DNA from: an uncultured Bacteroidota bacterium
GTDB lineage: Bacteria; Bacteroidota; Bacteroidia; Bacteroidales; M50B96
NCBI GenBank assembly: GCA_937954085.1
Contig: CALGAK010000125.1
Location: forward strand, 43,224 to 107,223
Length of the DNA: 64,000 nt
Direction: 5' to 3'
Shown here: piece after piece, positions 1-64,000 of the stretch
How positions within the stretch are numbered: the first letter of the stretch is position 1
How the letters are laid out: every line of letters starts with the position of its first letter
Notes under the pieces: generated by a model
Database searches by the model: none
What the model was told of the DNA's origin: nothing
What the model saw: only the letters and a program-made list of their open reading frames with translations
Made by a program: the position numbers and the translations under genes

Positions 1-315
1 GGAACTGGCATTACCCGTTTTTGGTCCGAAGCCATTGTTCAAGTTGGAATGGAATCCTTTGCAACTGAATATGCGCTGCGCGTTTTCCCGAATCCGGTCA
101 ATTCCGAATTTTTTGTAGAAGGGTTGAATTCCGATAAGGAAACAGTGATGATGAAACTGTTCAATCAGCAAGGAAGCGAGGTAATCGGTATTACTGCTCA
201 ACCCCTTGCTGGTCGCACACGCTTTACCTTACCATCGAACTTGGCTTCGGGGATTTACTTCCTGCAACTGACCACAGGAAACAATACGGTAACTAAAAAA
301 ATTGTAAAACAATAA
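1..315 (+). CDS. C-terminal fragment of a secreted protein with a T9SS (Por) C-terminal sorting domain; the 5' end lies outside the window
   Basis: Frame 1 is open from base 1. The tail RVFPNPVNSEFFVEGL...SGIYFLQLTTGNNTVTKKIVKQ shows the FPNP / GxYF / terminal KIVKQ pattern of type-A T9SS CTDs. The 1745-aa protein at 58206-63407 has the same ending. Confidence 0.75.
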   Translation, partial: GTGITRFWSEAIVQVGMESFATEYALRVFPNPVNSEFFVEGLNSDKETVMMKLFNQQGSEVIGITAQPLAGRTRFTLPSNLASGIYFLQLTTGNNTVTKKIVKQ

Positions 316-331
316 AGGGTGGGGATCCTTT

Positions 332-374
332 GGGAAGCTATGTTCTTTTAACAAGAACAAGCTTCCCGTTTTTT
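332..374 (+). terminator. Rho-independent terminator after the T9SS-cargo fragment
   Basis: GGGAAGCTaTGTTCTT-ttaac-AAGAACAAGCTTCCC forms a 15-bp stem and is followed by gTTTTTT. Confidence 0.7.
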
Positions 375-400
375 ATTTCGCACTGCTGAGAAAACAATCC

Positions 401-2620
401 ATGAACCGAGTTTTTCCTACTTTACTCCTATTCTTTGTTTTTTCAATCCTACATACCCACGGACAGGTTTCGGAAATTCTAATAAAAGATGCGAAAACCG
501 GCCTTGGGGTGGCTTATGCTCATCTCATTGTCGATCCGCAACCCGATAAGCAAGCACAAGTCTATTTAACCAACGACAAAGGGTTGGCATCCCTCACTTT
601 TGCCGACTCATTGAGTATCCAAATTAGTGTTGTTGGCTACCAATCGATTACCCAAACGATTCGCCCTCAAAAGTACCAAGAGATTGAAATCCAACCCTCG
701 AACTTCAATGTGAAGGAAGTGGTGATAACCGGGCAGTTGGAACCACAACCGGTAGATCAATCCATTTACAAAATCAAGATTATCGATTCGAAAGAAATTG
801 AATCGAAAGCGGCGGTTAATATTCCCGATTTAATTGCTACCGACCTGAAATTCAGAACCTTTTCCGATGGCATTTTAGGGAGTAGCCTTTCTATTCAAGG
901 CCTTTCCGGCAACAATGTAAAGATCTTGGTCGATGGTGTCCCGGTTATTGGACGCGAAGGAGGAAATGTTGATTTGTCGCAACTCAATCTCTACAACGTC
1001 GATCATATCGAGGTAGTAGAAGGACCCTTTTCGGTTCTGTACGGAAACAACAGTCTGGCAGGTGCGATCAACATCATTACGAAAGAGAATAAGTACACCC
1101 GTTTCAAATCGCAAATCAATGCGTATTACGAATCGGTTGGACGCTACAATGCCGATGGCCTTATCTCTTTTCGAAAGAAAAACTCCAGTTATACCTTTTC
1201 CGGAGGACGAAATTTTACCCAAGAGCGCGACCTCGATCCGAACCTGCGCAGCACCCTTTGGAAACCCAAAGAGCAATACCTCGCCGATGCTTCGTACACC
1301 TACGACAAAGGCAACACGAAGCTCAAATTATCCACCTCCTTGCTTCGCGAACTCATGATCGATAAAGGTACTCCTCGCCCACCCTATGGTGAAATTGCCC
1401 GCGATGTGTACCTCACAACCTGGCGTCAGATTCATTCCATCAACTATGAATACCGCCTGCGCGACGACCATTTGCTGAGCTTCTTGAGTAGTTTTTCCAA
1501 CTATTCGCGCATAAACGAAGATTTCTTAAAAGACCTTACCACCCTCGATATGCGCTCGGTCGAACTCGACACCACCCTTTCCGATAATTGGGTATTTCGA
1601 GGCGAATGGCGAAACTTCGGAAAAGATAAAATCTTCAATTATCACCTCGGCTATGATATTAATCTGGAATCGGGTAAAGGAGAAAAAATTAACGACGGAG
1701 CCCGCTTTATAAACGATTACGCCCTTTTCTGGAGTGCTCAATTCAACCAATTACGCTGGATACAAATTCAGCCCGGTTTGCGATACTCCTTCAACACCCA
1801 ATTTAGTACACCGCTGGTTCCCTCTATCAATTTCAAAATATCGCCTAACGCATGGTGGGATGTTCGCTTAAGCTATGTTCGCGGATTCCGCTCACCAACG
1901 ATTAAAGAATTATTCCTCGATTTCCAGGATACGAATCATAATTTATTCGGGAACCCCGACCTGGAACCTGAATTCGGGCACAACTACAATCTATCGTTTA
2001 ACCTGAACACCGAAAGGTGGCATAAGCTCCATTATTCCAATTTTAAAATCGATTTCTTTTACAATTCCATGTGGAATAAGATTGAACTCGGAGCGATTAA
2101 TCCGGAAGAATTGCATTATAGCTACGTGAACATTGCTCGTTATGGAACGATGGGAGGTTTTGCTCAATTCGATTATCGCTTCCATCCTTATCTAAACTTC
2201 TCCGTGGGCTATGGAAACACCAGTTACCTGACCTCTACCGATGGAGAAAGCCTCAATTACGATTCCATCCAATCGTCGAACGATGTTACTTCTAGCCTGG
2301 CCTGGAGCATTTTAAGCTGGAATAGCGATGTGTCGCTTTTCTACAAGTACAATGGCCAATTGCCCCGTTTCACTATCGACGAAAATAATCAAATGGTATT
2401 CGATTTCCTGAAACCGTTCCATACCCTTGATATCAGCTTTAATTCAAGCTTCTTCCAAAATCGATTGAAAACCTCGGTGGGAGTCCGGAATGTTTTTAAC
2501 AACTACATTGTAGAACAAACGGGTTCGGGTGGAGCGGCTCACGTGGCAGGTGCCGGAATGCCCATATCCATGGGTCGAACCCTCTTCGTAAAACTTAGTT
2601 ATCATTTTAATCGTTACTAG
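401..2620 (+). CDS. TonB-dependent outer-membrane receptor
   Basis: It has a signal peptide and a CarboxypepD_reg-like N-segment (EILIKDAKTGLGVAYAHLIV). Plug motifs are present (VVITGQ, IEVVEGPFSVLYGNNSLAGAINIITKE). A long beta-barrel part ends in LSYHFNRY. Confidence 0.9.
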   Translation: MNRVFPTLLLFFVFSILHTHGQVSEILIKDAKTGLGVAYAHLIVDPQPDKQAQVYLTNDKGLASLTFADSLSIQISVVGYQSITQTIRPQKYQEIEIQPSNFNVKEVVITGQLEPQPVDQSIYKIKIIDSKEIESKAAVNIPDLIATDLKFRTFSDGILGSSLSIQGLSGNNVKILVDGVPVIGREGGNVDLSQLNLYNVDHIEVVEGPFSVLYGNNSLAGAINIITKENKYTRFKSQINAYYESVGRYNADGLISFRKKNSSYTFSGGRNFTQERDLDPNLRSTLWKPKEQYLADASYTYDKGNTKLKLSTSLLRELMIDKGTPRPPYGEIARDVYLTTWRQIHSINYEYRLRDDHLLSFLSSFSNYSRINEDFLKDLTTLDMRSVELDTTLSDNWVFRGEWRNFGKDKIFNYHLGYDINLESGKGEKINDGARFINDYALFWSAQFNQLRWIQIQPGLRYSFNTQFSTPLVPSINFKISPNAWWDVRLSYVRGFRSPTIKELFLDFQDTNHNLFGNPDLEPEFGHNYNLSFNLNTERWHKLHYSNFKIDFFYNSMWNKIELGAINPEELHYSYVNIARYGTMGGFAQFDYRFHPYLNFSVGYGNTSYLTSTDGESLNYDSIQSSNDVTSSLAWSILSWNSDVSLFYKYNGQLPRFTIDENNQMVFDFLKPFHTLDISFNSSFFQNRLKTSVGVRNVFNNYIVEQTGSGGAAHVAGAGMPISMGRTLFVKLSYHFNRY

Positions 2621-2622
2621 CC

Positions 2623-3603
2623 ATGGACCGAATCCTAGCCTTTTTGTTTAGCCTGCTGGTTCTCAATGCTTGTTTCATCGAAGATACGCCAATCGAACCC
2701 CATCAACCTGGCGATGAATCGCTCATCGAGTTCGATTTATCGATTTACGAACACCTTATTTGGTTCGATTTAAATACCGAATCGATTGTCAAAATTGAAT
2801 CGCCTGGATATTATCATCTAGGCTTCGAAACAGCTCCCGAAGGGTATCACATCCGCCTAAACTCAGCCAATAACTTTAAAATTTGTCGAACGGGAAGCAC
2901 CCTTTTCGAAGGCACAACCAGCATACCCGATTCGGCAGAGTGGCGTTACGATGCCTCGACCGGCGACTTGGATTCTACCGCCATTGGTAATTGGGTGAGT
3001 ATCGCTCTCGACGGAGCCATCTCGAATAACGAAGTGTATCTTTGGGGCTTATTCAACGGTTTGAACTACCAGGTGTATCGAAAAATTCAATTCCTTTCGG
3101 TCGATTCGGATAAGTACACTTTCCGTTCGGCTGAGTTAGATGGCAACAACGAGCAAACCTTCACCGTTTGGAAAGATACCTTGTATGCTTTCGTCTTATT
3201 CAGTTTCGATGCAGAAGGGCTCGTAGAGCAGCCTCACCCCGACAACTGGGATCTCTTGTTTACTCCTTATTACACCACCCTTTACACCGACGATGGTATT
3301 CCAACTCCTTACAATGTGCGCGGAATTTTAATCAACGAAGAGCGAACCTTGGCCACCCTCGATACCCTGAACGATTTTGCAAACATCGATTATCAGCTTT
3401 TAGAGAATTACATCTTTACCAATCAGCTCGATGCTATTGGTCATGAATGGAAATATTACAATGGAGAAGATTATGTGGTTACAACCAACATGAATTTCGT
3501 TGTAAAAGATACCGAAGGGTATTACTTTAAGTTCCGCTTCGTTGGCTACCACAATGCAGAGAACGAAAAAGGTTTCCCTTCGTTCGAATTGCAGCGACTA
3601 TAA
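2623..3603 (+). CDS. Lipoprotein, probably an HmuY-family ligand-binding partner of the upstream receptor
   Basis: It starts 3 nt after the receptor stop and has the lipobox LLVLNAC. The NWDLLF...VRGILIN segment resembles HmuY-like proteins that pair with TonB receptors in Bacteroidota. The family call is from memory only. Confidence 0.5.
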   Translation: MDRILAFLFSLLVLNACFIEDTPIEPHQPGDESLIEFDLSIYEHLIWFDLNTESIVKIESPGYYHLGFETAPEGYHIRLNSANNFKICRTGSTLFEGTTSIPDSAEWRYDASTGDLDSTAIGNWVSIALDGAISNNEVYLWGLFNGLNYQVYRKIQFLSVDSDKYTFRSAELDGNNEQTFTVWKDTLYAFVLFSFDAEGLVEQPHPDNWDLLFTPYYTTLYTDDGIPTPYNVRGILINEERTLATLDTLNDFANIDYQLLENYIFTNQLDAIGHEWKYYNGEDYVVTTNMNFVVKDTEGYYFKFRFVGYHNAENEKGFPSFELQRL

Positions 3604-4896
3604 CAGTTCTCCAATCAAAGCCGGATCGTCGCCCGACTCAATCCCAACAATTTGAACCAATTGCCAGGAATTGGCAGGCAATTTTTTGCCCATCACCTTC
3701 ACCGGGACAAAATGCTCTCCTAAGCCAAGTGAGTAAGCATTGCCCGATTTCTCGATAATTAATCGTTGCTGTTTGCCAATGAAACTACTGCGATAGGTGC
3801 GTTTATTTTCTTCGGATAATAATCGCATTCCCTCGCTCCGCGCCGACTTCACCTTCTCGGGTACCTGATCGCCAGCCCGCGCTGCTCGCGTACCATCGCG
3901 CTTCGAGTACTTAAACGTGTGCACATGAGTGAATCCCATCTCTTTTACCCGATCCAGACTGGCCTGAAAATCCTCGTCCGTTTCGCCCGGAAAACCGACA
4001 ATGATATCGGTCGTTAAATTCATATCCGGACGCACCGAACGAATGGATTGAACCATCTCGGAAAAACTTCGTGCTGTGTACATGCGACGCATCTTCAGCA
4101 AAATAGCTTCCGAACCCGACTGCAAGCAAATGTGCAAATGTGGGCTCAACTTCGGATGATTGAGCATGGAGAATAATTTCTCGCCAAATCCTTCGGGTTC
4201 CATGGAAGAAATCCGTACGCGAAAATCGCCCGGCAAGGCCAAAATTTGCTCTATCAAATCTTCGAAAAGAAGACCCTCGTAATCGTAACGGCCAATATTT
4301 ACTCCGGTTATTACCAGTTCCTTGTAACCTATTCGGATCAGTTCGCGTGCATTTTCCAACACTTCCTCTACCGGACGACTGATCGCTCGACCGCGAACAA
4401 AAGGAATGATACAGAAGGAACAGAAATTATCGCATCCGTCTTGAATCTTGAGCAAGCTACGGGTATGGATGGTTTCCTCGCCAACGGCAAATCCAAACAC
4501 ATCCTTTTCATACTCATCGGGGTTGACTAACTCTCCTTTGAAATGAGCATCGACGATGGAAAAGATCGACGATTTGCGATCGTTATCAACCACATAAGTA
4601 ATTTGCTCGTTCGCGTTTAATTGATCTTTGCGGTGATTAGCCATGCAGCCGGTAACCAGCATAACCGCATCGGGTTTAACGCGTTTGCCTTGCTGTATGG
4701 TATTGCGCGATTTATGGTCGCTTTTATTCGTAACGGTGCAAGTATTCACTACATACACATCCGCTTCTTCTTTATAATCGACTACCTCGAACCCCCCTTT
4801 TTTGAATTGAGAAATCAGGGTGTCGGTTTCGTACTGGTTCAAACGGCAACCGAGTGTTTTAAAGGCAATTTTTTTAGCCATGGAAAACTCCTTCAT
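3598..4896 (-). CDS. mtaB: tRNA t6A37 methylthiotransferase MtaB (radical SAM)
   Basis: The N-domain reads KIAFKTLGCRLNQYETD, the radical-SAM motif is CDNFCSFC, and a TRAM-like C-terminus is present. The start may instead be the ATG at 4881 (MAKKIAF). Confidence 0.85.
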   Translation of the reverse strand: MKEFSMAKKIAFKTLGCRLNQYETDTLISQFKKGGFEVVDYKEEADVYVVNTCTVTNKSDHKSRNTIQQGKRVKPDAVMLVTGCMANHRKDQLNANEQITYVVDNDRKSSIFSIVDAHFKGELVNPDEYEKDVFGFAVGEETIHTRSLLKIQDGCDNFCSFCIIPFVRGRAISRPVEEVLENARELIRIGYKELVITGVNIGRYDYEGLLFEDLIEQILALPGDFRVRISSMEPEGFGEKLFSMLNHPKLSPHLHICLQSGSEAILLKMRRMYTARSFSEMVQSIRSVRPDMNLTTDIIVGFPGETDEDFQASLDRVKEMGFTHVHTFKYSKRDGTRAARAGDQVPEKVKSARSEGMRLLSEENKRTYRSSFIGKQQRLIIEKSGNAYSLGLGEHFVPVKVMGKKLPANSWQLVQIVGIESGDDPALIGELL

Positions 4897-4898
4897 TT

Positions 4899-6365
4899 TT
4901 AAGAATGAATCAATTCGAGCGACGATTGCTCAACCGAGGATCCCGCCAGCTCACCGGCTAAAGAGAAATCCAGTGCGGTAGTTACTTTAACCGATACAAT
5001 TTGACCAATCAAATCCTGCGACTGATGATACACCCGTATGTTGATTTTCCCTTCGGTGTAACCGGTCAGGTAGCCGGTTTTTTTATCCTTGCCGGTAATG
5101 AGAACCGGTACAATCTGATCCACCAATGCTTCATTATAAGCCCGCGACGACTGGGCAAACACATCGCTCAAGGCATGCAAACGCTCTTTCTTTACCTGAA
5201 TCGGCACATCGTCGTCCCAACGAGCTGAAGTAGCGCCCGGACGAGGAGAATAAACAGCAACATAAGCCATGTTGTACTTAAATTCTTCCATGGCTTTGAC
5301 CGTATTTTGAAATTGCTCCTCGGTTTCGCCGGTAAATCCTACAATGATATCGGTAAACAAGGTGGCCTGAGGAATTTTCTCACGGATGTATTCCACAATG
5401 TGCCGATACTTGCGCACATCGTGCTTACGATTCATGCGAATGAGCACTTTATCGTCGCCCGACTGAAGGGGTAAGTGAATTTGCTTGGCCAAACAAGGAT
5501 AAGCTGCAATCACATCGATCACTTCATCGCCCATATCGCGAGGATGCGGCGAGGTAAAATACACCCAAAAGGTTTTTCCCGATTCATTGCCGTATTCGCC
5601 AATATTCCGAAGGAGTTGCGCAAAGCTAATCTCCTCTCCTTTCTTGTCGAGACCATAGGAATTTACGTTTTGCCCCAGCAGAGTAATTGATTTGAATCCC
5701 CGATCGACAAGCGATTTAACCTCCTGCAGGATTTCGTCCGACGAACGAGAAACTTCTCTCCCGCGGGTATAGGGAACCGCACAGAAGGTGCAAAATTTAT
5801 CGCAGCCATTCTGAATGGGCACGAATGCTTCGAAATCGGAAGTATAATCGGGTTTGATATCCCAGAAATTATCGATTTGAACCCGTTCTTTATCGATGCT
5901 AAGTTGAATATCGCGCGCCGAAACCCGCTGCTTATTCCGGGCTAATTGAGCCAGGTCGATGCTGATTTCCGGGTCCGATTCCATTACTGGCTGCGGATTG
6001 GCCATTCGCAAGGCCGCAGGACTCACCACTCCGTATTGAGCAATCATTTCCGGGAATTGAGGAAGCTCATTCATGGTGAAAATAATATCGAAGGTTTTCA
6101 GAAATTGCTCCCTGTCCTTCGGTAAAACACAACCGGAAATAAAAGTAATGAGGCTTTCGCGGTCCTTCCGTTTATTCCATTTGTGAATTTTACCATACAC
6201 TTTATCGATGGATTTCTGACGCACGGAGCAAGCCAAAATTCCCAATAAGTTGGCATCTTCCTCCGATTCGGTCGGACGAAAACCCATACTTTCAATCACT
6301 CGTTTTACACGCTCGCTGTCCGATTTGTTCATCTGACAACCCAGCGTTATTAAATGGTATTTCAT
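4899..6365 (-). CDS. miaB: tRNA i6A37 methylthiotransferase MiaB (radical SAM)
   Basis: The N-terminus is MKYHLITLGCQMNKSDSE, the radical-SAM motif is CDKFCTFC, and the C-terminus is TRAM-like (IGQIVSVKVT). Confidence 0.88.
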   Translation of the reverse strand: MKYHLITLGCQMNKSDSERVKRVIESMGFRPTESEEDANLLGILACSVRQKSIDKVYGKIHKWNKRKDRESLITFISGCVLPKDREQFLKTFDIIFTMNELPQFPEMIAQYGVVSPAALRMANPQPVMESDPEISIDLAQLARNKQRVSARDIQLSIDKERVQIDNFWDIKPDYTSDFEAFVPIQNGCDKFCTFCAVPYTRGREVSRSSDEILQEVKSLVDRGFKSITLLGQNVNSYGLDKKGEEISFAQLLRNIGEYGNESGKTFWVYFTSPHPRDMGDEVIDVIAAYPCLAKQIHLPLQSGDDKVLIRMNRKHDVRKYRHIVEYIREKIPQATLFTDIIVGFTGETEEQFQNTVKAMEEFKYNMAYVAVYSPRPGATSARWDDDVPIQVKKERLHALSDVFAQSSRAYNEALVDQIVPVLITGKDKKTGYLTGYTEGKINIRVYHQSQDLIGQIVSVKVTTALDFSLAGELAGSSVEQSSLELIHS

Positions 6366-6472
6366 TCCTATCTTTTATTTGATTTGATTCTTCAGCCAAT
6401 CAAGCTCACAGGGAGTTTAAGTAACTCAGAACCAAATTTTAGCGGCCGCAAAAGTAAGTGAATTGCGATGGA

Positions 6473-7159
6473 TTAAAAATAAACCTCGGCATGAATATGC
6501 TCGGAGGGCAATCCTTGCGCTTCGAGAATATCGAAAGCGTCGTTAATCATATCGGAATTTCCGCATAGATAACAATAGGTCGATTGGTCGATCGGGTTTT
6601 CCTTTAGCCAATCGGTTACACGACCATAGTAATCGCCTTTCCCATCGCGCGATGCACATACGGTGATTCGATTCGATGGATAAATACTTTTCTCGTAGGC
6701 ATCGGCACCATAGCGTACCCCATGAATCAAATGATAATTCAATTCCGGGAAAGAAGTAACCATGCTATGAAAAGGGCTAATGCCTGTTCCACTGGCAATG
6801 AACAGATGTTTTCGCTCATTTAGCGTATCGGGTTTGAGCTGAAAAAATCCGAAAGGTCCTTCCACTTCAATCGGTTCACCGGGTTTCATGTTGCGTAAGC
6901 TCTTGGAAACCATTCCGTCGGCAACCTCTTTGATCAAAACCTCTAAATACTCGTCGTTCGGGGAACTGTAAATGCTGTAATCGCGTTTGTCGATACTCGC
7001 CACCTTACCAATGCTAATGTACTGACCGGGAATAAAATCCATACTTCCTTTGGTCATCCGAAGAACATAAGCTGTATCGGTTAAATGACGTACTTCAATT
7101 ACTTCGTGAACTCTCACTTCGCTAAGCGAATTACCTCGCTTTGTGCTTGCTTTCTCCAT
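6473..7159 (-). CDS. Ferredoxin/flavodoxin-NADP reductase family oxidoreductase
   Basis: It has the FAD-binding motif RDYSIYS and the NAD(P)-binding motif LFIASGTGISPF. The ORF is open to 7279, but homologues begin near MEKAS...VRVHEVIEV, which is the ATG at 7159. Confidence 0.8.
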   Translation of the reverse strand: MEKASTKRGNSLSEVRVHEVIEVRHLTDTAYVLRMTKGSMDFIPGQYISIGKVASIDKRDYSIYSSPNDEYLEVLIKEVADGMVSKSLRNMKPGEPIEVEGPFGFFQLKPDTLNERKHLFIASGTGISPFHSMVTSFPELNYHLIHGVRYGADAYEKSIYPSNRITVCASRDGKGDYYGRVTDWLKENPIDQSTYCYLCGNSDMINDAFDILEAQGLPSEHIHAEVYF

Positions 7160-7306
7160 TAGGTTGTTTTCTCTGTTTAAAAATTTGAAATAGTAACTCA
7201 ATCCAACACACAAAGCTGCGTTTTGTTCCGATAAAATAGAGGGTTTATGCAAGCTCTCTTCATGGTGCAAACCAGACACAGTTCAAGTCCCCTGGAACGA
7301 AAATGC

Positions 7307-8275
7307 TTAGGGCGAATTCAAGAGGATTACAGCTTGCTTAAAACCCCATTCTGGCAGCACCACCCAATACATGCCGGGAGGAAATCCGGTTAAATCAAGT
7401 GGTCTGGACACGAGCTCCCTCCTATCCGAATAAACCAGCCTTCCGGAAGCAGCAAAAACATACACCGATAGGTTTGTCTGCGCGGAAAAACCCGGAGCAT
7501 CGAAATAAAAAACTCCGGTTCCGGGATTCGGGAAAAGGTGAATCGTGGATTGAAACGGATTATCGGGCTGAACCGACAGAATTCCGGTTAGATTTCCCGC
7601 TCGCTCAATAACGTGAATCGCATTAACCGAGTAGAATCCATCCACATACAAATCGCTTAATTGATAATCGACCTGCAGAAAATAGGCACGGGTCGTACTC
7701 GAATCGTAAAACGCTACACGATAGGGCTCGTCGATGGCAAAGCCATCTACTTCGGGAGTTTCCGGGGCGTCGCCCCAAGCAGCGAGAGCCATTGCCCCAT
7801 TGCCCGACCAACGACTGTAACCTCCGCAATGAAATGCATTGTTCTGTTCGTAGAAAACCCCAAAATAGTCGCCGGCCTCGGCTACAAATCCTTCCAATTC
7901 ATTGGGCCGAATTAAAATGGTTGCATTTTGCCCGGTTAAAGCAAAGGTCCAATCGAAAGGAGCAGGTTCAAATACCTCTGCCTGAATCAAAAATGGATGG
8001 GAATTCGCATCAATCAAATAGGCGCTGTACATTCCAGCTTCTAACTGATAAAGGGTAGGTTCGTGAACGCCGTTGTTCCAATAAATATCGAAAGGTGCTT
8101 CTCCTTCGATGAGGCGAAAATCGAGCATCCCATCGCTTGCACCCGGACTGGTGGGAGACACCGTGAGTAGGTCGTAACGCAAATCGGCCTGAGCATTCAC
8201 TGAAAAAGAGAACAAAGTGAGCCCAAGCAAAGTGACACGAGCAACTAAAAACAAGACGTAAGGCATGAGATGCAT
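7307..8275 (-). CDS. Secreted T9SS cargo protein of unknown function
   Basis: It has a signal peptide (LTLFSFSVNAQ), a degenerate SprB-like repeat (GASDGMLDF...YWNNG) and a conserved WxF-TGxNxTILI / GDYFGVFY module. The T9SS CTD reads HLFPNPGTGVFYF...GMYWVVL. Confidence 0.8.
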   Translation of the reverse strand: MHLMPYVLFLVARVTLLGLTLFSFSVNAQADLRYDLLTVSPTSPGASDGMLDFRLIEGEAPFDIYWNNGVHEPTLYQLEAGMYSAYLIDANSHPFLIQAEVFEPAPFDWTFALTGQNATILIRPNELEGFVAEAGDYFGVFYEQNNAFHCGGYSRWSGNGAMALAAWGDAPETPEVDGFAIDEPYRVAFYDSSTTRAYFLQVDYQLSDLYVDGFYSVNAIHVIERAGNLTGILSVQPDNPFQSTIHLFPNPGTGVFYFDAPGFSAQTNLSVYVFAASGRLVYSDRRELVSRPLDLTGFPPGMYWVVLPEWGFKQAVILLNSP

Positions 8276-8362
8276 TTTTACCTGCTAAAAGTAGGAAAAA
8301 GCAGGGGATGCTATCCGCATCGCAAGGGATAAATTCTAACTTTGAGCGGCTTAAATTAATCC

Positions 8363-9229
8363 ATGAAAAAACACCTACTCTTTTTGGCTGTTATGTTGTT
8401 GCTTAGCTATTTGCCAAGCCAGGCACAACGTCAATTATGGACAGTCGGTACCGCTAATACCATGTCGAAAGGAGATATCCGCCTGGGTATCGCACAGCCT
8501 TCAGCCTATGGCCTATCGAATAGCCTCGAGCTGGCAGCAGGAGGATTCTACTTCCCCCTGGCGCCCAATGTAGCCTTGAAAAAACAGTGGATCAAAACGA
8601 AAAATCTCAGCCTTGCCAGCCGCCATGCCGCTACCTATCCGGGACCTCTACTCAGAAGTATTTCCGATCTGTCGTATTTCAACTATTTCCCCGATAAAAA
8701 TATCATTCCCGATGCCCTCGGAGTAAAATCGGAAATCATACTAAGCCTGGGTTTTGGATACACTACTTGTCCGGCATTTACCAGCGAAACCTTTAACCGA
8801 AACAATACCTTCAAAGGGCACACGGGCATACTAAGTTTTAAATTGGGCGCTCAAACGGGCTTTCCATTAGGCGATATTCCTTTCCCAATTATCGAAGAAG
8901 CGGTTATCCATCCTCAAACAGCCTTTTTTAATGAACAAATTAGTGCCTATGCCGGTATAGACTGGGACGGTCGTCTTTTAAAATACAGCGACATCAAAGT
9001 AGATTTGGATTATACTTACCTAAATACAGATTCCTGGGCACTGGAACATAAAACACAGGTTAACTGGTATCATGGTTGGCGCTATTTTCACTTTTTGTTC
9101 GGCTACTATGCCTCCTATGTGCAAGGACCCACACGTTCCTTCTTCTTCATTGGGCCGGTAATCGACTTTATGTGGACTTTACGCAAAGACAAAATCCAAA
9201 AAGGATTGTTTAAAGAAAAAATGTTTTAA
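8363..9229 (+). CDS. Hypothetical exported protein, possibly an outer-membrane beta-barrel
   Basis: It has a signal peptide (LLLSYLPSQAQ), alternating aromatic/glycine-rich segments and a terminal Phe. I recognise no family. Confidence 0.45.
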   Translation: MKKHLLFLAVMLLLSYLPSQAQRQLWTVGTANTMSKGDIRLGIAQPSAYGLSNSLELAAGGFYFPLAPNVALKKQWIKTKNLSLASRHAATYPGPLLRSISDLSYFNYFPDKNIIPDALGVKSEIILSLGFGYTTCPAFTSETFNRNNTFKGHTGILSFKLGAQTGFPLGDIPFPIIEEAVIHPQTAFFNEQISAYAGIDWDGRLLKYSDIKVDLDYTYLNTDSWALEHKTQVNWYHGWRYFHFLFGYYASYVQGPTRSFFFIGPVIDFMWTLRKDKIQKGLFKEKMF

Positions 9230-9231
9230 CC

Positions 9232-9951
9232 ATGGCCTTACCTTATAAAGATCAATCGGCTTCGAAAAAGGCACAAATTGCCGGAATGTTCAACAATATT
9301 GCCCATCGATACGATTTTCTCAATCACTTCTTATCGTTGGGAATCGATAAACTATGGCGACGCAAAGCAATTAACTTGTTAAAGCCCAAAGCACCCAAAA
9401 GCATCCTCGACCTGGCTACCGGAACAGGCGATTTGGCCATTGCTGCGCTGAAACTCAACCCCGAAAAAATCATTGGACTCGATATATCGACCGGGATGCT
9501 GGCGAAAGGGAACGAAAAAATTAAAAAACAGAAACTACATCCACGCATCGAACTGCTCGAAGGCGATTCGGAGAATATCCCCTACCCCGAAAATCATTTC
9601 GATGCCATTACCGTAGCGTTCGGAGTTCGTAATTTCGAAAATCTGGAAAAAGGATTGAGCGAAATGCATCGAGTGCTCCACAACGGAGGTGCTTGCGTGA
9701 TTCTGGAATTCAGTAAGCCACGCTCCTTCCCCATGAAACAACTCTACGGATTCTACTTCAAAAATATTCTTCCGCTGTTGGGTAAAATGGTCAGCCAGGA
9801 TCAATCGGCCTATACCTATTTGCCCGAATCGGTTCAGGAATTTCCCGATGGTCCCGATTTCCTGGCGATCTTAGAAAAACTTCACTTCAGAAATCTGCGC
9901 ATCTACCCTGTCAGCTTAGGAATAGCTAGTATTTATTATGCAGAAAAATAA
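9232..9951 (+). CDS. ubiE: Demethylmenaquinone / ubiquinone C-methyltransferase UbiE(MenG)
   Basis: Diagnostic segments are FNNIAHRYDFLNHFLSLGIDKLWRR and the SAM motif ILDLATGTGD. The C-terminus is typical of UbiE. Confidence 0.9.
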   Translation: MALPYKDQSASKKAQIAGMFNNIAHRYDFLNHFLSLGIDKLWRRKAINLLKPKAPKSILDLATGTGDLAIAALKLNPEKIIGLDISTGMLAKGNEKIKKQKLHPRIELLEGDSENIPYPENHFDAITVAFGVRNFENLEKGLSEMHRVLHNGGACVILEFSKPRSFPMKQLYGFYFKNILPLLGKMVSQDQSAYTYLPESVQEFPDGPDFLAILEKLHFRNLRIYPVSLGIASIYYAEK

Positions 9952-9954
9952 AAC

Positions 9955-10512
9955 ATGACCTGGAACTACCTCGATATCATTCTGATAATTCCATTGCTCA
10001 TTGCAGCTTACAAAGGATTTAGTAAAGGTTTTATTGTTGAAATTGCCAAACTGATTGCCCTGTTGGTGGGTGTTTACGGAGCCATGCGCTTCTCGCATCG
10101 GGTGGGCGCTTACCTTCAAACAAATCTCGGATGGCAATCGGAACACATGGGACTCATTAGCTTCGCGATTACCTTCCTTCTCCTGGTTCTCATAATTCAT
10201 TTCATTGCAAAACTACTGGATAAATTAGCCGATTCCATTGCTCTTGGCTTTGTTAATAACCTGGCCGGAAGCTTATTCAGAGTACTCAAAATTGGCTTCA
10301 TCCTCTCTGTGATCCTTTTCCTTGTCAACTCCTTCGATAAGAATGAGTACCTCATCGCGTCGGAAACAAAAGATAATTCCATTCTTTACCGACCGGTTTC
10401 TAAAATAGCACCTAGCGTTTTTCCCTATTTAAATCTGAAACTCTTAAAGGAAAAAACCGATGCTATTTTACCCACCGACAGCATTCCTCCTGCTACTACG
10501 AACACTCCATGA
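9955..10512 (+). CDS. cvpA: CvpA family membrane protein
   Basis: The N-terminus WNYLDIILIIPLLIAAYKGFSKGFIVEI is followed by four hydrophobic helices. Confidence 0.75.
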   Translation: MTWNYLDIILIIPLLIAAYKGFSKGFIVEIAKLIALLVGVYGAMRFSHRVGAYLQTNLGWQSEHMGLISFAITFLLLVLIIHFIAKLLDKLADSIALGFVNNLAGSLFRVLKIGFILSVILFLVNSFDKNEYLIASETKDNSILYRPVSKIAPSVFPYLNLKLLKEKTDAILPTDSIPPATTNTP

Positions 10513-10814
10513 CATCATCCTCCATTAAAATCGATTTAACGCAATTAGAGCACTGGCACAAAGAATCGGAAAGGCTCCATTTAATCTATATCGGATTCAA
10601 CGATGCTCCCGTATGGAAAGGGATTCAGGCTAAAAGCTATGCCAGCAACGAAATTCCGGAAATAATCGACGAGATTCCGGAACATGCTAAAACCATTGTG
10701 ATGTGCGATTGGGGGGAACGTAGCTTTTTCTTGTGTCAGGAACTGAGGGAACGAACCGGAAATGAAGCTATTTATCATCTCACCGGCGGTAGTAAGACTA
10801 TGCTCGATAGCTAA
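10509..10814 (+). CDS. Rhodanese-like single-domain protein
   Basis: The active-site loop CDWGERS matches the CxxGxR[ST] pattern. The start overlaps the cvpA stop by 4 nt. Confidence 0.65.
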   Translation: MTSSSIKIDLTQLEHWHKESERLHLIYIGFNDAPVWKGIQAKSYASNEIPEIIDEIPEHAKTIVMCDWGERSFFLCQELRERTGNEAIYHLTGGSKTMLDS

Positions 10815-10880
10815 TAATAATCAATTGCACATTGATACAGATGTGCTTTATTTGTAATCTTTTAATCAAAATCATTTCCT

Positions 10881-13046
10881 ATGTTACGTAAAATTGCTCT
10901 CTTCCTGCTTGTTGCACTCAACCTATCCTTCGCTGCCCAAGCCGACGAAGGAATGTGGTTGCTCAACAAGCTTCACCAATTGAATCTAAACGACAAAGGC
11001 TTAGAACTTTCGCCCGAAGAAATCTATGCCATAAACCAATCTAGCATCAAAGATGGTATTGTAGGGCTCACCATGGAAAGTAACCCCTTCCGCTTTTTCT
11101 GCTCCGGCGAAATCATTAGTTCACAAGGCTTATTCCTTACCAATCATCACTGTGGATACCGCCAGGTTCAGCAACACAGCTCGATCGAAAACGATTACCT
11201 CAGTAATGGATTCTGGGCTCAAAATCATGGCGAAGAACTCTACAACAAAGGCATGGCAGTGAGTATCTTATCGGAAATACGCGACGTAACCGAACGCATT
11301 GCTCCCGAACTAGAAAACATCGCCGATTTTAAAGAGAGAAATGAAAAAATTCGTGAACTGTCGAAAGTAATCGAAGACGAAGTAAATGAAACCTCGCATT
11401 ACAAATCGATTGTAAAACCCATGTTCGAAGGAAATCAGTTTTACCTTTTTATCTACGAAGTATTTACCGATATCCGTCTGGTAGGAGCTCCTCCCTCTTC
11501 GATTGGTAAATTTGGAGGCGATACCGATAACTGGATGTGGCCACGCCACACCGGCGACTTTACCCTCTTCCGCATTTACGCGGCTCCCGATGGTAAACCA
11601 GCCGCTTATTCGCCCGATAATAAACCGTATCAACCCAAGCATCACTTCCCCATTTCACTTCAAGGTGTCCAAAAAGACGATTTTGCTTTCGTAATCGGTT
11701 TCCCCGGTTCAACCGACCGTTACCTGACCAGTTTTGGTATTGAAGAAAGCCTGGAGCATTCTTACCCGGTGCGCATCGAAGCACGTGGTAAAAAACTCGA
11801 TGTCATGAAAAAACACATGAATGCCAGCGATAAAGTGCGTATTCAATATGCCAGCAAATACGCCGGAATCTCCAACTATTGGAAGTATTTTATTGGTCAA
11901 ACCAAAGGACTGAAAGCCTTAAAGGTGTACGATAAAAAACAAGCTTTCGAAGCGGAATTAGGCCAATGGATCTTAGCCGACGAGCAAAGAACCACGAAGT
12001 ATGGCAATGCACTCAAGGATATTCAAGAATCGTTCGAAGCCCGACGCGAAATTGCTAAAACACAGCAATATTATGGCGAAGGTTTATTCGGTATCGAAGC
12101 CCTTTTATTACCCCGCCGTTTCAATGAGCTTAGAAAAGTGCTTGAAAATAAAGAAAGTAGCGACGAAGACATTGCAAAAGCAGTCGAAAATGCGAAGGCT
12201 ACAGCCGATGCCTTCTTCAAAGATTACGATAGCGCCACCGACTACGACCTCTTCGTTGCCATGATGACCCTCTTTACCGAAGGGGTGCCTGTTGAGCAAC
12301 AACCCGAATTAATCCTTAAACTGAGCAAAAAAGCCAAAGGCGATTTTACCCGTATCGCAGATAAATTCTACGAAAAATCAATTTTTACCAGCCCCGAACG
12401 TTTCCAGGAATTTCTTGCAAAACCAAAAGCTAAAACACTGGCAAAAGATCCTTTCACCGAATTATGGGAAGCCAGCTACCAAAAATACATCGCTCTCAAT
12501 ACGCCTTTAGCTCCCATCAATGCTAAACTAGCCGAAGGTAAACGCCTATTTGTAGCTGCCAGCATGGAATACCAAGACGAAAAAGCACTCTATCCCGATG
12601 CTAATTCAACCCCTCGTTTTACCTACGGATATGTAGGCGATTATAAACCTGCAGATGCTGTTCACTACAATTACTACACGACCATCGATGGTATTATGGA
12701 AAAAGAAGACCCCACTAACGATGAATTCATCGTGGACGATCACTTTAAAAAACTATACCGTGCCAAAGATTTTGGCATGTATGCCGATAAAGATGGCAAC
12801 CTGTGGGTGAACTTCATTACCAATAACGATATTACCGGTGGTAATTCTGGTTCGGGAGTATTCAATGCACGCGGCGAACTTATTGGAACCGCTTTCGACG
12901 GTAACTGGGAATCGATGAGTGGCGATATCGCTTTCGAACCCGAACTGCAAAAATGTATCAATGTCGATATTCGCTACACCCTCTGGGTGATTGATAAATA
13001 CGCCGGTGCAAAACACCTCATTAACGAAATGACCATCATCCGATAA
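10881..13046 (+). CDS. S46 family dipeptidyl-peptidase (DPP7/DPP11-like)
   Basis: A signal peptide is followed by DEGMWLL. The catalytic His lies in LTNHHCG and the catalytic Ser in TGGNSGSGVFN. Confidence 0.9.
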   Translation: MLRKIALFLLVALNLSFAAQADEGMWLLNKLHQLNLNDKGLELSPEEIYAINQSSIKDGIVGLTMESNPFRFFCSGEIISSQGLFLTNHHCGYRQVQQHSSIENDYLSNGFWAQNHGEELYNKGMAVSILSEIRDVTERIAPELENIADFKERNEKIRELSKVIEDEVNETSHYKSIVKPMFEGNQFYLFIYEVFTDIRLVGAPPSSIGKFGGDTDNWMWPRHTGDFTLFRIYAAPDGKPAAYSPDNKPYQPKHHFPISLQGVQKDDFAFVIGFPGSTDRYLTSFGIEESLEHSYPVRIEARGKKLDVMKKHMNASDKVRIQYASKYAGISNYWKYFIGQTKGLKALKVYDKKQAFEAELGQWILADEQRTTKYGNALKDIQESFEARREIAKTQQYYGEGLFGIEALLLPRRFNELRKVLENKESSDEDIAKAVENAKATADAFFKDYDSATDYDLFVAMMTLFTEGVPVEQQPELILKLSKKAKGDFTRIADKFYEKSIFTSPERFQEFLAKPKAKTLAKDPFTELWEASYQKYIALNTPLAPINAKLAEGKRLFVAASMEYQDEKALYPDANSTPRFTYGYVGDYKPADAVHYNYYTTIDGIMEKEDPTNDEFIVDDHFKKLYRAKDFGMYADKDGNLWVNFITNNDITGGNSGSGVFNARGELIGTAFDGNWESMSGDIAFEPELQKCINVDIRYTLWVIDKYAGAKHLINEMTIIR

Positions 13047-13053
13047 AACATCC

Positions 13054-13091
13054 AAGCAGCAAACCTTTTTGAGGTTTGCTGCTTTTATTTT
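13054..13091 (+). terminator. Rho-independent terminator after the S46 peptidase
   Basis: AAGCAGCAAACC-tttttga-GGTTTGCTGCTT forms a 12-bp stem and is followed by TTATTTT. Confidence 0.8.
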
Positions 13092-13191
13092 AATCTCCTA
13101 ACTAAATATCTTTTCTAAACAGCATCAAAGCCCCCCCTTTAACGCTTCTGCTGTTCAAAAAATACGACCTGTTAAACCAAAAAATACCCAG

Positions 13192-14484
13192 ATGAAAAAA
13201 ATCGCAGTAATTGGATTGGGTTATGTCGGCCTCCCCCTGGCAGTTGAATTTGCTAAAAACCGACCCGTAATTGGATTTGATATCAAACCACAACGAATTG
13301 CAGAACTGAACGAAGGGCACGATCCTACGCTCGAAGTAGCCGACGAGGATTTAGTTTCGGTTTTACTGAAAGCAAAAAAAGATCTTGCCCTTAACAACAA
13401 AGGACTCTACATCAGCTCGAGAACCGAAGATATTTTCGATGCCGAAATCTACATCGTTGCCGTGCCAACGCCAACCGATAAAAACAACCGGCCGGATTTA
13501 ACTCCATTGGTTAAAGCCTCCGAAACTGTTGGGCGTGTTTTAAAAGATGGTGATATCGTTATTTACGAATCGACCGTTTATCCCGGTGCAACCGAGGAAG
13601 ATTGTGTTCCGGTGCTAGAGCAAGTTTCCGGTAAAAAAATGAACGAACATTTCTTTGTTGGGTACTCCCCCGAACGAATTAACCCGGGCGATAAAGTTCA
13701 CACCCTCACTACCATTAAAAAAGTTACTTCGGGCAGCACGCCGGAAATAGGCCAGGAAGTAGATACACTCTACCGCGAAATTATTACGGCGGGAACCCAC
13801 CTCGCTCCAAGCATCAAAGTAGCCGAAGCAGCCAAGGTAATCGAAAATTCCCAACGCGATATTAACATCGCCTTCGTAAACGAACTGAGCAAAATCTTCA
13901 ATAAAATGGGTATCGATACCCACGAAGTGCTCGAAGCGGCCAGTACGAAATGGAATTTTCTGCCCTTCAAACCCGGTTTAGTTGGGGGCCATTGCATTGG
14001 TGTCGATCCCTATTACCTGGCACAAAAAGCCCAGGAAGTGGGGTATCACCCGGAAATTATTCTGGCCGGACGTCGCTTGAACGATGGAATGGGAGCTTAC
14101 GTTGCAGGCGAAGTAGTGAAACTCATGCTGAAAAACGGAAAACCCGTAAAAGGAAACAAAGCTCTTATGCTCGGTATCACCTTCAAAGAGAATTGCCCCG
14201 ATATCCGAAATACACGTGCTATCGATATTTATCGCGAACTGATTAGCTATGGAATGGAAGTCGATTTATTCGACCCATGGGCCTCGTTCGACGAAGTTAA
14301 AGATGAATACGGAATCGAAATTTTAACCGATTATCCCAAACATAATGGCTATGGCGCCATTGTACTGGCTGTAGCTCACGATGAGTTTAAACAAATCGAC
14401 CTGTTGGAGCACAAAAAAGCCGGGGCCATTCTTTATGATGCTAAAGCAATTCTTCCCAAAGACTGGGTAGATGCACGCCTATAA
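13192..14484 (+). CDS. UDP-N-acetyl-hexosamine 6-dehydrogenase (WbpA/TviB-type nucleotide-sugar dehydrogenase)
   Basis: It has the Rossmann motif [15 protein letters not shown] and the catalytic Cys region [14 protein letters not shown]. At 430 aa the length fits this family. Confidence 0.85.
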
Positions 14485-14502
14485 GAAACTCTGCTAAAAC
14501 CG

Positions 14503-15093
14503 ATGGAAACAACTTATTTTGCCCACGAAACAGCCGTTATCGACAAGGGCTGTCATATTGGAGCTGGCACAAAAATCTGGCACTTCTGCCACATCATGTC
14601 GCATTCACGTATCGGGCAAAATTGTAACATCGGGCAAAATGTCGTTATCAGTCCGCAGGTTATACTCGGAAACCGCGTTAAAGTGCAAAACAACGTGAGC
14701 ATTTATACGGGTGTAACCTGCGACGACGACGTTTTTCTCGGTCCTTCGATGGTTTTTACCAATGTGGTGAACCCTCGATCGGCCATAAACCGTAAATCAG
14801 AATACCAAAAAACTCACGTCCACCGTGGAGCCACCATCGGTGCTAATGCCACCATTCTTTGTGGCATCGAGATAGGACAATTTGCCTTTGTGGGTGCCGG
14901 TGCGGTGGTAATTCGAAGTATTCCCGCTTACGCTCTAGTGGTGGGTAATCCCGCTCGCCATATTGGGTGGATGAGCGAATACGGACACCGACTTTACTTT
15001 AACGAAGAAGGCTTTGCAATTTGCCCGGAATCGAAAGAAAAATACCGGTTAGAAAACGACCGAGTAAGTAAATGGAATGAACCGCCCCAATAA
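14503..15093 (+). CDS. Hexapeptide-repeat N-acetyltransferase (WbpD/WlbB-like)
   Basis: Left-handed beta-helix repeats run throughout (IGQNCNIGQNVVI, VQNNVSIYTGV, IGANATILCGIEIG). The tail is VVGNPARHIGWMSEYG. Confidence 0.8.
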   Translation: METTYFAHETAVIDKGCHIGAGTKIWHFCHIMSHSRIGQNCNIGQNVVISPQVILGNRVKVQNNVSIYTGVTCDDDVFLGPSMVFTNVVNPRSAINRKSEYQKTHVHRGATIGANATILCGIEIGQFAFVGAGAVVIRSIPAYALVVGNPARHIGWMSEYGHRLYFNEEGFAICPESKEKYRLENDRVSKWNEPPQ

Positions 15094-15234
15094 TAATTAA
15101 TTCCAGTCGCTTATTCCTCGCTTTTCGTGTAAGCCACTAGCGTAAAACGATCTCTACGTGCATCCGATAAGGTCTACTGGTAATTTTTCATCCCAAATTT
15201 CAGCCATCTGCACCTCATGGTTTTATCAAAATAA

Positions 15235-15257
15235 TATAAGATTCCACCAATCTTATA
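15235..15257. repeat. AT-rich 9-bp inverted repeat in the ORF-free spacer
   Basis: TATAAGATT-ccacc-AATCTTATA. Its function is unknown. Confidence 0.4.
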
Positions 15258-15501
15258 AGACAAAGATAGGACACATTGATTTTAAAATACTTATAATCAG
15301 ATACATGTATTAATCAGGACAATCCCTCTATTTTTTTAACGATTTTCATTAGCTTAATTTGAAAAACCAAATGCAAGAGCAGGTGGTACCCTCAATTTCA
15401 TCCTTATTACCCAAAAGTCAAATTGAGACGTTCTTTTAACAAGCAATTATTTTTTCTCATAACATAGAGTGAAAAAAAATCCATAGGGGTATGGGTTAAT
15501 T

Positions 15502-15636
15502 GAGATAAGTAAGGTTGAACGGCGGTTGGGTCGATCTACTGTTCGAACCTGGAGAGCCTCTTTTTTTAGGGTTAAGAGTTTGCTCTCCGTTGCTTATCTC
15601 CTACAAAGGCAGTTGCACTAGCACTGCCTTTTTTTT
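15502..15636 (+). ncRNA. Candidate small structured RNA (three-way junction plus intrinsic terminator); family unknown
   Basis: The folding was done by hand. P1 pairs 15502-15512 with 15590-15600, P2 pairs 15513-15520 with 15541-15549, and P3 pairs 15551-15562 with 15574-15588. The terminator GGCAGT-N9-ACTGCC plus T8 lies at 15608-15636. No ORF is present and no downstream + strand gene exists. Confidence 0.45.
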
Positions 15637-15694
15637 ATTCCCTAGAAATGCATCCGTGATTATTGGAGCGAGGCGTCCGTAAAAGCTTGCGCTA

Positions 15695-16609
15695 CTAGCT
15701 TTTTATCTGTCGGATTTGATGCACGAGTTCGATAGCTTTCCCTGCTTCGGAAATACGATGCCCTTTTCCCTCTAAAATAGCCTGATAGTTTACGGTATGA
15801 AGCTGTGTAAATCCACTTGAAAAATCGATTTCTTCCCCATCGATCCGCAATTCGCGGAAACTATTAAGCCCTTGCGAGGCAACTTCCACGGGTAAATCGG
15901 CCGCATCGATGCTCATAAACCAATGTACTTCAGCCCGTGCAAACCGAAGTTTTCCTCCTGCTTGAGAGCCGGTATTTTGAATCACCTCCAACCCAAGTGG
16001 TTCTCCGAATATCCATACCAGCATATCGAAAAAATGAACCCCAATGTTCGTGGCAATTCCACCGCTTTTAGCCTCGTTCCCTTTCCACGAACGGAAATAC
16101 CATTTCCCTCGTGGAGTAATATACTGGAGGCTGAGCTGATAAAAACGATCCGGCTCCTGTTCTACGCGAGCTTTTAAAGCTTGAATAGCCGGATGAAAAC
16201 GCAATTGCAAAATAGTGTAGATGTTCTTCCCGGTTTCGCGTTCTATTTCCTCTAAGGCTTCTAGATTCCAAGGATTGAGCACCAATGGCTTTTCGCAAAT
16301 AGCATGGGCTTCGTTGCGCAATGCCATGCGAATATGGGCATCGTGCAAATAATTCGGACTGCAAATACTCACATAATCGATTTTAGCTGCCCCTTTGCGA
16401 CGGAGCTTGTCTAAATGCCGATCGAACCGTTCGGGCTCCGTAAAAAAGTCCGCATCAGGAAAAAAAGAATCCATAATCCCGACACTATCCGATGGATCGA
16501 GAGCAGCTACTAATTTATTTCCTGTTTCCTTAATCGCAGCTAAGTGACGCGGAGCCACATATCCCGCTACGCCAATCAATGCAAAATTCTTCATTTCCTT
16601 TTCGTTCAT
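15695..16609 (-). CDS. Gfo/Idh/MocA oxidoreductase (WbpB-like UDP-GlcNAcA 3-dehydrogenase)
   Basis: The N-terminus is MKNFALIGVAGYVAPRHL and the conserved EKP motif (ICEKPL) is present. The tracked ORF begins at a TTG at 16642. ATG candidates lie at 16609 and 16594. Confidence 0.8.
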   Translation of the reverse strand: MNEKEMKNFALIGVAGYVAPRHLAAIKETGNKLVAALDPSDSVGIMDSFFPDADFFTEPERFDRHLDKLRRKGAAKIDYVSICSPNYLHDAHIRMALRNEAHAICEKPLVLNPWNLEALEEIERETGKNIYTILQLRFHPAIQALKARVEQEPDRFYQLSLQYITPRGKWYFRSWKGNEAKSGGIATNIGVHFFDMLVWIFGEPLGLEVIQNTGSQAGGKLRFARAEVHWFMSIDAADLPVEVASQGLNSFRELRIDGEEIDFSSGFTQLHTVNYQAILEGKGHRISEAGKAIELVHQIRQIKS

Positions 16610-16707
16610 GAATCCGACGCTGGGACCAAACCATCCTAACAAACTGAGTAAAGAGAGAAGAATTGCCCAACCGGAAACAAAGGAAAGAAAAATCTACATG
16701 CAAAATC

Positions 16708-18396
16708 TTAACTATTCGGCATGGAAAGACCTTGGATAAATTCTCCCAAACGTACGTCGCGATTGGTCAAGCCTAAACGACTGCGTAATCGCACCCGCGA
16801 TTTATTAATGCTATCGACACTTTTCCCTGTTATCTCGGCTATTTCTTTCGTGGTTAACCCCATCCGTATAAAGGAACACAAGCGTTTATCGTTATCGGTC
16901 AAACGGGGATTGATGCGGTATAATTGCTCATAAAAGTCGCTATACACCTGAAGAAAATGAACTTCGAACTCCTTCCAGAACTGTTTCTCTTTAATCGTAC
17001 CCAGGTTCTGAATAGCCTTTCCAAATTCATCGGTCGATTGAGGGTTGCTTGTGTTTGCGCTTTGGAAGAATCGTCCTGCTTCCTCTAGAATTTTCTTATT
17101 CAATTGTAAGTTTTGAACCGTTTGAACCGTTAACTTCCGATTCATTTGATCCATTTGCACTTCTAAATCCTGTTTTTCATTCCGCAAGGATTCTGTTTCG
17201 GTGTTGAGCTCATTTTTCTCGGAATCGATACGTCGGTATTTTTTACGCAAACGATTATTTAAGATGAGAAAGGCAATCGCAATTAAAAACAAGAGAATAA
17301 TGGAAAATACATAGCGCAGGGTTAATTGGCGTTGCTTTTCATCGGCAATAGCTTCCCGCTCAGTAAATTCCTGAAGCATACGCTGCTTTTTCAACTCTAA
17401 AGCAGCCGACTGGAGCGACGATTTTTGAGCATATTTTTTCGACAACTCCAAATAATGGATGACACTATCGGATTGTTCTGTTTCACGATAAATTTCGACA
17501 AAATCATCGGCAATCAGACCCAGAAAATCATAAAGCTCAAGGGAATCGGCAATCTGATGCGATGCGTGATAATGGTGAAGAGCGACGTTATAGTTTTTGG
17601 TTTCAAAATAATACTGCCCCAAAGAATAAAGAGTATAAGCGATTCCTTTCCGATGTCCTAATTCCTTACGAATACGCAAGGACTCCTCTAAAAGATACTG
17701 AGCCCTCGATAAATTTCCGGTTTGAATATAAACGCCCCCTAAGTTATTGTACAACTTAGCTTGATCGAACTCCATCTCCGGGTATAATTGACTCATCTTA
17801 ATACCCTCTTCTAAATAAATAATGGCCTGATCGTAATCCTCTTTTTCTTTTTGAATGATTCCTAAATTGTTGAAAAGAACCAGGATTTGAGGTTCCGGCA
17901 AAAGTGCCTCTTTTTCATTTTGATAGGCAATCAGTGCCTCTTTCGCTAATAAAAAATAACGTTCCGCTTCATCGAATTCCTTTACATACAAATAAATGGC
18001 TCCCATATTACTGAAAGCAACCATTTTATAAAAGGAGTTCTGGATGAACTGCTCATTCGTGAGAAGGTGATGAAAATAATGAGATGCTGAGTCGATTAAC
18101 CCTGTCTCATAATACAAATTCCCTAAAAGATGATAAGCAGTAAGCGGTTGCATTCCTGGGTTTAAATCACTTTCTACCTTCAAAGCTTGATAAGCATATT
18201 CGAGTGCAATAGCTGGATTTACCGCATAATAAGCATTCGACAATTCAACCAATAATTCCAACTTCTCCTTTGAATCCTTCGTTTGAGCTAAGTGGTTTTT
18301 CAAGCTATCGATTTGAAGCTTGGCTGATAATAAGGGGGATGTAGCTAAGCATAGCAAAACCAAACCAAACAGAGAGCTTAGCAGCAATTTCAACAT
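16708..18396 (-). CDS. Membrane-anchored TPR-repeat regulator with a C-terminal LuxR-type HTH
   Basis: It has a signal/anchor (MLKLLLSSLFGLVLLCLA), multiple TPR-like repeats, one TM helix (YVFSIILLFLIAIAFLIL), a coiled coil and an HTH (KRLCSFIRMGLTTKEIAEITGKSVDSINKSRVRLRSRLG). The start was moved to the ATG at 18396. Confidence 0.75.
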   Translation of the reverse strand: MLKLLLSSLFGLVLLCLATSPLLSAKLQIDSLKNHLAQTKDSKEKLELLVELSNAYYAVNPAIALEYAYQALKVESDLNPGMQPLTAYHLLGNLYYETGLIDSASHYFHHLLTNEQFIQNSFYKMVAFSNMGAIYLYVKEFDEAERYFLLAKEALIAYQNEKEALLPEPQILVLFNNLGIIQKEKEDYDQAIIYLEEGIKMSQLYPEMEFDQAKLYNNLGGVYIQTGNLSRAQYLLEESLRIRKELGHRKGIAYTLYSLGQYYFETKNYNVALHHYHASHQIADSLELYDFLGLIADDFVEIYRETEQSDSVIHYLELSKKYAQKSSLQSAALELKKQRMLQEFTEREAIADEKQRQLTLRYVFSIILLFLIAIAFLILNNRLRKKYRRIDSEKNELNTETESLRNEKQDLEVQMDQMNRKLTVQTVQNLQLNKKILEEAGRFFQSANTSNPQSTDEFGKAIQNLGTIKEKQFWKEFEVHFLQVYSDFYEQLYRINPRLTDNDKRLCSFIRMGLTTKEIAEITGKSVDSINKSRVRLRSRLGLTNRDVRLGEFIQGLSMPNS

Positions 18397-18541
18397 TTTT
18401 CCTAAACCTTGACGAAAGCGTTCGATCACAGGTACTTGTTTAAAATTCGGGTTAGATGAAACTTGGAAACAGGTCCTACTATAAAGCCTGAAATTAGTTC
18501 TTTCCGTTAACTCCTGCAAGCCGAAAGCACTGTTTTAGAAT

Positions 18542-18578
18542 AAAAAAAAGGGTTAATCTCAATAAGCGAGATTAACCC
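18542..18578 (-). terminator. Rho-independent terminator after the peroxiredoxin gene
   Basis: On the minus strand, GGGTTAATCTC-gcttatt-GAGATTAACCC is followed by T8. Confidence 0.8.
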
Positions 18579-18602
18579 CATGAAGCACTCTAATTTAAAC
18601 GA

Positions 18603-19268
18603 TTATAAAGACTTCTTAGCTAAGTAGAAATCGATACGCTCTACCGAAGTATCTTCGTTACGAGCTTTCATTTCAGCTAAAGTTTTTGGCGGTGGAACGA
18701 TTACTTTTTCGCCTGGTTTCCAATCCAGCGGCATAGCCACTTTGTACTTGTCCGCTGTTTGTAAGGCATTCAAAGCACGAAGAATTTCGTCCATGTTACG
18801 TCCTACATTCAAAGGATAGTACATGATTAAGCGAATCTTTTTGTTCGGATCGATAAAGAAGACGGCACGAACAGCAGCGGTTTCGCTTTCGTTGGGTTGT
18901 AACATACCGTATAATTTCGATACCTTCATGTCGATATCGGCAATAATCGGGAAATCGAAATATACACCGGTTTTTTCCTTTACGTTGCTTACCCAAGCTA
19001 AGTGAGAGTGAATGCTATCGATACTTAAACCCATCAATTCAGTGTTCAAGGCATCGAATTCATCTTTGCGCAAAGCAAAACCCGACATTTCGGTAGTACA
19101 AACGGGAGTAAAATCGGCAGGATGAGAGAATAAAACCACCCACTTATCTTTTGCAAAATCGTGGAATTTAATCGTTCCGGTGGTAGTAACTGCGGTAAAA
19201 TCGGGAGCAATGTCGCCAATAACCGGCATTTTGAAAACTTCTTCGTGTTTCATTTCTTGGTTTTCCAT
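18603..19268 (-). CDS. Peroxiredoxin (1-Cys / Prx6-type)
   Basis: Diagnostic segments are MPVIGDIAPDF and WVVLFSHPADFTPVCTTE. The start may be the ATG at 19229. Confidence 0.9.
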   Translation of the reverse strand: MENQEMKHEEVFKMPVIGDIAPDFTAVTTTGTIKFHDFAKDKWVVLFSHPADFTPVCTTEMSGFALRKDEFDALNTELMGLSIDSIHSHLAWVSNVKEKTGVYFDFPIIADIDMKVSKLYGMLQPNESETAAVRAVFFIDPNKKIRLIMYYPLNVGRNMDEILRALNALQTADKYKVAMPLDWKPGEKVIVPPPKTLAEMKARNEDTSVERIDFYLAKKSL

Positions 19269-19315
19269 GTTCTAATAAATTTAATAGTTAATAGTTAATT
19301 GGTATTTGTTGAAGA

Positions 19316-19786
19316 TTATTCATTTAAGTAGGCAGAAAACATCCAAACAAGCTTCTCTTGCTCACGGATATAATCGCTCATTAAAGCATTTGTTCCTTCG
19401 TCGCCGGCATCGCCTGCTAATTCCAGAATATCGCGTTGCATCGCAATTAAAGTCGAAAACGAGTTTAAAAGACTTTTTACAGCTACTTTACCATCGGTGA
19501 TATTCTTTGCTTCTTTGATTTCCGAAAGCTCTAAATAATCGGTGAAGGAATGGGTTGGAATGTGCCCGAGGGTAAGCACTCGCTCAGCAATTTCATCTAC
19601 TTTGACCACTAAATCGTCGTACAGCTCTTCGAATTTAGCATGCAGTTCAAAAAAATTACCTCCCCGTATGTTCCAGTGATAACCACGGGTGTTCATGTAA
19701 AAAATCTGATAGTTAGCGAGCAGTAAATTCAATTTTTTCGAAAGATTTTCTGCTTTTGAAGTGTCAATTCCAATTCTGTTTTTCAT
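19316..19786 (-). CDS. dps: Dps family DNA-protection/ferritin-like protein
   Basis: LLANYQIFYMNTRGYHWNIRGGNFFELHAKFEELYDD matches the Dps ferroxidase-site region. Confidence 0.9.
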   Translation of the reverse strand: MKNRIGIDTSKAENLSKKLNLLLANYQIFYMNTRGYHWNIRGGNFFELHAKFEELYDDLVVKVDEIAERVLTLGHIPTHSFTDYLELSEIKEAKNITDGKVAVKSLLNSFSTLIAMQRDILELAGDAGDEGTNALMSDYIREQEKLVWMFSAYLNE

Positions 19787-19892
19787 AATGTGTAAGCGTT
19801 TAAGGGTTGTTCAAATTTTACACTGCAAATGTACATCACTTGGGAATATAAGACAAATTGATAATTGTTATATTTGTATAAAATAAACTTAT
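19787..19892. promoter_or_regulatory. Divergent dps / oxyR promoter region
   Basis: The box TAtaTTTG at 19869-19876 (+) sits 17 nt before the oxyR ATG. CAAAtgTA at 19826-19833 reads TAcaTTTG on the minus strand, 40 nt before the dps ATG. Both fit the Bacteroidota -7 consensus TAnnTTTG. No clean OxyR operator was identified. Confidence 0.35.
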
Positions 19893-20825
19893 ATGACCTT
19901 ACAACAACTCGAGTATTTAGTGGCTTTAGACAAACACCGTAACTTCGTAAAAGCAGCCGAGAGCTGCTATGTGACGCAACCCACCCTTACCATGCAATTG
20001 AAAAAGCTGGAAGAAGAATACGGTTTCCAGCTCTTTAATCGAAGTGAAAAACCACTCCGTCCGACCGAAAATGGCCTCATTTTCATCGAAAAAGCGCGCG
20101 AGATTTTATCGCGGGTGGAGGAATTAAAAGGATTTATGAAAACGAATACCGAAGACATTAACGGCGAATTTACCATGGGAATCATCCCTACTCTCGCTCC
20201 TTACATCTTGCCACGGTTTCTACCCTACTTCATTGAGGCGTTTCCTGAATCGAAACTTTTCATTCAAGAACTACAATCGGAACAAATCATTGAAAAACTC
20301 AAATCCAACCAACTCGATTTAGCCATTATTGTAACCCCCTTGCACGAATATGCCCTGCGCGAAATACCCTTATGCAACGAAACCTTCTTGGTTTATCTGC
20401 CGGAAAATTGCCCGCTCATTCATCATCACGAATTGGTCGATGCCGATTTAGAGGCTTACGAATTGCTTTTATTGGAAGAAGGACATTGCTTTAGAGACCA
20501 AGCCCTGAATATTTGCAAATCGATTCCACGCGACTCCAATCGATTCATCTACCAAAGTGGTTCCATCGAAACACTCAAATCGCTTGTTGATAAAGGTCTG
20601 GGATACACACTTATACCGGAGTTATCGATAACCACTCACGACGATTCGCGGCGGATCAAACGATTTCGCGAACCGGAACCTTCGCGTGAAATCAGCCTTG
20701 TAGTAAACAAAGCCTTTCACCGGGAACGACTACTGGATAATATTCGAAAAGTACTCCACGATCATTTGCCCGAAGCCATGGTAAAAAACCGACCGCGGGT
20801 CAGAATAAACTGGCGGACGAAATAA
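19893..20825 (+). CDS. oxyR: LysR-family hydrogen-peroxide sensor OxyR
   Basis: The HTH reads MTLQQLEYLVALDKHRNFVKAAESCYVTQPTLTMQLKKLE and the redox Cys region reads LLLEEGHCFRDQAL. The gene is divergent from dps. Confidence 0.85.
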   Translation: MTLQQLEYLVALDKHRNFVKAAESCYVTQPTLTMQLKKLEEEYGFQLFNRSEKPLRPTENGLIFIEKAREILSRVEELKGFMKTNTEDINGEFTMGIIPTLAPYILPRFLPYFIEAFPESKLFIQELQSEQIIEKLKSNQLDLAIIVTPLHEYALREIPLCNETFLVYLPENCPLIHHHELVDADLEAYELLLLEEGHCFRDQALNICKSIPRDSNRFIYQSGSIETLKSLVDKGLGYTLIPELSITTHDDSRRIKRFREPEPSREISLVVNKAFHRERLLDNIRKVLHDHLPEAMVKNRPRVRINWRTK

Positions 20826-21776
20826 CTATTTGCCTAGTTTCTTGGCCGTTTCGGAAAGCATGGTACTGGTTAAGCGAGGTAAATCGTAACCCGTTGTTAA
20901 ACCCCAGTCGGCCCGTGCCACAGAATCGTCGATACTGGCAGGCCAACTATCGGCAATAGCCTGCCGGAAATCGGGTGCATAGGAAATTTCAAACTCTGGC
21001 ATCAGCTTACAAATTTCGTGGCTCAATTCACGAGGATTAAAGCTAATTCCTGCCACATTATACGATGAGCGAACCCGAACACGGGAAGCCTCTGCTTCCA
21101 TCAAATCGATGGTAGCTTTGATCGCATCTTCCATAAACATCATGGGTAAGGAAGTTTCTTCGCTCAGGAAACACTCGTAGCGACCATGTCGAATAGCTTC
21201 GTAAAAGATCTCTACTGCATAATCGGTGGTTCCTCCGCCTGCTTCGGTTTTATAGGAAATAAGTCCCGGATAACGAATGCTACGAACATCGAGCCCATAG
21301 CGGTTAAAGTAATACTCACACCAACGTTCACCAGCCAATTTGCTTATTCCATAAACCGTATTGGGCTCCATAATAGTAAGCTGAGGCGTTTGCTCGCGGG
21401 GAGTTGTAGGACCAAAAACAGCAATCGAACTAGGCCAAAAAAGCTTTTTCACTCCCACTTCTCTGGCAATCTCGAGGACCGAAAGAAGCGACTTCATATT
21501 GATATCCCAAGCAGCCAAAGGCAATTTCTCGGCATTGCCGGAAAGAACCGCAGCCAAATGATAAATCTGCGTAATCTTATTTCGAATGATGAAATGGATT
21601 AAGCGTTTTTCGTCGAGAACATCTAATATTTGAAAAGGACCACTTTCCAAAACATCGGGTGGGGCCGATTTTATATCGGTCGCAAACACGTGCTCGTTTC
21701 CGTAAATCTTGCGTAATTCCATGGTCAGTTCCGAGCCAATTTGACCGGAACAACCAATAATCATGATGTTTTCCAT
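20826..21776 (-). CDS. NAD-dependent epimerase/dehydratase family protein, probably a GalE-like L-threonine 3-dehydrogenase
   Basis: It has the Rossmann motif IMIIGCSGQIGSEL and the YxxxK motif in VYGISKLAGE. The overall resemblance is to SDR-type threonine dehydrogenases. Confidence 0.6.
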   Translation of the reverse strand: MENIMIIGCSGQIGSELTMELRKIYGNEHVFATDIKSAPPDVLESGPFQILDVLDEKRLIHFIIRNKITQIYHLAAVLSGNAEKLPLAAWDINMKSLLSVLEIAREVGVKKLFWPSSIAVFGPTTPREQTPQLTIMEPNTVYGISKLAGERWCEYYFNRYGLDVRSIRYPGLISYKTEAGGGTTDYAVEIFYEAIRHGRYECFLSEETSLPMMFMEDAIKATIDLMEAEASRVRVRSSYNVAGISFNPRELSHEICKLMPEFEISYAPDFRQAIADSWPASIDDSVARADWGLTTGYDLPRLTSTMLSETAKKLGK

Positions 21777-21881
21777 ATCGATTCGCTTCTTAAGTGAATG
21801 GAAGCAAATTTACAGATTTATAGGTCCCTTGCAGGGTCGGACAAGTATTCTACAACATACCTTCGGAAAATAATCGAAGGA

Positions 21882-24800
21882 TTAAATCCATTTCACCAGA
21901 TTAAAATCCTGACGATGGGGCAAATCGGTATGATGCGCAAACATCCTGACACCAATTTGAATGGCTCCTGGCTTCAAGGGTTTGAATTCACATTCGTAAA
22001 ATGCCATTTTCCCTTCGGTTTTAACCAAACGATAGGGCAATTGTTGCTCTATTTGAATGCGCTGTTTCCGATTCTTACTGGCCAATACTAATTCCAGCGA
22101 TAAATCTTCAGGATTCATTTCTCCTAAGTGCAAGGTAATTCGGGTCGTTAAAGGCTCTCCAATGGTGAGGTTATGCAAATCGACCGAGGTTAAATCGTTC
22201 GAAACTATGCGGATTTCATTCCAGGATTTTTGGACTCTTTTCTTCCACAAGGTAAGGCCATGAGCTAACTCGTAATCGTCGTCCTTCATGCGGTAAGTAC
22301 GCTCTAATAAGCGTTTATAAAAGCGTTCCTGATAATGCTCAATCATTCGTTTCATCGTAAACTGGGGAGCAATCGCTGCAATGGAATTCTTCATATAACT
22401 AACCCACTTAACCGGAATTCCATTTTCGGAATAATCGTAATATCCGGGGGCAATTTCCTGCTCAATGATGTTGTACAAGAGCTCGGCATCCAGCTTGTTT
22501 TGTAAGTCCTGATCCTCGTAGGTGCGTTCCATCGGTAATGCCCATCCGGCATTTTCGCGATAACCTTCAACCCACCAACCATCGAGTACCGAAAAATGCA
22601 AGCCACCATTCATAACTGCTTTCATTCCACTGGTACCACTGGCCTCCAAAGGACGAGTAGGAGTATTTAACCAAACATCTACTCCCTGAACTAACTTCTT
22701 CGCTAATTCGATGTCGTAATTCTCTAAAAAGAGAATCTTACCTAAGAACTCAGGCTGACGGGAAATATCGACAATCTTCTTGATAATTTCCTGTCCGGGA
22801 ATATCGTTCGGATGCGCTTTTCCGGCAAATAAGAAAATAATGGGGCGATCGGTGTCGCTTAATATCCGGCGTAAGCGTTCAATATCCGAAAATAATAAAT
22901 AGGCACGCTTATACGTGGCAAAACGACGGGCAAATCCAATGATGAGACTATGCTCATCGAGGTTTTTCAACACTTCGGTAATGCTGGTCGGACTCTCATG
23001 ACGACGAAGCCAATTGGTATTAACGCGCTCTTTGAGGTAATCGATTAGCAGTTTTTTCTGATGCAGATGGATGTTCCAAACACGCTCGTCGGAAACGTGG
23101 CGAATGTGATTCCAATGGCTAGGCTGATGCTGTTCGTAAATAAAATCTTTACCAAAAACTTCCTCGTATAATTGCTGCCATTCGGGTGCTGTCCAGCTCT
23201 GATAATGAACACCATTGGTCACATACGAAATATGAAGTTCATCGGGATAATAGGCAGGATACATTGGCTGAAACATGTCCTTGCTAATTTCGCCATGTAA
23301 CCAGCTAACCGCATTCACTTCCTGCGATAAGTTAACCGCTAGTAAACTCATGGAGAAATTCTCGGCCTTATCTTCTACCTTCAATTTACCCAAAGCTAAG
23401 AACTCTTCCCAGCTAATTTTCAACCGATAAGGATAATGGCTCATGTAGGTTCGCAGCAAATCTTCATGAAAGGAATCGTGACCGGCAGGTACCGGGGTAT
23501 GGGTCGTGAACAAGGTCGATACCCGAACAATTTCTTTCGCTTCCTGGAAGCTCATCTTCTCGTGGTAAATGAATTTACGCAATCGCTCTAATCCAATGAA
23601 AGCAGCATGTCCTTCGTTGCAATGATAAAGCATCGGATCGATTCCCATGGCATCGAGGGCACGAATACCTCCTACCCCGAGAATCATTTCCTGTTTCAAA
23701 CGATTCTCATTATCGCCACCATAAAGAGCATGGGTTATAGCTCGGTCGGCTTCCAGATTATCGTCTAAATCCGTATCTAACAAGTAGAGTTTGATGCGGC
23801 CAACCTTCACTTCCCAAATCTTTGCATACACTGTTCTTCCGGGGAAAACCACCGAAATCTTTCGTTCATTTCCTGCTTCGTCCAGCACCGGCTCAACCGG
23901 GATAAGCGAAAAATCTTGCTGAGGATATTCGGCTACTTGCTCGCCTTTTAGAGAAATGATCTGACGGAAATAACCGGTACGATACAGCAAGCCAATTCCA
24001 ACCATGTTCACGCGGGAATCGGAAGCTTCTTTTAAATAATCGCCCGCTAAAATTCCCAATCCACCAGAGAAAATCTTCAAGGAATCGTGGAAACCGAATT
24101 CCATGCTGAAGTAAGCAATGTGTTTTTCGGGTTCAAGAAAGGGAGTGTGCATGTAAGCATCGAATTGCTTCAGTACATCGTGATAATGCTTTCTGAACGA
24201 ATCATTTTTCTCTAAATCGCTAAAGCGATCGTAACCAATCGAATTGAGCATCACAATCGGATTATAGCGGCTCGCACGCCACAGCTCTTCATCGATCGAT
24301 TTCCATAATTCAATAGCCGAATAGTTCCACGTCCACCATAAATTCTGCGCCAGTTCTTTTAAACGGGCATAGCTTTCGGGCACATAGGATTTAACCAGTG
24401 CCTCGTGCCATTTAGGGCTAAGCGACTCATCGGGTTTATGAGTAGGTAATTCAGCAATGGAAAATAAGTCGGTGAATTGGTCGCGTCGTTCATCGGCTTG
24501 CACCAATGCTTTACTCCAGGCTTCGCGAATAAGCGGGAAGAAAGATTCCCAACGTGCCTCTTTCGCTATGGCAAAAGCACTTTCCGACTGCAACTGATAC
24601 TCTTCCGGACTTAAATGCGAATACTGATGCATCCAATTCGCAATGGATTCCACAATCTCATCGTCGTTATGCTGATTCCGATGAAGCAAATGCAAGCCTT
24701 TTTCGGTATTCAAGCCCGACTTGATAACCCATTTTCCAAAACCCGATTGATCGGTTGCAATGGATGGAATACCCATGGAAATACTTTCGAGAGGCGAATA

Positions 24801-26126
24801 GCCCCAGGCTTTATACAATGCCGGAAACACTGTTAAATCGAAACCGGCTAAGAGGTCGCTATAAGGCCGGTTGAACAAGCCATCCTTTCCGTTTAAAAAT
24901 GCGGGAACATAAATTACTTGTAAAGTATGATCGGTGGCATTTTCCGAACCAATTTCCTTCAAAATAGGAACAATACTATCCGATTCGGTATCGTGTAATC
25001 CATGCGAAATGAAAGGGAAATCGGGAGTATCCAACAACTTACCTGATTGATAGCGGTTTAAAACTTCTTTCCGAACACCATAGTGAGGAGCACGCACAAA
25101 AACATAGGCAACGATTGATCGCTTGAGTTGATTTTTTTCCTTTAATTTTTTTAGCGCCTCGAGAAATACATCTACTCCTTCGTTTCGAAAGTTCTTCCGA
25201 CTCACGTGAGCAACAAAAAAGGCATCAGCGGCAGGTTTCTGGCCCGTAATTGCCTGGCTAAATTCCAGCAATGCTGCTCGGGAACTACTCCGTTTTTCGG
25301 TCCAACCCGATACTTCTTCGTGAGCTAAATCGATTCCATTGGGTGTGATTAAATCCACATTGCTACCAACCGTTTTGCGATATTCATCGGCTACAATGGT
25401 ACTCACTACCGTTAAAGAATCGGCTTGAGAGGAAGCAATTTTTTCGATAGAGACTTTTGAAACAGCCTGATGATTGGCAGCCATTTCGTGAAAATTCAAG
25501 GAAGATAATTGATCGAGATAAGCATAGTAATCTTCCTTGGCTAAAAGACTACCCATTACGGTATCGTGTGCCGTAAAAACGGTCGCCACGTAAGGTGCTT
25601 TTTCCTTCAGATACAAGATTCCCGCTCCGGAGGTCCACTCCTGAAAATGGGCCACTACTTTGGTTTGAATCGTAAAATGATAGCGGGTGAAGCTTTCGAT
25701 TACTTTTCCGGCAGCATAACCAAATAAAATCGGTTCAACATAATCCCACTGACCGGTTAGCGAGTCGAGCTGATAGCGTTCCCAAAAATGACTGAGTATC
25801 TCATTCTTTTGAGCGATAAAAGGGGTAAAATCGACAATGATAACGACAGGATTGGCAGGAATTTTCCAGCGACCGATACGAACCCGTAACCCTTCTTTTT
25901 CCGCATAAGCCCTCCACGATGCATATAACTCTTTGTCTTCGATAAATTCGGGATGTGTTTGCGTTTCGCGATACACATCGGGACCAATGGAAATGAAGTT
26001 TTGTTGAAACTCGCTGGCATAAAGGCCCGCTTTGGAGGTAAGCATGCTATGTACTCCACCGGAGCGGTTACAAACTTCCCAATGTGCTTCGAATAAAACT
26101 TCTGGTTGTTGAGCGTGTGAATTCAT
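21882..26126 (-). CDS. Fusion protein: GT3 (eukaryote-type) glycogen synthase domain plus alpha-glucan phosphorylase (GT35, GlgP-type)
   Basis: The N-half contains LFEAHWEVCNRSGGVHSMLTSKA. The C-half contains the DUF3417-like LWWTWNYSAIELW and the PLP-Lys motif EASGTSGMKAVMNGG. The ORF is one uninterrupted run of 1414 codons. Confidence 0.8.
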   Translation of the reverse strand: MNSHAQQPEVLFEAHWEVCNRSGGVHSMLTSKAGLYASEFQQNFISIGPDVYRETQTHPEFIEDKELYASWRAYAEKEGLRVRIGRWKIPANPVVIIVDFTPFIAQKNEILSHFWERYQLDSLTGQWDYVEPILFGYAAGKVIESFTRYHFTIQTKVVAHFQEWTSGAGILYLKEKAPYVATVFTAHDTVMGSLLAKEDYYAYLDQLSSLNFHEMAANHQAVSKVSIEKIASSQADSLTVVSTIVADEYRKTVGSNVDLITPNGIDLAHEEVSGWTEKRSSSRAALLEFSQAITGQKPAADAFFVAHVSRKNFRNEGVDVFLEALKKLKEKNQLKRSIVAYVFVRAPHYGVRKEVLNRYQSGKLLDTPDFPFISHGLHDTESDSIVPILKEIGSENATDHTLQVIYVPAFLNGKDGLFNRPYSDLLAGFDLTVFPALYKAWGYSPLESISMGIPSIATDQSGFGKWVIKSGLNTEKGLHLLHRNQHNDDEIVESIANWMHQYSHLSPEEYQLQSESAFAIAKEARWESFFPLIREAWSKALVQADERRDQFTDLFSIAELPTHKPDESLSPKWHEALVKSYVPESYARLKELAQNLWWTWNYSAIELWKSIDEELWRASRYNPIVMLNSIGYDRFSDLEKNDSFRKHYHDVLKQFDAYMHTPFLEPEKHIAYFSMEFGFHDSLKIFSGGLGILAGDYLKEASDSRVNMVGIGLLYRTGYFRQIISLKGEQVAEYPQQDFSLIPVEPVLDEAGNERKISVVFPGRTVYAKIWEVKVGRIKLYLLDTDLDDNLEADRAITHALYGGDNENRLKQEMILGVGGIRALDAMGIDPMLYHCNEGHAAFIGLERLRKFIYHEKMSFQEAKEIVRVSTLFTTHTPVPAGHDSFHEDLLRTYMSHYPYRLKISWEEFLALGKLKVEDKAENFSMSLLAVNLSQEVNAVSWLHGEISKDMFQPMYPAYYPDELHISYVTNGVHYQSWTAPEWQQLYEEVFGKDFIYEQHQPSHWNHIRHVSDERVWNIHLHQKKLLIDYLKERVNTNWLRRHESPTSITEVLKNLDEHSLIIGFARRFATYKRAYLLFSDIERLRRILSDTDRPIIFLFAGKAHPNDIPGQEIIKKIVDISRQPEFLGKILFLENYDIELAKKLVQGVDVWLNTPTRPLEASGTSGMKAVMNGGLHFSVLDGWWVEGYRENAGWALPMERTYEDQDLQNKLDAELLYNIIEQEIAPGYYDYSENGIPVKWVSYMKNSIAAIAPQFTMKRMIEHYQERFYKRLLERTYRMKDDDYELAHGLTLWKKRVQKSWNEIRIVSNDLTSVDLHNLTIGEPLTTRITLHLGEMNPEDLSLELVLASKNRKQRIQIEQQLPYRLVKTEGKMAFYECEFKPLKPGAIQIGVRMFAHHTDLPHRQDFNLVKWI

Positions 26127-26269
26127 TATTTAATATTTTGTTTTTCAGTAAATTAAATCATTTATAAAATGAAAATGGTGAACAAATTTGCAAACTAAAA
26201 ACGATAATTAAAACCAGTGCAAATCGTCAATCTGATCAGGATAGTCGGCGCAAACGATTGTTATAAAGA

Positions 26270-26331
26270 AAAATTCCGTTAAGATTTTTCTTTCTTCACC
26301 TAAAGGGATCGGAGATTCTTAACGGAATTTT
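26270..26331 (-). terminator. 15-bp perfect inverted repeat between the GH57 gene and the fusion gene (terminator/attenuator-like)
   Basis: AAAAATTCCGTTAAGA at 26270-26284 pairs with TCTTAACGGAATTTT at 26317-26331 around a 32-nt loop. On the minus strand it is followed by TCTTTAT. Confidence 0.4.
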
Positions 26332-26352
26332 CAGTTAGCAAGCATTCAAATA

Positions 26353-27639
26353 TTAGGCTTTTTTCTTTGCCTTCACTTTGCGCAAGGCTGCTTGATACTG
26401 CTTGATACTTGCCTCAAGCTCTTCTTGACTTAGATCGGAGGAAAGGACCTCCGGAGCTGTTTTGCTCACCCGAATACTAAAATCGCTCAACACATTCATG
26501 TAGTTAATAAATGCATCGTAGGGCGATTGATACGGGTTGAAATACTTGTGCACATCGCCATCGGAGAACCATTTGGTGCACATGTAGTAAAAGTGATCGC
26601 TGGTTTGCAAGTTGAGCCAATCGCGCTGCAGGCCAGGATCGTTTACTTTTTCCATTGCTTCGCTTAATTGATACAATTTTGCAAAAGCTTCATCCTGAAG
26701 CTCATTTCCTAACCAAGCGGTAAGGTCGCGTTCTTCGTCGGCCCAGGATATGGTATTTGGCACATGAACCGCAGCTACAGCATCGTACTTTTTAGCTACT
26801 TCGGAAGGAGTGATGAAATCGATTTCTGTCCGATCGATAATTTGTTGCGGAAAAGCTTTCAGAAATTCAAAAATACCGGATTCAGCTGGTTGATGCTCTC
26901 CAAAAGTTTCATAGTCCATGAAAAGATTTAACACATCTTCCGCCGGATCGAGTGCTTGTATCCAGTTCACGTATTTATCGGCGGTAAGTGGCCATTGTTC
27001 CCAAGCTTGATTGCTAAATCGGAAAGCGATGTCGTCGCTCATCCGAAAATTTTTCAGCAATAATTTCAATTTCGGATTATTAGCATTGCAGTACACATAA
27101 TTCGGGCTCTTCCATCCAAGAACGTGTTTAGCACCTTCGGTAAGCATGGTTTTATATCCCATGTTTGCCACACGCTCTCCAATTACATCGGAGTAAATGA
27201 GCTCGGTATTACGGAAAACCTTGGGAGTTAGTCCAAAATGTTGCTTAATCTTATCGGCGTGTAGTTTAACCTGTTCCTTGAATGCTTTTTCTGTTTGGAG
27301 GGAAACCAGCGAGTGGCTGTATGTTTCGGCAAGAAATTCCACTTTACCGGTATCGGCGAGTTTTTTAAAACTCTGCAACACTTCAGGCGCATACCATTCG
27401 AATTGCTCCATGGCTGTGCCGGATATAGAAAAACTCAATTTAAACTTGCCACCATTTCGCTCGATCAAATCAAGTAAGATTTGATTGGCTGGTAAATAGG
27501 AATTCCTGGCTACTTTTTGCATGATGCTCCGATTCGCATAATCGTCGTAGTAATAGGAATCGTTTCCAATATCGAAAAATCGGTAGCGCTTTAAACGAAA
27601 AGGCTGGTGCACCTGAAAGTAGAGACAAATCGATTTCAT
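26353..27639 (-). CDS. Glycoside hydrolase family 57 (alpha-amylase-like)
   Basis: The GH57 conserved regions are YFQVHQPFR, GKVEFLAETYSHS, FRNTELIYS, MDYETFGEH and TSDHFYYM. Confidence 0.85.
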   Translation of the reverse strand: MKSICLYFQVHQPFRLKRYRFFDIGNDSYYYDDYANRSIMQKVARNSYLPANQILLDLIERNGGKFKLSFSISGTAMEQFEWYAPEVLQSFKKLADTGKVEFLAETYSHSLVSLQTEKAFKEQVKLHADKIKQHFGLTPKVFRNTELIYSDVIGERVANMGYKTMLTEGAKHVLGWKSPNYVYCNANNPKLKLLLKNFRMSDDIAFRFSNQAWEQWPLTADKYVNWIQALDPAEDVLNLFMDYETFGEHQPAESGIFEFLKAFPQQIIDRTEIDFITPSEVAKKYDAVAAVHVPNTISWADEERDLTAWLGNELQDEAFAKLYQLSEAMEKVNDPGLQRDWLNLQTSDHFYYMCTKWFSDGDVHKYFNPYQSPYDAFINYMNVLSDFSIRVSKTAPEVLSSDLSQEELEASIKQYQAALRKVKAKKKA

Positions 27640-27754
27640 TTCTTTTTATTTATGTTTTGGAGGGTTAATGAAGAATTTTCCAGTCAATCATCCTTCGGCC
27701 TCATACGTTATTGATTCGTTTTAATGAAAGGGAAAAAATCCCTTGTAATGTACG

Positions 27755-29065
27755 TTAAATAGCTGAATTAGTCTTAGAAAAATGCCTCAAAGTTTCGGAA
27801 TAAACATCGATTACTTTAACGGCAGCATTTTCCCACTTAAGGCTCTCTACCTCCGCTTTACCGTGCTCTCGGAACATCTTGTTAAGACCTTCGTACTGAA
27901 GTAAACCATAAATCGCATCGGCCATCGCATCTACATCCCAAAAGTCGACAGTAACTGCATGTTTTAAGATTTCGGCGACCCCCGATTGTTTCGAAATAAT
28001 TACCGGAACATTCGAACGCATGGCTTCTAGTGGCGATATGCCGAAAGGTTCGGAAACCGATGGCATAACGTAAACATCGCTTAGGTTAAACATATTGGGA
28101 ACTTCGTCGCCTTTAAGGAAGCCGGCAAAATGAAACCGGTCGGCTATTTTCAATTGCGCTACCCTTCGAATAATTTTGTGCATCATATCGCCACTTCCGG
28201 CCATAACAAAGCGCACATTGGGATATTTTTTCAGCACCTTAGCCGCTGCTTCCACAAAATACTCAGGTCCTTTTTGATAGGTAATTCGTCCTAAGAAAGT
28301 CACAATCTTTTCATCTACTCCTTTGGTGTACTGAAAATCGGATTTCATTTCAACGGGCTCAACGGCATTGTGTACCACCGTAACTTTCTCGGGTGGAATG
28401 CCATACTTTTCAATGACCGTTGTTCGGGTTAAGTTACTTACAGCTATTACCTTATCGGCGGCCATCATTCCTTCGCGCTCAATTTCGTAAATGATGGTAT
28501 TTACATTTTCACCTGTACGGTCGTACTCCGTTGCATGAATATGCACTACAAGTGGTTTTCCACTCACCTCTTTAGCAGCTATTCCGGCTTTGTAAGTGAG
28601 CCAATCGTGTGCATGGATAATATCGAACTCGTTTTCGGAAGCAATCACCGAACCCAATAAAGCGTATCGGGAAACTTCTTCGAGTAAAGTGGGACCATAT
28701 TTGCCAGAGAATTTAAAATCGCCGGAAAAAACCGACTCAAAATCAGTTTTCTTTTCAACAAAATCCTCCGATTGAATTCGTTCGTATTCCTCCGGGCTCA
28801 AATAGGGAATAAGCTTCGCTCCTACTTCGATGTAAGTAAGACGAGACCAAAACTCGCTATTCTTATAGATTCGCTCGCTTAGCTGAACTCCTTCGGCTTG
28901 CTTAATTTTTAAAAAGGATTCATCCTCATCGCCATAAGCTTTAGGAACCACAAATACGATATCCACTAAATGATGGGCTAAACCGCGAGTGAGACCATAA
29001 CAGGCCGTACCTAAACCTCCGGTTATGTGAGGGGGAAACTCCCAACCAAACATGAGTACTTTCAT
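27755..29065 (-). CDS. GT4 glycosyltransferase (alpha-glucan/glycogen synthase-like)
   Basis: The N-terminus is MKVLMFGWEFPPHITGGLGTACYGL and the C-domain motif is PSVSEPFGISPLEAM. It sits between the GH57 gene and the debranching-enzyme gene. Confidence 0.8.
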   Translation of the reverse strand: MKVLMFGWEFPPHITGGLGTACYGLTRGLAHHLVDIVFVVPKAYGDEDESFLKIKQAEGVQLSERIYKNSEFWSRLTYIEVGAKLIPYLSPEEYERIQSEDFVEKKTDFESVFSGDFKFSGKYGPTLLEEVSRYALLGSVIASENEFDIIHAHDWLTYKAGIAAKEVSGKPLVVHIHATEYDRTGENVNTIIYEIEREGMMAADKVIAVSNLTRTTVIEKYGIPPEKVTVVHNAVEPVEMKSDFQYTKGVDEKIVTFLGRITYQKGPEYFVEAAAKVLKKYPNVRFVMAGSGDMMHKIIRRVAQLKIADRFHFAGFLKGDEVPNMFNLSDVYVMPSVSEPFGISPLEAMRSNVPVIISKQSGVAEILKHAVTVDFWDVDAMADAIYGLLQYEGLNKMFREHGKAEVESLKWENAAVKVIDVYSETLRHFSKTNSAI

Positions 29066-29225
29066 CTGTCTATTTTAAAATTTCATTATTCAGAAGAAAC
29101 TTAATCTGCATTCACCGATTTTTCCATGCGCCTATTGGGTGGTGAATGCTTTTCGTTTCTGGCTTCTATCATTCAACAGGAAGGGAGGACATCATTAAGA
29201 ACAGAAGTCCACCCTTGCTGTTTTC

Positions 29226-31187
29226 CTAGTTTGTTGTTTTTGGGTTTTCAATTCGATCGATTAAGGCGCGCATTCGTAATAGTTCACCCACACTCATAGC
29301 ATAGCTAATGGCTCCGCCGGCTGCATGGGGTGGATCTCCATCGTGTATTTGAGAAATGGTACCCAGCGCATTTTTCGACATTTCTTCTTCGAAACCGAAG
29401 TATAGATTTTTAATCACATTCAAACCCGATTTCTCATAAACCCGCCAGTAAGCATCGGCAAAAGCACCTAATAGCCATGGCCAGGCAGTACCCTGATGAA
29501 AGGCTTGTTCCCGTTCATCGGCATTACCCGAATAATATCCTTTGTAATGAGGATGTTGCGGACTCAAAGTTCTTACTCCTCTTTCAGTAAGCAATTCATT
29601 CTTAACCATATCGACCACCTCTTTCATCTGATCGAGGGTAAGCATGGTGTAGGGAAGCGAGACTGCGAATAGCATATTGGGACGCACCGACCAATCGGTT
29701 TTCAAATCGTGAGCATAATCGGCTAAGTATTTTCGGTCTCGATTCCAAAAAGTTCTTAGAAATGATCTTTTCACACGTTCAGGTTCCGCTTTCCACGCTT
29801 CAGTAAATTCTTTCTCTTTCAAGCGTTTTGCTAATTCCAGAGCAAATTCAATGGCATTGTACCACAAGGCATTAATCTCGACGGTAAAACCACGGCGCGG
29901 AGTTACGGGTCCTTTCGCAGTGTAGGCATCCATCCAGGTTAGCGCTATTCCTTCCTGACCTTGCCAGATAAGTCCATTTTCCGCTTGATGGATATTGAAA
30001 TCCGTTCCTTTTCGGTAAGATTCTAAAATAAGGCTGATAACCGGCCAATAGCTTTTAGCAATCTCGGATTTTTTGGCTGAAGCATGATACAATTGCTGAA
30101 CCGACCAGATAAACCACAAAGGAGAATCGGCTGCTTCGTATTTCATTTGAACCCCACGACCCACTGTTGGAAAAAGAGGACCATTCATGTCCCGAATCAT
30201 CGAATCCAGAACCTGACGATAGGTTTTGGTATTATCGTCGGTAAGGAGTAAACCGGGAAGCGAAATAAAGGTATCTCTACCTCCACGACCATACCAAGGA
30301 TAACCGGCCATGATTTCGGATTTTCCTTCGAAGTTTACCAGAAATTGTTGAGCCGCATTCTTCAAATTGTTATCGAAACTATCGCGAGGGACGCGTGATT
30401 GGAGTTCTTTGGTAAAATAACGGGTAATACTGCTCGGTGTATTTTCCTTCAAGCCGGCCGAGAAGATAATCGATTCATCTTTTTTAATGGAGAATTCGAA
30501 AAAGCCCGGAACAAATAAATCTTCGCGGAACTCATATCCTCTTTTTTCTTCTTCGATGTATTCGATATTTCGGTACCAATCGGGAACAGAAATAAACTCT
30601 GCCTTTTTATTGGTTTGCATGTGCAAGAAAGGATAGCCTTCGTAGAGTTTAATTTTGATTCCATTGGGAATATGATCGAACCGGGTATTTGCATACAAGT
30701 TCTCTTTACTTAACTGATGCACATTCCGAAAAGCCAGAAAAGGTTGCAGACGAATCTTGGTTGGGCTGTGAGCATCGAGCAAGGTATATCGGATTAGAAT
30801 ACGCTCATCGTTTTGAACTAAGAGGGTTTCTCGTTTCAACTTAACCCCACCAACCCGATAGATGATGGCCGGAATAGGGTCGAGTTCAAAATCCATGGCA
30901 TACTTATGTCCTTTGGGTTCCCAATTATTTCCCTGGTATTTATGCAATCCGAGACGAAACTCGGCACCACGCTGAATAATCGTTTCATCCAAATCGGATA
31001 AAATTACATGATTATCGAAATCGAGGTTCGGAACCGGAGAAACCAATAGGCCATGGTATTTCCGTGTATTGGAACCAATAAGCGTGGTGTTTGAATAGGA
31101 ACCGGCCCGGTTGGAGCGGAGTAATTCCAATCCAAGCGATTGTTCCAAATTAATCAATTGCTGTTTATTAATTTTTAGATAGCTCAT
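29226..31187 (-). CDS. Amylo-alpha-1,6-glucosidase / archaeal-type glycogen debranching enzyme
   Basis: The N-domain contains GSNTRKYHGLLV. The C-terminal (alpha/alpha)6 GDE_C-like region contains TWMDA...PVTPRRG...EINALWYNA. Confidence 0.85.
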   Translation of the reverse strand: MSYLKINKQQLINLEQSLGLELLRSNRAGSYSNTTLIGSNTRKYHGLLVSPVPNLDFDNHVILSDLDETIIQRGAEFRLGLHKYQGNNWEPKGHKYAMDFELDPIPAIIYRVGGVKLKRETLLVQNDERILIRYTLLDAHSPTKIRLQPFLAFRNVHQLSKENLYANTRFDHIPNGIKIKLYEGYPFLHMQTNKKAEFISVPDWYRNIEYIEEEKRGYEFREDLFVPGFFEFSIKKDESIIFSAGLKENTPSSITRYFTKELQSRVPRDSFDNNLKNAAQQFLVNFEGKSEIMAGYPWYGRGGRDTFISLPGLLLTDDNTKTYRQVLDSMIRDMNGPLFPTVGRGVQMKYEAADSPLWFIWSVQQLYHASAKKSEIAKSYWPVISLILESYRKGTDFNIHQAENGLIWQGQEGIALTWMDAYTAKGPVTPRRGFTVEINALWYNAIEFALELAKRLKEKEFTEAWKAEPERVKRSFLRTFWNRDRKYLADYAHDLKTDWSVRPNMLFAVSLPYTMLTLDQMKEVVDMVKNELLTERGVRTLSPQHPHYKGYYSGNADEREQAFHQGTAWPWLLGAFADAYWRVYEKSGLNVIKNLYFGFEEEMSKNALGTISQIHDGDPPHAAGGAISYAMSVGELLRMRALIDRIENPKTTN

Positions 31188-31280
31188 AATTTTTCTGGTA
31201 TGGATAATTATGATTGCACTTTCCTTCTAAAGAACTTAAATGGCTAGTGTTCAACATTTTTTTACCCTGCAAAGAAAAGC

Positions 31281-31303
31281 AAAAAAACCCGATATAGCGG
31301 GGG
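31281..31303 (-). terminator. Weak candidate terminator downstream of ruvB
   Basis: On the minus strand, CCCG-ctatat-CGGG is followed by T7. The stem is short. Confidence 0.3.
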
Positions 31304-31373
31304 ACATAAGAATTATTTAAAGCTTAAATGCCGAAGCGGATTGCAAACGATTGCAAGGATAATTGGTTCACGA

Positions 31374-32402
31374 TTAATCGAATAAACCAACCTGTAATCC
31401 GGGGGGAATTTTATCCAAATGACGGTATGCTAACTCCGTTGCTTCGCGTCCGCGTGGCGTTCGTTTGATGAATCCTTGTTTAATTAAAAAAGGTTCATAC
31501 ACCTCTTCGATGGTACCAGGATCTTCGCTTAGAGCCGTGGCAATGGTATTGAGCCCTACCGGACCCCCTTTGAACTTATCGATAATAGTGAGCAGAATCT
31601 TGTTATCCACCTCATCGAGTCCATATTTATCGATGTTGAGTGCTTCGAGTGCAAAACGTGTGATTTCAATTTCGATAGTACCATCGGATTTGACCTGAGC
31701 AAAATCGCGCACACGTCGGAGTAAAGCATTCGCAATACGGGGCGTTCCTCTGCTGCGGCGAGCAATTTCTTGTGCTGCCTGGTCGGTAATGGGTACGTTT
31801 AAAATTAGAGCCGAACGCTTGATTATCCCCGACAGGATCGAAGCATCGTAGTATTCCAAATGAGCATTGATACCAAAACGGGCACGGAGCGGACTGGTAA
31901 GCAATCCACTTCGGGTAGTAGCACCAATCAATGTAAAAGGTTGTAAATCAATTTGAATAGAACGAGCAGAAGGACCTTTATCTATCATGATATCGATGCG
32001 AAAATCTTCCATAGCAGAATACAAATATTCCTCTACAATGGGAGATAAACGATGAATTTCGTCGATGAAAAGCACTTCATTTTCTTCCAGATTGGTAAGA
32101 AGGCCGGCCAAATCGCCGGGTTTATCCAGAACAGGACCCGAAGTAAGCTTCAAGCTCACATTCAGCTCGTTGGCAATAATATTGGCTAAGGTAGTTTTGC
32201 CCAAACCCGGAGGTCCATGCAGCAACACGTGGTCGAGCGATTCGCGACGTTGTTTAGCGGCGGCAACAAAGATTCTCAAATTTTCTACAATCTTCGATTG
32301 GCCATTGAACTGGGTAAAATCAGCCGGACGTAGCTGTTTTTCCATTTCATTATCCGAACGAAAGGAATCGTCGTTGCGCAAATCGAAGTGTTCCGAAGTC
32401 AT
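31374..32402 (-). CDS. ruvB: Holliday junction branch-migration helicase RuvB
   Basis: Diagnostic motifs are Walker A ([11 protein letters not shown]), Walker B (LFIDEIHRL) and [18 protein letters not shown]. Confidence 0.95.
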
Positions 32403-32447
32403 AGATTAATTTTACTAAAGGCCAAATGTATTAAAACCACGAAATTC

Positions 32448-33992
32448 TTACTCATCATCGGATTGGATATCTTTTCCGTTTACACGAATTTCTTTATCGT
32501 CTCTATAAGTAATTGATAAATAAAGTGTTCCATCTTCATTAAATTGTCTCCAAGTTTTCTCCCGACTACCGTAGATGTAGTATTTCTCCCATTCGGTTTT
32601 ACCATTTTCGTAATACCAAACCTGTTTGCCGTCTTCTTGTCCTTGTATGAAATTGCCTTTAAACTTCAGTTCACCATTGGTGTAATAATATTTCCACGTT
32701 CCTTCTTTGAAACCATTGATATATTGGCCTTTTTCTACATGGTCGCCCACTTGATGCATCCAGGTTCCTTCCCTTAATCCATCGATGTATTCCCCCTGAT
32801 CGATAATAGTACCATCTTTCAAATATTCGATGCTCATGCCATTTTCTTTCCCCCGAAAAAATTCTTCGGTTCTCCAAATCTCTCCTGTTTCGTAGTACCA
32901 AGTCCATGGACCTTGAAAACGATCGTTGGAAAAGGAACCCCGCTGCTCTACCTGACCTCCCGGAAAATAGTAAACCCATTCTCCATTCTTCTTGCCATTT
33001 TTGTAAGTCCCTAGAGCTTTAACACTGCCATCGGAATAAAACTCTTTCCATTTGCCCGATTTTTTTGCATTCTCGTCGAGTATTCCTTCCGCAAGCAACA
33101 ATCCGGTGTCGTCGAATTCCTTAGCAAGCTCAATGCTGCCATCTTTCCGATAGTACCGATGCATACCAACCGGAATCGTATCGATATAGCCACCAGCTTG
33201 CTTAAGTGTACCATTCGGATAAAAATCCTTTTGATAACTAACTGCATCTTGTGTTTCCATTTTCTCCACAATGGCAACACCCTGATCGTAACGAAGTACT
33301 TTGATTAGCTGACCTCTCGAATCGTACTCTTTAAAGGTTCCGTGGAGTAAACCATTATCGTAATTCGCTTCTGTTTTAAGCTGATTATTTGGATGAAAAC
33401 TTTTCCAAACTCCATTCTTTTCACCTTGCTGATTGAATCGATTAATGACTTCGCGATGGAGAAGAATATTATTCCGATAGTTTAAAATAGTAACCAGATT
33501 ACCTGCTGTATCGTACTCTTTTGTAAGACCTTGCTTTACTCCATTTTCATAATTCACTTCCTGAAATAGAAAACCATTGCGATAGTATTCGCTTACCAAT
33601 TCCTGCTGATTATTGAAAAAGAGTTCCCTGAACAGAAGCTGCCGGATTTTCTTGCCTTTATCGTTGGTAAAATATTCGTATCGAATATGATAGCCATTCT
33701 TCATGTCTTTCCGGTAATCGATAATTTCCAAGGTATCACCTTCTTCGTTGTAAAAAACCCAAGGTCCATCGAGCTGAAAAAACTTACGATTCCCCTCCGA
33801 CTTTAAGTTGCCATTTGGGTAATAGTTTTTCCAATATCCATTGGGTTTGCCATTTTCGAGATAACCTTCACTTGCCAGCGTGCTGTCTGGATGATAAAAA
33901 CGAACGTATTCTCCTTCGGAAGCTGCAGGGTTTTGTGCCGTTAAACTCCAAGGAAAGACAAAGAAAAGGAAAAGCCCAAACAGCGTTTTCAT
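32448..33992 (-). CDS. Secreted MORN-variant (YwqK-like) repeat protein
   Basis: A signal peptide is followed by about 20 iterations of the G.W..YY.NG.....G.Y..G...G.W pattern. Confidence 0.75.
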   Translation of the reverse strand: MKTLFGLFLFFVFPWSLTAQNPAASEGEYVRFYHPDSTLASEGYLENGKPNGYWKNYYPNGNLKSEGNRKFFQLDGPWVFYNEEGDTLEIIDYRKDMKNGYHIRYEYFTNDKGKKIRQLLFRELFFNNQQELVSEYYRNGFLFQEVNYENGVKQGLTKEYDTAGNLVTILNYRNNILLHREVINRFNQQGEKNGVWKSFHPNNQLKTEANYDNGLLHGTFKEYDSRGQLIKVLRYDQGVAIVEKMETQDAVSYQKDFYPNGTLKQAGGYIDTIPVGMHRYYRKDGSIELAKEFDDTGLLLAEGILDENAKKSGKWKEFYSDGSVKALGTYKNGKKNGEWVYYFPGGQVEQRGSFSNDRFQGPWTWYYETGEIWRTEEFFRGKENGMSIEYLKDGTIIDQGEYIDGLREGTWMHQVGDHVEKGQYINGFKEGTWKYYYTNGELKFKGNFIQGQEDGKQVWYYENGKTEWEKYYIYGSREKTWRQFNEDGTLYLSITYRDDKEIRVNGKDIQSDDE

Positions 33993-34009
33993 AGCTTATT
34001 TCTAATTTG

Positions 34010-35014
34010 TTACAAACCCAAATGTTCCGAAATTTCGAGCATTTTTAAAATGGGTTTTTCGGCTTTAATTCGAATGGCTTCATCTAAAACTACTTCGGGC
34101 AATTCATATTTCATGCAAGTATATAATTTTTGTAAAGTATTCAATTTCATATACATACAATCATTACAAGCACAAGTTGAATCGTTTGGAGGAGCGGGAA
34201 TGAATAGTTTATCGGGATTTGCCTTCTGCATTTGGTGAATGATACCCGATTCGGTGGCAACAATGAATTTTTGTTTATCGGATTGAATCGTAAATTTCAA
34301 TAAAGATGCGGTAGATCCGATATGATCGGCTACCATCAAAACAGGTTTTTCACATTCGGGATGTGCAATGGTGAGCGCGTCGGGGTTTTCTTGTTGCAGC
34401 TTGAGAATTTTCTCCAAGCTGAATTGTTCGTGTACATGACAAGCTCCATCCCATAAAACCATATTACGACCTGTAATGCTATTCAGGTAGTTCCCTAAGT
34501 TTTTATCCGGGGCAAAAATGATGTCTTGATCGGCTGGAATGGAATCGATAATGTGTTTTGCATTTGTGGAGGTACACACAATATCGGTTTGGGCTTTAAT
34601 GGCTGCACTGGTATTCACATAAGAAACCACCAGATGATTGGGATAATTTTTTTTAAAGGCAGCAAATTGATCGGCAGGTGCCGATTCAGCCAAAGAACAA
34701 CCCGCTTTTAAATCGGGGAGCAAGACTTTTTTATCGGGCGATAAAATTTTTGCCGTTTCAGCCATGAAGTGAACCCCGGCAAATACGATGATATCCGCCT
34801 TGGTTTTAGCTGCCTGTTGAGCTAAAGCGAGACTATCGCCCACAAAATCGGAAATGTCTTGAATCTCGGCAGTTTGATAGTAGTGACCCAAAATGACCGC
34901 ATTTTTTTCCCGCTTCATTTCCTGAATAGCTTCGACCAAATTAATACCCGGCTCGGGTGCAATGGATAAATATCCCAATCGGTCTAAATCGGATTTATTC
35001 ACAATCAATGACAT
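34010..35014 (-). CDS. nadA: Quinolinate synthase NadA
   Basis: Diagnostic segments are [23 protein letters not shown] and HPECE, with conserved Cys ligands. Confidence 0.9.
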
Positions 35015-35705
35015 ATTATAAATAATATAGATTAAAGATTTTAAAACTATGTTCTTATTATTATCCCGGTTAATTTCGTGGTAAAAGTCTTACATTTTAT
35101 TTGATTTTCCCATAATTAAGAAGCTATTCACAGGCTATTAACAATGCTTATTGTACTATAGTTTTGTGGCTCTTTTGCTTATCGTAATTTTCAACAAGTT
35201 GTTCATGATTGGCATGGTTCAAAAAAATGTGAGTCGATGCTCCTATTCGTAGGTTAATTTCATGTTAATAAATGATAAGCTTAATCTTAAAAAAAGTTCT
35301 TGCATCTTTTTAAAAAATGTATAAACCAAGATGTAATCGATATTTCCCAAGCATTTTTATCATTTTGTATCCGAAAATTATGAACGCTTTGTAAACAATT
35401 TCGACCACCTAATTAACAGCCTGGGAGGTCTTATTTCCCTGATGAGAATTCCCCACTCCATTCAAATTTTATAAATATTAACATATACAGATTTTTAGAT
35501 GTTTGTAATTTCGCAGCCGGAAAAAACGTCTCCAAGTGGAATCAATTATTCTCCCACCTGGATAGGTGTTTTGACAAGAAAGAAACATGATTGAAACAGA
35601 CTAGATGAAATTGGTAAAACTCAAAGCAGTAGTGTAATAAAAGATTAACAAGCTGTTTTCAGGTCTGATTTCGTTGGAACGAATACCTAAAATAAACAAA
35701 AACAA

Positions 35706-36272
35706 ATGAAAGCAATTGAATCCTTGAATGAGTGGAAAGATTGGTTGAAAGAACATCCAAATTCAGGTTTATTAATGTATAAATCGGGTTCGGAAATTAG
35801 TGAATGTGCTTTCGGAAAACTGGCCGGTTTAGAAACGAAATTAGCCTTAGCTTTTGTCGATGTAAGCCAAGTGCGCGATGTTCATCCCCAGTATCAAATT
35901 ACTTCGGCTCCAAGTTTATTATTATTTGAGCATACCCAAATGACACAAGTGGTTAAAGGCTGCATGGACGAAGATTATTACAAAGCTTTATTTGAAAAAT
36001 CGCTGTTTACTGCTTCCGGAGTTGAAGGGAAAAGGCAAAATCGGGTCATTTTGTACTCCACCCCTACGTGCAGTTGGTGTAATACCATTAAAGGCTATTT
36101 CAGGAAGCGTCAGGTTGCTTATCGAGAAATTGATGTGAGTAAAGATGATAAAGCCTTGCAAGAGATGGTACGCAAATCGGGTCAGCAAGGAGTGCCACAA
36201 ACCGATATTAACGGACAGGTAGTAGTTGGATTCGATCAGAAAAAAATCGATCAACTGCTCGGTCTTAACTAA
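35706..36272 (+). CDS. Two-domain redox protein: thioredoxin-fold N-domain lacking CxxC plus a glutaredoxin-like C-domain
   Basis: The C-domain VILYSTPTCSWCNTIKGYF...GVPQTDINGQVVVGFD is glutaredoxin/NrdH-like. The N-domain has a Trx-like layout but reads SECAFG where the active site would be. Confidence 0.65.
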   Translation: MKAIESLNEWKDWLKEHPNSGLLMYKSGSEISECAFGKLAGLETKLALAFVDVSQVRDVHPQYQITSAPSLLLFEHTQMTQVVKGCMDEDYYKALFEKSLFTASGVEGKRQNRVILYSTPTCSWCNTIKGYFRKRQVAYREIDVSKDDKALQEMVRKSGQQGVPQTDINGQVVVGFDQKKIDQLLGLN

Positions 36273-36365
36273 TTTTAGTGATTGCATCGTGGAAGGATTA
36301 TTATTTTCGCACGAAAATTTGAGTAGTCATAATTGCCGAATCGTAATTTAAAAACTTATACTGTC

Positions 36366-36647
36366 ATGAAAGAATTACAGCCATTAAATGAAAATGTTTT
36401 GGTCGAAATAGAAGTAAAAGAAGCCAAAACGAGCAGTGGAATTATCATACCCGATTCTGCACAAGAAAAACCTCAATATGCTAAGGTCATTGCGATTGGT
36501 AGCATTGAGAATGCGGGAATTAGTCTTGGAGATTATGTTTTCTTCAAGCAATATTCCGGAACCGAAGTTGAATTTGAAGGACGCAAACTCTTGTTTTTAC
36601 CTTACGCCGATTTATTGGCAAAAATTGTTGAAACCGAAGCCATTTAG
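36366..36647 (+). CDS. groS: GroES-family co-chaperonin (stand-alone; no groEL follows)
   Basis: MKELQPLNENVLVE...EAKTSSGIIIPDSAQEKPQYAKVIAIG...YSGTEVEFEGRKLL matches GroES, including the mobile loop. The start was moved from the tracked 36333 to the ATG at 36366. Confidence 0.8.
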   Translation: MKELQPLNENVLVEIEVKEAKTSSGIIIPDSAQEKPQYAKVIAIGSIENAGISLGDYVFFKQYSGTEVEFEGRKLLFLPYADLLAKIVETEAI

Positions 36648-36678
36648 GCTTTTCATAAAGTAAGTGCTCAATAATCGA

Positions 36679-36705
36679 AGGTTGCATTCAGGTGCAACCT
36701 TTTTC
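36679..36705 (+). terminator. Rho-independent terminator after groES
   Basis: AGGTTGCA-ttcagg-TGCAACCT is followed by TTTT. Confidence 0.7.
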
Positions 36706-36796
36706 ATTTCCGATAGCTTAGCATTTCAAATTGATAGAAGGAATCTATCTTTGTCGGCCTATTACATTTAGTATTCAATAAATTTCGCAAACGATC

Positions 36797-37231
36797 ATGA
36801 AACGATTGGCTTTTGCATGCGATCATGCTGGTTATCAAACCAAAAAGTATCTTATCGATATTTTGAAACAAAGAGGATATTCGATTATCGATTTTGGAAC
36901 GAATTCGGAAGAAAGTGCCGATTATCCCGATTTTGCCCATCCCATGGCACAAGCTGTAGTGAATAAGGATGCCGATTTTGGCATTTCTCTCTGTGGAAGT
37001 GGAAATGGAATTAATATGGTGGCCAATAAATACCCCGGTATTCGTTCAGCACTTTGTTGGGAACCGGAATTAGCTCGCTTGGCTCGCTTTCATAACGATG
37101 CTAATGTTTGTGCTTTACCAGCACGATTTGTTTCGCAAGACGATGCACTTAGTATTGTTGAAGCATTTTTATCGACCGATTTTGAAGGAGGAAGGCACAT
37201 TGCGCGTATCGAAAAAATTCCTATTGGCTAG
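36797..37231 (+). CDS. rpiB: Ribose-5-phosphate isomerase B
   Basis: Diagnostic segments are MKRLAFACDHAGYQTKKYL and GISLCGSGNGINMVANK. Confidence 0.9.
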   Translation: MKRLAFACDHAGYQTKKYLIDILKQRGYSIIDFGTNSEESADYPDFAHPMAQAVVNKDADFGISLCGSGNGINMVANKYPGIRSALCWEPELARLARFHNDANVCALPARFVSQDDALSIVEAFLSTDFEGGRHIARIEKIPIG

Positions 37232-37361
37232 TATTTATCAGAATAATTATTGGTCGCTTGGGGGAATGCTGTTTAGCGGAAGCATGCCAAGATTTATGTT
37301 AAATTGCGACGTAAATTTTTGAACGATTTTACTTTTATAAGTGACATAAAATTCAGCCATT

Positions 37362-37799
37362 ATGCTATCGAATACATGTAAGTACGGAATACGAGCCATG
37401 GTTTATCTAGCGGTACATGCCAGCGAAGGAAAAAAAATTGGGATTAAAAAAATATCCGACGATTTAGATATCCCCACCCCCTTTCTAGGAAAAATCCTCC
37501 AAATGTTAACCAAAAAAGGCTTCCTGAGTTCCTTAAAAGGTCCTCATGGTGGGTTTGGTATTGGCAAAGATCCAAACGAAATTTCGCTCTACGATGTGGT
37601 TCTCCTCATCGACGGTGAAGGAATTTTTACAGGTTGTTTAGTAGGAATTCGCAGTTGCGAAGAAAGTGGTAAACCCAAATGTGCCATTCACGACGATTAC
37701 GTCCCCATTCGAAACGATATCAAAAAATTATTTCAAAAAAGAACCATTGCTTACCTTGCATCCATCTACGATGCCGACGAAGGTTTAGTGGGCTTATAA
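37362..37799 (+). CDS. Rrf2-family transcriptional regulator (possible Fe-S ligating Cys triad)
   Basis: The winged HTH reads CKYGIRAMVYLA...ISDDLDIPTPFLGKILQMLTKKGFL. Three Cys residues lie in GCLVGIRSCEESGKPKC. Confidence 0.85.
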   Translation: MLSNTCKYGIRAMVYLAVHASEGKKIGIKKISDDLDIPTPFLGKILQMLTKKGFLSSLKGPHGGFGIGKDPNEISLYDVVLLIDGEGIFTGCLVGIRSCEESGKPKCAIHDDYVPIRNDIKKLFQKRTIAYLASIYDADEGLVGL

Positions 37800-38831
37800 T
37801 TAACTGCTTATTTCGCCGCTAATGTTGCTTTGCAGCAAGGCTATCTGTTTCTGGCGTTCTGTTTCTTTTCCAAGTACAAACATCAACTTTGCCAACGCAG
37901 CTTCGCTCGTTATATCGTGACCCGAAATAACCCCAATATCCAATAATTTTAGAGAGGTGTCGTATCGACCCATTTGTACACTACCTGCACTGCATTGGGT
38001 TACATTTAAAATTATTTTCCCTTGGTCGATGGCATGCTCTATAGCTTCTAGAAACCAAGGAGAAGTGCTAGCGTTTCCAGCACCATAGGTTTCCATTACT
38101 AAAGCTTTTATATCGGGATTGTGTAAAATACATTGGGCATATTCGGCCGACATTCCCGGAAATATTTTCAAAATACCTACTCGATTATCCAGTTGGGTAT
38201 GAATTACTAAATCCTTTATAAGAGCTGGATAATGAATACTTTGATAATTGAATTTAATTTCGATTCCAGCCTCGGCTAAAGGAGGGTAATTGGGTGAATG
38301 AAAGGCATTGAAATGTTCTGCGCTGTATTTACTGGTTCTATTTCCGCGAAATAATCGGTACTCAAAATATATGCACACTTCCGGCACCAGAGCCATTCCA
38401 TTTTGTTTTTTTGCAGCAATTTCAATCGCGGTAATTAAGTTTTCCTTTCCATCGGTGCGAATCTTTCCAATCGGTAATTGCGAACCCGTTAGAATAACCG
38501 GTTTATATTGATTCTCCAGTAAAAAACTTAAAGCCGATGCAGTATAAGCCATGGTGTCGGTTCCATGAAGAATAACAAAGCCATCGAAGCGATCGTAATG
38601 TTCTTTTAGGATTTCAGCCAGTTGGATCCATATTTTCGGATCCATGTTCGAACTATCCACTATCGGATTAAAACTCAAAGTTTCCAAGTGATATCCAAAT
38701 GCTTTTAGTTCAGGAACCTGCTTTAAAATGTGATCGAAGTCGAAAGGTCGGAGGGTTCCTCGAACCGGATCTTCAACCATTCCGATGGTTCCTCCGGTAT
38801 AAATAATCAAAACAGACGGACGTTGATTCAT
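37800..38831 (-). CDS. ansA: Type I L-asparaginase
   Basis: Diagnostic segments are VLIIYTGGTIGM and ILHGTDTMAYTASAL. Confidence 0.88.
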   Translation of the reverse strand: MNQRPSVLIIYTGGTIGMVEDPVRGTLRPFDFDHILKQVPELKAFGYHLETLSFNPIVDSSNMDPKIWIQLAEILKEHYDRFDGFVILHGTDTMAYTASALSFLLENQYKPVILTGSQLPIGKIRTDGKENLITAIEIAAKKQNGMALVPEVCIYFEYRLFRGNRTSKYSAEHFNAFHSPNYPPLAEAGIEIKFNYQSIHYPALIKDLVIHTQLDNRVGILKIFPGMSAEYAQCILHNPDIKALVMETYGAGNASTSPWFLEAIEHAIDQGKIILNVTQCSAGSVQMGRYDTSLKLLDIGVISGHDITSEAALAKLMFVLGKETERQKQIALLQSNISGEISS

Positions 38832-38837
38832 GCTGTG

Positions 38838-40763
38838 TTAGTCGTTACAATGTTGTTTCAATAAGGATTCGGCTTGTCGGAATCCGAGTTGCAAAGCTCG
38901 CTTAAAATCCGCACAGGCGCTACTATTATCCATCATTTGTAAGTAAGCGATTCCTCGATTCAAATAAACATGGCTGAAATCGGGTCGCAGGGCTAAACTC
39001 TTATTAAAATCCTGTATGGCCTGCGGATAATTTTGCACGTTTAAATAGATGACTCCACGATTCAGATAGGCTTCGGCTCCATATCCTTGATCGACCGCAT
39101 GGTTCAGATCCTGCAAAGCTGATTCAATGTTTTCTTGCTTAAAATATTGAATACCTCTTGATACATAAGCTTTTAAATATTCCGGACGTAACCCCAGAAA
39201 GTAGCTATAATCGGAAATAGCTCCATTCAAATCGTTTCTGGCGGCACGGGTCTCCGCACGATTAAACCAAGCTTGAGCAAAGCTGGAATCAGCAGCAATC
39301 GCTTCGCTTAGATAAAATTCCGATTCTTCTGTTTTTCCCATTTCCCGAAGTACAATCCCCAGGTTATTATAGGGAAATAAACTACTCGGATTAAGGGAGA
39401 TCGCTTCTTTGTAATCCTTTACTGCTAGGGCATATTGTTTCGTGTCGGCATAAGCTAATCCTCTATTATTGAGGGCAATTGACGATTGCGGATACTTGGT
39501 TGCCATATCGTCGAACAAACTTAGGCTCGATTCCCAAATTCCACTTCGCTGATGGGATTGAATGGCATAAAAAAGACCCAATACAACCATTATGGAAAGG
39601 CTAATACTACGCAGGTGTTTCTTGCGAGCCATTTGAACCAAATAATGCGATAAAGGAAACCATACACCCAAGGCAGGTAGGTAGAGGTAGCGGTCGGCAA
39701 TAATGAAATCGCGTAAGGGCATTACTTGTAGTACCAAAATAATGTTGGCCAAGAAAAAGTAAGTACCGAATATCCACCAGCGGAAACGACGGATTTCTTT
39801 GAAAAAGAAGTAAGCGAGTGCCACTATCGGTAAGATGCTCACATAAAGCAACACGGGAAAAGCTTCATGAGCTTCGTTCGGGTAGGGATAAAAAGCCGAT
39901 AAATGAATGGGTAATACCAGCTTGATTGCGTAGAGCAATAGGGAATAGGATGAGTATGCCAGTTGTTGCAGAAAATGAACCGATCGGCTATCCTGCAAGA
40001 ACTCTCCACTTCGGGTAGAATAAATGGTGATTAATCCCATTACAAGGGCAAGGAAAAAGAGGGGAATTTTTTCCCAATAGACTTTTTTGTCTTTAAAATC
40101 TCTGCGCAGTAAATAGTCTAATCCGAAGGTAGATAAGGCCAGGGTTACGGCTTGTTCTTTGGCCAAAAACGAAAGCGTAAAAAAGAGATAGAAGAGGAGC
40201 AGCGATCGTCGAGGTTGAATCTTGTTTACATAGCTAATGTACTGATCGATAGCTAGAAGGAAAAAGAAACTGAAATTCAGGACTTTCTGAGCCGAAATCC
40301 AGGAAATACTCTCTACTTGAACCGGATGAAGCATGAACATGCCTGCGGTAAGTAGTGCAACCCAATCGTTCTCCGACAAGCGACGAAAAATCCTGAAAAC
40401 CAATGCTGTATTTAACACGTGAAGAAGTAGGCTAACCCAATGGAAAACCGATGCCGACCCTTCGCCTAAGGCGTATTGACCGGCCATGATTATGGCGGTA
40501 ACCGGACTATACTGTCCTTGGTAAAATTCGCTAAACAAGCTTCCTATTCGATCGAAACTGAAATCGTTCACGTACGGATTATCGTAAACAAACCAATCAT
40601 CGTCCCATCGCACAAAACCATGCGACAAAGAGGACCAATACACAAAGAATCCAACCAGTGCAAAAAGCACGGCATATAGCACTAGCTGCTTGGTTGGTAG
40701 TGTCGTGGCAGTGGAGATGGGGCTTGTAGGTTGCTTATTTTTTTTCGAAGGTGTTTTTTTCAT
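38838..40763 (-). CDS. Polytopic membrane protein with a GT-C-like (PMT_2/TMTC-like) N-domain and C-terminal TPR repeats
   Basis: About 10 hydrophobic helices occupy residues 25-420. An acidic first loop (RWDDDWFVYDNPYV) follows TM1. About 6 TPR units occupy residues 425-641. Confidence 0.6.
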   Translation of the reverse strand: MKKTPSKKNKQPTSPISTATTLPTKQLVLYAVLFALVGFFVYWSSLSHGFVRWDDDWFVYDNPYVNDFSFDRIGSLFSEFYQGQYSPVTAIIMAGQYALGEGSASVFHWVSLLLHVLNTALVFRIFRRLSENDWVALLTAGMFMLHPVQVESISWISAQKVLNFSFFFLLAIDQYISYVNKIQPRRSLLLFYLFFTLSFLAKEQAVTLALSTFGLDYLLRRDFKDKKVYWEKIPLFFLALVMGLITIYSTRSGEFLQDSRSVHFLQQLAYSSYSLLLYAIKLVLPIHLSAFYPYPNEAHEAFPVLLYVSILPIVALAYFFFKEIRRFRWWIFGTYFFLANIILVLQVMPLRDFIIADRYLYLPALGVWFPLSHYLVQMARKKHLRSISLSIMVVLGLFYAIQSHQRSGIWESSLSLFDDMATKYPQSSIALNNRGLAYADTKQYALAVKDYKEAISLNPSSLFPYNNLGIVLREMGKTEESEFYLSEAIAADSSFAQAWFNRAETRAARNDLNGAISDYSYFLGLRPEYLKAYVSRGIQYFKQENIESALQDLNHAVDQGYGAEAYLNRGVIYLNVQNYPQAIQDFNKSLALRPDFSHVYLNRGIAYLQMMDNSSACADFKRALQLGFRQAESLLKQHCND

Positions 40764-41508
40764 GAGGCATTTCAGGTTTTAAATAATAACCGGTTTTCAA
40801 TCGCCAGGCAATCGAAATTAGATCACCTAGCATTCCTAAACCATGATACATCATACGAACCGTACTTAGTTCTTTGTTTCTCAACCGGACCGGTAATCCG
40901 ATGGAAACATATCCTTTTAAGGCCGCCAGACTTAAAATTTCTACATCGAAAGCAAAGCCGTCGATAGTACTTTGCCGGAAAAGCGTTTTTCCTACCGACG
41001 ATTTAAAAGCTTTTATGCCGCATTGGGTGTCGGGTAAGCCTTTCGTAAAGACTTTACTAACTAAGAAGTAAAACAGATGACTTCCCCATTTTCGGAGGGG
41101 AGAAATGGATGCAAAGTATTCCGATTGCGGATGAGTGCGATCGCCAACTACCAGGTCGTATTGCTTCTCGAAAATCAATTGATAAAATCTCGCAATGGTT
41201 TCGTATTCGAAAGGAATATCCACATCGGTAAATAAAACAACAGGAGCCTGAGCTGCAGCCATTCCTGTTCGAATAGCAGCTCCTTTTCCTTTATTCTCGC
41301 TTAAGAACAAGTACTTTACACCGAACTGTGTGCAAATATCCTGGGTTTTTCCTGCATCGTTCGATCCATCGTCGATAACGATAATTTCAAAATCGGTAAA
41401 CCGATGTTGCATAAACTGGAGCAGACCTCCTAGTTGCTTCGCTAAAATATCGGCTCCACGATAGGAAGGAAGCAAGATGCTTATTGCCGGTTTTTCCGTT
41501 TCCATCAT
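40735..41508 (-). CDS. GT2 glycosyltransferase, polyprenyl-phosphate hexosyltransferase-like (Alg5/Dpm1/GtrB-type)
   Basis: Diagnostic segments are ISILLPSYRG, FEIIVIDDGSNDAG, NKGKGAAIRTG and FTDVDIPF. The tracked ORF begins at a TTG at 41535, and ATGs lie at 41508 and 41505. The stop lies 29 nt inside the downstream gene. Confidence 0.75.
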   Translation of the reverse strand: MMETEKPAISILLPSYRGADILAKQLGGLLQFMQHRFTDFEIIVIDDGSNDAGKTQDICTQFGVKYLFLSENKGKGAAIRTGMAAAQAPVVLFTDVDIPFEYETIARFYQLIFEKQYDLVVGDRTHPQSEYFASISPLRKWGSHLFYFLVSKVFTKGLPDTQCGIKAFKSSVGKTLFRQSTIDGFAFDVEILSLAALKGYVSIGLPVRLRNKELSTVRMMYHGLGMLGDLISIAWRLKTGYYLKPEMPHEKNTFEKK

Positions 41509-41676
41509 AGCACGAAAGTATAAATTACATCGCAAAGCTTTTCGCTAGATGCTTAATTGAACGCTTAAATCGTATTATCTTTTTTCAAGCTTGAAATTTC
41601 ACTTGTTTTGTGCCTACTTTTAAAGGTTTATTTATCATGATTCTGTTTCGGACTAGCGTCCACCATACCCGCTGTT

Positions 41677-42990
41677 ATGAGCCAAGTAAGGGATAAATTT
41701 TACTATGCAAAAAAAGAAGGATGGGTTTCTCTTTGGGCGAACCTTTTTCTCTTTATCATTAAGTTTTATGCGGGTATTGTTTCCGGCTCCGTGGCCTTGA
41801 TTGCTGATGCCTGGCATACCCTTTCCGATTCGCTTTCATCTTTAGTAGTGCTTGTAGGTGCCAAAATCTCCCAAAAACCTGCCGACCATGACCATCCATT
41901 CGGACATGGCAGGGCCGAATCGGTGGCCTCTATCATTATTGGCGTTTTACTCGTATTGGTGGGGGTTAATTTTGCAGTGGAAGGGGTACAACGACTAATG
42001 GATCGACAAGATGCCAACTACGGAACCATTGCCATTGTTGTTACTATTATCTCGCTCGTTGTTAAAGAATTACTTGCACAATATGCCATACGCCTGGGCA
42101 AGCGTTTTAAACTGTATTCCCTCATTTCCGATGGTTGGCATCATCGGTCCGATTCCATTTCCAGTTTCGTTATTCTAGTGGGTATTTTTCTGGGTTCCTA
42201 TTGGTGGTGGATCGATGGGGTGCTTGGCTTTTTAGTAGGCCTCATGATCGTTTATACCGGTGTAGTCATTATTCGAAATACCATTCAACCCTTGCTCGGC
42301 GAGCATCCTAGCGAGGATTTAGTCCAATCGATTACGGCACTTGCTAATCAAATTTCCGAACACAACCTACACCCTCACCATTTTCATATCCACAAGTATG
42401 GCGAACACAGCGAAGTAACCTTCCATATCCGTTTGCCCGGGGAAATGATTTTGAGTAAGGCTCATCAGATTACTTACGATTTTCGAAATATTTTACGAGA
42501 AAAATTAGGCATGGAAGCGACCATTTATCTTGAACCGGAACTACCCGACTTGGAAAAGGGAAATATTATACGCTTTTCGGGAAACGATGAAAAACTTTTA
42601 CATCGCGCTATCGAAATACGAAAGAAAGTATTTGTGGAAGAACAAGGAGTCGACGAACAACTCGAAGTGGATGGGAAAGACAAAAACTGCATTCATTACT
42701 TGGTTCACAGTAAAGGAAATTACTATGCTACTGCTCGATACAGACAAACAACCGATGGAATCAAGTTAGAGCGGTTTGCGGTAATGAAGCCTTTTAGGAA
42801 TAAAAAAGTAGGAGAGGTCTTACTGCGGTTTATTCTCGACGAGTTAAGTCATCAAAACCAAAAGGTGTACCTCCATGCTCAGGACCGTGCTGTCAATTTT
42901 TATTTGCGGGCCGGCTTTGAAATTAGGGGTGATGAGTTCGAAGAGGCTGGAATCAAGCATTTCAAAATGATTTATCCGGTTAAACAATAA
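41677..42990 (+). CDS. Cation diffusion facilitator (CDF) transporter fused to a C-terminal GNAT acetyltransferase domain
   Basis: CDF motifs are SGSVALIADAWHTLSDS and DGWHHRSDSISS, followed by a ZT_dimer-like region. The GNAT part runs from about 42553 and includes EEQGV, FRNKKVGEVLL and NFYLRAGFE. Confidence 0.8.
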   Translation: MSQVRDKFYYAKKEGWVSLWANLFLFIIKFYAGIVSGSVALIADAWHTLSDSLSSLVVLVGAKISQKPADHDHPFGHGRAESVASIIIGVLLVLVGVNFAVEGVQRLMDRQDANYGTIAIVVTIISLVVKELLAQYAIRLGKRFKLYSLISDGWHHRSDSISSFVILVGIFLGSYWWWIDGVLGFLVGLMIVYTGVVIIRNTIQPLLGEHPSEDLVQSITALANQISEHNLHPHHFHIHKYGEHSEVTFHIRLPGEMILSKAHQITYDFRNILREKLGMEATIYLEPELPDLEKGNIIRFSGNDEKLLHRAIEIRKKVFVEEQGVDEQLEVDGKDKNCIHYLVHSKGNYYATARYRQTTDGIKLERFAVMKPFRNKKVGEVLLRFILDELSHQNQKVYLHAQDRAVNFYLRAGFEIRGDEFEEAGIKHFKMIYPVKQ

Positions 42991-42993
42991 TCC

Positions 42994-44493
42994 ATGGGTG
43001 CTATAAAAAAACTTGCCGGTCAAACCCTTGTTTACGGAATGGGCACCATCGCTCCCCGGTTGCTCAATTACCTGCTGCTAACTCCTTTTTATACCGAAAT
43101 TTTTGAGAAGAATGAGTATGGTGTAGTAACCGAATTGTATGCCTATGTAGCTTTCTTGCTGGTGATTCTTACCTATGGAATGGAAACAACTTTTTTCCGT
43201 TTTATCGAAAAAGAAGCCAAAAAATCAACCGTTTTCAGTACGATTTCTTTTTCACTGCTGGCTACTTCAACGCTGTTCCTGGTAGTGGTTTTTGCCTTTA
43301 CCCAACCCATCGCCGATGCTATTCGCTATGAATACAATCCAGAATACATTCAAATGCTGGGAATCATCTTGGCACTCGATGCATTTATGGCTATTCCCTT
43401 TGCACGTTTGCGATATGAAAATAAAGCGGTTCGTTTTTCTTTGCTTAAAATCACCAATATCCTTATCAATATTGGTTTCAACTTGCTCTTTTTTGTTGGT
43501 TTTCCCCTTCTTTCGAAAACCGATCCTACACATTGGGCTTTGCAATTCTATAACCCCGAGGTAGGGGTTGGCTATGCCTTTGTGGCAAATTTAATTGCCA
43601 CTGCCGTTACCACGATTTTATTACTTCCTGAAATCCTTAAGATTAAGTGGGAATTCGATTGGAGTATGTATCGATCGATGCTTCGATACGCCTGGCCTTT
43701 AGTCATTTTAGGTGTTGCCGGAATGATCAACGAAGTGAGCGATAAACTGATTTTCAAATTCTTGATGCCTGTTCCCGATGGCATTGAAAACCCCGACGAT
43801 TATTTGTTAAGCCTCATTGGGGTATATGGCGCAAATACCAAGTTAGCCGTGCTCATGATGCTCTTTATTCAAATGTTCAAATTCGCGGCTGAACCTTTCT
43901 TTTTTAGTCAGGCTAAGGAGAAAAATTCGAAAGAAACCTATGCCTTAGTCATGAAATATTTCGTGGCCTTTGGTCTCTTCATTTTCTTAGGAGTTATGCT
44001 TTATCTCGATGTGGTTAAGCATTTTATCAACGAACGCTACCACGATGGCTTATTCGTGGTTCCGGTCATTTTGATGGGGAACTTATTCCTTGGAATCTTC
44101 TATAACCTCTCGGTATGGTATAAGCTGAACGATCTTACTCGTTACGGAGCCTTAATTGCAGTGGTCGGTTCGCTTATTACCTTGCTCATTAATGTGATTT
44201 TTGTTCCCCTCTATGGTTATGCAGCCGCTGCTTGGGCGCATTTTTTCTGCTACTTTTTCATGATGCTCATTTCTTATTTTTGGGGAAGAAAATATTTTCC
44301 GATTGCCTATCCGATACGATCCATTTTGGGATTCTTTGGATTGGCACTCCTGCTCTTTTATGCACATCGCGAAATGCCCGATTCTTGGCCAACCCTTGCC
44401 AAATATACCTTCCGAACCTTGCTCGTGCTGGTTTTCGTGTCGGGCGTTTATCTCTCCGAATTATGGAGCCGAAAGAATAAAACGATTCATTAG
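42994..44493 (+). CDS. MOP-superfamily polysaccharide/oligosaccharide flippase (Wzx-like)
   Basis: It has about 14 predicted TM helices. The N-terminus is KKLAGQTLVYGMGTIAPRLLNYLL. Confidence 0.75.
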   Translation: MGAIKKLAGQTLVYGMGTIAPRLLNYLLLTPFYTEIFEKNEYGVVTELYAYVAFLLVILTYGMETTFFRFIEKEAKKSTVFSTISFSLLATSTLFLVVVFAFTQPIADAIRYEYNPEYIQMLGIILALDAFMAIPFARLRYENKAVRFSLLKITNILINIGFNLLFFVGFPLLSKTDPTHWALQFYNPEVGVGYAFVANLIATAVTTILLLPEILKIKWEFDWSMYRSMLRYAWPLVILGVAGMINEVSDKLIFKFLMPVPDGIENPDDYLLSLIGVYGANTKLAVLMMLFIQMFKFAAEPFFFSQAKEKNSKETYALVMKYFVAFGLFIFLGVMLYLDVVKHFINERYHDGLFVVPVILMGNLFLGIFYNLSVWYKLNDLTRYGALIAVVGSLITLLINVIFVPLYGYAAAAWAHFFCYFFMMLISYFWGRKYFPIAYPIRSILGFFGLALLLFYAHREMPDSWPTLAKYTFRTLLVLVFVSGVYLSELWSRKNKTIH

Positions 44494-44521
44494 TCAGTTT
44501 GTAACTATTTAACGCTATCCT

Positions 44522-44968
44522 ATGAATGAAATAATACCTATCAAAATCGTCAACCATTCGAAACATCCTTTACCTCAGTATAGTACATCCCAGAGTGCAG
44601 GGATGGATCTGAGAGCCAATCTTTCGGAAAGCATTTCCTTAAATCCTTTGCAGCGTGTGCTGGTCCCAACCGGATTGTTTATTCAATTGCCAACCGGATT
44701 CGAAGCTCAAGTTCGACCACGAAGCGGGCTCGCTTTGAAAAAGGGAATTACGGTGCTCAATTCTCCAGGGACCATCGATTCCGATTACCGGGGCGAAATT
44801 GGCGTAATCCTCATTAACCTTAGCTCCGAGGTCTTTGTTATCGAAAACGGCGAGCGAATTGCCCAATTAATAATCAGCAAGCACGAAACCATTGCATGGA
44901 AACCAGTCGAGGTCCTCGACGAAACCGAACGCTCTTCTGGTGGATTTGGTCATACAGGTGTAAACTAA
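44522..44968 (+). CDS. dut: dUTP diphosphatase
   Basis: Diagnostic segments are [32 protein letters not shown] and [10 protein letters not shown]. Confidence 0.95.
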
Positions 44969-45019
44969 TCCATCAATTGACTTAGCTTTGCTTGCTTTTA
45001 CCTAAAAGGTTCAAATCCT

Positions 45020-46762
45020 ATGATAAACACTAGCTTAAAACGGATGGCTTTTGCCGGATTCCTCTTGAGCTTCATCCTCTTGCAGGCTTGTAAATCGACT
45101 CAAAATCAGCCGATACAAACGGTCGACCAGCGTCAATTGCAAAAGAATGAGATGGAGTATCTCCATTATTTCATGGAAGGGCATCGGCTTAAAACCCTTG
45201 GTTATCTGGCAGAAGCACTCGCAGTATATCAAAAATGCCTCGGGATGAAACCCGACAATGCCACTCTGCACTACGAAATAGCTACCGTGTACTTATTCAA
45301 CAATCAACCTAGCGATGCTTTTTATTACGCCAAGCGTGCTGCTGAAATCGAACCGGCTAATCCCTGGATGCAATTGCTCTACGCTAGCATGCTCATTCAG
45401 AAAGAAGATTGGAAAGAAGCTCAAAAAGTGTATGAAAATTTAGTAGAAAATACCGATAAGCTAGAATATAAATTGGATCTAGCGGAGCTTTACAGCCTCG
45501 ATGCCAAATCGGGTAAAAAAGCCATCGCCCTGTTCACCGAAATTGAAAAGGAAGTAGGAGTCAACGAGTACCTGAGCCTGAATAAGCATAAACTCTTTAA
45601 AACGGAGGGAAAGCAACAAGATGCACTCGATGAACTGAAAAAACTCGCTTTTACCTATCCAGGGGAACTCAAGTTCAGCCTCATGTATGTCGAGGAACTC
45701 GTCAGGATGAATCAAATGAAGGAGGCCGAAAACTGGTATCAACAAAGCCTTACTGTTCATCCCAATCAAGGCATTTTATCGCTCTCCTATGCCAGCTTTC
45801 TTATGCTCAATAAACAGCCCGATAAAGCGATTCCGTTTTACAAAACAGCACTCGAAACCCCCGACCTCGACTACGAACTTAAAAAAGAAGCACTTGCCTT
45901 GCTTTTTGAATATTATTACCAACCCGATAACCAGGAAACCATGATCGAACTGGTCGAAGGGGTGAATCAACTACATCCGGAAGAGTCGGAAGATAAAATC
46001 ATTCGTGCCCTGATTTACATGAATCAGCAAGAATGGGAAAAAGCACATGAATTGGTCCGGGCCCAAATCAATAAAGCCAAAGTAAGCCAGGAACTGATGA
46101 ATTTGGCTCTCCAAATAAGTCTCAATTCCGGCGATAATGAACGGCTCTATCAGGATACCAAAACCGCTTTGGATCTTTTCCCGCTCTATGCCAATTATTA
46201 TGTCCTCCACGGTCAAGCTTGCCTTTTTACGAAACGCTATCAGGAGGGAATAAAATCGCTCGAATCCGGATTGAACTTCGCTATTGGCGATACCTTACTC
46301 CTTTCCGATATGTATAATTTTCTGGGGGAACACTATAATCGCATGGAAAACCATGCTGCTTCCGACGAAGCTTTCGAGAAAAGCATCCGCTTTAACCCCG
46401 ATAATCCTTTTACTCTCAATAACTACAGTTACTATTTAGCCTTGCGAAAAGTAAAGCTTGAGCATGCACTGGAATTATCGGCTAAAAGTCTTGAAATGGA
46501 ACCCAATCGGGTCGCCTTTTTACATACCTACGGATGGATTAATTATTTGCTGGGAAATTATCCAACCGCAAAGGAATACCTGGAGCGAGCCATTGAATTG
46601 AGCTCCGAGGAGAAAGCCCTTTTCAGGGAACATTTGGGCGATATCCATTGTAAGCTTGGTAACCTCGAAAAGGCTACCATGAATTGGGAAAAGGCCGCTG
46701 CGCTCGGAAGTGAATCCGAAACCTTGAATCAAAAAATGAAGGATAAAACATGCTTGGATTAA
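45020..46762 (+). CDS. TPR-repeat lipoprotein
   Basis: The lipobox is LLQAC, and TPR-like repeats run throughout. Confidence 0.75.
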   Translation: MINTSLKRMAFAGFLLSFILLQACKSTQNQPIQTVDQRQLQKNEMEYLHYFMEGHRLKTLGYLAEALAVYQKCLGMKPDNATLHYEIATVYLFNNQPSDAFYYAKRAAEIEPANPWMQLLYASMLIQKEDWKEAQKVYENLVENTDKLEYKLDLAELYSLDAKSGKKAIALFTEIEKEVGVNEYLSLNKHKLFKTEGKQQDALDELKKLAFTYPGELKFSLMYVEELVRMNQMKEAENWYQQSLTVHPNQGILSLSYASFLMLNKQPDKAIPFYKTALETPDLDYELKKEALALLFEYYYQPDNQETMIELVEGVNQLHPEESEDKIIRALIYMNQQEWEKAHELVRAQINKAKVSQELMNLALQISLNSGDNERLYQDTKTALDLFPLYANYYVLHGQACLFTKRYQEGIKSLESGLNFAIGDTLLLSDMYNFLGEHYNRMENHAASDEAFEKSIRFNPDNPFTLNNYSYYLALRKVKLEHALELSAKSLEMEPNRVAFLHTYGWINYLLGNYPTAKEYLERAIELSSEEKALFREHLGDIHCKLGNLEKATMNWEKAAALGSESETLNQKMKDKTCLD

Positions 46763-47502
46763 AAATAAGAAAACGGGTATTTAATTGGCTATTAATCTGG
46801 GTTTTAGTACTAGCTCTACCTGCTTGTTCCCTTTTTAGACCCTCAGGCAAACAGATTCACGATAAACCCATGGCCATCGATCAAACTCCCATCGAAACCC
46901 TCGAAGCCCGACTCCGTTTGCAAAGCGAAACAATGAGTAATATCAACGAGATGAAGGCTTTGCTGCGAATTCAAAAAGACAGTATCATCTGGTTAAATTT
47001 GAATCTCAATAGTGGCGTATTGGTCGCCAAGGCTGCCTTGTATCCCGATAGCTTTGTAATTTATAACCGTATCCAACAAGAAACCATCCGGGGTAATTAT
47101 TCCAATTTATACGAGATTTATGGTTGGCAAATCGATTTCCCAATGCTGCAAGCTATCCTCCTGAATCAATTGCTGCCCGGTAAAGAAAAATCTAAATCCA
47201 ACCCCGATCCCTACACTGGAATCGAAACCATAACCCGCGAGGCCAAAGGTGCTTTGCCGCTCAGTGCTACACACCTTATTCAGCAACCCCTTATGAATTT
47301 GCTTACCTCGCAATTTATTACTCCGGAAGCAATCTGGATTATCGATTATACGAACTTCGAAAAGCACCAATCCTATCAGTTTCCCAGTCAAACCGACCTG
47401 GAAATCAGAAAAAAAACAGAGGTCGTTCAAATTCGAATCCACTGCGATAAACTCCGTTTCAACGATCAGTTGAGTTTTCCCTTTAATCTTCCCAAAAACT
47501 AA
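46750..47502 (+). CDS. Lipoprotein of unknown function (possibly DUF4292/LolB-like)
   Basis: The lipobox is ALPAC and the start overlaps the upstream stop by 13 nt. The DUF assignment rests on remembered synteny (TPR - DUF4292 - M23) and is unverified. Confidence 0.45.
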   Translation: MLGLKIRKRVFNWLLIWVLVLALPACSLFRPSGKQIHDKPMAIDQTPIETLEARLRLQSETMSNINEMKALLRIQKDSIIWLNLNLNSGVLVAKAALYPDSFVIYNRIQQETIRGNYSNLYEIYGWQIDFPMLQAILLNQLLPGKEKSKSNPDPYTGIETITREAKGALPLSATHLIQQPLMNLLTSQFITPEAIWIIDYTNFEKHQSYQFPSQTDLEIRKKTEVVQIRIHCDKLRFNDQLSFPFNLPKN

Positions 47503-47507
47503 ATCCA

Positions 47508-48698
47508 ATGAGCAAACGGTTTTTACTTGGTTTATTGTTGAGCTTTGGGGTATTAATCCTCCATGCGCAAGACCTCGATCAACTGAAAAAAGATCGAGTT
47601 AAAACCTTGCAAGATATCGAGTACACCAATAAATTATTAGCCGAAACAGGCTCCGAAAAAAAAGCTAGTCTCAACCAATTGAGCCTGCTCCGAAAAAAAA
47701 TTAAACAACAAGAAAAACTAATCCAGTCTATTCAACAAGAAATAAGCATATTAGAAGAAGATACCCGTAACAAAGAGGCACAAATTCAAACCTTGCGCGA
47801 CGAAACGAAACAGCTAAAGGAGGAATACGCTCAAATAATTCGAAGCATGTATAAAAACAAACACGATTACGATACTTGGTTGTTCGTGTTTAGTGCGGGC
47901 GACTTCAATCAAGCATACAAGCGACTCAAATACCTGGAACAGTACTCTGAATATCGGAAGCGTCAGGTTCAATTAATCGAAGTAAAAGATTCGCTCATAC
48001 AACTCGAAATCGATTCCTTACTCACCATTCGAATCCAAAAAGAAGCGAGTTTACGCGAATTGAACGAGGAAAAAATCCAATTAGATAGTAACCGAAAACA
48101 AGTTAATAAAGTAGTAAGTTCACTCAAAACCAGAGAGAAAGAGCTTAAAAAAGAATTAAAACGAAAAGAGGTTGCTGCAGAACAAATTCGGAATACCATC
48201 GAGAAAATTTTAGCTGCCGAAAGAGAAAAGGCCAAAAAAGCCAAAATGGCTTTCGCCTTAACCCCGGAAGAACAGCTGCTGAGCGACGATTTCAGCAATA
48301 ATCGGGGCAATTTCCCCTGGCCCACCGAAAAAGGAATCATCACCGCTCCTTATGGGGAACAACCGCATCCGGTCCTGCGTGGTATCAAAATTAACAATAC
48401 CGGTGTCGATATCAGTACCGAAGCAGGTAGCGCTGTTCGAAGCATCTTTGCCGGCGAAGTGCGCGATGTGTGGAGTATTAAAGGAAAGAATATGGCCATC
48501 ATCATTAAACATGGTGAGTTTTTTACTGTTTATCAGAATCTGGTCGATGTAAAGGTGAAAACCGGCGACAAAGTAAATACGAAACAAGTGATAGGAAGGG
48601 TTTATACCGACGAAAAGGAAGAAGATAGCGCTGTAATTCACCTTGAAATTTGGCGCGGGAGTAGTCGGGAAAATCCCGAATTATGGTTGGCACGATAA
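47508..48698 (+). CDS. EnvC-like murein hydrolase activator / M23 peptidase with an N-terminal coiled coil
   Basis: A signal peptide is followed by about 230 aa of coiled coil. The LytM/M23 domain includes INNTGVDIS, IIKHGEFFTVYQNL and IHLEIW. Confidence 0.8.
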   Translation: MSKRFLLGLLLSFGVLILHAQDLDQLKKDRVKTLQDIEYTNKLLAETGSEKKASLNQLSLLRKKIKQQEKLIQSIQQEISILEEDTRNKEAQIQTLRDETKQLKEEYAQIIRSMYKNKHDYDTWLFVFSAGDFNQAYKRLKYLEQYSEYRKRQVQLIEVKDSLIQLEIDSLLTIRIQKEASLRELNEEKIQLDSNRKQVNKVVSSLKTREKELKKELKRKEVAAEQIRNTIEKILAAEREKAKKAKMAFALTPEEQLLSDDFSNNRGNFPWPTEKGIITAPYGEQPHPVLRGIKINNTGVDISTEAGSAVRSIFAGEVRDVWSIKGKNMAIIIKHGEFFTVYQNLVDVKVKTGDKVNTKQVIGRVYTDEKEEDSAVIHLEIWRGSSRENPELWLAR

Positions 48699-48700
48699 AT

Positions 48701-51700
48701 ATGCTCGAGAGTTATCAACATATCATCAAAAAAATAGACGGGTTCATTCGTAAGTATTACATGAACCTGCTCATCCGTGGTGCACTCATCGCTGGAATCA
48801 TTGTGCTTGCCAGCTTCCTGCTCGTTACGGCACTAGAGTATGTGGGGCATTACTCTGTGCAAGTCAGAACCGTGTTGTTCTATTCCGTCTTGTCCCTGTA
48901 TCTGATCGTCTTCTACTTCTTCTTTCTCCGACCTTTACTCTGGTTTCTCGGTATAAAAAGAAAAATAGGCCGGAAACAAGCTGCAGAACTACTAGCCAAA
49001 TCTTTCCCCGAAATAAAAGATACCCTGATAAATCTCATCGAACTTAAAGAACTGTCGGAACAAAATGCTGCTCAAAACGACCTGATTCTGGCAAGTATCC
49101 AACAACGCTCGGAATGGCTATCTCCCGTTCCCTTTGTTAAAGCCGTAAAGTTCCAAACCAATTTCAAATGGTTGGCTTGGTTTAGCTTGCCACTCTCGAT
49201 TCTTTTACTGCTCTTACTCATTCATCCAAACCTAATTAGCTCTGGTACAGAGCGAATTATCAAGCATCGGGAATATTTCGAAATTCCATTACCTTTTTCC
49301 TTCCACCTTTTAAACGATTCGCTCGAGGTCGAAAAAGGAAACGATTTCGAAATCGTGCTGCAAATGGAAGGCTCCGAAATTCCCGATCAAGTCTTCCTCG
49401 AATACAGTGGAACTCGCTTCCTAATGACAAAAGTGCAAACAGGTCGCTTTACCTACTCCTATCGAAACTTGTATAATCCGGTTAGCTTTCAGTTTTATGC
49501 CAATGGGGTCAATTCAAAAAAATATACCATCCAGGTGCTTCCAACGCCTACTATTTTGAACTTTAAGCTCAAAGTGCAACCTCCTTCCTATACCGGGGAA
49601 GAAATGCAGGAATTTTCGAATATTGGCGATGTATCCGTTCCACAAGGCTCTATCCTAACCTGGAATATTCAAACAAACGATCTGGATAGTCTTAGCCTCT
49701 CGCTTGCCGATACAACACTCGCCTTACAACAAATTGATAATCAACATTATCAATGGGAAAAATCCATTCTAAAGTCTCAAAAATATACCATCTCTGCAGC
49801 AAATGAATTCATTCGCAAAGAGAACCTGCTTTCCTTCTTCATCGAAGTGATTCCCGATGTAGCTCCCGCTATCGAAGTGGTCCAAAGTCAAGATAGCCTA
49901 CAGCCACAATACTACTATTTTAAAGGTGGAATCTCCGACGATTACGGATTTACAAAATTGCAATTCATTTTGGAGTTAAATGGCGAAATCGATTCGGTTA
50001 TCAATATCCCATTTTATAAAGAGACACTTAGCCAATCGTTCTATTATGCCTTCAATTTCGCAGGCTTAAAGCTGTCGAACGAGGCTACTCTCGATTATTA
50101 TTTCGAGGTTAGCGACAACGATGAAGTCAACGGCTACAAAACAACTCGAAGCCAAAAGTATTCCTTCTATATTCCCGGAAAAGAAGAATTGGAAAATCTT
50201 TCCGAACAAAGCAATGAGAAGATGGAGGAAATCTTGCGTGAATCGTCCAAAATGGCTGAAAAAATGCGCAAAGACCTCGAGGAACTCAAAAAGAAATCGC
50301 TTACCGAAGATCTTTCAAACTGGGAAAAGAAGGAGATGATTCAAAATCTCATGAACCAGCAGAAGTCTCTCGAAGAAATGATTCAAGAGGTAAAACAGGA
50401 AAATGCGGTCAAAAATCAAATGGAGAATACCTTCGATCCAATGAGTCAGGAACTGTTCGAAAAACAGCAGCAACTCGAAGAATTGATGGAGGAATTGTTC
50501 GATGATGAACTGAAAGAGTTGCTCGACGAACTGCGAAACATGCAGGAACAATTGGACGAGAAACAACTCAATGAACTTACAAAGGATTTGGAGTTCAGCA
50601 TGGAAGATCTGAATAAACGCTTAGATCAAAGCCTCGAACAGTTGCGTAAATTTGAGGTGGAACAAAAAATTGAAAAAAGCATCGAGGAACTGAAGGAACT
50701 TGCCAAAGAGCAACAGGAGCTTTCGGAAAATATCGATGAAAAGGGAGTGGGAGAGGAGCAGCAAAAAAAGAACGAGGAACAGGAAAAACGATTCGAAAAA
50801 GCAATGGAAAACTACCAGGAAGCCCTGGAGAAAAACGAAGAGCTAAAACGTCCGATGGATCTCGATGCCATGGATAAGGACCAACAAGAAGTGAAGGATC
50901 AGTTCCAGGAAAGTAACCAGGAAATGCAAAAAGGAAACGATAAGAAAAGTTCCTCAAGTGCCAAAAAGAATGCACAGAAACTGCAAGAAATGGCTCAAAA
51001 AATCGACATGAAAATGAAGTCGATGAAGAAGAAGAAACAATCAGAAGATATCGATAACTTAAGGCAGATCATGGAAAACCTAATCAAGTTTAGCTTTAAC
51101 CAGGAGGACTTGATGGTCGAAACGGGAGAACTTGACCCCTTCAACCCTCGTATAAACGATATCGTCATTCAACAAAACAAAATTAAAAACGATTTTACCA
51201 TCATCAAGGATAGCCTCGATGCTCTTGTTATAAGAAACCCCATGGCAGGAAATGGAATCAATCCCGACTTGCTTACCATTCGTAAGAAAATGGCCTTACT
51301 GGAAGGAGCATTTGAGGAATTGAACCTAGGCTTCATTACCAGGGAACAACAATTCATCATGACTTCCGCCAATAATCTGGCACTACTGCTGTCGGAAACC
51401 CTCGACCAAATGATGCAAGAAATGAACAGCATGGGTGGAAAATCCGATGGCGAGCAAGATTGTGAAAAACCTGGTTCTCAAAGCGAAGGATTCGAAGGAT
51501 TAAAGGAAATGCAACAAGGGCTAAAAGAGCAAATCCAGAAAATGATGGAGCAAATGCAACAAGGAAAGGGAACGGGACAACAACCTGGTAATTCGGGGCT
51601 AAATCGGCAAATCGCTCAAATGATGGCGCAGCAGGAAATTTTTAAGGATATGCTCCAAAAAATGAACGGACAAGAAGGCCTCTCACAGGATACTCGCGAA

Positions 51701-52021
51701 ATTCTCAAAGAAATCAATAAAATGGTGGAAGATAGCGAACGGGATGTGGTGAATAAAAAAATTACCAAAGAACTCTTTAAACGTCAGGAAGAAATTTTAA
51801 CCCGACTCCTCGAGGCAGAAGAATCCGAGAATCAACGAGAAATTGAAGAGAAAAGGGAATCGAAAGAAAATAAATCCAACGAAATTAGTAATCCCGAAGA
51901 CTATTTTAAACAGAAAAAAGAGTGGGAGAATGATGTTGAAATAATTGAATATCAGGAAATTAAGTTAAATAATTATTACCGAAAACGTTATAATAATTTC
52001 ATACAACGTCTTACAAATTAA
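48701..52021 (+). CDS. Large membrane-anchored coiled-coil protein of unknown function
   Basis: The ATG lies 3 nt after the M23 stop. It has three N-terminal hydrophobic helices, a beta-rich middle part, an E/K/Q-rich region at about 50175-51050 and a Q/M-rich segment. It is possibly DUF4175-type, but this is unverified. Confidence 0.6.
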   Translation: MLESYQHIIKKIDGFIRKYYMNLLIRGALIAGIIVLASFLLVTALEYVGHYSVQVRTVLFYSVLSLYLIVFYFFFLRPLLWFLGIKRKIGRKQAAELLAKSFPEIKDTLINLIELKELSEQNAAQNDLILASIQQRSEWLSPVPFVKAVKFQTNFKWLAWFSLPLSILLLLLLIHPNLISSGTERIIKHREYFEIPLPFSFHLLNDSLEVEKGNDFEIVLQMEGSEIPDQVFLEYSGTRFLMTKVQTGRFTYSYRNLYNPVSFQFYANGVNSKKYTIQVLPTPTILNFKLKVQPPSYTGEEMQEFSNIGDVSVPQGSILTWNIQTNDLDSLSLSLADTTLALQQIDNQHYQWEKSILKSQKYTISAANEFIRKENLLSFFIEVIPDVAPAIEVVQSQDSLQPQYYYFKGGISDDYGFTKLQFILELNGEIDSVINIPFYKETLSQSFYYAFNFAGLKLSNEATLDYYFEVSDNDEVNGYKTTRSQKYSFYIPGKEELENLSEQSNEKMEEILRESSKMAEKMRKDLEELKKKSLTEDLSNWEKKEMIQNLMNQQKSLEEMIQEVKQENAVKNQMENTFDPMSQELFEKQQQLEELMEELFDDELKELLDELRNMQEQLDEKQLNELTKDLEFSMEDLNKRLDQSLEQLRKFEVEQKIEKSIEELKELAKEQQELSENIDEKGVGEEQQKKNEEQEKRFEKAMENYQEALEKNEELKRPMDLDAMDKDQQEVKDQFQESNQEMQKGNDKKSSSSAKKNAQKLQEMAQKIDMKMKSMKKKKQSEDIDNLRQIMENLIKFSFNQEDLMVETGELDPFNPRINDIVIQQNKIKNDFTIIKDSLDALVIRNPMAGNGINPDLLTIRKKMALLEGAFEELNLGFITREQQFIMTSANNLALLLSETLDQMMQEMNSMGGKSDGEQDCEKPGSQSEGFEGLKEMQQGLKEQIQKMMEQMQQGKGTGQQPGNSGLNRQIAQMMAQQEIFKDMLQKMNGQEGLSQDTREILKEINKMVEDSERDVVNKKITKELFKRQEEILTRLLEAEESENQREIEEKRESKENKSNEISNPEDYFKQKKEWENDVEIIEYQEIKLNNYYRKRYNNFIQRLTN

Positions 52022-52025
52022 ACTT

Positions 52026-52448
52026 ATGGATATTTATTTCCACAGCGAAGAAATTGAATTCACCTACTCAAGGCAGCAAGAAATGAAAAACGTTCTGGAT
52101 AAGCTCGTTACCGACAACGATATGCAGATGGGCACCCTGAATGTTATTTTTTGTTCCGACGAGTATTTGCTACAAATGAATCGCGATTATTTGCAGCACG
52201 ACTACTATACCGATATCATCACGTTCAATTATAACGAAGCAAATTTTATTTCTGGCGATTTATTCATCAGTATCGACCGGGTAAACGAAAATGCGGAAAG
52301 TCTTGGCGTAGAATCCATGCATGAGCTTAACAGGGTCATTATTCACGGGGTCTTGCATCTTGTCGGATTCAACGATAAGTCAGAGCAAGAAAAAACCGAA
52401 ATGACCCTGCAGGAGGATTTATACCTCAACAAACTACAACAAGCATAA
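52026..52448 (+). CDS. ybeY: rRNA maturation endoribonuclease YbeY
   Basis: The zinc motif reads HGVLHLVGFND. Confidence 0.9.
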   Translation: MDIYFHSEEIEFTYSRQQEMKNVLDKLVTDNDMQMGTLNVIFCSDEYLLQMNRDYLQHDYYTDIITFNYNEANFISGDLFISIDRVNENAESLGVESMHELNRVIIHGVLHLVGFNDKSEQEKTEMTLQEDLYLNKLQQA

Positions 52449-52490
52449 AATGATGTTGTAAACGGATGTTTGAATTTTATTTTGAAAACT

Positions 52491-54365
52491 ATGCTACCTC
52501 AGTACGATATTATTGTTGTGGGCGCAGGTCATGCTGGCTGCGAAGCCGCCGCTGCTGCCGCAAACATGGGCTCTAAAGTCTTGCTCATTACAATGGACCT
52601 GACTAAAACAGGTCAAATGAGCTGTAACCCTGCCATTGGGGGAATCGCTAAAGGTCAGATCGTTCGCGAAATCGATGCATTAGGAGGTTATACCGGGATT
52701 GTTACCGATCGAAGCATGATTCAATTCAGAATGCTGAATCAGTCGAAAGGACCAGCTATGTGGAGTCCTCGTGCGCAATGCGACCGTTTTCAGTTTACCC
52801 GAACTTGGCGCGATGTGTTGGAGCAAATACCCAACCTCGATTTTTGGCAGGACATGGTGAGCGAACTTCTTTTCGAAAGTGACCGCCTGGTCGGTGTTAA
52901 GACAAGGCAAGGAATTCCCTTTCATTCCAAAGCAGTTATTCTCACCAATGGTACTTTCCTGAATGGTGTCATGCATGTCGGAAAATCAAAAGTTAAAGGA
53001 GGACGCGATAGCGAACCACCAGCGATGGGTTTAACCGAACAACTCTTTCAACTCGGTTTTACTACCGGTCGGATGAAAACAGGAACCCCGGCAAGAATCG
53101 ATGGACGATCGATCGACTTTTCAAAGTTACAAGAACAAAAAGGCGATGAGGGTAGGGCGCAATTCAGTTACCTTCCTGGTACTCGTCCCGAGGTGGATCA
53201 GCGTAGTTGCTGGATTGCACATACCAATACCGATGTCCATGATAGTTTGCGTATTGGATTCATGGATTCGCCGCTCTTTAACGGCGATATTCAAGGAATC
53301 GGACCTCGCTATTGTCCCAGTATCGAAGATAAGGTCGTTACTTTTGCGGAAAAGAATAGCCACCAACTCTTTTTAGAGCCGGAAGGTCACGATACCATCG
53401 AATACTATTTGAATGGCTTTAGTTCTAGTTTGCCCTGGGATGTACAACTCCGTTCCCTGCAAAGAATTCCTGGATTTGAAAACGTGCGCATCTTTCGTCC
53501 GGGTTATGCCATCGAATACGACTTTTTCGATCCCACTCAACTGAATGCAACCTTGGAAACCAAGCTCTGCGAGAATCTATATTTTGCTGGACAAATTAAT
53601 GGTACTACGGGTTACGAAGAGGCTGGTGCACAAGGCATCATGGCAGGTATCAATGCACATTTGAAGGTTCGAGGTAAGGACGCTTTTACCCTGGGTCGTT
53701 CAGAGGCTTATATCGGCGTTTTAATCGACGACCTTATCACCAAAGGAGTGGATGAACCTTACCGAATGTTCACGAGTCGTGCAGAGTATCGCATTTTATT
53801 GCGGCAGGATAATGCTGACTATCGATTAACAGAACGTTCCTATCAGATAGGTCTGGCTTCGGAAGAACGATATCGCATCATGCGCGACAAGTATCAATGG
53901 GTCGATCGTTTAATCGAGAAACTAAGGACCTTCAGTATTAAACCTGAGTTCATTAATCCTTTGTTGGAAAAACTAGGAACTAGTCCTGTTAAACAACGTA
54001 CTCGTCTTTACGATATCATTCTTCGTCCGCAAGTGAGTATTTATGATTTGAAGGAAATTGAAGGTCCTGTCGAGAAGATGCTATCTTTCGATCATCCTTC
54101 AGCCAGTGAAATTTTAGAAGCAGCAGAGATTAGCATCAAATACAGTGGCTATATCGATCGAGAAAAACAAATAGCTGATAAGATTAAGCGCTTAGAGCAT
54201 ATTAAAATTCACTCCGATTTCGATTATCAGAGTTTACATTCTCTTAGTACCGAAGCTCGTCAAAAACTCACTAAAATAAAGCCTGCATCCATCGGTCAGG
54301 CAAGTCGTATTTCCGGAGTGAGCCCTAGTGATATAAATGTGCTGCTGGTTTTCTTAGGAAGATAA
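52491..54365 (+). CDS. mnmG: tRNA uridine-5-carboxymethylaminomethyl modification enzyme MnmG (GidA)
   Basis: Diagnostic segments are YDIIVVGAGHAGCEAA, NPAIGGIAKG and GQINGTTGYEEAGAQG. The tracked ORF begins at a TTG at 52470, and the ATG is at 52491. Confidence 0.95.
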   Translation: MLPQYDIIVVGAGHAGCEAAAAAANMGSKVLLITMDLTKTGQMSCNPAIGGIAKGQIVREIDALGGYTGIVTDRSMIQFRMLNQSKGPAMWSPRAQCDRFQFTRTWRDVLEQIPNLDFWQDMVSELLFESDRLVGVKTRQGIPFHSKAVILTNGTFLNGVMHVGKSKVKGGRDSEPPAMGLTEQLFQLGFTTGRMKTGTPARIDGRSIDFSKLQEQKGDEGRAQFSYLPGTRPEVDQRSCWIAHTNTDVHDSLRIGFMDSPLFNGDIQGIGPRYCPSIEDKVVTFAEKNSHQLFLEPEGHDTIEYYLNGFSSSLPWDVQLRSLQRIPGFENVRIFRPGYAIEYDFFDPTQLNATLETKLCENLYFAGQINGTTGYEEAGAQGIMAGINAHLKVRGKDAFTLGRSEAYIGVLIDDLITKGVDEPYRMFTSRAEYRILLRQDNADYRLTERSYQIGLASEERYRIMRDKYQWVDRLIEKLRTFSIKPEFINPLLEKLGTSPVKQRTRLYDIILRPQVSIYDLKEIEGPVEKMLSFDHPSASEILEAAEISIKYSGYIDREKQIADKIKRLEHIKIHSDFDYQSLHSLSTEARQKLTKIKPASIGQASRISGVSPSDINVLLVFLGR

Positions 54366-54393
54366 GCTAAATTGGTGCTGTTTTAAAATGCGT

Positions 54394-54407
54394 GTTCCAC
54401 GTGGAAC
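54394..54407. promoter_or_regulatory. Perfect 14-bp palindrome GTTCCACGTGGAAC (copy 1)
   Basis: It was read directly from the sequence and lies in the mnmG-ade intergenic region. Confidence 0.5.
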
Positions 54408-54446
54408 GCGACGAGTTTTACTGCGGATTCTCAATTGAAGAACAAT

Positions 54447-54464
54447 CTGTTCCACGTGGAACAG
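54447..54464. promoter_or_regulatory. Perfect 18-bp palindrome CTGTTCCACGTGGAACAG (copy 2)
   Basis: It was read directly from the sequence. It ends 46 nt upstream of the ade ATG and is centred 55 bp from copy 1. Confidence 0.5.
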
Positions 54465-54509
54465 CCTTCGAAGTGGTTGATACTATTGAATTTCAAAAAA
54501 AATACTCCT

Positions 54510-56183
54510 ATGGAAAAAGCTGGTTTTACAATTCAAGGCAAATTAGTCGATGTTGTTCATCGCAAAATTTTTAATGCCGAAGTTCGGGTAGAAAATGGAA
54601 TAATTCAACAAGTTAACCCCATCGATCAGGCTCCAAACATTTTTATTGCTCCCGGTTTTGTGAATGCGCATGTGCATATCGAAAGCTCGATGTTATCGCC
54701 AGTGCAGTTTTCCAAATTAGCAATGAAAGCTGGTACCGTCGCAGTTGTATCCGATCCCCACGAAATAACCAACGTTTGTGGCTTAGAAGGATTCGATTAC
54801 ATGCACCGAAATGCTACCCAAACTCCTCTCAAGGTTTTCCTGGGTGCTCCTTCCTGCGTCCCGGCAACTCCCTTCGAAACCAGTGGCGCCATTATCTCCG
54901 CAAAAGATGTCGCTCATCTAATTGATACTTACCAGTTGAAGTTCCTTTCTGAAATGATGAACTTCCCCGGCGTCGTTTTCGACGATCCAGAGGTTTCGCT
55001 TAAATTGAAAGAAGCTCAAAAACGCAAGGTAAAAATCGATGGACATGCTCCCGGTTTGAGCGGACAACAGCTGGAGAAGTACGTGCAAGCCGGAATATCC
55101 ACCGACCATGAATGCACCACGATAGAGGAAGCAAGAGAAAAAATTAACCTTGGAATGAAAATCCTCATCCGAGAGGGTAGTGCTGCCAAAGATTTCGATG
55201 CGCTCAATGCACTCATTGATGAATATCCAAACGAGGTGATGTTATGCACCGACGATTCCCACCCCGACGATCTGGTAAAAGGACACATCAATCTAATCGT
55301 AGCCAAAGCACTTCGCAATAAACGCGACTTTTTCAACGTGCTTCGGGCTGCATCCTATAACCCGATTAAACATTATCAGCTGGAGGTTGGATTATTGCAA
55401 GTAGGCGATCCGGCCGATTTTATCCTTATCGACTCATTCGAAGAAGCTTCCGTTATAGCTACCTTTATCGACGGGGTGCAAGTTTTCGATGGAAAAGAGT
55501 TGACTATCGAGTTGCACGACACTCCTGGTGTGAATCAGTTTTTTGCCGAAAATGTCGCTCCAAACGATCTGAAAATTGAAAATAAAGGTTTACCTATTCG
55601 CGTAATCGAAGCATTCGACGGTTCGCTCTTGACGGGAGAATCAACCCATCTGTTCCCATCCAATCAAGCATTTCTCGAGTCGGACGTAGCAAATGATATT
55701 CTAAAGCTTGTCGTTATTAATCGCTACAAACCGAGTAAACCTCAAATTGCTTTTATAAAAAAGTTTGGGCTCAAAAAAGGAGCAATTGCCTCCTGCATTG
55801 CGCACGACAGTCACAATATCATTGCCGTAGGGACGAACGACCGCGACCTGCAAGCGGCTATCAATAGCATCATGACGAATCAAGGTGGAATTGCCATCGC
55901 TCATGGTGAATATCAGCAAGCGCTTCCGCTGCCAATTGGTGGAATCATGACGAATGAAGATGGGGTAGTGGTAGCAGAAAAATACCTCGACCTGCAAGCG
56001 AAAGTCCACGAGTGGGGATCGCCGCTACGTGCTCCATTCATGACGCTTTCCTTTATGGCACTGTTGGTTATTCCTAGTTTGAAATTGGGCGATCAGGGAC
56101 TATTCGATGTAAACCTTTTTCAATTTACCGATTTGTTTCATTCGACCGATAATCGGGATAAACTAAGTGAAACAATTGCTTAA
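54510..56183 (+). CDS. ade: Adenine deaminase
   Basis: Diagnostic segments are GFVNAHVHIESSML, KIDGHAPG and CTDDSHP. The start was moved to the ATG at 54510, because the tracked 5' extension is created by the palindromes. Confidence 0.88.
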   Translation: MEKAGFTIQGKLVDVVHRKIFNAEVRVENGIIQQVNPIDQAPNIFIAPGFVNAHVHIESSMLSPVQFSKLAMKAGTVAVVSDPHEITNVCGLEGFDYMHRNATQTPLKVFLGAPSCVPATPFETSGAIISAKDVAHLIDTYQLKFLSEMMNFPGVVFDDPEVSLKLKEAQKRKVKIDGHAPGLSGQQLEKYVQAGISTDHECTTIEEAREKINLGMKILIREGSAAKDFDALNALIDEYPNEVMLCTDDSHPDDLVKGHINLIVAKALRNKRDFFNVLRAASYNPIKHYQLEVGLLQVGDPADFILIDSFEEASVIATFIDGVQVFDGKELTIELHDTPGVNQFFAENVAPNDLKIENKGLPIRVIEAFDGSLLTGESTHLFPSNQAFLESDVANDILKLVVINRYKPSKPQIAFIKKFGLKKGAIASCIAHDSHNIIAVGTNDRDLQAAINSIMTNQGGIAIAHGEYQQALPLPIGGIMTNEDGVVVAEKYLDLQAKVHEWGSPLRAPFMTLSFMALLVIPSLKLGDQGLFDVNLFQFTDLFHSTDNRDKLSETIA

Positions 56184-56201
56184 GACCTCCGCCTATCCCG
56201 C

Positions 56202-57992
56202 ATGGAATTAGAACGACAAATAAAAAATTTGCCTGAAACACCTGGTGTTTACCAATTCCTCGACTCTCAAGGGAAAATTATTTATGTAGGGAAGGCTAAA
56301 AATCTTAAAAAACGCGTCAGTTCTTACTTTACTAAAAACCACGAACACGGAAAAACGGCTGTGCTCGTGCGCAAAATTCATTCTATCGAACACATTGTGG
56401 TCGATTCGGAACAGGATGCCTTATTGCTCGAAAATAACCTGATAAAGAACTACCAACCGCGCTATAATGTGTTACTCAAGGACGATAAAACCTTCCCCTG
56501 GGTCGTTATCCGAAAAGAAGCCTTTCCGCGCGTACACAGTACCAGAAACCGAACCAACGATGGTTCGGAATATTTTGGACCCTTTACAAGCGCTCGATCT
56601 GTGCGAATTATTCTCGATTTGATTCAGCAGGTTTACAAACTTAGAACCTGTTCCCTTCCTCTAAGCCCGGAGGCTATTCAGGAAAAACGATTCAAACCTT
56701 GCCTCGAATATCATATTGGTAATTGTCATGCCCCATGCATAGGCAAGCAAACAGAAAAAGATTACAACGAGAGTATTCAAGTAGTTCGGAAAATTCTTAA
56801 AGGAAACCTCTCTTCGGTGCTTAGTTACCTCAAAACTTGGATGGCAGATGCTGCCGAACAGTATCAGTTTGAATTAGCTCAAAGTTTTAAAGAGAAAATT
56901 GAACTGATCAAGAAATTTCAGAGTCGATCTACCGTGGTCTCCGCCAAAATCTCGAATGTCGATGTCTTTTCACTCTACGATGCCGATCCCTACGTATATG
57001 TGAATTATCTCCGACTAATCGAAGGGAGTATTATTCAAGCACACACCATGGAATTGAAACGAAAACTCAATGAATCGAACGAAGAGCTGCTTACACTTGC
57101 CATTACAGAGATCAGAACGGCAGTTTACAGTACCTCCTCCGAAATCATTCTCCCTTTCAAAATTGATTATCCGGTAAGCGGATTAAAAATTACCGTTCCA
57201 ATGGTAGGAGAGAAAAAGGATTTACTGGATTTATCGCTCCGAAATGCCCGATTATTTGGCATGGAAAAGAAGAAAATGCGAGGGGAACAATCACGCCTAA
57301 AACCGGTCAATCGGATACTGAAAACTTTGCAAGAAGATTTATCGCTTTCGAAACTACCCGTCCATATTGAATGTTTTGATAACTCTAATATTCAGGGAAC
57401 CAACCCAGTAGCTTCCTGTGTGGTCTTTTTAAATGCCAAGCCGGCTAAAAAGGAATACCGTCATTTTCACATCAAAACCGTTGAGGGACCGAACGATTTT
57501 GCCAGTATGGAAGAGATTATCGAGCGGCGGTACAGTCGTTTACTGAAAGAAGAAAAATCGCTTCCTCAGTTAATTGTAATCGATGGAGGTAAAGGGCAAT
57601 TGAATGCCGCAGTCAATAGCCTGGATAAATTAGGTTTGAGGCATCAAATCGCTATAGTTGGGATCGCAAAACGATTGGAGGAAATTTATTTTCCCGACGA
57701 TCCGCTTCCCCTTTATCTCGACAAAACAAGCGAATCTCTTCGCATTTTGCAGCACCTGAGAAATGAAGCGCATCGTTTTGCTATCACTTTTCACCGAAAC
57801 ATACGTAGTAAAAGCTTTCTCAAATCCGAATTAGAAGGAATTAAAGGTATCGGTCCACAAACCATCCAAGAAGTTTTAAAGCATTTGAAATCAGATGAAT
57901 CGATAAAATATTTAAGGGTTGATCAACTTAGCAATTGGATTCCGAAGTCTAAAGCAATACTTATAGTTAATCACTTCAAAACTAAGTCATAA
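56202..57992 (+). CDS. uvrC: Excinuclease ABC subunit C
   Basis: The GIY-YIG motif reads PGVYQFLDSQGKIIYVGKAKNLKKRVSSYF. An RNase H-like endonuclease domain and a C-terminal HhH (LEGIKGIGPQT) are present. Confidence 0.95.
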   Translation: MELERQIKNLPETPGVYQFLDSQGKIIYVGKAKNLKKRVSSYFTKNHEHGKTAVLVRKIHSIEHIVVDSEQDALLLENNLIKNYQPRYNVLLKDDKTFPWVVIRKEAFPRVHSTRNRTNDGSEYFGPFTSARSVRIILDLIQQVYKLRTCSLPLSPEAIQEKRFKPCLEYHIGNCHAPCIGKQTEKDYNESIQVVRKILKGNLSSVLSYLKTWMADAAEQYQFELAQSFKEKIELIKKFQSRSTVVSAKISNVDVFSLYDADPYVYVNYLRLIEGSIIQAHTMELKRKLNESNEELLTLAITEIRTAVYSTSSEIILPFKIDYPVSGLKITVPMVGEKKDLLDLSLRNARLFGMEKKKMRGEQSRLKPVNRILKTLQEDLSLSKLPVHIECFDNSNIQGTNPVASCVVFLNAKPAKKEYRHFHIKTVEGPNDFASMEEIIERRYSRLLKEEKSLPQLIVIDGGKGQLNAAVNSLDKLGLRHQIAIVGIAKRLEEIYFPDDPLPLYLDKTSESLRILQHLRNEAHRFAITFHRNIRSKSFLKSELEGIKGIGPQTIQEVLKHLKSDESIKYLRVDQLSNWIPKSKAILIVNHFKTKS

Positions 57993-58205
57993 GTACTAAA
58001 TAAATTGCTAATTACTTTTCTGTAAAATTTAGTTCACAAGTTTGTAAACAAAAGTGCTGAATCCCGCTCTAAATCAGATGTTCAGACCATCATTATTAAA
58101 TTGTTTATAATTTGTTTATTACTTTTATGTTCTCTATATTTACTGCTTATTTTAGGTAAAATCTAAGTTTTGAAGGAAGATAAATTTGTGGAGTACAAAA
58201 AAAGT

Positions 58206-61200
58206 ATGAAAAATCTTTTCTTGTTGCTGGTTTTTGTTGTGTTAACAGCAGCTTTTGGCAGTATTTACGGGCAACAATCGGTCAATATTTCAGTCTATTA
58301 TGGAGGATTTGGAAATGAGTGCTCGTGGGAAATCGTTGAGAATCTTTCCGGCGATGTAGTCCTTTCCGGTGGCCCCGGAGCCAGTTCCAGCTTCAGTTAT
58401 AATAGTCCCCTTAGTCTAAATCCCGGAGAATATACCTTCCGCGCATTCGATTCCGAAGCCGACGGATGGTCTGATCCCGACGGGTATTACGCCATAACAC
58501 CAAGCTTCGGAACAGCTACCGGGAATATCCTTTTCCCAACAGGTTCTGAGCAAGAAACAAGCTTTACCATCCTTTCTCCCAATTCGGTCGAGGTAGGTGT
58601 AGTGGAATGGCTCAATCCAACCTCGGGTGCCGGGCTGAGCGCAAACCAAAGCATCACAGTAAAATATCGGAACTACGGAACTACCGCATTATCAAATCCA
58701 AGTTTTAGCTACTCCATCAACGGAGGGAATAGCTTTACAACGGAACTTTATGCTGGTTCAATCGCACCGGGAGCTACTGTCGATTATACTTTCTCGCAGT
58801 CGGCGAACCTAGCAAACCCTGGAACCTATGCTTGTGTAGCTGCTGCCGATAAAGCAGGCGATACCTACAGCGGAAACGATACGCTCGAAATTTCCATTCA
58901 ATCGATTGCAGCGATTACGAGCTACCCATACAGCGTTAACTTTACAAACTGGCCTCCAGCTAACTGGCAGCTTACCGGAGGTACCAACCAATGGCAACAA
59001 GATCCTAGCAACGCTGCCTTAGCAAAATTTTCGTTTTGGAATGGTGGAAATGCTATCCTAACTACACCACCGTTTAGCCTGCCAAGTCCTGCAACCTTGT
59101 CCTTTAACTGGTCTAGCTACTTTAGCCCCATCGCTCTGAATGATGCCTTGTACTTGGAGGTTTCGAATAACAACGGACAAGCCTGGCAAACAATCTGGTC
59201 CAAAGAAGGGATTGAGCTTTTTTCCAACGATGGGGTTACACTAGCTGCTCCTGGTTCCTATGCCTCCGAATCGGTCGATCTGTCCTCCTACGCCGGCTCC
59301 ATCGTGATGTTCCGTTTTAGAGGAGTATCCGGTTACGGCCACGATGTTTATATCGACGATTTTCTGGTGAGCATAAACCCCACCTACGACCTTGCTATAA
59401 CCAGTCTCACCAGCCCGGAAGTAAATGCTTGTAACCTGGGGCAAAACGTTCCAGTTACCATTGCAGTCAAAAACCTGGGAGCACAAATGGCCAGTAATTT
59501 TAGCTTGAGTTATAGTCTCAATGGTGTTGTCGTCGATACCGAAAATTTTACCTCCTTCCTCCCCGCAGGTGCTACGATACAACATACTTTTTCGACTCCG
59601 GTCGATTTTTCAACACTCGCTCAAGCGGAATTCGATTTTTCACTCTCATACGGACTCGACCTAAATGCCAACAATAATCAACTAACCGATGTAGTTGTTT
59701 TAAATTCAACTTCCATCAGTAGTTTTCCAGCATCAATCGATTTTGAATCATCAACCGAGAACTATTTAGCCTTCCTGTCCAACGATCAATCCAATGCCTC
59801 GGTTCAACCCGATGGAAGTAACAATCAATGCCTTCGTTTCGAAGGAGGAAATGTTTCGCAATTATGGATAGGTAGTGCTGATCCAAGTGCAACCAATGCT
59901 ACAACACCCACTCAAGCCTGGGAAATAAATACTCCCTATCATGCTGAAGCTTATACCTGTTCAATCGATGCAACCTCTTTGAGCTCACTCGAACTATTCT
60001 TCGACTTAAAACAACGATACAATTCAGGAAAATTAAACTCCTGGTTCAGGGTATTGGTCAATGGAACGCCCATTGCCGACATCGATGGGAATAATCATTT
60101 TAATCCCGAGACATCCTACAACGATACCTATGTGAATAGGCACTACGATTTATCGGCTTATGCGGGAACTCAATTTGTGCTTCAATTTCAAACAGCCAAC
60201 AAATTTAGCTCTAGCTATTCCTTTCCAGGAGATGTTGCTTTCGTCGATAATATCCTACTGCGCGAAATTCCACCGCCCGATATCGCATTGGTGGAGCTTA
60301 TCAATCCTGTCACCACTTGTGGTTTAGGGAACGATGAGGCGGTTAGTTTCTCCCTAACAAATCTTGGAGGAGAGAGTGTTTCTAATTTTACGGTTGAAGT
60401 TGATATCGACGGAGTAAACCTTATTTCGGAGGTATTCACAGGAATTTTATTGCCGGAGGATACCTTAACCTACACCTTAAGTAATACACTGGATCTTTCC
60501 GCTATTGATACCTACACTTTTGAAATGGAGCTTATCTTATCGGGCGATGTAAACACTCAGAATAATGCGATTTCAACCAGTATTGTAAATCATTCAAGCC
60601 CAAATGTCTCAATAAATGGTTTAAATAGTGAGTTTTGTTTGTATGAACAGGCAGTCACTTTGCAAGGAAGTCCAACTGGTGGAAGCTTTTCTGGAAATGG
60701 AGTCGAAAACTCTGTTTTTTATCCTATTAACGCCGGTTTAGGTCAACACACCATTCACTATGTTTACTCCGATCCACTTATCAATTGTGAGGTAGCAGTA
60801 GAGCAAAGCGTTTCGGTAATTGGCGAAGAAGTGTCCTTCACTGGACTCGACGAAAATCCTGAATTAATCGATGTTTTAGTAGTTGTCAATTATAATTCCT
60901 TTGCACCCTTAGAACAATCGTGGCAAATTGTCAATGAGTCGGGTACTGTAATCCTCGATAGTCCTACCGGAAATTACAACGGCTTTACATACAATGGTTC
61001 TATCCAATTACCGGTCGGGGAGTATTACTTCATTGCTTCCGACGTACCAGGAAATGGCTGGAATAATAGCTATTACGAAATTACTCCCGATTTGGGCGAA
61101 GGAACCGGAGTTCAAACATTTACTGTTTTACCCTTCAACGTTCCAACAAATCAACAAATTGATACTTTTCAGGTTGGTGTTCCTGTAGAATTTTGTGCCA

Positions 61201-63407
61201 TCGATACGGCTATTGTACTAACGGGAAATCCTGTTGGTGGTACTTTTAGTGGACCTGGTATAAGCCAGAATCATTTCAACCCTTCCCTTGCCGGACCGGG
61301 CACGCATCAGATTAGTTATACCTATGAATCCTTGAATTCATGTGTTGCTACCGTAACTCAGGAAGTAACCATTCTTGAAACACCTCAAGCATTTCTGGGG
61401 AGCGATATTACCGTATGTAATAACAATGCCAGTATTGCTCTGGCTCCTTTGAATGGACCTCAAGATGGAGCGTATAACTGGAGTAATGGTAGCACCAACG
61501 ATACGATTTGGGTTGATACGAACGGAACCTATAGTCTCACCATTACCGGCGATAATAGTTGCTCTACAATCGATACGATTGAGGTTGTGTTTACCACCGC
61601 GCTGGAATTAGATTTAGGCAACGACCTCTTGCTGTGCGAAGGTTCTTCTTTAAGCATTCTAGCTCCTGCCGGATTCGATCAGTACCTCTGGAGTACCTCC
61701 GAAACAACCTCGTCTATAACCCTTTCCGAAGCTGGAAGTTATGCCCTTACGGTTACTTCTGGTCAATGTACTGCTTCCGATACGGTAGAAGTTACGAGCT
61801 ATGTCCCTGAAACTGGAGTATCCAATGCTTATCAAACTTGCCCTGAAACAGCCCTCACTATCGATGCCAATCCTTCCTTATCAGAATACCTTTGGTCCAC
61901 CGGAGAAAGTTCGTCCTCCATTACTATTGCTGAGGTAGGGAACTATAGCATCACCGTTACCGACCAAAATCAATGTGAGAATATACAAGACTTTGCTGTA
62001 AGCTATTTCCCTCTGCCAGAGATTGATTTAGGTCCGGACCAAATTATCGAAGACACCTTAGTTATTCTCAATTTAGGTTCAGCATATAGCAGTGTATTGT
62101 GGTCAACCGGAGCAACCACTTCCTTTATTTCCATCGATACAGAGATTTATGGAGAAGGGGTTTACGAAATTTGGGCGCAGGTAAGTGACCAAAATAATTG
62201 CAGCAACTCCGATACACTTACCATTACCGTTTTGGAATCCATCGTCAGCCATTCCATATCACTCTCTAATGGATGGAGCATCATTTCCACTTATGTTAAT
62301 CCTGAGAATTCTTCCATAGTACCCCTTTTTAGCGACATTTACTCAAACTTGATTATTGTTAAAAATACTGCAGGAGACGTGTATTGGCCAGGGTTCAATT
62401 TTGATGGCATAGAGGTGTTTAATCCGCTCGAAGGTTATCAGATATTGATGGATCAGGCCGATGTGCTAACAATAGAAGGTTCGCTTATCGATCCTGTGTC
62501 AACACCACTCAGCTTACCGGTTAATTGGAGCATCATTGCTTATTCTCGTATCTCCGCAGCTCCCATTGTCACTCTTTTGAATCCCATCGTTAACGATATG
62601 ATTATTATTAAAAACAGCTCAGGCGATGTGTATTGGCCCGATCTGGGTTTCGATGGAATTGGGTTGATGCAACCCGGTGAAGGGTACCAGATTTTAATGC
62701 AGCAAGCCGCTACACTCACTTATCCGGCCAATTCAGCTTCCTTTGCCCCTGCTACCGCTAAAAGTATCCCTCCTTTAACAGCATTTGAACAAGTTACTCC
62801 ATCAGGAAATAGCATGACGCTAGGAATTACCGCTCAAGCCTTTTCCAAACAACATTACTTCCCCATTGAAGTGGGTGTATTTAATTCCAATCAGGAACTG
62901 GTTGGATCCGGTGTCCTTCTCAGTAGCCAGGAAGCTTTGGCCATCAGTTTATGGGGAATGGACGAAACACATGTGCCTCAAAATTGCCTTTCTCCTTTTG
63001 AATCCTACACCATTCAACTCTACTCTCAGGCGAGTAATGAATACTTGAACCTAACTGAAGTTGCCTATAGCAAAGGAGATGGTCAGTACGAGCATAACGA
63101 CTGGGAAATCATCGAGAAACTTGTTATTAGTGGGCGAACCCCACTGGAAGCCCCAACGATGACCCTTTATCCTAATCCAATACATCAAGCTCCCGTGCAG
63201 CTTACCATGGAAATTATGGAAAGCTCTAAAGTAAACGTTGAAATAGTTAATGTCGAAGGTGAAACACTTAAACAAATTATAGACGATTATTACCTTTCGG
63301 GAAAATATCATCAAGTAATCGATTTGAACGATTTAGCCGCAGGATCCTATTTTGTGATTTTATCGTCGAATCAACATCGAATTGTAAAAAGCATTGTAAA
63401 GCAATAG
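58206..63407 (+). CDS. Giant multidomain T9SS cargo / cell-surface protein
   Basis: It has a signal peptide (LLLVFVVLTAAFGSIYGQ), duplicated modules, CARDB-like and MAM/choice-of-anchor-like segments, and Cys-framed Ig-like repeats. The type-A CTD reads LYPNPIHQ...GSYFVILSSNQHRIVKSIVKQ. Confidence 0.85.
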   Translation: MKNLFLLLVFVVLTAAFGSIYGQQSVNISVYYGGFGNECSWEIVENLSGDVVLSGGPGASSSFSYNSPLSLNPGEYTFRAFDSEADGWSDPDGYYAITPSFGTATGNILFPTGSEQETSFTILSPNSVEVGVVEWLNPTSGAGLSANQSITVKYRNYGTTALSNPSFSYSINGGNSFTTELYAGSIAPGATVDYTFSQSANLANPGTYACVAAADKAGDTYSGNDTLEISIQSIAAITSYPYSVNFTNWPPANWQLTGGTNQWQQDPSNAALAKFSFWNGGNAILTTPPFSLPSPATLSFNWSSYFSPIALNDALYLEVSNNNGQAWQTIWSKEGIELFSNDGVTLAAPGSYASESVDLSSYAGSIVMFRFRGVSGYGHDVYIDDFLVSINPTYDLAITSLTSPEVNACNLGQNVPVTIAVKNLGAQMASNFSLSYSLNGVVVDTENFTSFLPAGATIQHTFSTPVDFSTLAQAEFDFSLSYGLDLNANNNQLTDVVVLNSTSISSFPASIDFESSTENYLAFLSNDQSNASVQPDGSNNQCLRFEGGNVSQLWIGSADPSATNATTPTQAWEINTPYHAEAYTCSIDATSLSSLELFFDLKQRYNSGKLNSWFRVLVNGTPIADIDGNNHFNPETSYNDTYVNRHYDLSAYAGTQFVLQFQTANKFSSSYSFPGDVAFVDNILLREIPPPDIALVELINPVTTCGLGNDEAVSFSLTNLGGESVSNFTVEVDIDGVNLISEVFTGILLPEDTLTYTLSNTLDLSAIDTYTFEMELILSGDVNTQNNAISTSIVNHSSPNVSINGLNSEFCLYEQAVTLQGSPTGGSFSGNGVENSVFYPINAGLGQHTIHYVYSDPLINCEVAVEQSVSVIGEEVSFTGLDENPELIDVLVVVNYNSFAPLEQSWQIVNESGTVILDSPTGNYNGFTYNGSIQLPVGEYYFIASDVPGNGWNNSYYEITPDLGEGTGVQTFTVLPFNVPTNQQIDTFQVGVPVEFCAIDTAIVLTGNPVGGTFSGPGISQNHFNPSLAGPGTHQISYTYESLNSCVATVTQEVTILETPQAFLGSDITVCNNNASIALAPLNGPQDGAYNWSNGSTNDTIWVDTNGTYSLTITGDNSCSTIDTIEVVFTTALELDLGNDLLLCEGSSLSILAPAGFDQYLWSTSETTSSITLSEAGSYALTVTSGQCTASDTVEVTSYVPETGVSNAYQTCPETALTIDANPSLSEYLWSTGESSSSITIAEVGNYSITVTDQNQCENIQDFAVSYFPLPEIDLGPDQIIEDTLVILNLGSAYSSVLWSTGATTSFISIDTEIYGEGVYEIWAQVSDQNNCSNSDTLTITVLESIVSHSISLSNGWSIISTYVNPENSSIVPLFSDIYSNLIIVKNTAGDVYWPGFNFDGIEVFNPLEGYQILMDQADVLTIEGSLIDPVSTPLSLPVNWSIIAYSRISAAPIVTLLNPIVNDMIIIKNSSGDVYWPDLGFDGIGLMQPGEGYQILMQQAATLTYPANSASFAPATAKSIPPLTAFEQVTPSGNSMTLGITAQAFSKQHYFPIEVGVFNSNQELVGSGVLLSSQEALAISLWGMDETHVPQNCLSPFESYTIQLYSQASNEYLNLTEVAYSKGDGQYEHNDWEIIEKLVISGRTPLEAPTMTLYPNPIHQAPVQLTMEIMESSKVNVEIVNVEGETLKQIIDDYYLSGKYHQVIDLNDLAAGSYFVILSSNQHRIVKSIVKQ

Positions 63408-63453
63408 GACATATAAATAAGAAAACTCAAATAAATAGTAATAACTTAATAAG

Positions 63454-64000
63454 ATGATTATGAAGCACTTTTTATCATTTAAACATTTGTTGGCTTCTTT
63501 ACTGCTTGTTCTGCTCGGAACAACGGTAATTGCTCAGCCCTCTACCTGGTCCTTCAATAACACGGGAGCAAATCACACGATTCTCATCCAACCGGGAACG
63601 GTAACGATTGATGGGTCACCTATTGTATCCGGTGATTACATGGGTGTATTTTACACGGTTGGAGCAGGTCCCGACCTGGCTTGTGCCGGATATCTGGAAT
63701 ACAACAGTGCAGCTAATAATGCGATAACTGTTTGGGGAACAGAAGCCGGACTAAACAACGGAATGGCTAATGGAGAAGAATTTAAGTGGAAGGTATGGCG
63801 TGCTGCCGATGGTGCTATCATCGACATGACAGCAACGTATCAAACTGCTGGTTTCCCGAATTTAGGAACCTATGTAACCAATGGTATTTCCGCCATTGCC
63901 ACTATGACAGGTTCCGGTCCGGTAGTTTCTTTCTCAGCTACTGGCGATGCGACCAATGTTAGTTGCTATAATGCCTGCGACGGAGAAATTGCTTTAACTG
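63454..64000 (+). CDS. 5' part of a secreted protein with a conserved unknown module followed by SprB-like repeats; it runs off the window
   Basis: My own translation gives MIMKHFLSFKHLLASLLLVLLGTTVIAQPSTWSFNNTGANHTILIQP...GDYMGVFY...VWG...NVSCYNACDGEIALT. The frame is open to base 64000. Confidence 0.75.
   Translation, partial: MIMKHFLSFKHLLASLLLVLLGTTVIAQPSTWSFNNTGANHTILIQPGTVTIDGSPIVSGDYMGVFYTVGAGPDLACAGYLEYNSAANNAITVWGTEAGLNNGMANGEEFKWKVWRAADGAIIDMTATYQTAGFPNLGTYVTNGISAIATMTGSGPVVSFSATGDATNVSCYNACDGEIALT

Follow-up and report, generated by a model that had tools for sequence, protein, structure and literature searches.

A terminator-capped three-way junction between convergent wbpD and wbpB genes as a candidate species-restricted noncoding RNA of an uncultured Bacteroidales lineage

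Between the convergent genes wbpD and wbpB of an uncultured Bacteroidales lineage lies a 176-nt module (15465-15640) in which a small hairpin, a three-way junction and an intrinsic terminator follow one another on the + strand. Tentatively, at a probability of roughly 40%, we read this module as a candidate noncoding RNA restricted to the species, whether as an sRNA in its own right or as the 3′ end of the wbpA-wbpD transcript. All positions given here are those of the window, i.e. the whole stretch of 64,000 nt that was analysed. The RNA would be read from the + strand and would measure ~135-175 nt, with its 3′ end at the hairpin-U8 terminator (15608-15636). A compact, almost fully paired three-way junction with a small hairpin on the 5′ side would form its body. 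The original prediction had proposed an orphan sRNA at this site, an interpretation that is plausible but unproven. Conservation does not support it, although the available relatives are too distant and too rearranged for a decisive test. As such, the candidate is of an ordinary kind, namely a lineage-specific 3′-end or intergenic RNA candidate.

The genes around the module are arranged as follows:

10881-13046, + strand: S46 peptidase
13192-14484, + strand: wbpA-like dehydrogenase
14503-15093, + strand: wbpD, UDP-2-acetamido-3-amino-2,3-dideoxy-glucuronate N-acetyltransferase (Pfam Hexapep; JGI homologue names)
15695-16642, - strand: wbpB, UDP-N-acetyl-2-amino-2-deoxyglucuronate dehydrogenase (Pfam GFO_IDH_MocA; JGI homologue names)
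16708-18519, - strand: TPR/DUF6377 protein
18603-19268, - strand: peroxiredoxin

wbpD, the last gene of the + strand pair wbpA-wbpD, converges with wbpB on an AT-rich spacer of 600 nt that holds the element, and 58 nt separate the wbpB stop from the T8 tail of the module. The spacer had been described as free of ORFs, which is borne out inasmuch as only short frames with TTG or GTG starts, of at most 55 aa, overlap the element. A small protein or type I toxin was rejected as an explanation, the only candidates being TTG-start ORFs of 31 and 55 aa, the latter of which is shifted out of frame in a variant strain. Likewise, the position of wbpB on the opposite strand (15695-16642) agrees with the earlier statement that the element is not the 5′ leader of the next gene; a riboswitch or 5′ leader was rejected on this ground and because the unit is closed by a terminator. 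For the wider neighbourhood, Pfam was run on 31 ORFs of at least 110 aa between 10.9 and 56.2 kb, minus 48683-52021, with the ends of the window lying outside the scan. These 31 ORFs are ordinary chromosomal ones (including RuvB, NadA, YbeY, MnmG, glycogen metabolism and a Prx-Dps-LysR cluster), and by Pfam none of them is a reverse transcriptase, Cas protein, transposase, integrase or TROVE/Rsr protein.

The core of the module consists of the following elements:

15502-15600, + strand: three-way junction (RNAfold MFE)
15502-15511 with 15591-15600, + strand: P1, 10-11 bp with one U-G pair
15512-15550, + strand: P2, a stem of 11 bp in which G15545 is bulged, capped by a weak 5-bp hairpin
15551-15588, + strand: P3, 12 bp interrupted by a UUU bulge, with a U-rich loop of 11 nt

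All coordinates and pairings of the fold originally drawn by hand are present in the sequence, and RNAfold arrives at the same closed three-way junction for 15502-15600, with an MFE of -39.8 kcal/mol, a z-score of -4.78 and an equally stable fold in 0 of 200 dinucleotide shuffles. The MFE structure has an ensemble frequency of 0.107, and the centroid is close to the same structure. One detail of the hand fold did not survive: A15512 pairs with U15550 and not with U15590, hence the junction linkers measure 0/0/2 nt instead of 0/1/1. Base pairing takes up about 77% of the 99-nt junction body, in near-perfect stems of 10-12 bp; the junction has four G-U pairs on the + strand, and the GC content is 45%. 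On the - strand, the same stretch reaches an MFE of -30.0 kcal/mol and a z-score of -5.1.

Towards the outside, the junction is flanked by three further features:

15472-15479, either strand: A8 tract, the left edge of the module and a U8 tail when read on the - strand
15478-15497, + strand: hairpin hp1, AAUCCAUA-GGGG-UAUGGGUU, 8 bp including one U-G pair, -7.3 kcal/mol
15608-15636, + strand: intrinsic terminator, GGCAGU-U-GC-ACUA-GC-ACUGCC followed by U8, -10.9 kcal/mol

The canonical terminator with eight T that had been placed 7 nt downstream of the junction is thus confirmed in both position and make-up. A simple terminator scanner skipped it because the loop limit of the scanner is 8 nt. 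Only on the + strand does a strong hairpin directly abut a U8 tract; when the right-hand hairpin is read on the - strand, just UUU follows the stem, which makes it a poor terminator in that direction. What the original prediction had missed is the larger module, in which an A8 tract, the 8-bp hairpin, the junction, the terminator hairpin and a T8 tract succeed one another, and with it the second hairpin upstream and the fact that the opposite strand folds almost as significantly. In the + strand MFE structure of 15465-15640 (-67.4 kcal/mol, z -6.0), most of the A8 tract pairs with the T8 tail and thereby closes three domains, while the - strand of the module folds at -52.8 kcal/mol, again with a z-score of -6.0.

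How exceptional is this stability? Among 12,782 sliding 100-nt windows covering both strands, the junction takes rank 2 with a GC-corrected z-score of -4.4, and among 5,802 windows of 176 nt the module takes rank 1 with a z-score of -4.8, corrected for GC and G+T. The runner-up of the latter set (z -4.3) lies inside the wbpD coding sequence. The module is thus a real outlier, although its lead over coding-region windows, which are presumably meaningless, is modest. The first rank among the 100-nt windows goes to 45071-45170 on the - strand (-38.6 kcal/mol, GC-corrected z -4.65), which lies antisense within the 5′ region of a gene for a TPR protein (45020-46762) and shows that extreme stability can arise without obvious RNA function. 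The 7-mer GGGUUAA, which is found at both 15493 and 15569, was also considered and set aside, given that a 7-mer repeat within 165 nt has an estimated chance probability of ~0.8.

Shuffle z-scores do not separate the two strands of the module, and this symmetry is part of what speaks for a different reading, one we regard as rather unlikely: a back-to-back terminator or insulator between convergent operons. The right hairpin with its U8 would then stop transcription on the + strand, the left hairpin, read in reverse with its own U8, would stop wbpB, and the junction, which both sides would transcribe, would merely keep the two apart as a stable spacer or act as a roadblock and would have no role as a free RNA. 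Such a device fits the convergence of wbpD and wbpB, and its boundaries would be drawn by homopolymer runs that are rare in the window: 7 runs of at least A8 and 3 of at least T8 occur in the 64 kb, and one of each flanks the element within 165 nt. Furthermore, both strands present the same order of junction, 6-7-nt linker, small hairpin and U8, both have a z-score of about -6, and wbpB has no other terminator. In the nearest relative, moreover, the corresponding site behind wbpD is occupied by a simple bidirectional terminator of the form A9-hairpin-T4. On the - strand, however, hp1 is reduced to 5 bp (CCAUA-CCCC-UAUGG, -3.9 kcal/mol) followed by A and U8, a very weak hairpin that gives wbpB no more than a weak terminator-like unit, and two terminators do not need a 99-nt junction between them. 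The G-U pairs, too, are distributed unevenly, with 7 of 66 pairs in the + strand MFE structure compared to 1 of 55 on the - strand. This asymmetry (one-sided p ~0.04) favours one strand and is what would be expected of an RNA read from the + strand, although it is suggestive only. Taken with the U8 tail, the G-U pairs favour the + strand.

If the preferred reading of a noncoding RNA is followed, two variants have to be considered, which differ in where the RNA begins. The terminator at 15608-15636 starts 515 nt after the wbpD stop, and in between (15093 to 15608) a terminator scan found no terminator-like site on the + strand, nor did inspection by eye reveal any obvious hairpin preceding T-runs. 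In the 3′ UTR variant, the candidate would be the stable 3′-terminal piece of a wbpA-wbpD transcript with a 3′ UTR of ~540 nt, which is unusually long, unlike that of other local genes that end right past their stop. The S46 peptidase gene, for instance, has a strong terminator directly past its stop (13054-13090, a 14-bp stem followed by UUUUAUUUU), a textbook example of a normal terminator of this genome. Compared to this arrangement, the distance of 515 nt gives the impression that the terminator at 15608 closes a unit of its own.

In the variant of an independent sRNA, transcription would start from a weak promoter around 15450-15470. The original prediction had reported no clean TAnnTTTG promoter box, and indeed the + strand of the spacer (15094-15694) holds no exact match. 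The closest resemblances are a Bacteroidota -7 box with one mismatch, TATTTTTT at 15448-15455 on the + strand, and the following sites:

15423-15465, + strand: weak promoter-like sequences, sigma-70-like with 9 of 12 matches at 15423-15450 and 15436-15465

Speculatively, these sequences would put the start just 5′ of the A8 tract. Five sigma-70-like sites were observed in the region compared to 2.4 +/- 1.6 expected, and in the AT-rich spacer chance matches of this kind are to be expected. Of the proposal of an independent sRNA, the fold and the terminator stand, whereas independence does not follow, as there is no clear promoter and the structure could equally end a 540-nt 3′ UTR. The only exact -7 box of the spacer, TATCTTTG at 15261-15268, lies on the - strand and faces the 3′ end of wbpD. 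A short antisense transcript or a small one could originate from this box; the ORFs that follow it are tiny (14-17 aa).

Could the element belong to a known class that was overlooked? The original prediction had seen no signature of a known RNA, and neither an Rfam cmscan-type search nor ARAGORN gave a match that would contradict it: with the 4227 models of Rfam 15, the whole window yielded 0 matches at gathering thresholds, and ARAGORN found 0 tRNA or tmRNA genes in the window. When the Rfam search was relaxed to E <=10 for 15100-15750, only noise of 12-20 bits emerged, compared to gathering scores of 40-114 bits. We thus consider it very improbable that a riboswitch or leader, a tRNA-like or bacterial Y RNA, a retron ncRNA or a ribozyme was missed. 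What might suggest such a class is GUUCGAAC in P2, which resembles a tRNA T-loop. This sequence is located inside helix P2, however, its flanks form no T-arm and ARAGORN was negative, for which reasons the T-loop reading was rejected. The same lack of a T-arm and the negative ARAGORN and Rfam results led to the rejection of a bacterial Y RNA (YrlA), there being no TROVE protein among the 31 ORFs between 10.9 and 56.2 kb. Furthermore, no gene follows downstream on the same strand, and these 31 ORFs include no gene for a reverse transcriptase, TROVE/Rsr, Cas protein or transposase.

For conservation and covariation, the comparison with related genomes had a negative but weak outcome. Only one further copy of the element was found, on a near-identical strain contig (L081, SRR21836767) of 99% identity. 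Its junction is identical except for T15591A, which costs the junction-proximal pair A15511-U15591 of P1 without compensation and leaves the fold in place at -38.8 kcal/mol. In the terminator of L081, the stem is intact, the loop has two substitutions and the T-run is shortened from 8 to 7, which shifts the frame of the 55-aa ORF mentioned above. In the loci and collections searched, homologues were lacking, and with them any covariation.

At first sight, the distribution of differences between L081 and the window is striking, with 0 in the 254 nt of 15337-15590 and 10 in the 104 nt of 15591-15694. Purifying selection on the element was nevertheless rejected as an explanation of these figures (0/254 vs 10/104), since they are unsafe in light of another contig, L127, which stems from this sample too (SRR21836767), shows 3.7% divergence in the left spacer and disagrees with L081 at 15365, 15371 and 15373 within their 53-nt overlap (15337-15389). 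This conflict means that the sample contains at least two haplotypes or that L081 is a mosaic. The 58 nt from the T8 tail to the wbpB stop (15637-15694) differ from L081 at 6 positions, i.e. ~10%, compared to 1.4% in wbpB, and this stretch is a local hotspot or recombination boundary.

Beyond these strains, the lineage of the organism is barely sampled. After the 99% strain copy, the next wbpB homologue is 68% identical, and after strain copies of 99-100%, the next wbpD homologue is 78% identical. In the best 80 wbpB loci from species-representative genomes (protein identity <=68%), blastn, nhmmer and a junction-derived covariance model (R1) detected no relative of the element; one match at E=1 in a wbpB locus (L042) was dismissed as an ordinary terminator. 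Five S46 peptidase loci held no homologue either, and S46 relatives at 63-65% identity have no wbpA or wbpD at the site. The search was extended to metagenomes, where a stem-based, transition-tolerant pattern gave 0 matches and a loop-based pattern gave 37, all attributable to chance, as none of them resembled the element in its flanks or folded comparably. Three viral scans brought no real match, with neither of 2 viral pattern matches being homologous, and blastn against plasmid and phage collections returned no match.

The nearest other genome (L082, GCA_036681025.1), whose S46 peptidase is 79% identical, is syntenic with 1349-15044 of the window at a DNA identity of 68-74%, and this synteny stops at the 3′ end of wbpD. 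There, a spacer of 175 nt with a plain A9-hairpin-T4 bidirectional terminator leads to an unrelated gene of 1662 aa. The junction is hence absent from the syntenic site, in a genome of ~74% DNA identity and at a locus that is rearranged. A sister genome (L126, GCA_018401015.1, JAGYLP010000006.1) has 95.6% DNA identity to 881-13999, and its contig ends inside wbpA; an assembly break at this point, just 5′ of the element, would agree with surface-sugar genes that vary between strains.

According to another interpretation, which we likewise regard as rather unlikely, the element is functionless palindromic DNA that was left behind by a rearrangement or insertion, e.g. a decayed fragment of a mobile element or an inverted duplication, and owes its stability to its origin rather than to selection. 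Most of the 80 loci whose fetched stretch includes both genes have wbpD next to wbpB and pointing the same way, so that the convergent order with an inverted wbpB is derived here, and synteny with the nearest relative ends exactly in the spacer. The long, near-perfect stems look like those of young inverted repeats, nothing is conserved outside the species, similar stability ranks are reached inside coding regions, and the A8 tract, hairpin and T8 tract resemble a simple bidirectional terminator that was split by an insert of ~128 nt. Conversely, a second copy is missing from the 64-kb window, from the 80+ loci of relatives and from the collections of metagenomes, viruses, plasmids and phages, the flanks show no target-site duplication by eye, and no transposase or integrase is present among the 31 ORFs between 10.9 and 56.2 kb. 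A G-U bias on the + strand is also not expected of decaying DNA palindromes, even though its p-value is only ~0.04-0.07.

Comparable palindromes, the REP/BIME-type and MITE-like repeats of Enterobacteria and others, are multi-copy elements at the 3′ ends of genes or between convergent genes; they are transcribed into 3′ UTRs, where they can block exonucleases. The candidate shares with them its high stability, its palindromic nature and its place between convergent genes. It differs from them in being single-copy in 64 kb and absent from the searched collections, with no terminal duplication seen; as far as the window and the metagenome, viral, plasmid and phage searches reach, the latter having given no real match, this speaks against a repeat of this type. 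A similar mixture of likeness and difference applies to bidirectional intrinsic terminators, with which the candidate has in common that it separates convergent genes and that an A-tract and a T-tract mark its two sides. A canonical one is a single hairpin abutted by A and T tracts, whereas here the tracts are ~150 nt apart and enclose three structural domains, and the - strand hairpin is weak.

For the preferred reading of a noncoding RNA, the closest models are sRNAs. Trans-acting sRNAs need open seed regions, which makes pairing of ~77% unusual for them. 3′ UTR-derived sRNAs of many bacteria use the terminator of the upstream mRNA and need no promoter of their own, with the stable fragment accumulating. 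Like Bacteroidota sRNAs such as GibS, the candidate is intergenic, falls in the range of 100-200 nt and has a Rho-independent terminator at its 3′ end, and restriction to a strain is frequent among these sRNAs; unlike them, it lacks a clean promoter and is ~77% paired at 45% GC. In B. thetaiotaomicron, where 3′ UTR-derived sRNAs have been reported as well, 49 high-confidence intergenic sRNAs with a terminator have been described, whose start sites were mapped and of which 76% have the canonical TAnnTTTG promoter (PMC7366714). Several of them are rich in AT and have little structure, which leaves their seed regions open (PMC7366714). As many as 27 of the 49 are strain-specific, so that non-conservation is normal for the class (PMC7366714).

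Against the reading as a noncoding RNA are the missing clean promoter and homologue, the lone polymorphism, which is uncompensated, and the plain terminator of the relative. Should the RNA be made, its stable body might shield the 3′ end from exonucleases, and the RNA would be fully complementary to any read-through transcript of wbpB. Because wbpB is without a good terminator on its own strand before 15473, the two RNAs could pair and affect the fate of the wbpB mRNA. A bolder version, which we deem quite improbable, holds that the element founds a new class of noncoding RNAs, compact and paired almost throughout, in an uncultured Bacteroidales lineage, where it could act as a protein-binding scaffold or as a cis-antisense regulator of the convergent wbpB message; its uniqueness would then be due to the poor sampling of the lineage.

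If real, the candidate would be a further lineage-specific sRNA or 3′-end element of a phylum in which, Bacteroides apart, RNA biology has received little attention, and it would hint at a possible control of a cell-surface sugar pathway by convergent transcripts, wbpA, wbpB and wbpD being genes for UDP-2,3-diacetamido-2,3-dideoxy-glucuronate. At present it raises no question of long standing. Intergenic RNAs that end in a terminator and are specific to a strain are common (27/49 in B. thetaiotaomicron, PMC7366714).

Further along the window, the peroxiredoxin gene belongs to an ordinary oxidative-stress cluster (18603-20825) that comprises a 1-Cys peroxiredoxin, a Dps/ferritin-like protein and a divergent LysR-type (OxyR-like) regulator. 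Downstream of the peroxiredoxin gene, the 14-mer CCTTTTTTTTATTC, which is the same as the tail of the candidate's terminator, occurs again at 18538-18551 on the - strand, where it presumably forms another terminator tail.

Follow-up and report, generated by a model that had tools for sequence, protein, structure and literature searches.

A glycogen synthase-phosphorylase fusion of an uncultured Bacteroidota bacterium with exchanged donor-site residues in the synthase module

The window, a 64,000-nt stretch of DNA from an uncultured Bacteroidota bacterium of the order Bacteroidales, encodes on its minus strand a single polypeptide of 1414 aa in which a GT3 glycogen-synthase fold is joined to a GlgP-type PLP phosphorylase. 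We think it moderately probable that this protein combines an active phosphorylase with a synthase module that has been kept although its catalytic function is disabled or rewired. Because two key catalytic residues have swapped places in the synthase module, this module may not build glycogen in the usual way. The gene is the last member of a conserved GH133-GT4-GH57-fusion glycogen operon.

Architecture and reality of the fusion

The layout of the protein is as follows.

21882..26126, minus strand: complete fusion ORF of 1414 aa, with a GT3-like module, a linker and a clade-2 alpha-glucan phosphorylase
24459..26105, minus strand: GT3 glycogen-synthase-fold module, about aa 8-556 (Pfam, phmmer, AF2, Foldseek)
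24390..24452, minus strand: flexible linker of about 20 aa between the modules, aa 559-579 (AF2 model of aa 1-1200: pLDDT under 50)
24078..24383, minus strand: DUF3417 region, aa 582-683, the counterpart in alignment of the N-terminal portion of the S. copri phosphorylase structure (PMC12912991)
22314..24119, minus strand: phosphorylase catalytic core (TIGR02094), aa 670-1271, 855 bits
21885..22313, minus strand: C-terminal beta-sheet domain (GlgP_C), specific to clade-2 phosphorylases, aa 1272-1414 (ScGP alignment)

The ORF opens with ATG and contains no in-frame stop, as the earlier note had read it, and the identity proposed there for each half was borne out by Pfam, TIGR02094 and AF2/Foldseek. 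The Pfam search matched Glycogen_syn (PF05693, 3.2e-65, aa 13-345 and a second stretch), DUF3417 (4.5e-30) and Phosphorylase (PF00343, 2.2e-35); the NCBIfam model TIGR02094 (alpha-glucan family phosphorylase) scored well above its cutoff of 192 bits, and PF28476 GlgP_C is recorded on homologues. The GT3 module matched two eukaryotic synthases in phmmer, human GYS1 and yeast Gsy2p (1e-54 to 1e-51), and its AF2 model (pLDDT 86, pTM 0.86) gave Foldseek TM scores of 0.8-0.86 to the same two proteins. Alignment of the phosphorylase half with the Segatella copri enzyme, a stand-alone protein, begins at aa 564 and runs through to the final residue. The three motifs singled out earlier were all recovered where they had been placed: LFEAHWEVCNRSGGVHSMLTSKA at aa 11-33 in the GT3 part, LWWTWNYSAIELW at aa 596-608 in the phosphorylase part, and EASGTSGMKAVMNGG at aa 1161-1175 (nt 22602-22646), the last containing the PLP lysine K1169. 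The overall layout thus stands, with the module limits refined to aa ~8-556 for GT3 and a start at aa ~565 for the phosphorylase.

That a sequencing or assembly error erased a stop and so joined adjacent GT3 and GT35 genes is extremely improbable. A split version does exist in a JGI metagenome (3300029922, locus L009), where the order GT4-GH57-GT3-GT35 is the same and the break point corresponds to the linker of the window protein; there, however, the GT3 (556 aa, with its own stop) and GT35 are separate ORFs with 153 nt between them, and the GT3 protein (P0124) has the canonical Lys and Glu at both positions that are swapped in the window protein. Against an artefact, the unbroken 1414-aa ORF recurs in independent assemblies at 96% (L001), 75% (L002) and ~60% identity, and more than 100 relatives measure 1400-1433 aa, including every one of the best 120 homologues, all of identical architecture. 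The linker is variable in sequence but conserved in length, the spacer between the invariant R547 and W573 being 23-27 aa in 121 fusions. Compared with L001, the GT3 part has a dN/dS of 0.058 and the GT35 part one of 0.032; purifying selection acts on each half. Given this selection and the uniform length of more than 100 full-length homologues, the fusion is real, being neither a frameshift nor an assembly artefact.

The fusion architecture is not new. It is widespread in Bacteroidota, with more than 3000 database relatives, and automatic pipelines have already annotated it under JGI product names such as 'glycogen phosphorylase/synthase' and 'phosphorylase/glycogen(starch) synthase', just as had been supposed. 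We take the 'glycogen phosphorylase/synthase' family to be KEGG K16153. The novelty is therefore smaller than the earlier note implied, although a literature search, in agreement with it, turned up no biochemical work on the fused protein. The database family includes the ~1415-aa protein P0097 of Tenuifilum thalassicum (CP041345), with the same order of GT3, linker, DUF3417, phosphorylase and GlgP_C; the GH133-GT4-GH57-fusion operon is shared, and overall identity is 48-55%. Other systems also place two alpha-glucan enzymes on one polypeptide, namely GlgA-GlgB (Waddlia, Estrella), TreS-Mak and GlgB-MalQ (Neisseria), but they involve other enzyme families, and none of them pairs a synthase fold with a phosphorylase for breaking down the same polymer. 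The GlgA-GlgB fusions of Chlamydiae have one inactive module, which is a precedent for reading one module of a glycogen-enzyme fusion as disabled.

Donor site of the synthase module

The GT3 module shares with human GYS1 and yeast Gsy2p the fold, the N-terminal glycine loop motif and the equivalents of R331, H205, E181, Y493, W512-G513-Y514 and E518. The identity to these enzymes is only 22-25%, however, and the window protein has no glucose-6-phosphate arginine cluster; the tetramerisation insertion of GYS1 (aa 374-441) is reduced to ~21 aa, and the alignment stops near human aa 587, short of the C-terminal tail. The main difference is that the equivalents of K337 and E510 are swapped. The altered codons are the following.

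25179..25181, minus strand: Glu316, in place of the Lys that binds the diphosphate (K337 in hGYS1, K305 in E. coli GlgA)
24810..24812, minus strand: Lys439 (AAA), at the first, essential Glu of E-X7-E (hGYS1 E510, E. coli GlgA E377)
25641..25643, minus strand: Gln162, giving AHFQEW in place of the invariant AHFHEW; clade-specific
25563..25565, minus strand: Asp188, at the hGYS1 A206 position, adjoining the conserved His187; clade-specific
25548..25550, minus strand: Ser193, where hGYS1 has the glucose-binding R211; a change confined to the window's own subclade

In hGYS1, K337 binds the diphosphate, A206 contacts the donor glucose, and K337 and E510 both contact the same donor molecule (PMC9287172). 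The proximity of E316 and K439 may accordingly be expected from their common ligand. The E510A change alone gives an inactive human glycogen synthase, E510 being a glucose-binding residue, according to work cited in PMC7264703. For E. coli GlgA, K305 and E377 are given among the residues that handle phosphate and position glucose. K316E and E439K thus form a reciprocal charge swap, with one transition per codon, and they are accompanied by R193S, K21R, H162Q, A188D and P440A, while the uridine-stacking position (hF481) is occupied by F, L, H or R within the swap clade. The module keeps R310, E447 (ribose), Y422 (uracil), H187, E163 and the WGY loop, which would fit continued nucleotide-sugar binding. 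This non-canonical state of the synthase half was overlooked in the earlier note.

Among 397 GT3 sequences, 15 carry the Q162-D188-E316-K439 quartet; they are the window protein and relatives in six 90%-identity clusters, and the quartet is found nowhere else in that set. The carriers form one monophyletic clade nested among canonical fusions, with a canonical protein (P0007) as sister, and the swap is a single evolutionary event. The stem branch of the clade is 4.6 times the median length in the GT3 tree vs. 2 times in the GT35 tree, and the clade has a GT3/GT35 divergence ratio of 1.8 vs. 1.1-1.4 for canonical pairs. Taking columns conserved in at least 95% of sequences (130 in GT3, 231 in the phosphorylase), clade members deviate at 19-30 GT3 columns vs. 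1-5 phosphorylase columns, whereas canonical fusions show a median of 1 in each. Changes fixed in all seven of seven clade members affect 14 of the 130 GT3 columns and none of the 231 phosphorylase columns (Fisher p = 4e-7). Of 121 fusions, by comparison, 106 retain the full set of 14 key donor and catalytic residues of GT3. Another four proteins of the 15-tip clade around the window (P0008, P0011, P0013 and P0014) lack different catalytic residues (R310C/H, R193E/H/S, K21N, G23S, Y443N). Judged from these sequences, erosion of the GT3 module seems recurrent, the closest canonical relatives having independently lost other catalytic residues.

The view that the N-terminal half is a working, UDP-glucose-using elongating enzyme is not supported for this copy, in which K337 is replaced by E316, E510 by K439 and R211 by Ser193, and in which 30 of the 130 conserved columns have changed. 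The related idea of covalently linked elongating and degrading enzymes is fair for canonical members and doubtful for the window copy.

Phosphorylase half and operon

The region from aa ~565 to 1414 is a complete clade-2, PLP-dependent alpha-glucan phosphorylase; two of its sites are listed here.

22620..22622, minus strand: PLP-binding Lys1169 (ScGP K609)
22908..22928, minus strand: RRFATYK motif, with residues for phosphate and substrate

Segatella copri ScGP (PDB 9L6I and others) matches the C-terminal 851 aa over their whole length at 923 bits; identity is 47% overall and reaches 50% in the core. Every catalytic or ligand residue of ScGP is conserved (K609, H316, R507, R508, K513, Y512, E278), with R1067, R1068, Y1072 and K1073 of RRFATYK corresponding to ScGP R507, R508, Y512 and K513; the window protein also has the residues of the proximal AMP site and the additional beta-domain at the C-terminus. 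ScGP differs in being a stand-alone 852-aa protein, to whose N-terminal loop the fusion adds a 560-aa GT3 module, and its distal AMP-site R583 is Lys in the window protein. ScGP, a clade-2 enzyme, is a pentamer and, with AMP, a decamer (PNAS 2026, PMC12912991). By analogy with this solved enzyme, the most likely activity of the phosphorylase half is to split glucose-1-phosphate off the ends of glycogen chains.

The other elements of the operon are given below.

29226..31187, minus strand: archaeal-type glycogen debranching enzyme (GDE_N and GDE_C), first operon gene
27755..29065, minus strand: GT4 glycosyltransferase with canonical HAHDW, GRxxxQKG and E-X7-E motifs
26353..27639, minus strand: GH57 glycoside hydrolase gene (Pfam 1.4e-76), upstream operon member
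26274..26327, minus strand: 16-bp hairpin with a U-run after it, lying between the GH57 and fusion genes (dG -20.1 kcal/mol, z -3.4)

The debranching enzyme belongs to the amylo-alpha-1,6-glucosidase family, which a 2024 review places in GH133. The GH57 gene holds the same position in L002-L005 and L009, and the hairpin is probably an intrinsic terminator or attenuator. The GT4 protein, whose motifs read HAHDW, GRITYQKG and EPFGISPLE and whose top matches are GlgM and archaeal GlgA, is the best-conserved operon protein, with 81% identity to the canonical sister vs. 43% for the GT3 module. These features make it a candidate for the actual chain-elongating enzyme.

Possible roles of the synthase module

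Two observations argue against a disabled module: the perfectly reciprocal K-to-E/E-to-K exchange, at two residues on either side of one ligand, resembles compensation within a pair more than decay, and the GT3 part is under strong purifying selection. A bifunctional enzyme, which we consider possible but rather unlikely, would have a compensated salt-bridge swap, with the GT3 module elongating from UDP-glucose and the phosphorylase degrading the same particle; it would provide reciprocal control, glycogen cycling or primer supply, along the lines proposed in the earlier note. The exact reciprocity of the exchange by one transition per codon, its invariance in the clade despite only ~49% GT3 identity between subclades, the contact of both hGYS1 residues with one donor, the low GT3 dN/dS and the retained R310, E447, Y422, H187, E163 and WGY all favour such an enzyme. 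So does the UDP-glucose-dependent glycogen synthesis of Prevotella, which is documented in the literature, as the earlier note had stated. However, a positive charge at the anomeric carbon and a negative one at the leaving diphosphate would be the reverse of what a retaining GT-B enzyme needs. The swap also comes with A188D, R193S, P440A and a variable uridine-stacking residue, the clade has changed 19-30 of 130 invariant columns, and sister lineages drop different catalytic residues without compensation.

We give still less credence to a neofunctionalised module, whose rewired pocket would bind a different ligand or catalyse a different reaction. Examples would be a metal-assisted donor site using the new carboxylates E316 and D188, the use of another sugar donor, or a sensor of UDP-Glc or sugar-phosphate exerting allosteric control over the attached phosphorylase. 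On the clade stem, substitutions at invariant positions became fixed in a burst, after which strong purifying selection set in; this is consistent with such a module, as is a donor pocket whose lining has gained two acidic residues and a basic one; the conserved linker length suggests a constrained spatial relation between the modules. Nevertheless, a particular new ligand or chemistry has no positive evidence, the AF2 model of aa 1-1200 (pTM 0.61) gives no confident inter-module interface, and the window's own subclade is still losing conserved residues (28-30 vs. 19-21 deviations in the 130 GT3 columns), which is more like continuing relaxation.

With an active phosphorylase and a disabled or rewired synthase, the reading that we prefer, the GT3 module would have no canonical UDP-glucose:glycogen glucosyltransferase function and would be kept by purifying selection for a non-catalytic or altered role. 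It may hold the phosphorylase on the glycogen particle, bind a ligand, or take part in the regulation or assembly of the enzyme. Chain elongation would then pass to the adjacent conserved GT4 with its intact catalytic motifs, and the reverse phosphorylase reaction may be a further route of elongation.

The fusion gene and its family

The reading frame under study was found in the following place:
21882-26126, minus strand: 1414 codons with an ATG start, glycogen synthase (GT3) module followed by alpha-glucan phosphorylase (GT35) module
With no stop codon inside it, the single uninterrupted ORF described in the earlier note is borne out, and the three motifs quoted there were located at aa 11-33, 596-608 and 1161-1175, the last of them corresponding to nt 22602-22646, as claimed. 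All three Pfam models that the note had named were matched by the ORF, namely Glycogen_syn (3.2e-65, aa 13-345 plus a second stretch), DUF3417 (aa 582-683) and Phosphorylase. The PF05693 Glycogen_syn score of the protein is 221 bits vs. a cutoff of 27, and the NCBIfam model TIGR02094, 'alpha-glucan family phosphorylase', scores 855.5 bits over aa 670-1271 vs. a cutoff of 191.7. The observation of a fusion ORF is thus confirmed.

The same ORF is present in L001, an independent MAG of Bacteroidales bacterium M50B96 (96% identity), as well as in the loci L002 (75%) and L005 (about 60%). The best 120 database relatives are all 1400-1433 aa long and have an identical domain set. Relative to L001, dN/dS is lowest in the phosphorylase core (0.032), followed by the GT3 part (0.058) and the C-terminal domain (0.078). 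The recurrence of the ORF in independent assemblies, the equal length of more than 100 relatives and the low dN/dS of both halves led to rejection of a frameshift or missed stop; an assembly artefact as the source of the fusion is essentially excluded. An exact-product look-up of the protein in the contig index returned no identical gene on record. A scan of the genome collection yielded L001 as its one relative and was of little use for taxonomy. The spacer between the invariant residues R547 and W573 measures 23-27 aa in all 121 fusions examined, its sequence being variable. The AF2 model of aa 1-1200 consists of two confident modules and a low-confidence stretch between them (aa 559-579). 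Its pTM is only 0.61, and therefore no fixed intramolecular interface is predicted.

Glycogen metabolism of Bacteroidota, in which a eukaryote-like GT3 synthase is used without GlgC, is poorly defined. More than 3000 proteins, among the candidates scored, match the window protein at E <= 1e-10. We take this fusion family to be the KEGG orthologue K16153 (EC 2.4.1.1 + 2.4.1.11). In one paper, K16153 serves to mark alpha-glucan synthesis. The relatives are called 'glycogen phosphorylase/synthase' or 'phosphorylase/glycogen(starch) synthase' by JGI and 'alpha-glucan family phosphorylase' by NCBI. The window protein, with GT3 preceding GT35 in one ORF of about 1410 aa, fits the JGI 'glycogen phosphorylase/synthase' family, which has a cultured member in Tenuifilum thalassicum (Bacteroidales). 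The expectation that such ORFs exist in databases under automatic names turned out to be right, while novelty of the architecture itself did not stand: it is already known at the database level and widespread. The synthase-phosphorylase fusion is common in Bacteroidota, and no biochemical or structural study of the fused GT3-GT35 protein was found in the literature searched. Publications that did come up are a 2026 paper on the stand-alone phosphorylase of Segatella copri (PMC12912991) and a 2024 review on GT3 of Bacteroidetes.

The two modules also occur apart. A GT3-module query against cluster representatives returned a mixture of fusions of about 1400 aa and stand-alone GT3 proteins of about 540-600 aa. 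On one metagenomic contig (L009:383-6085) a natural split operon has the order GT4-GH57-GT3, the last gene encoding 556 aa and ending in a stop, followed after 153 nt by GT35; the break point coincides with the linker of the window protein. The stand-alone protein P0121, encoded at the edge of a contig from a gappy MAG, was uninformative in this respect. There are no other glycogen genes in the context of the protein P0174.

Active sites of the two halves

The phosphorylase half groups with the clade-2 alpha-glucan phosphorylases (GT35, ScGP-like): it aligns end to end with the S. copri enzyme (ScGP) at 923 bits, with an identity of 47% overall and 50% in the core. ScGP was solved and assayed in 2026 and reported to assemble into pentameric rings that enclose glycogen and, induced by AMP, stack as decamers (PMC12912991). 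Its PLP lysine K609 and residues H316, R507, R508 and K513 correspond to K1169, H876, R1067, R1068 and K1073 of the window protein. Y512 and E278 of the proximal AMP site are also kept, whereas R583 of the distal AMP site is replaced by Lys. Since the residues named in PMC12912991 are kept, with this one exception, the phosphorylase half looks fully competent. Residues 1272-1414 align with the ScGP C-terminus at 30% identity, and PF28476 is recorded on homologues. The equivalog model of Thermococcales maltodextrin phosphorylase, NF041129, gives the window protein 771 bits, which is below its cutoff of 1500.

The AF2 model of the GT3 module has a pLDDT of 86 and a pTM of 0.86. Its best 39 Foldseek matches are all yeast Gsy2p, human GYS1 or C. 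elegans gsy-1 (TM 0.76-0.86; 0.8-0.86 for Gsy2p and GYS1), and phmmer matches the module to human GYS1 at 1e-54. It differs from the eukaryotic enzymes GYS1 and Gsy2p in having about 21 aa in place of the long tetramerisation insertion and in lacking Arg at the positions of their glucose-6-phosphate Arg cluster.

Other differences concern the donor site. In the alignment to human GYS1 (hGYS1), 'GRYEFSNKG' is replaced by 'SRKNFRNEG', and SYYEPWGYTPAE by ALYKAWGYSPLE. Of the diphosphate-binding pair R331 and K337, the Arg is kept as R310 and the Lys is changed to Glu316, a site at which 114 of the 120 best homologues have Lys. The E-X7-E motif with its essential first Glu (hGYS1 E510) is absent, the window protein having K439-X7-E447 instead. 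Further changes are A206 to Asp188 (sugar contact), R211 to Ser193 (glucose contact), H180 to Gln162 and K39 to Arg21, and the uridine-stacking position is variable among the proteins sharing the exchange. In E. coli GlgA the sites of Glu316 and Lys439 are represented by K305 and E377. The GlgA sequence used for this mapping was compared with the residue table of PMC13456619, in which K305 is assigned to the 'phosphate-handling network' and E377 to 'glucose positioning'. Equivalence of Q162 to GlgA H161 was considered and rejected, as H161 maps to the conserved H187, and D137 to E163.

The cryo-EM paper on GYS1 (PMC9287172) shows that K337, together with R331, neutralises the UDP diphosphate and that E510 binds the donor glucose; in the passage of PMC7264703 that cites Cid et al. 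(2000), the substitution E510A abolishes the activity of hGYS1. The diphosphate Lys has therefore become Glu316, and the glucose-binding Glu has become Lys439. Judged from its model and sequence, the synthase half has a GT3 fold and no canonical GT3 active site. The earlier interpretation thus stands as regards the GT3-GT35 architecture, but not as regards a canonical 2.4.1.11 activity in the window member, against which the sequence evidence argues. On these alignments the window member is a new variant of the family, with a synthase active site that is charge-swapped and eroded.

Distribution and origin of the Lys/Glu exchange

The quartet Q162-D188-E316-K439 occurs in 15 of the 397 GT3 sequences collected, all of them being the window protein and members of six 90%-identity clusters (P0001-P0006). 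H-A-K-E is present in 321 of the 397, and nearly all remaining sequences also keep Lys and Glu at the swapped positions. In a second homologue search with the N-module alone, the 120 matches listed were all of at most 984 aa and included neither a full-length fusion nor a new swapped member. Neighbour-joining trees of either module place the swapped proteins in a monophyletic clade deep among canonical fusions, with the canonical P0007 as sister. The stem branch of this clade amounts to 4.6 median branch lengths in the GT3 tree vs. only 2 in the GT35 tree. Single transitions account for both codons: AAG became GAG, and GAG became AAG or AAA. The Lys/Glu swap is one evolutionary event, and on these trees it is clade-specific and derived. 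One 586-aa protein of a canonical lineage, P0319, reads GRYEFKNEG with YYEPWG unchanged, i.e., it has Lys to Glu alone, which either marks a one-step intermediate on the way to the swap or reflects a sequencing error.

The divergence is concentrated in the synthase half. Among columns at least 95% conserved in canonical fusions (130 in GT3, 231 in the phosphorylase), members of the swapped clade deviate at 19-30 of the former vs. 1-5 of the latter, the canonical median being 1 for both. Fourteen GT3 columns vs. none of the phosphorylase columns are changed in all seven swapped members (Fisher p = 4e-7). Identity to the canonical sister locus is 81% for GT4, 78% for RuvB, 73% for GH57, 63% for the phosphorylase part, 61% for the debranching enzyme and 43% for the GT3 module.

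Erosion was scored at 14 key donor and catalytic GT3 positions in 121 fusions, of which 106 are fully canonical. At least two changes are found in 12 fusions, and 11 of these belong to one 15-tip clade of the GT35 tree. The eleven are the seven swapped proteins and the four listed below; P0007, P0009, P0010 and P0012 remain canonical.

Changes in neighbouring fusion proteins that keep the canonical Lys and Glu at the swapped sites
P0008: R193E, R310C, Y443N
P0011: G23S, R193H, R310H
P0013: K21N, G23S, R193S
P0014: K21N, G23S

These independent losses suggest that the synthase module has been inactivated repeatedly in this Bacteroidales lineage.

Genomic setting and possible roles of the synthase module

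Upstream of the fusion gene, on the same strand, lie genes for an archaeal-type debranching enzyme (GDE_N + GDE_C), a GT4 glycosyltransferase and a GH57 hydrolase. The features closest to the fusion gene are as follows:
27755-29065, minus strand: GT4 glycosyltransferase, canonical retaining GT-B motifs HAHDW, GRxxxQKG and E-X7-E intact
26353-27639, minus strand: GH57 protein of 428 aa, Pfam 1.4e-76
26274-26327, minus strand: hairpin between the GH57 and fusion genes

The order GDE-GT4-GH57-fusion is repeated in three other loci (L002, L003 and L004); the L005 contig begins inside the GH57 gene, which directly precedes the fusion gene. No other operon protein is as well conserved as GT4 (81-88% identity to relatives, higher than RuvB), and its best structural relatives are GlgM (6TVP) and archaeal GlgA. 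Solved structures include no sequence relative of the GH57 protein, nor does it have an NCBIfam model; it therefore belongs to an uncharacterised GH57 subgroup. The hairpin (GAAAAUUCCGUUAAGA...UCUUAACGGAAUUUUUC) begins 26 nt past the GH57 stop codon; it is 16 bp long, carries a U-run and has a dG of -20.1 kcal/mol (z -3.4). Probably it acts as an intrinsic terminator or attenuator, so that the fusion gene would be partly uncoupled from GDE-GT4-GH57. The GH57-fusion spacer of T. thalassicum, by contrast, is only 12 nt. According to a 2024 Chemical Reviews article, archaea share a GH133-GT4-GH57 cluster; the article leaves the GT4 function unresolved and speculates that GT4 of one methanogen is an uncharacterised glycogen synthase. 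Pfam scans revealed no galU, glgC, glgB or pgm within the 64-kb window.

Other features of the window were recorded as well:
7307-8275, minus strand, 322 aa, and 8363-9229, plus strand, 288 aa: ORFs with no Pfam match at E <= 1e-5
41677-42990, plus strand: cation-diffusion-facilitator transporter (Cation_efflux + ZT_dimer) joined to a C-terminal GNAT acetyltransferase domain
58170-63407, plus strand: protein of 1745 aa, C-terminal sorting domain of type IX secretion and weak matches of CARDB and MAM-like type, no family match over most of its length
No tRNA genes and no Rfam families at the gathering threshold were found across window positions 1-64000.

We are inclined to think that the phosphorylase is active and that the GT3 module has been kept as a pseudo-synthase, or as a strongly altered synthase, which serves in structure, in the binding of glycogen or a ligand, or in regulation. 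The loss of different residues branch by branch is the pattern expected if GT3 catalysis is dispensable but the domain is not. In that case the operon GT4 would elongate the chains; it is a candidate for this task because its motifs are intact and it best matches GlgM and archaeal GlgA, and the phosphorylase, run in reverse, may contribute. The main rival, that the two changes of the reciprocal Lys/Glu exchange compensate each other and both activities persist, is compatible with the low dN/dS and with the retained nucleotide-binding residues; set beside the deviations at otherwise conserved GT3 columns and the nearby losses, it seems rather unlikely.

Two further readings give the altered pocket a function of its own. 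That the GT3 module is still an active glycosyltransferase with an inverted dyad, Lys standing in for the glucose-binding Glu, and Glu with the new Asp188 for the diphosphate-binding Lys, appears unlikely; the leaving group would have to be neutralised via a bound metal ion, or another donor used. If true, the module would offer a retaining GT-B active site with naturally swapped charges, in physical linkage with a product-degrading phosphorylase. Neofunctionalisation of the pocket for metal-assisted catalysis, for a new donor or as an allosteric sensor fits the same replaced residues, and we regard it as rather improbable. In any case, the reciprocal exchange represents a natural experiment on the electrostatics of retaining GT-B enzymes.

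Returning to the retained, non-canonical module that we favour, the locus shows that purifying selection on a synthase module can persist although the hallmark residues of catalysis have been lost or rewired. Together with the independent losses nearby, this means that the module may also act on the phosphorylase in a second, non-catalytic way, and that the operon GT4 may be the real or a redundant chain-elongating enzyme. By the same pattern, automatic 'EC 2.4.1.11' calls may overstate the synthase activity of the swapped clade, for example in metagenomic counts of alpha-glucan synthesis.
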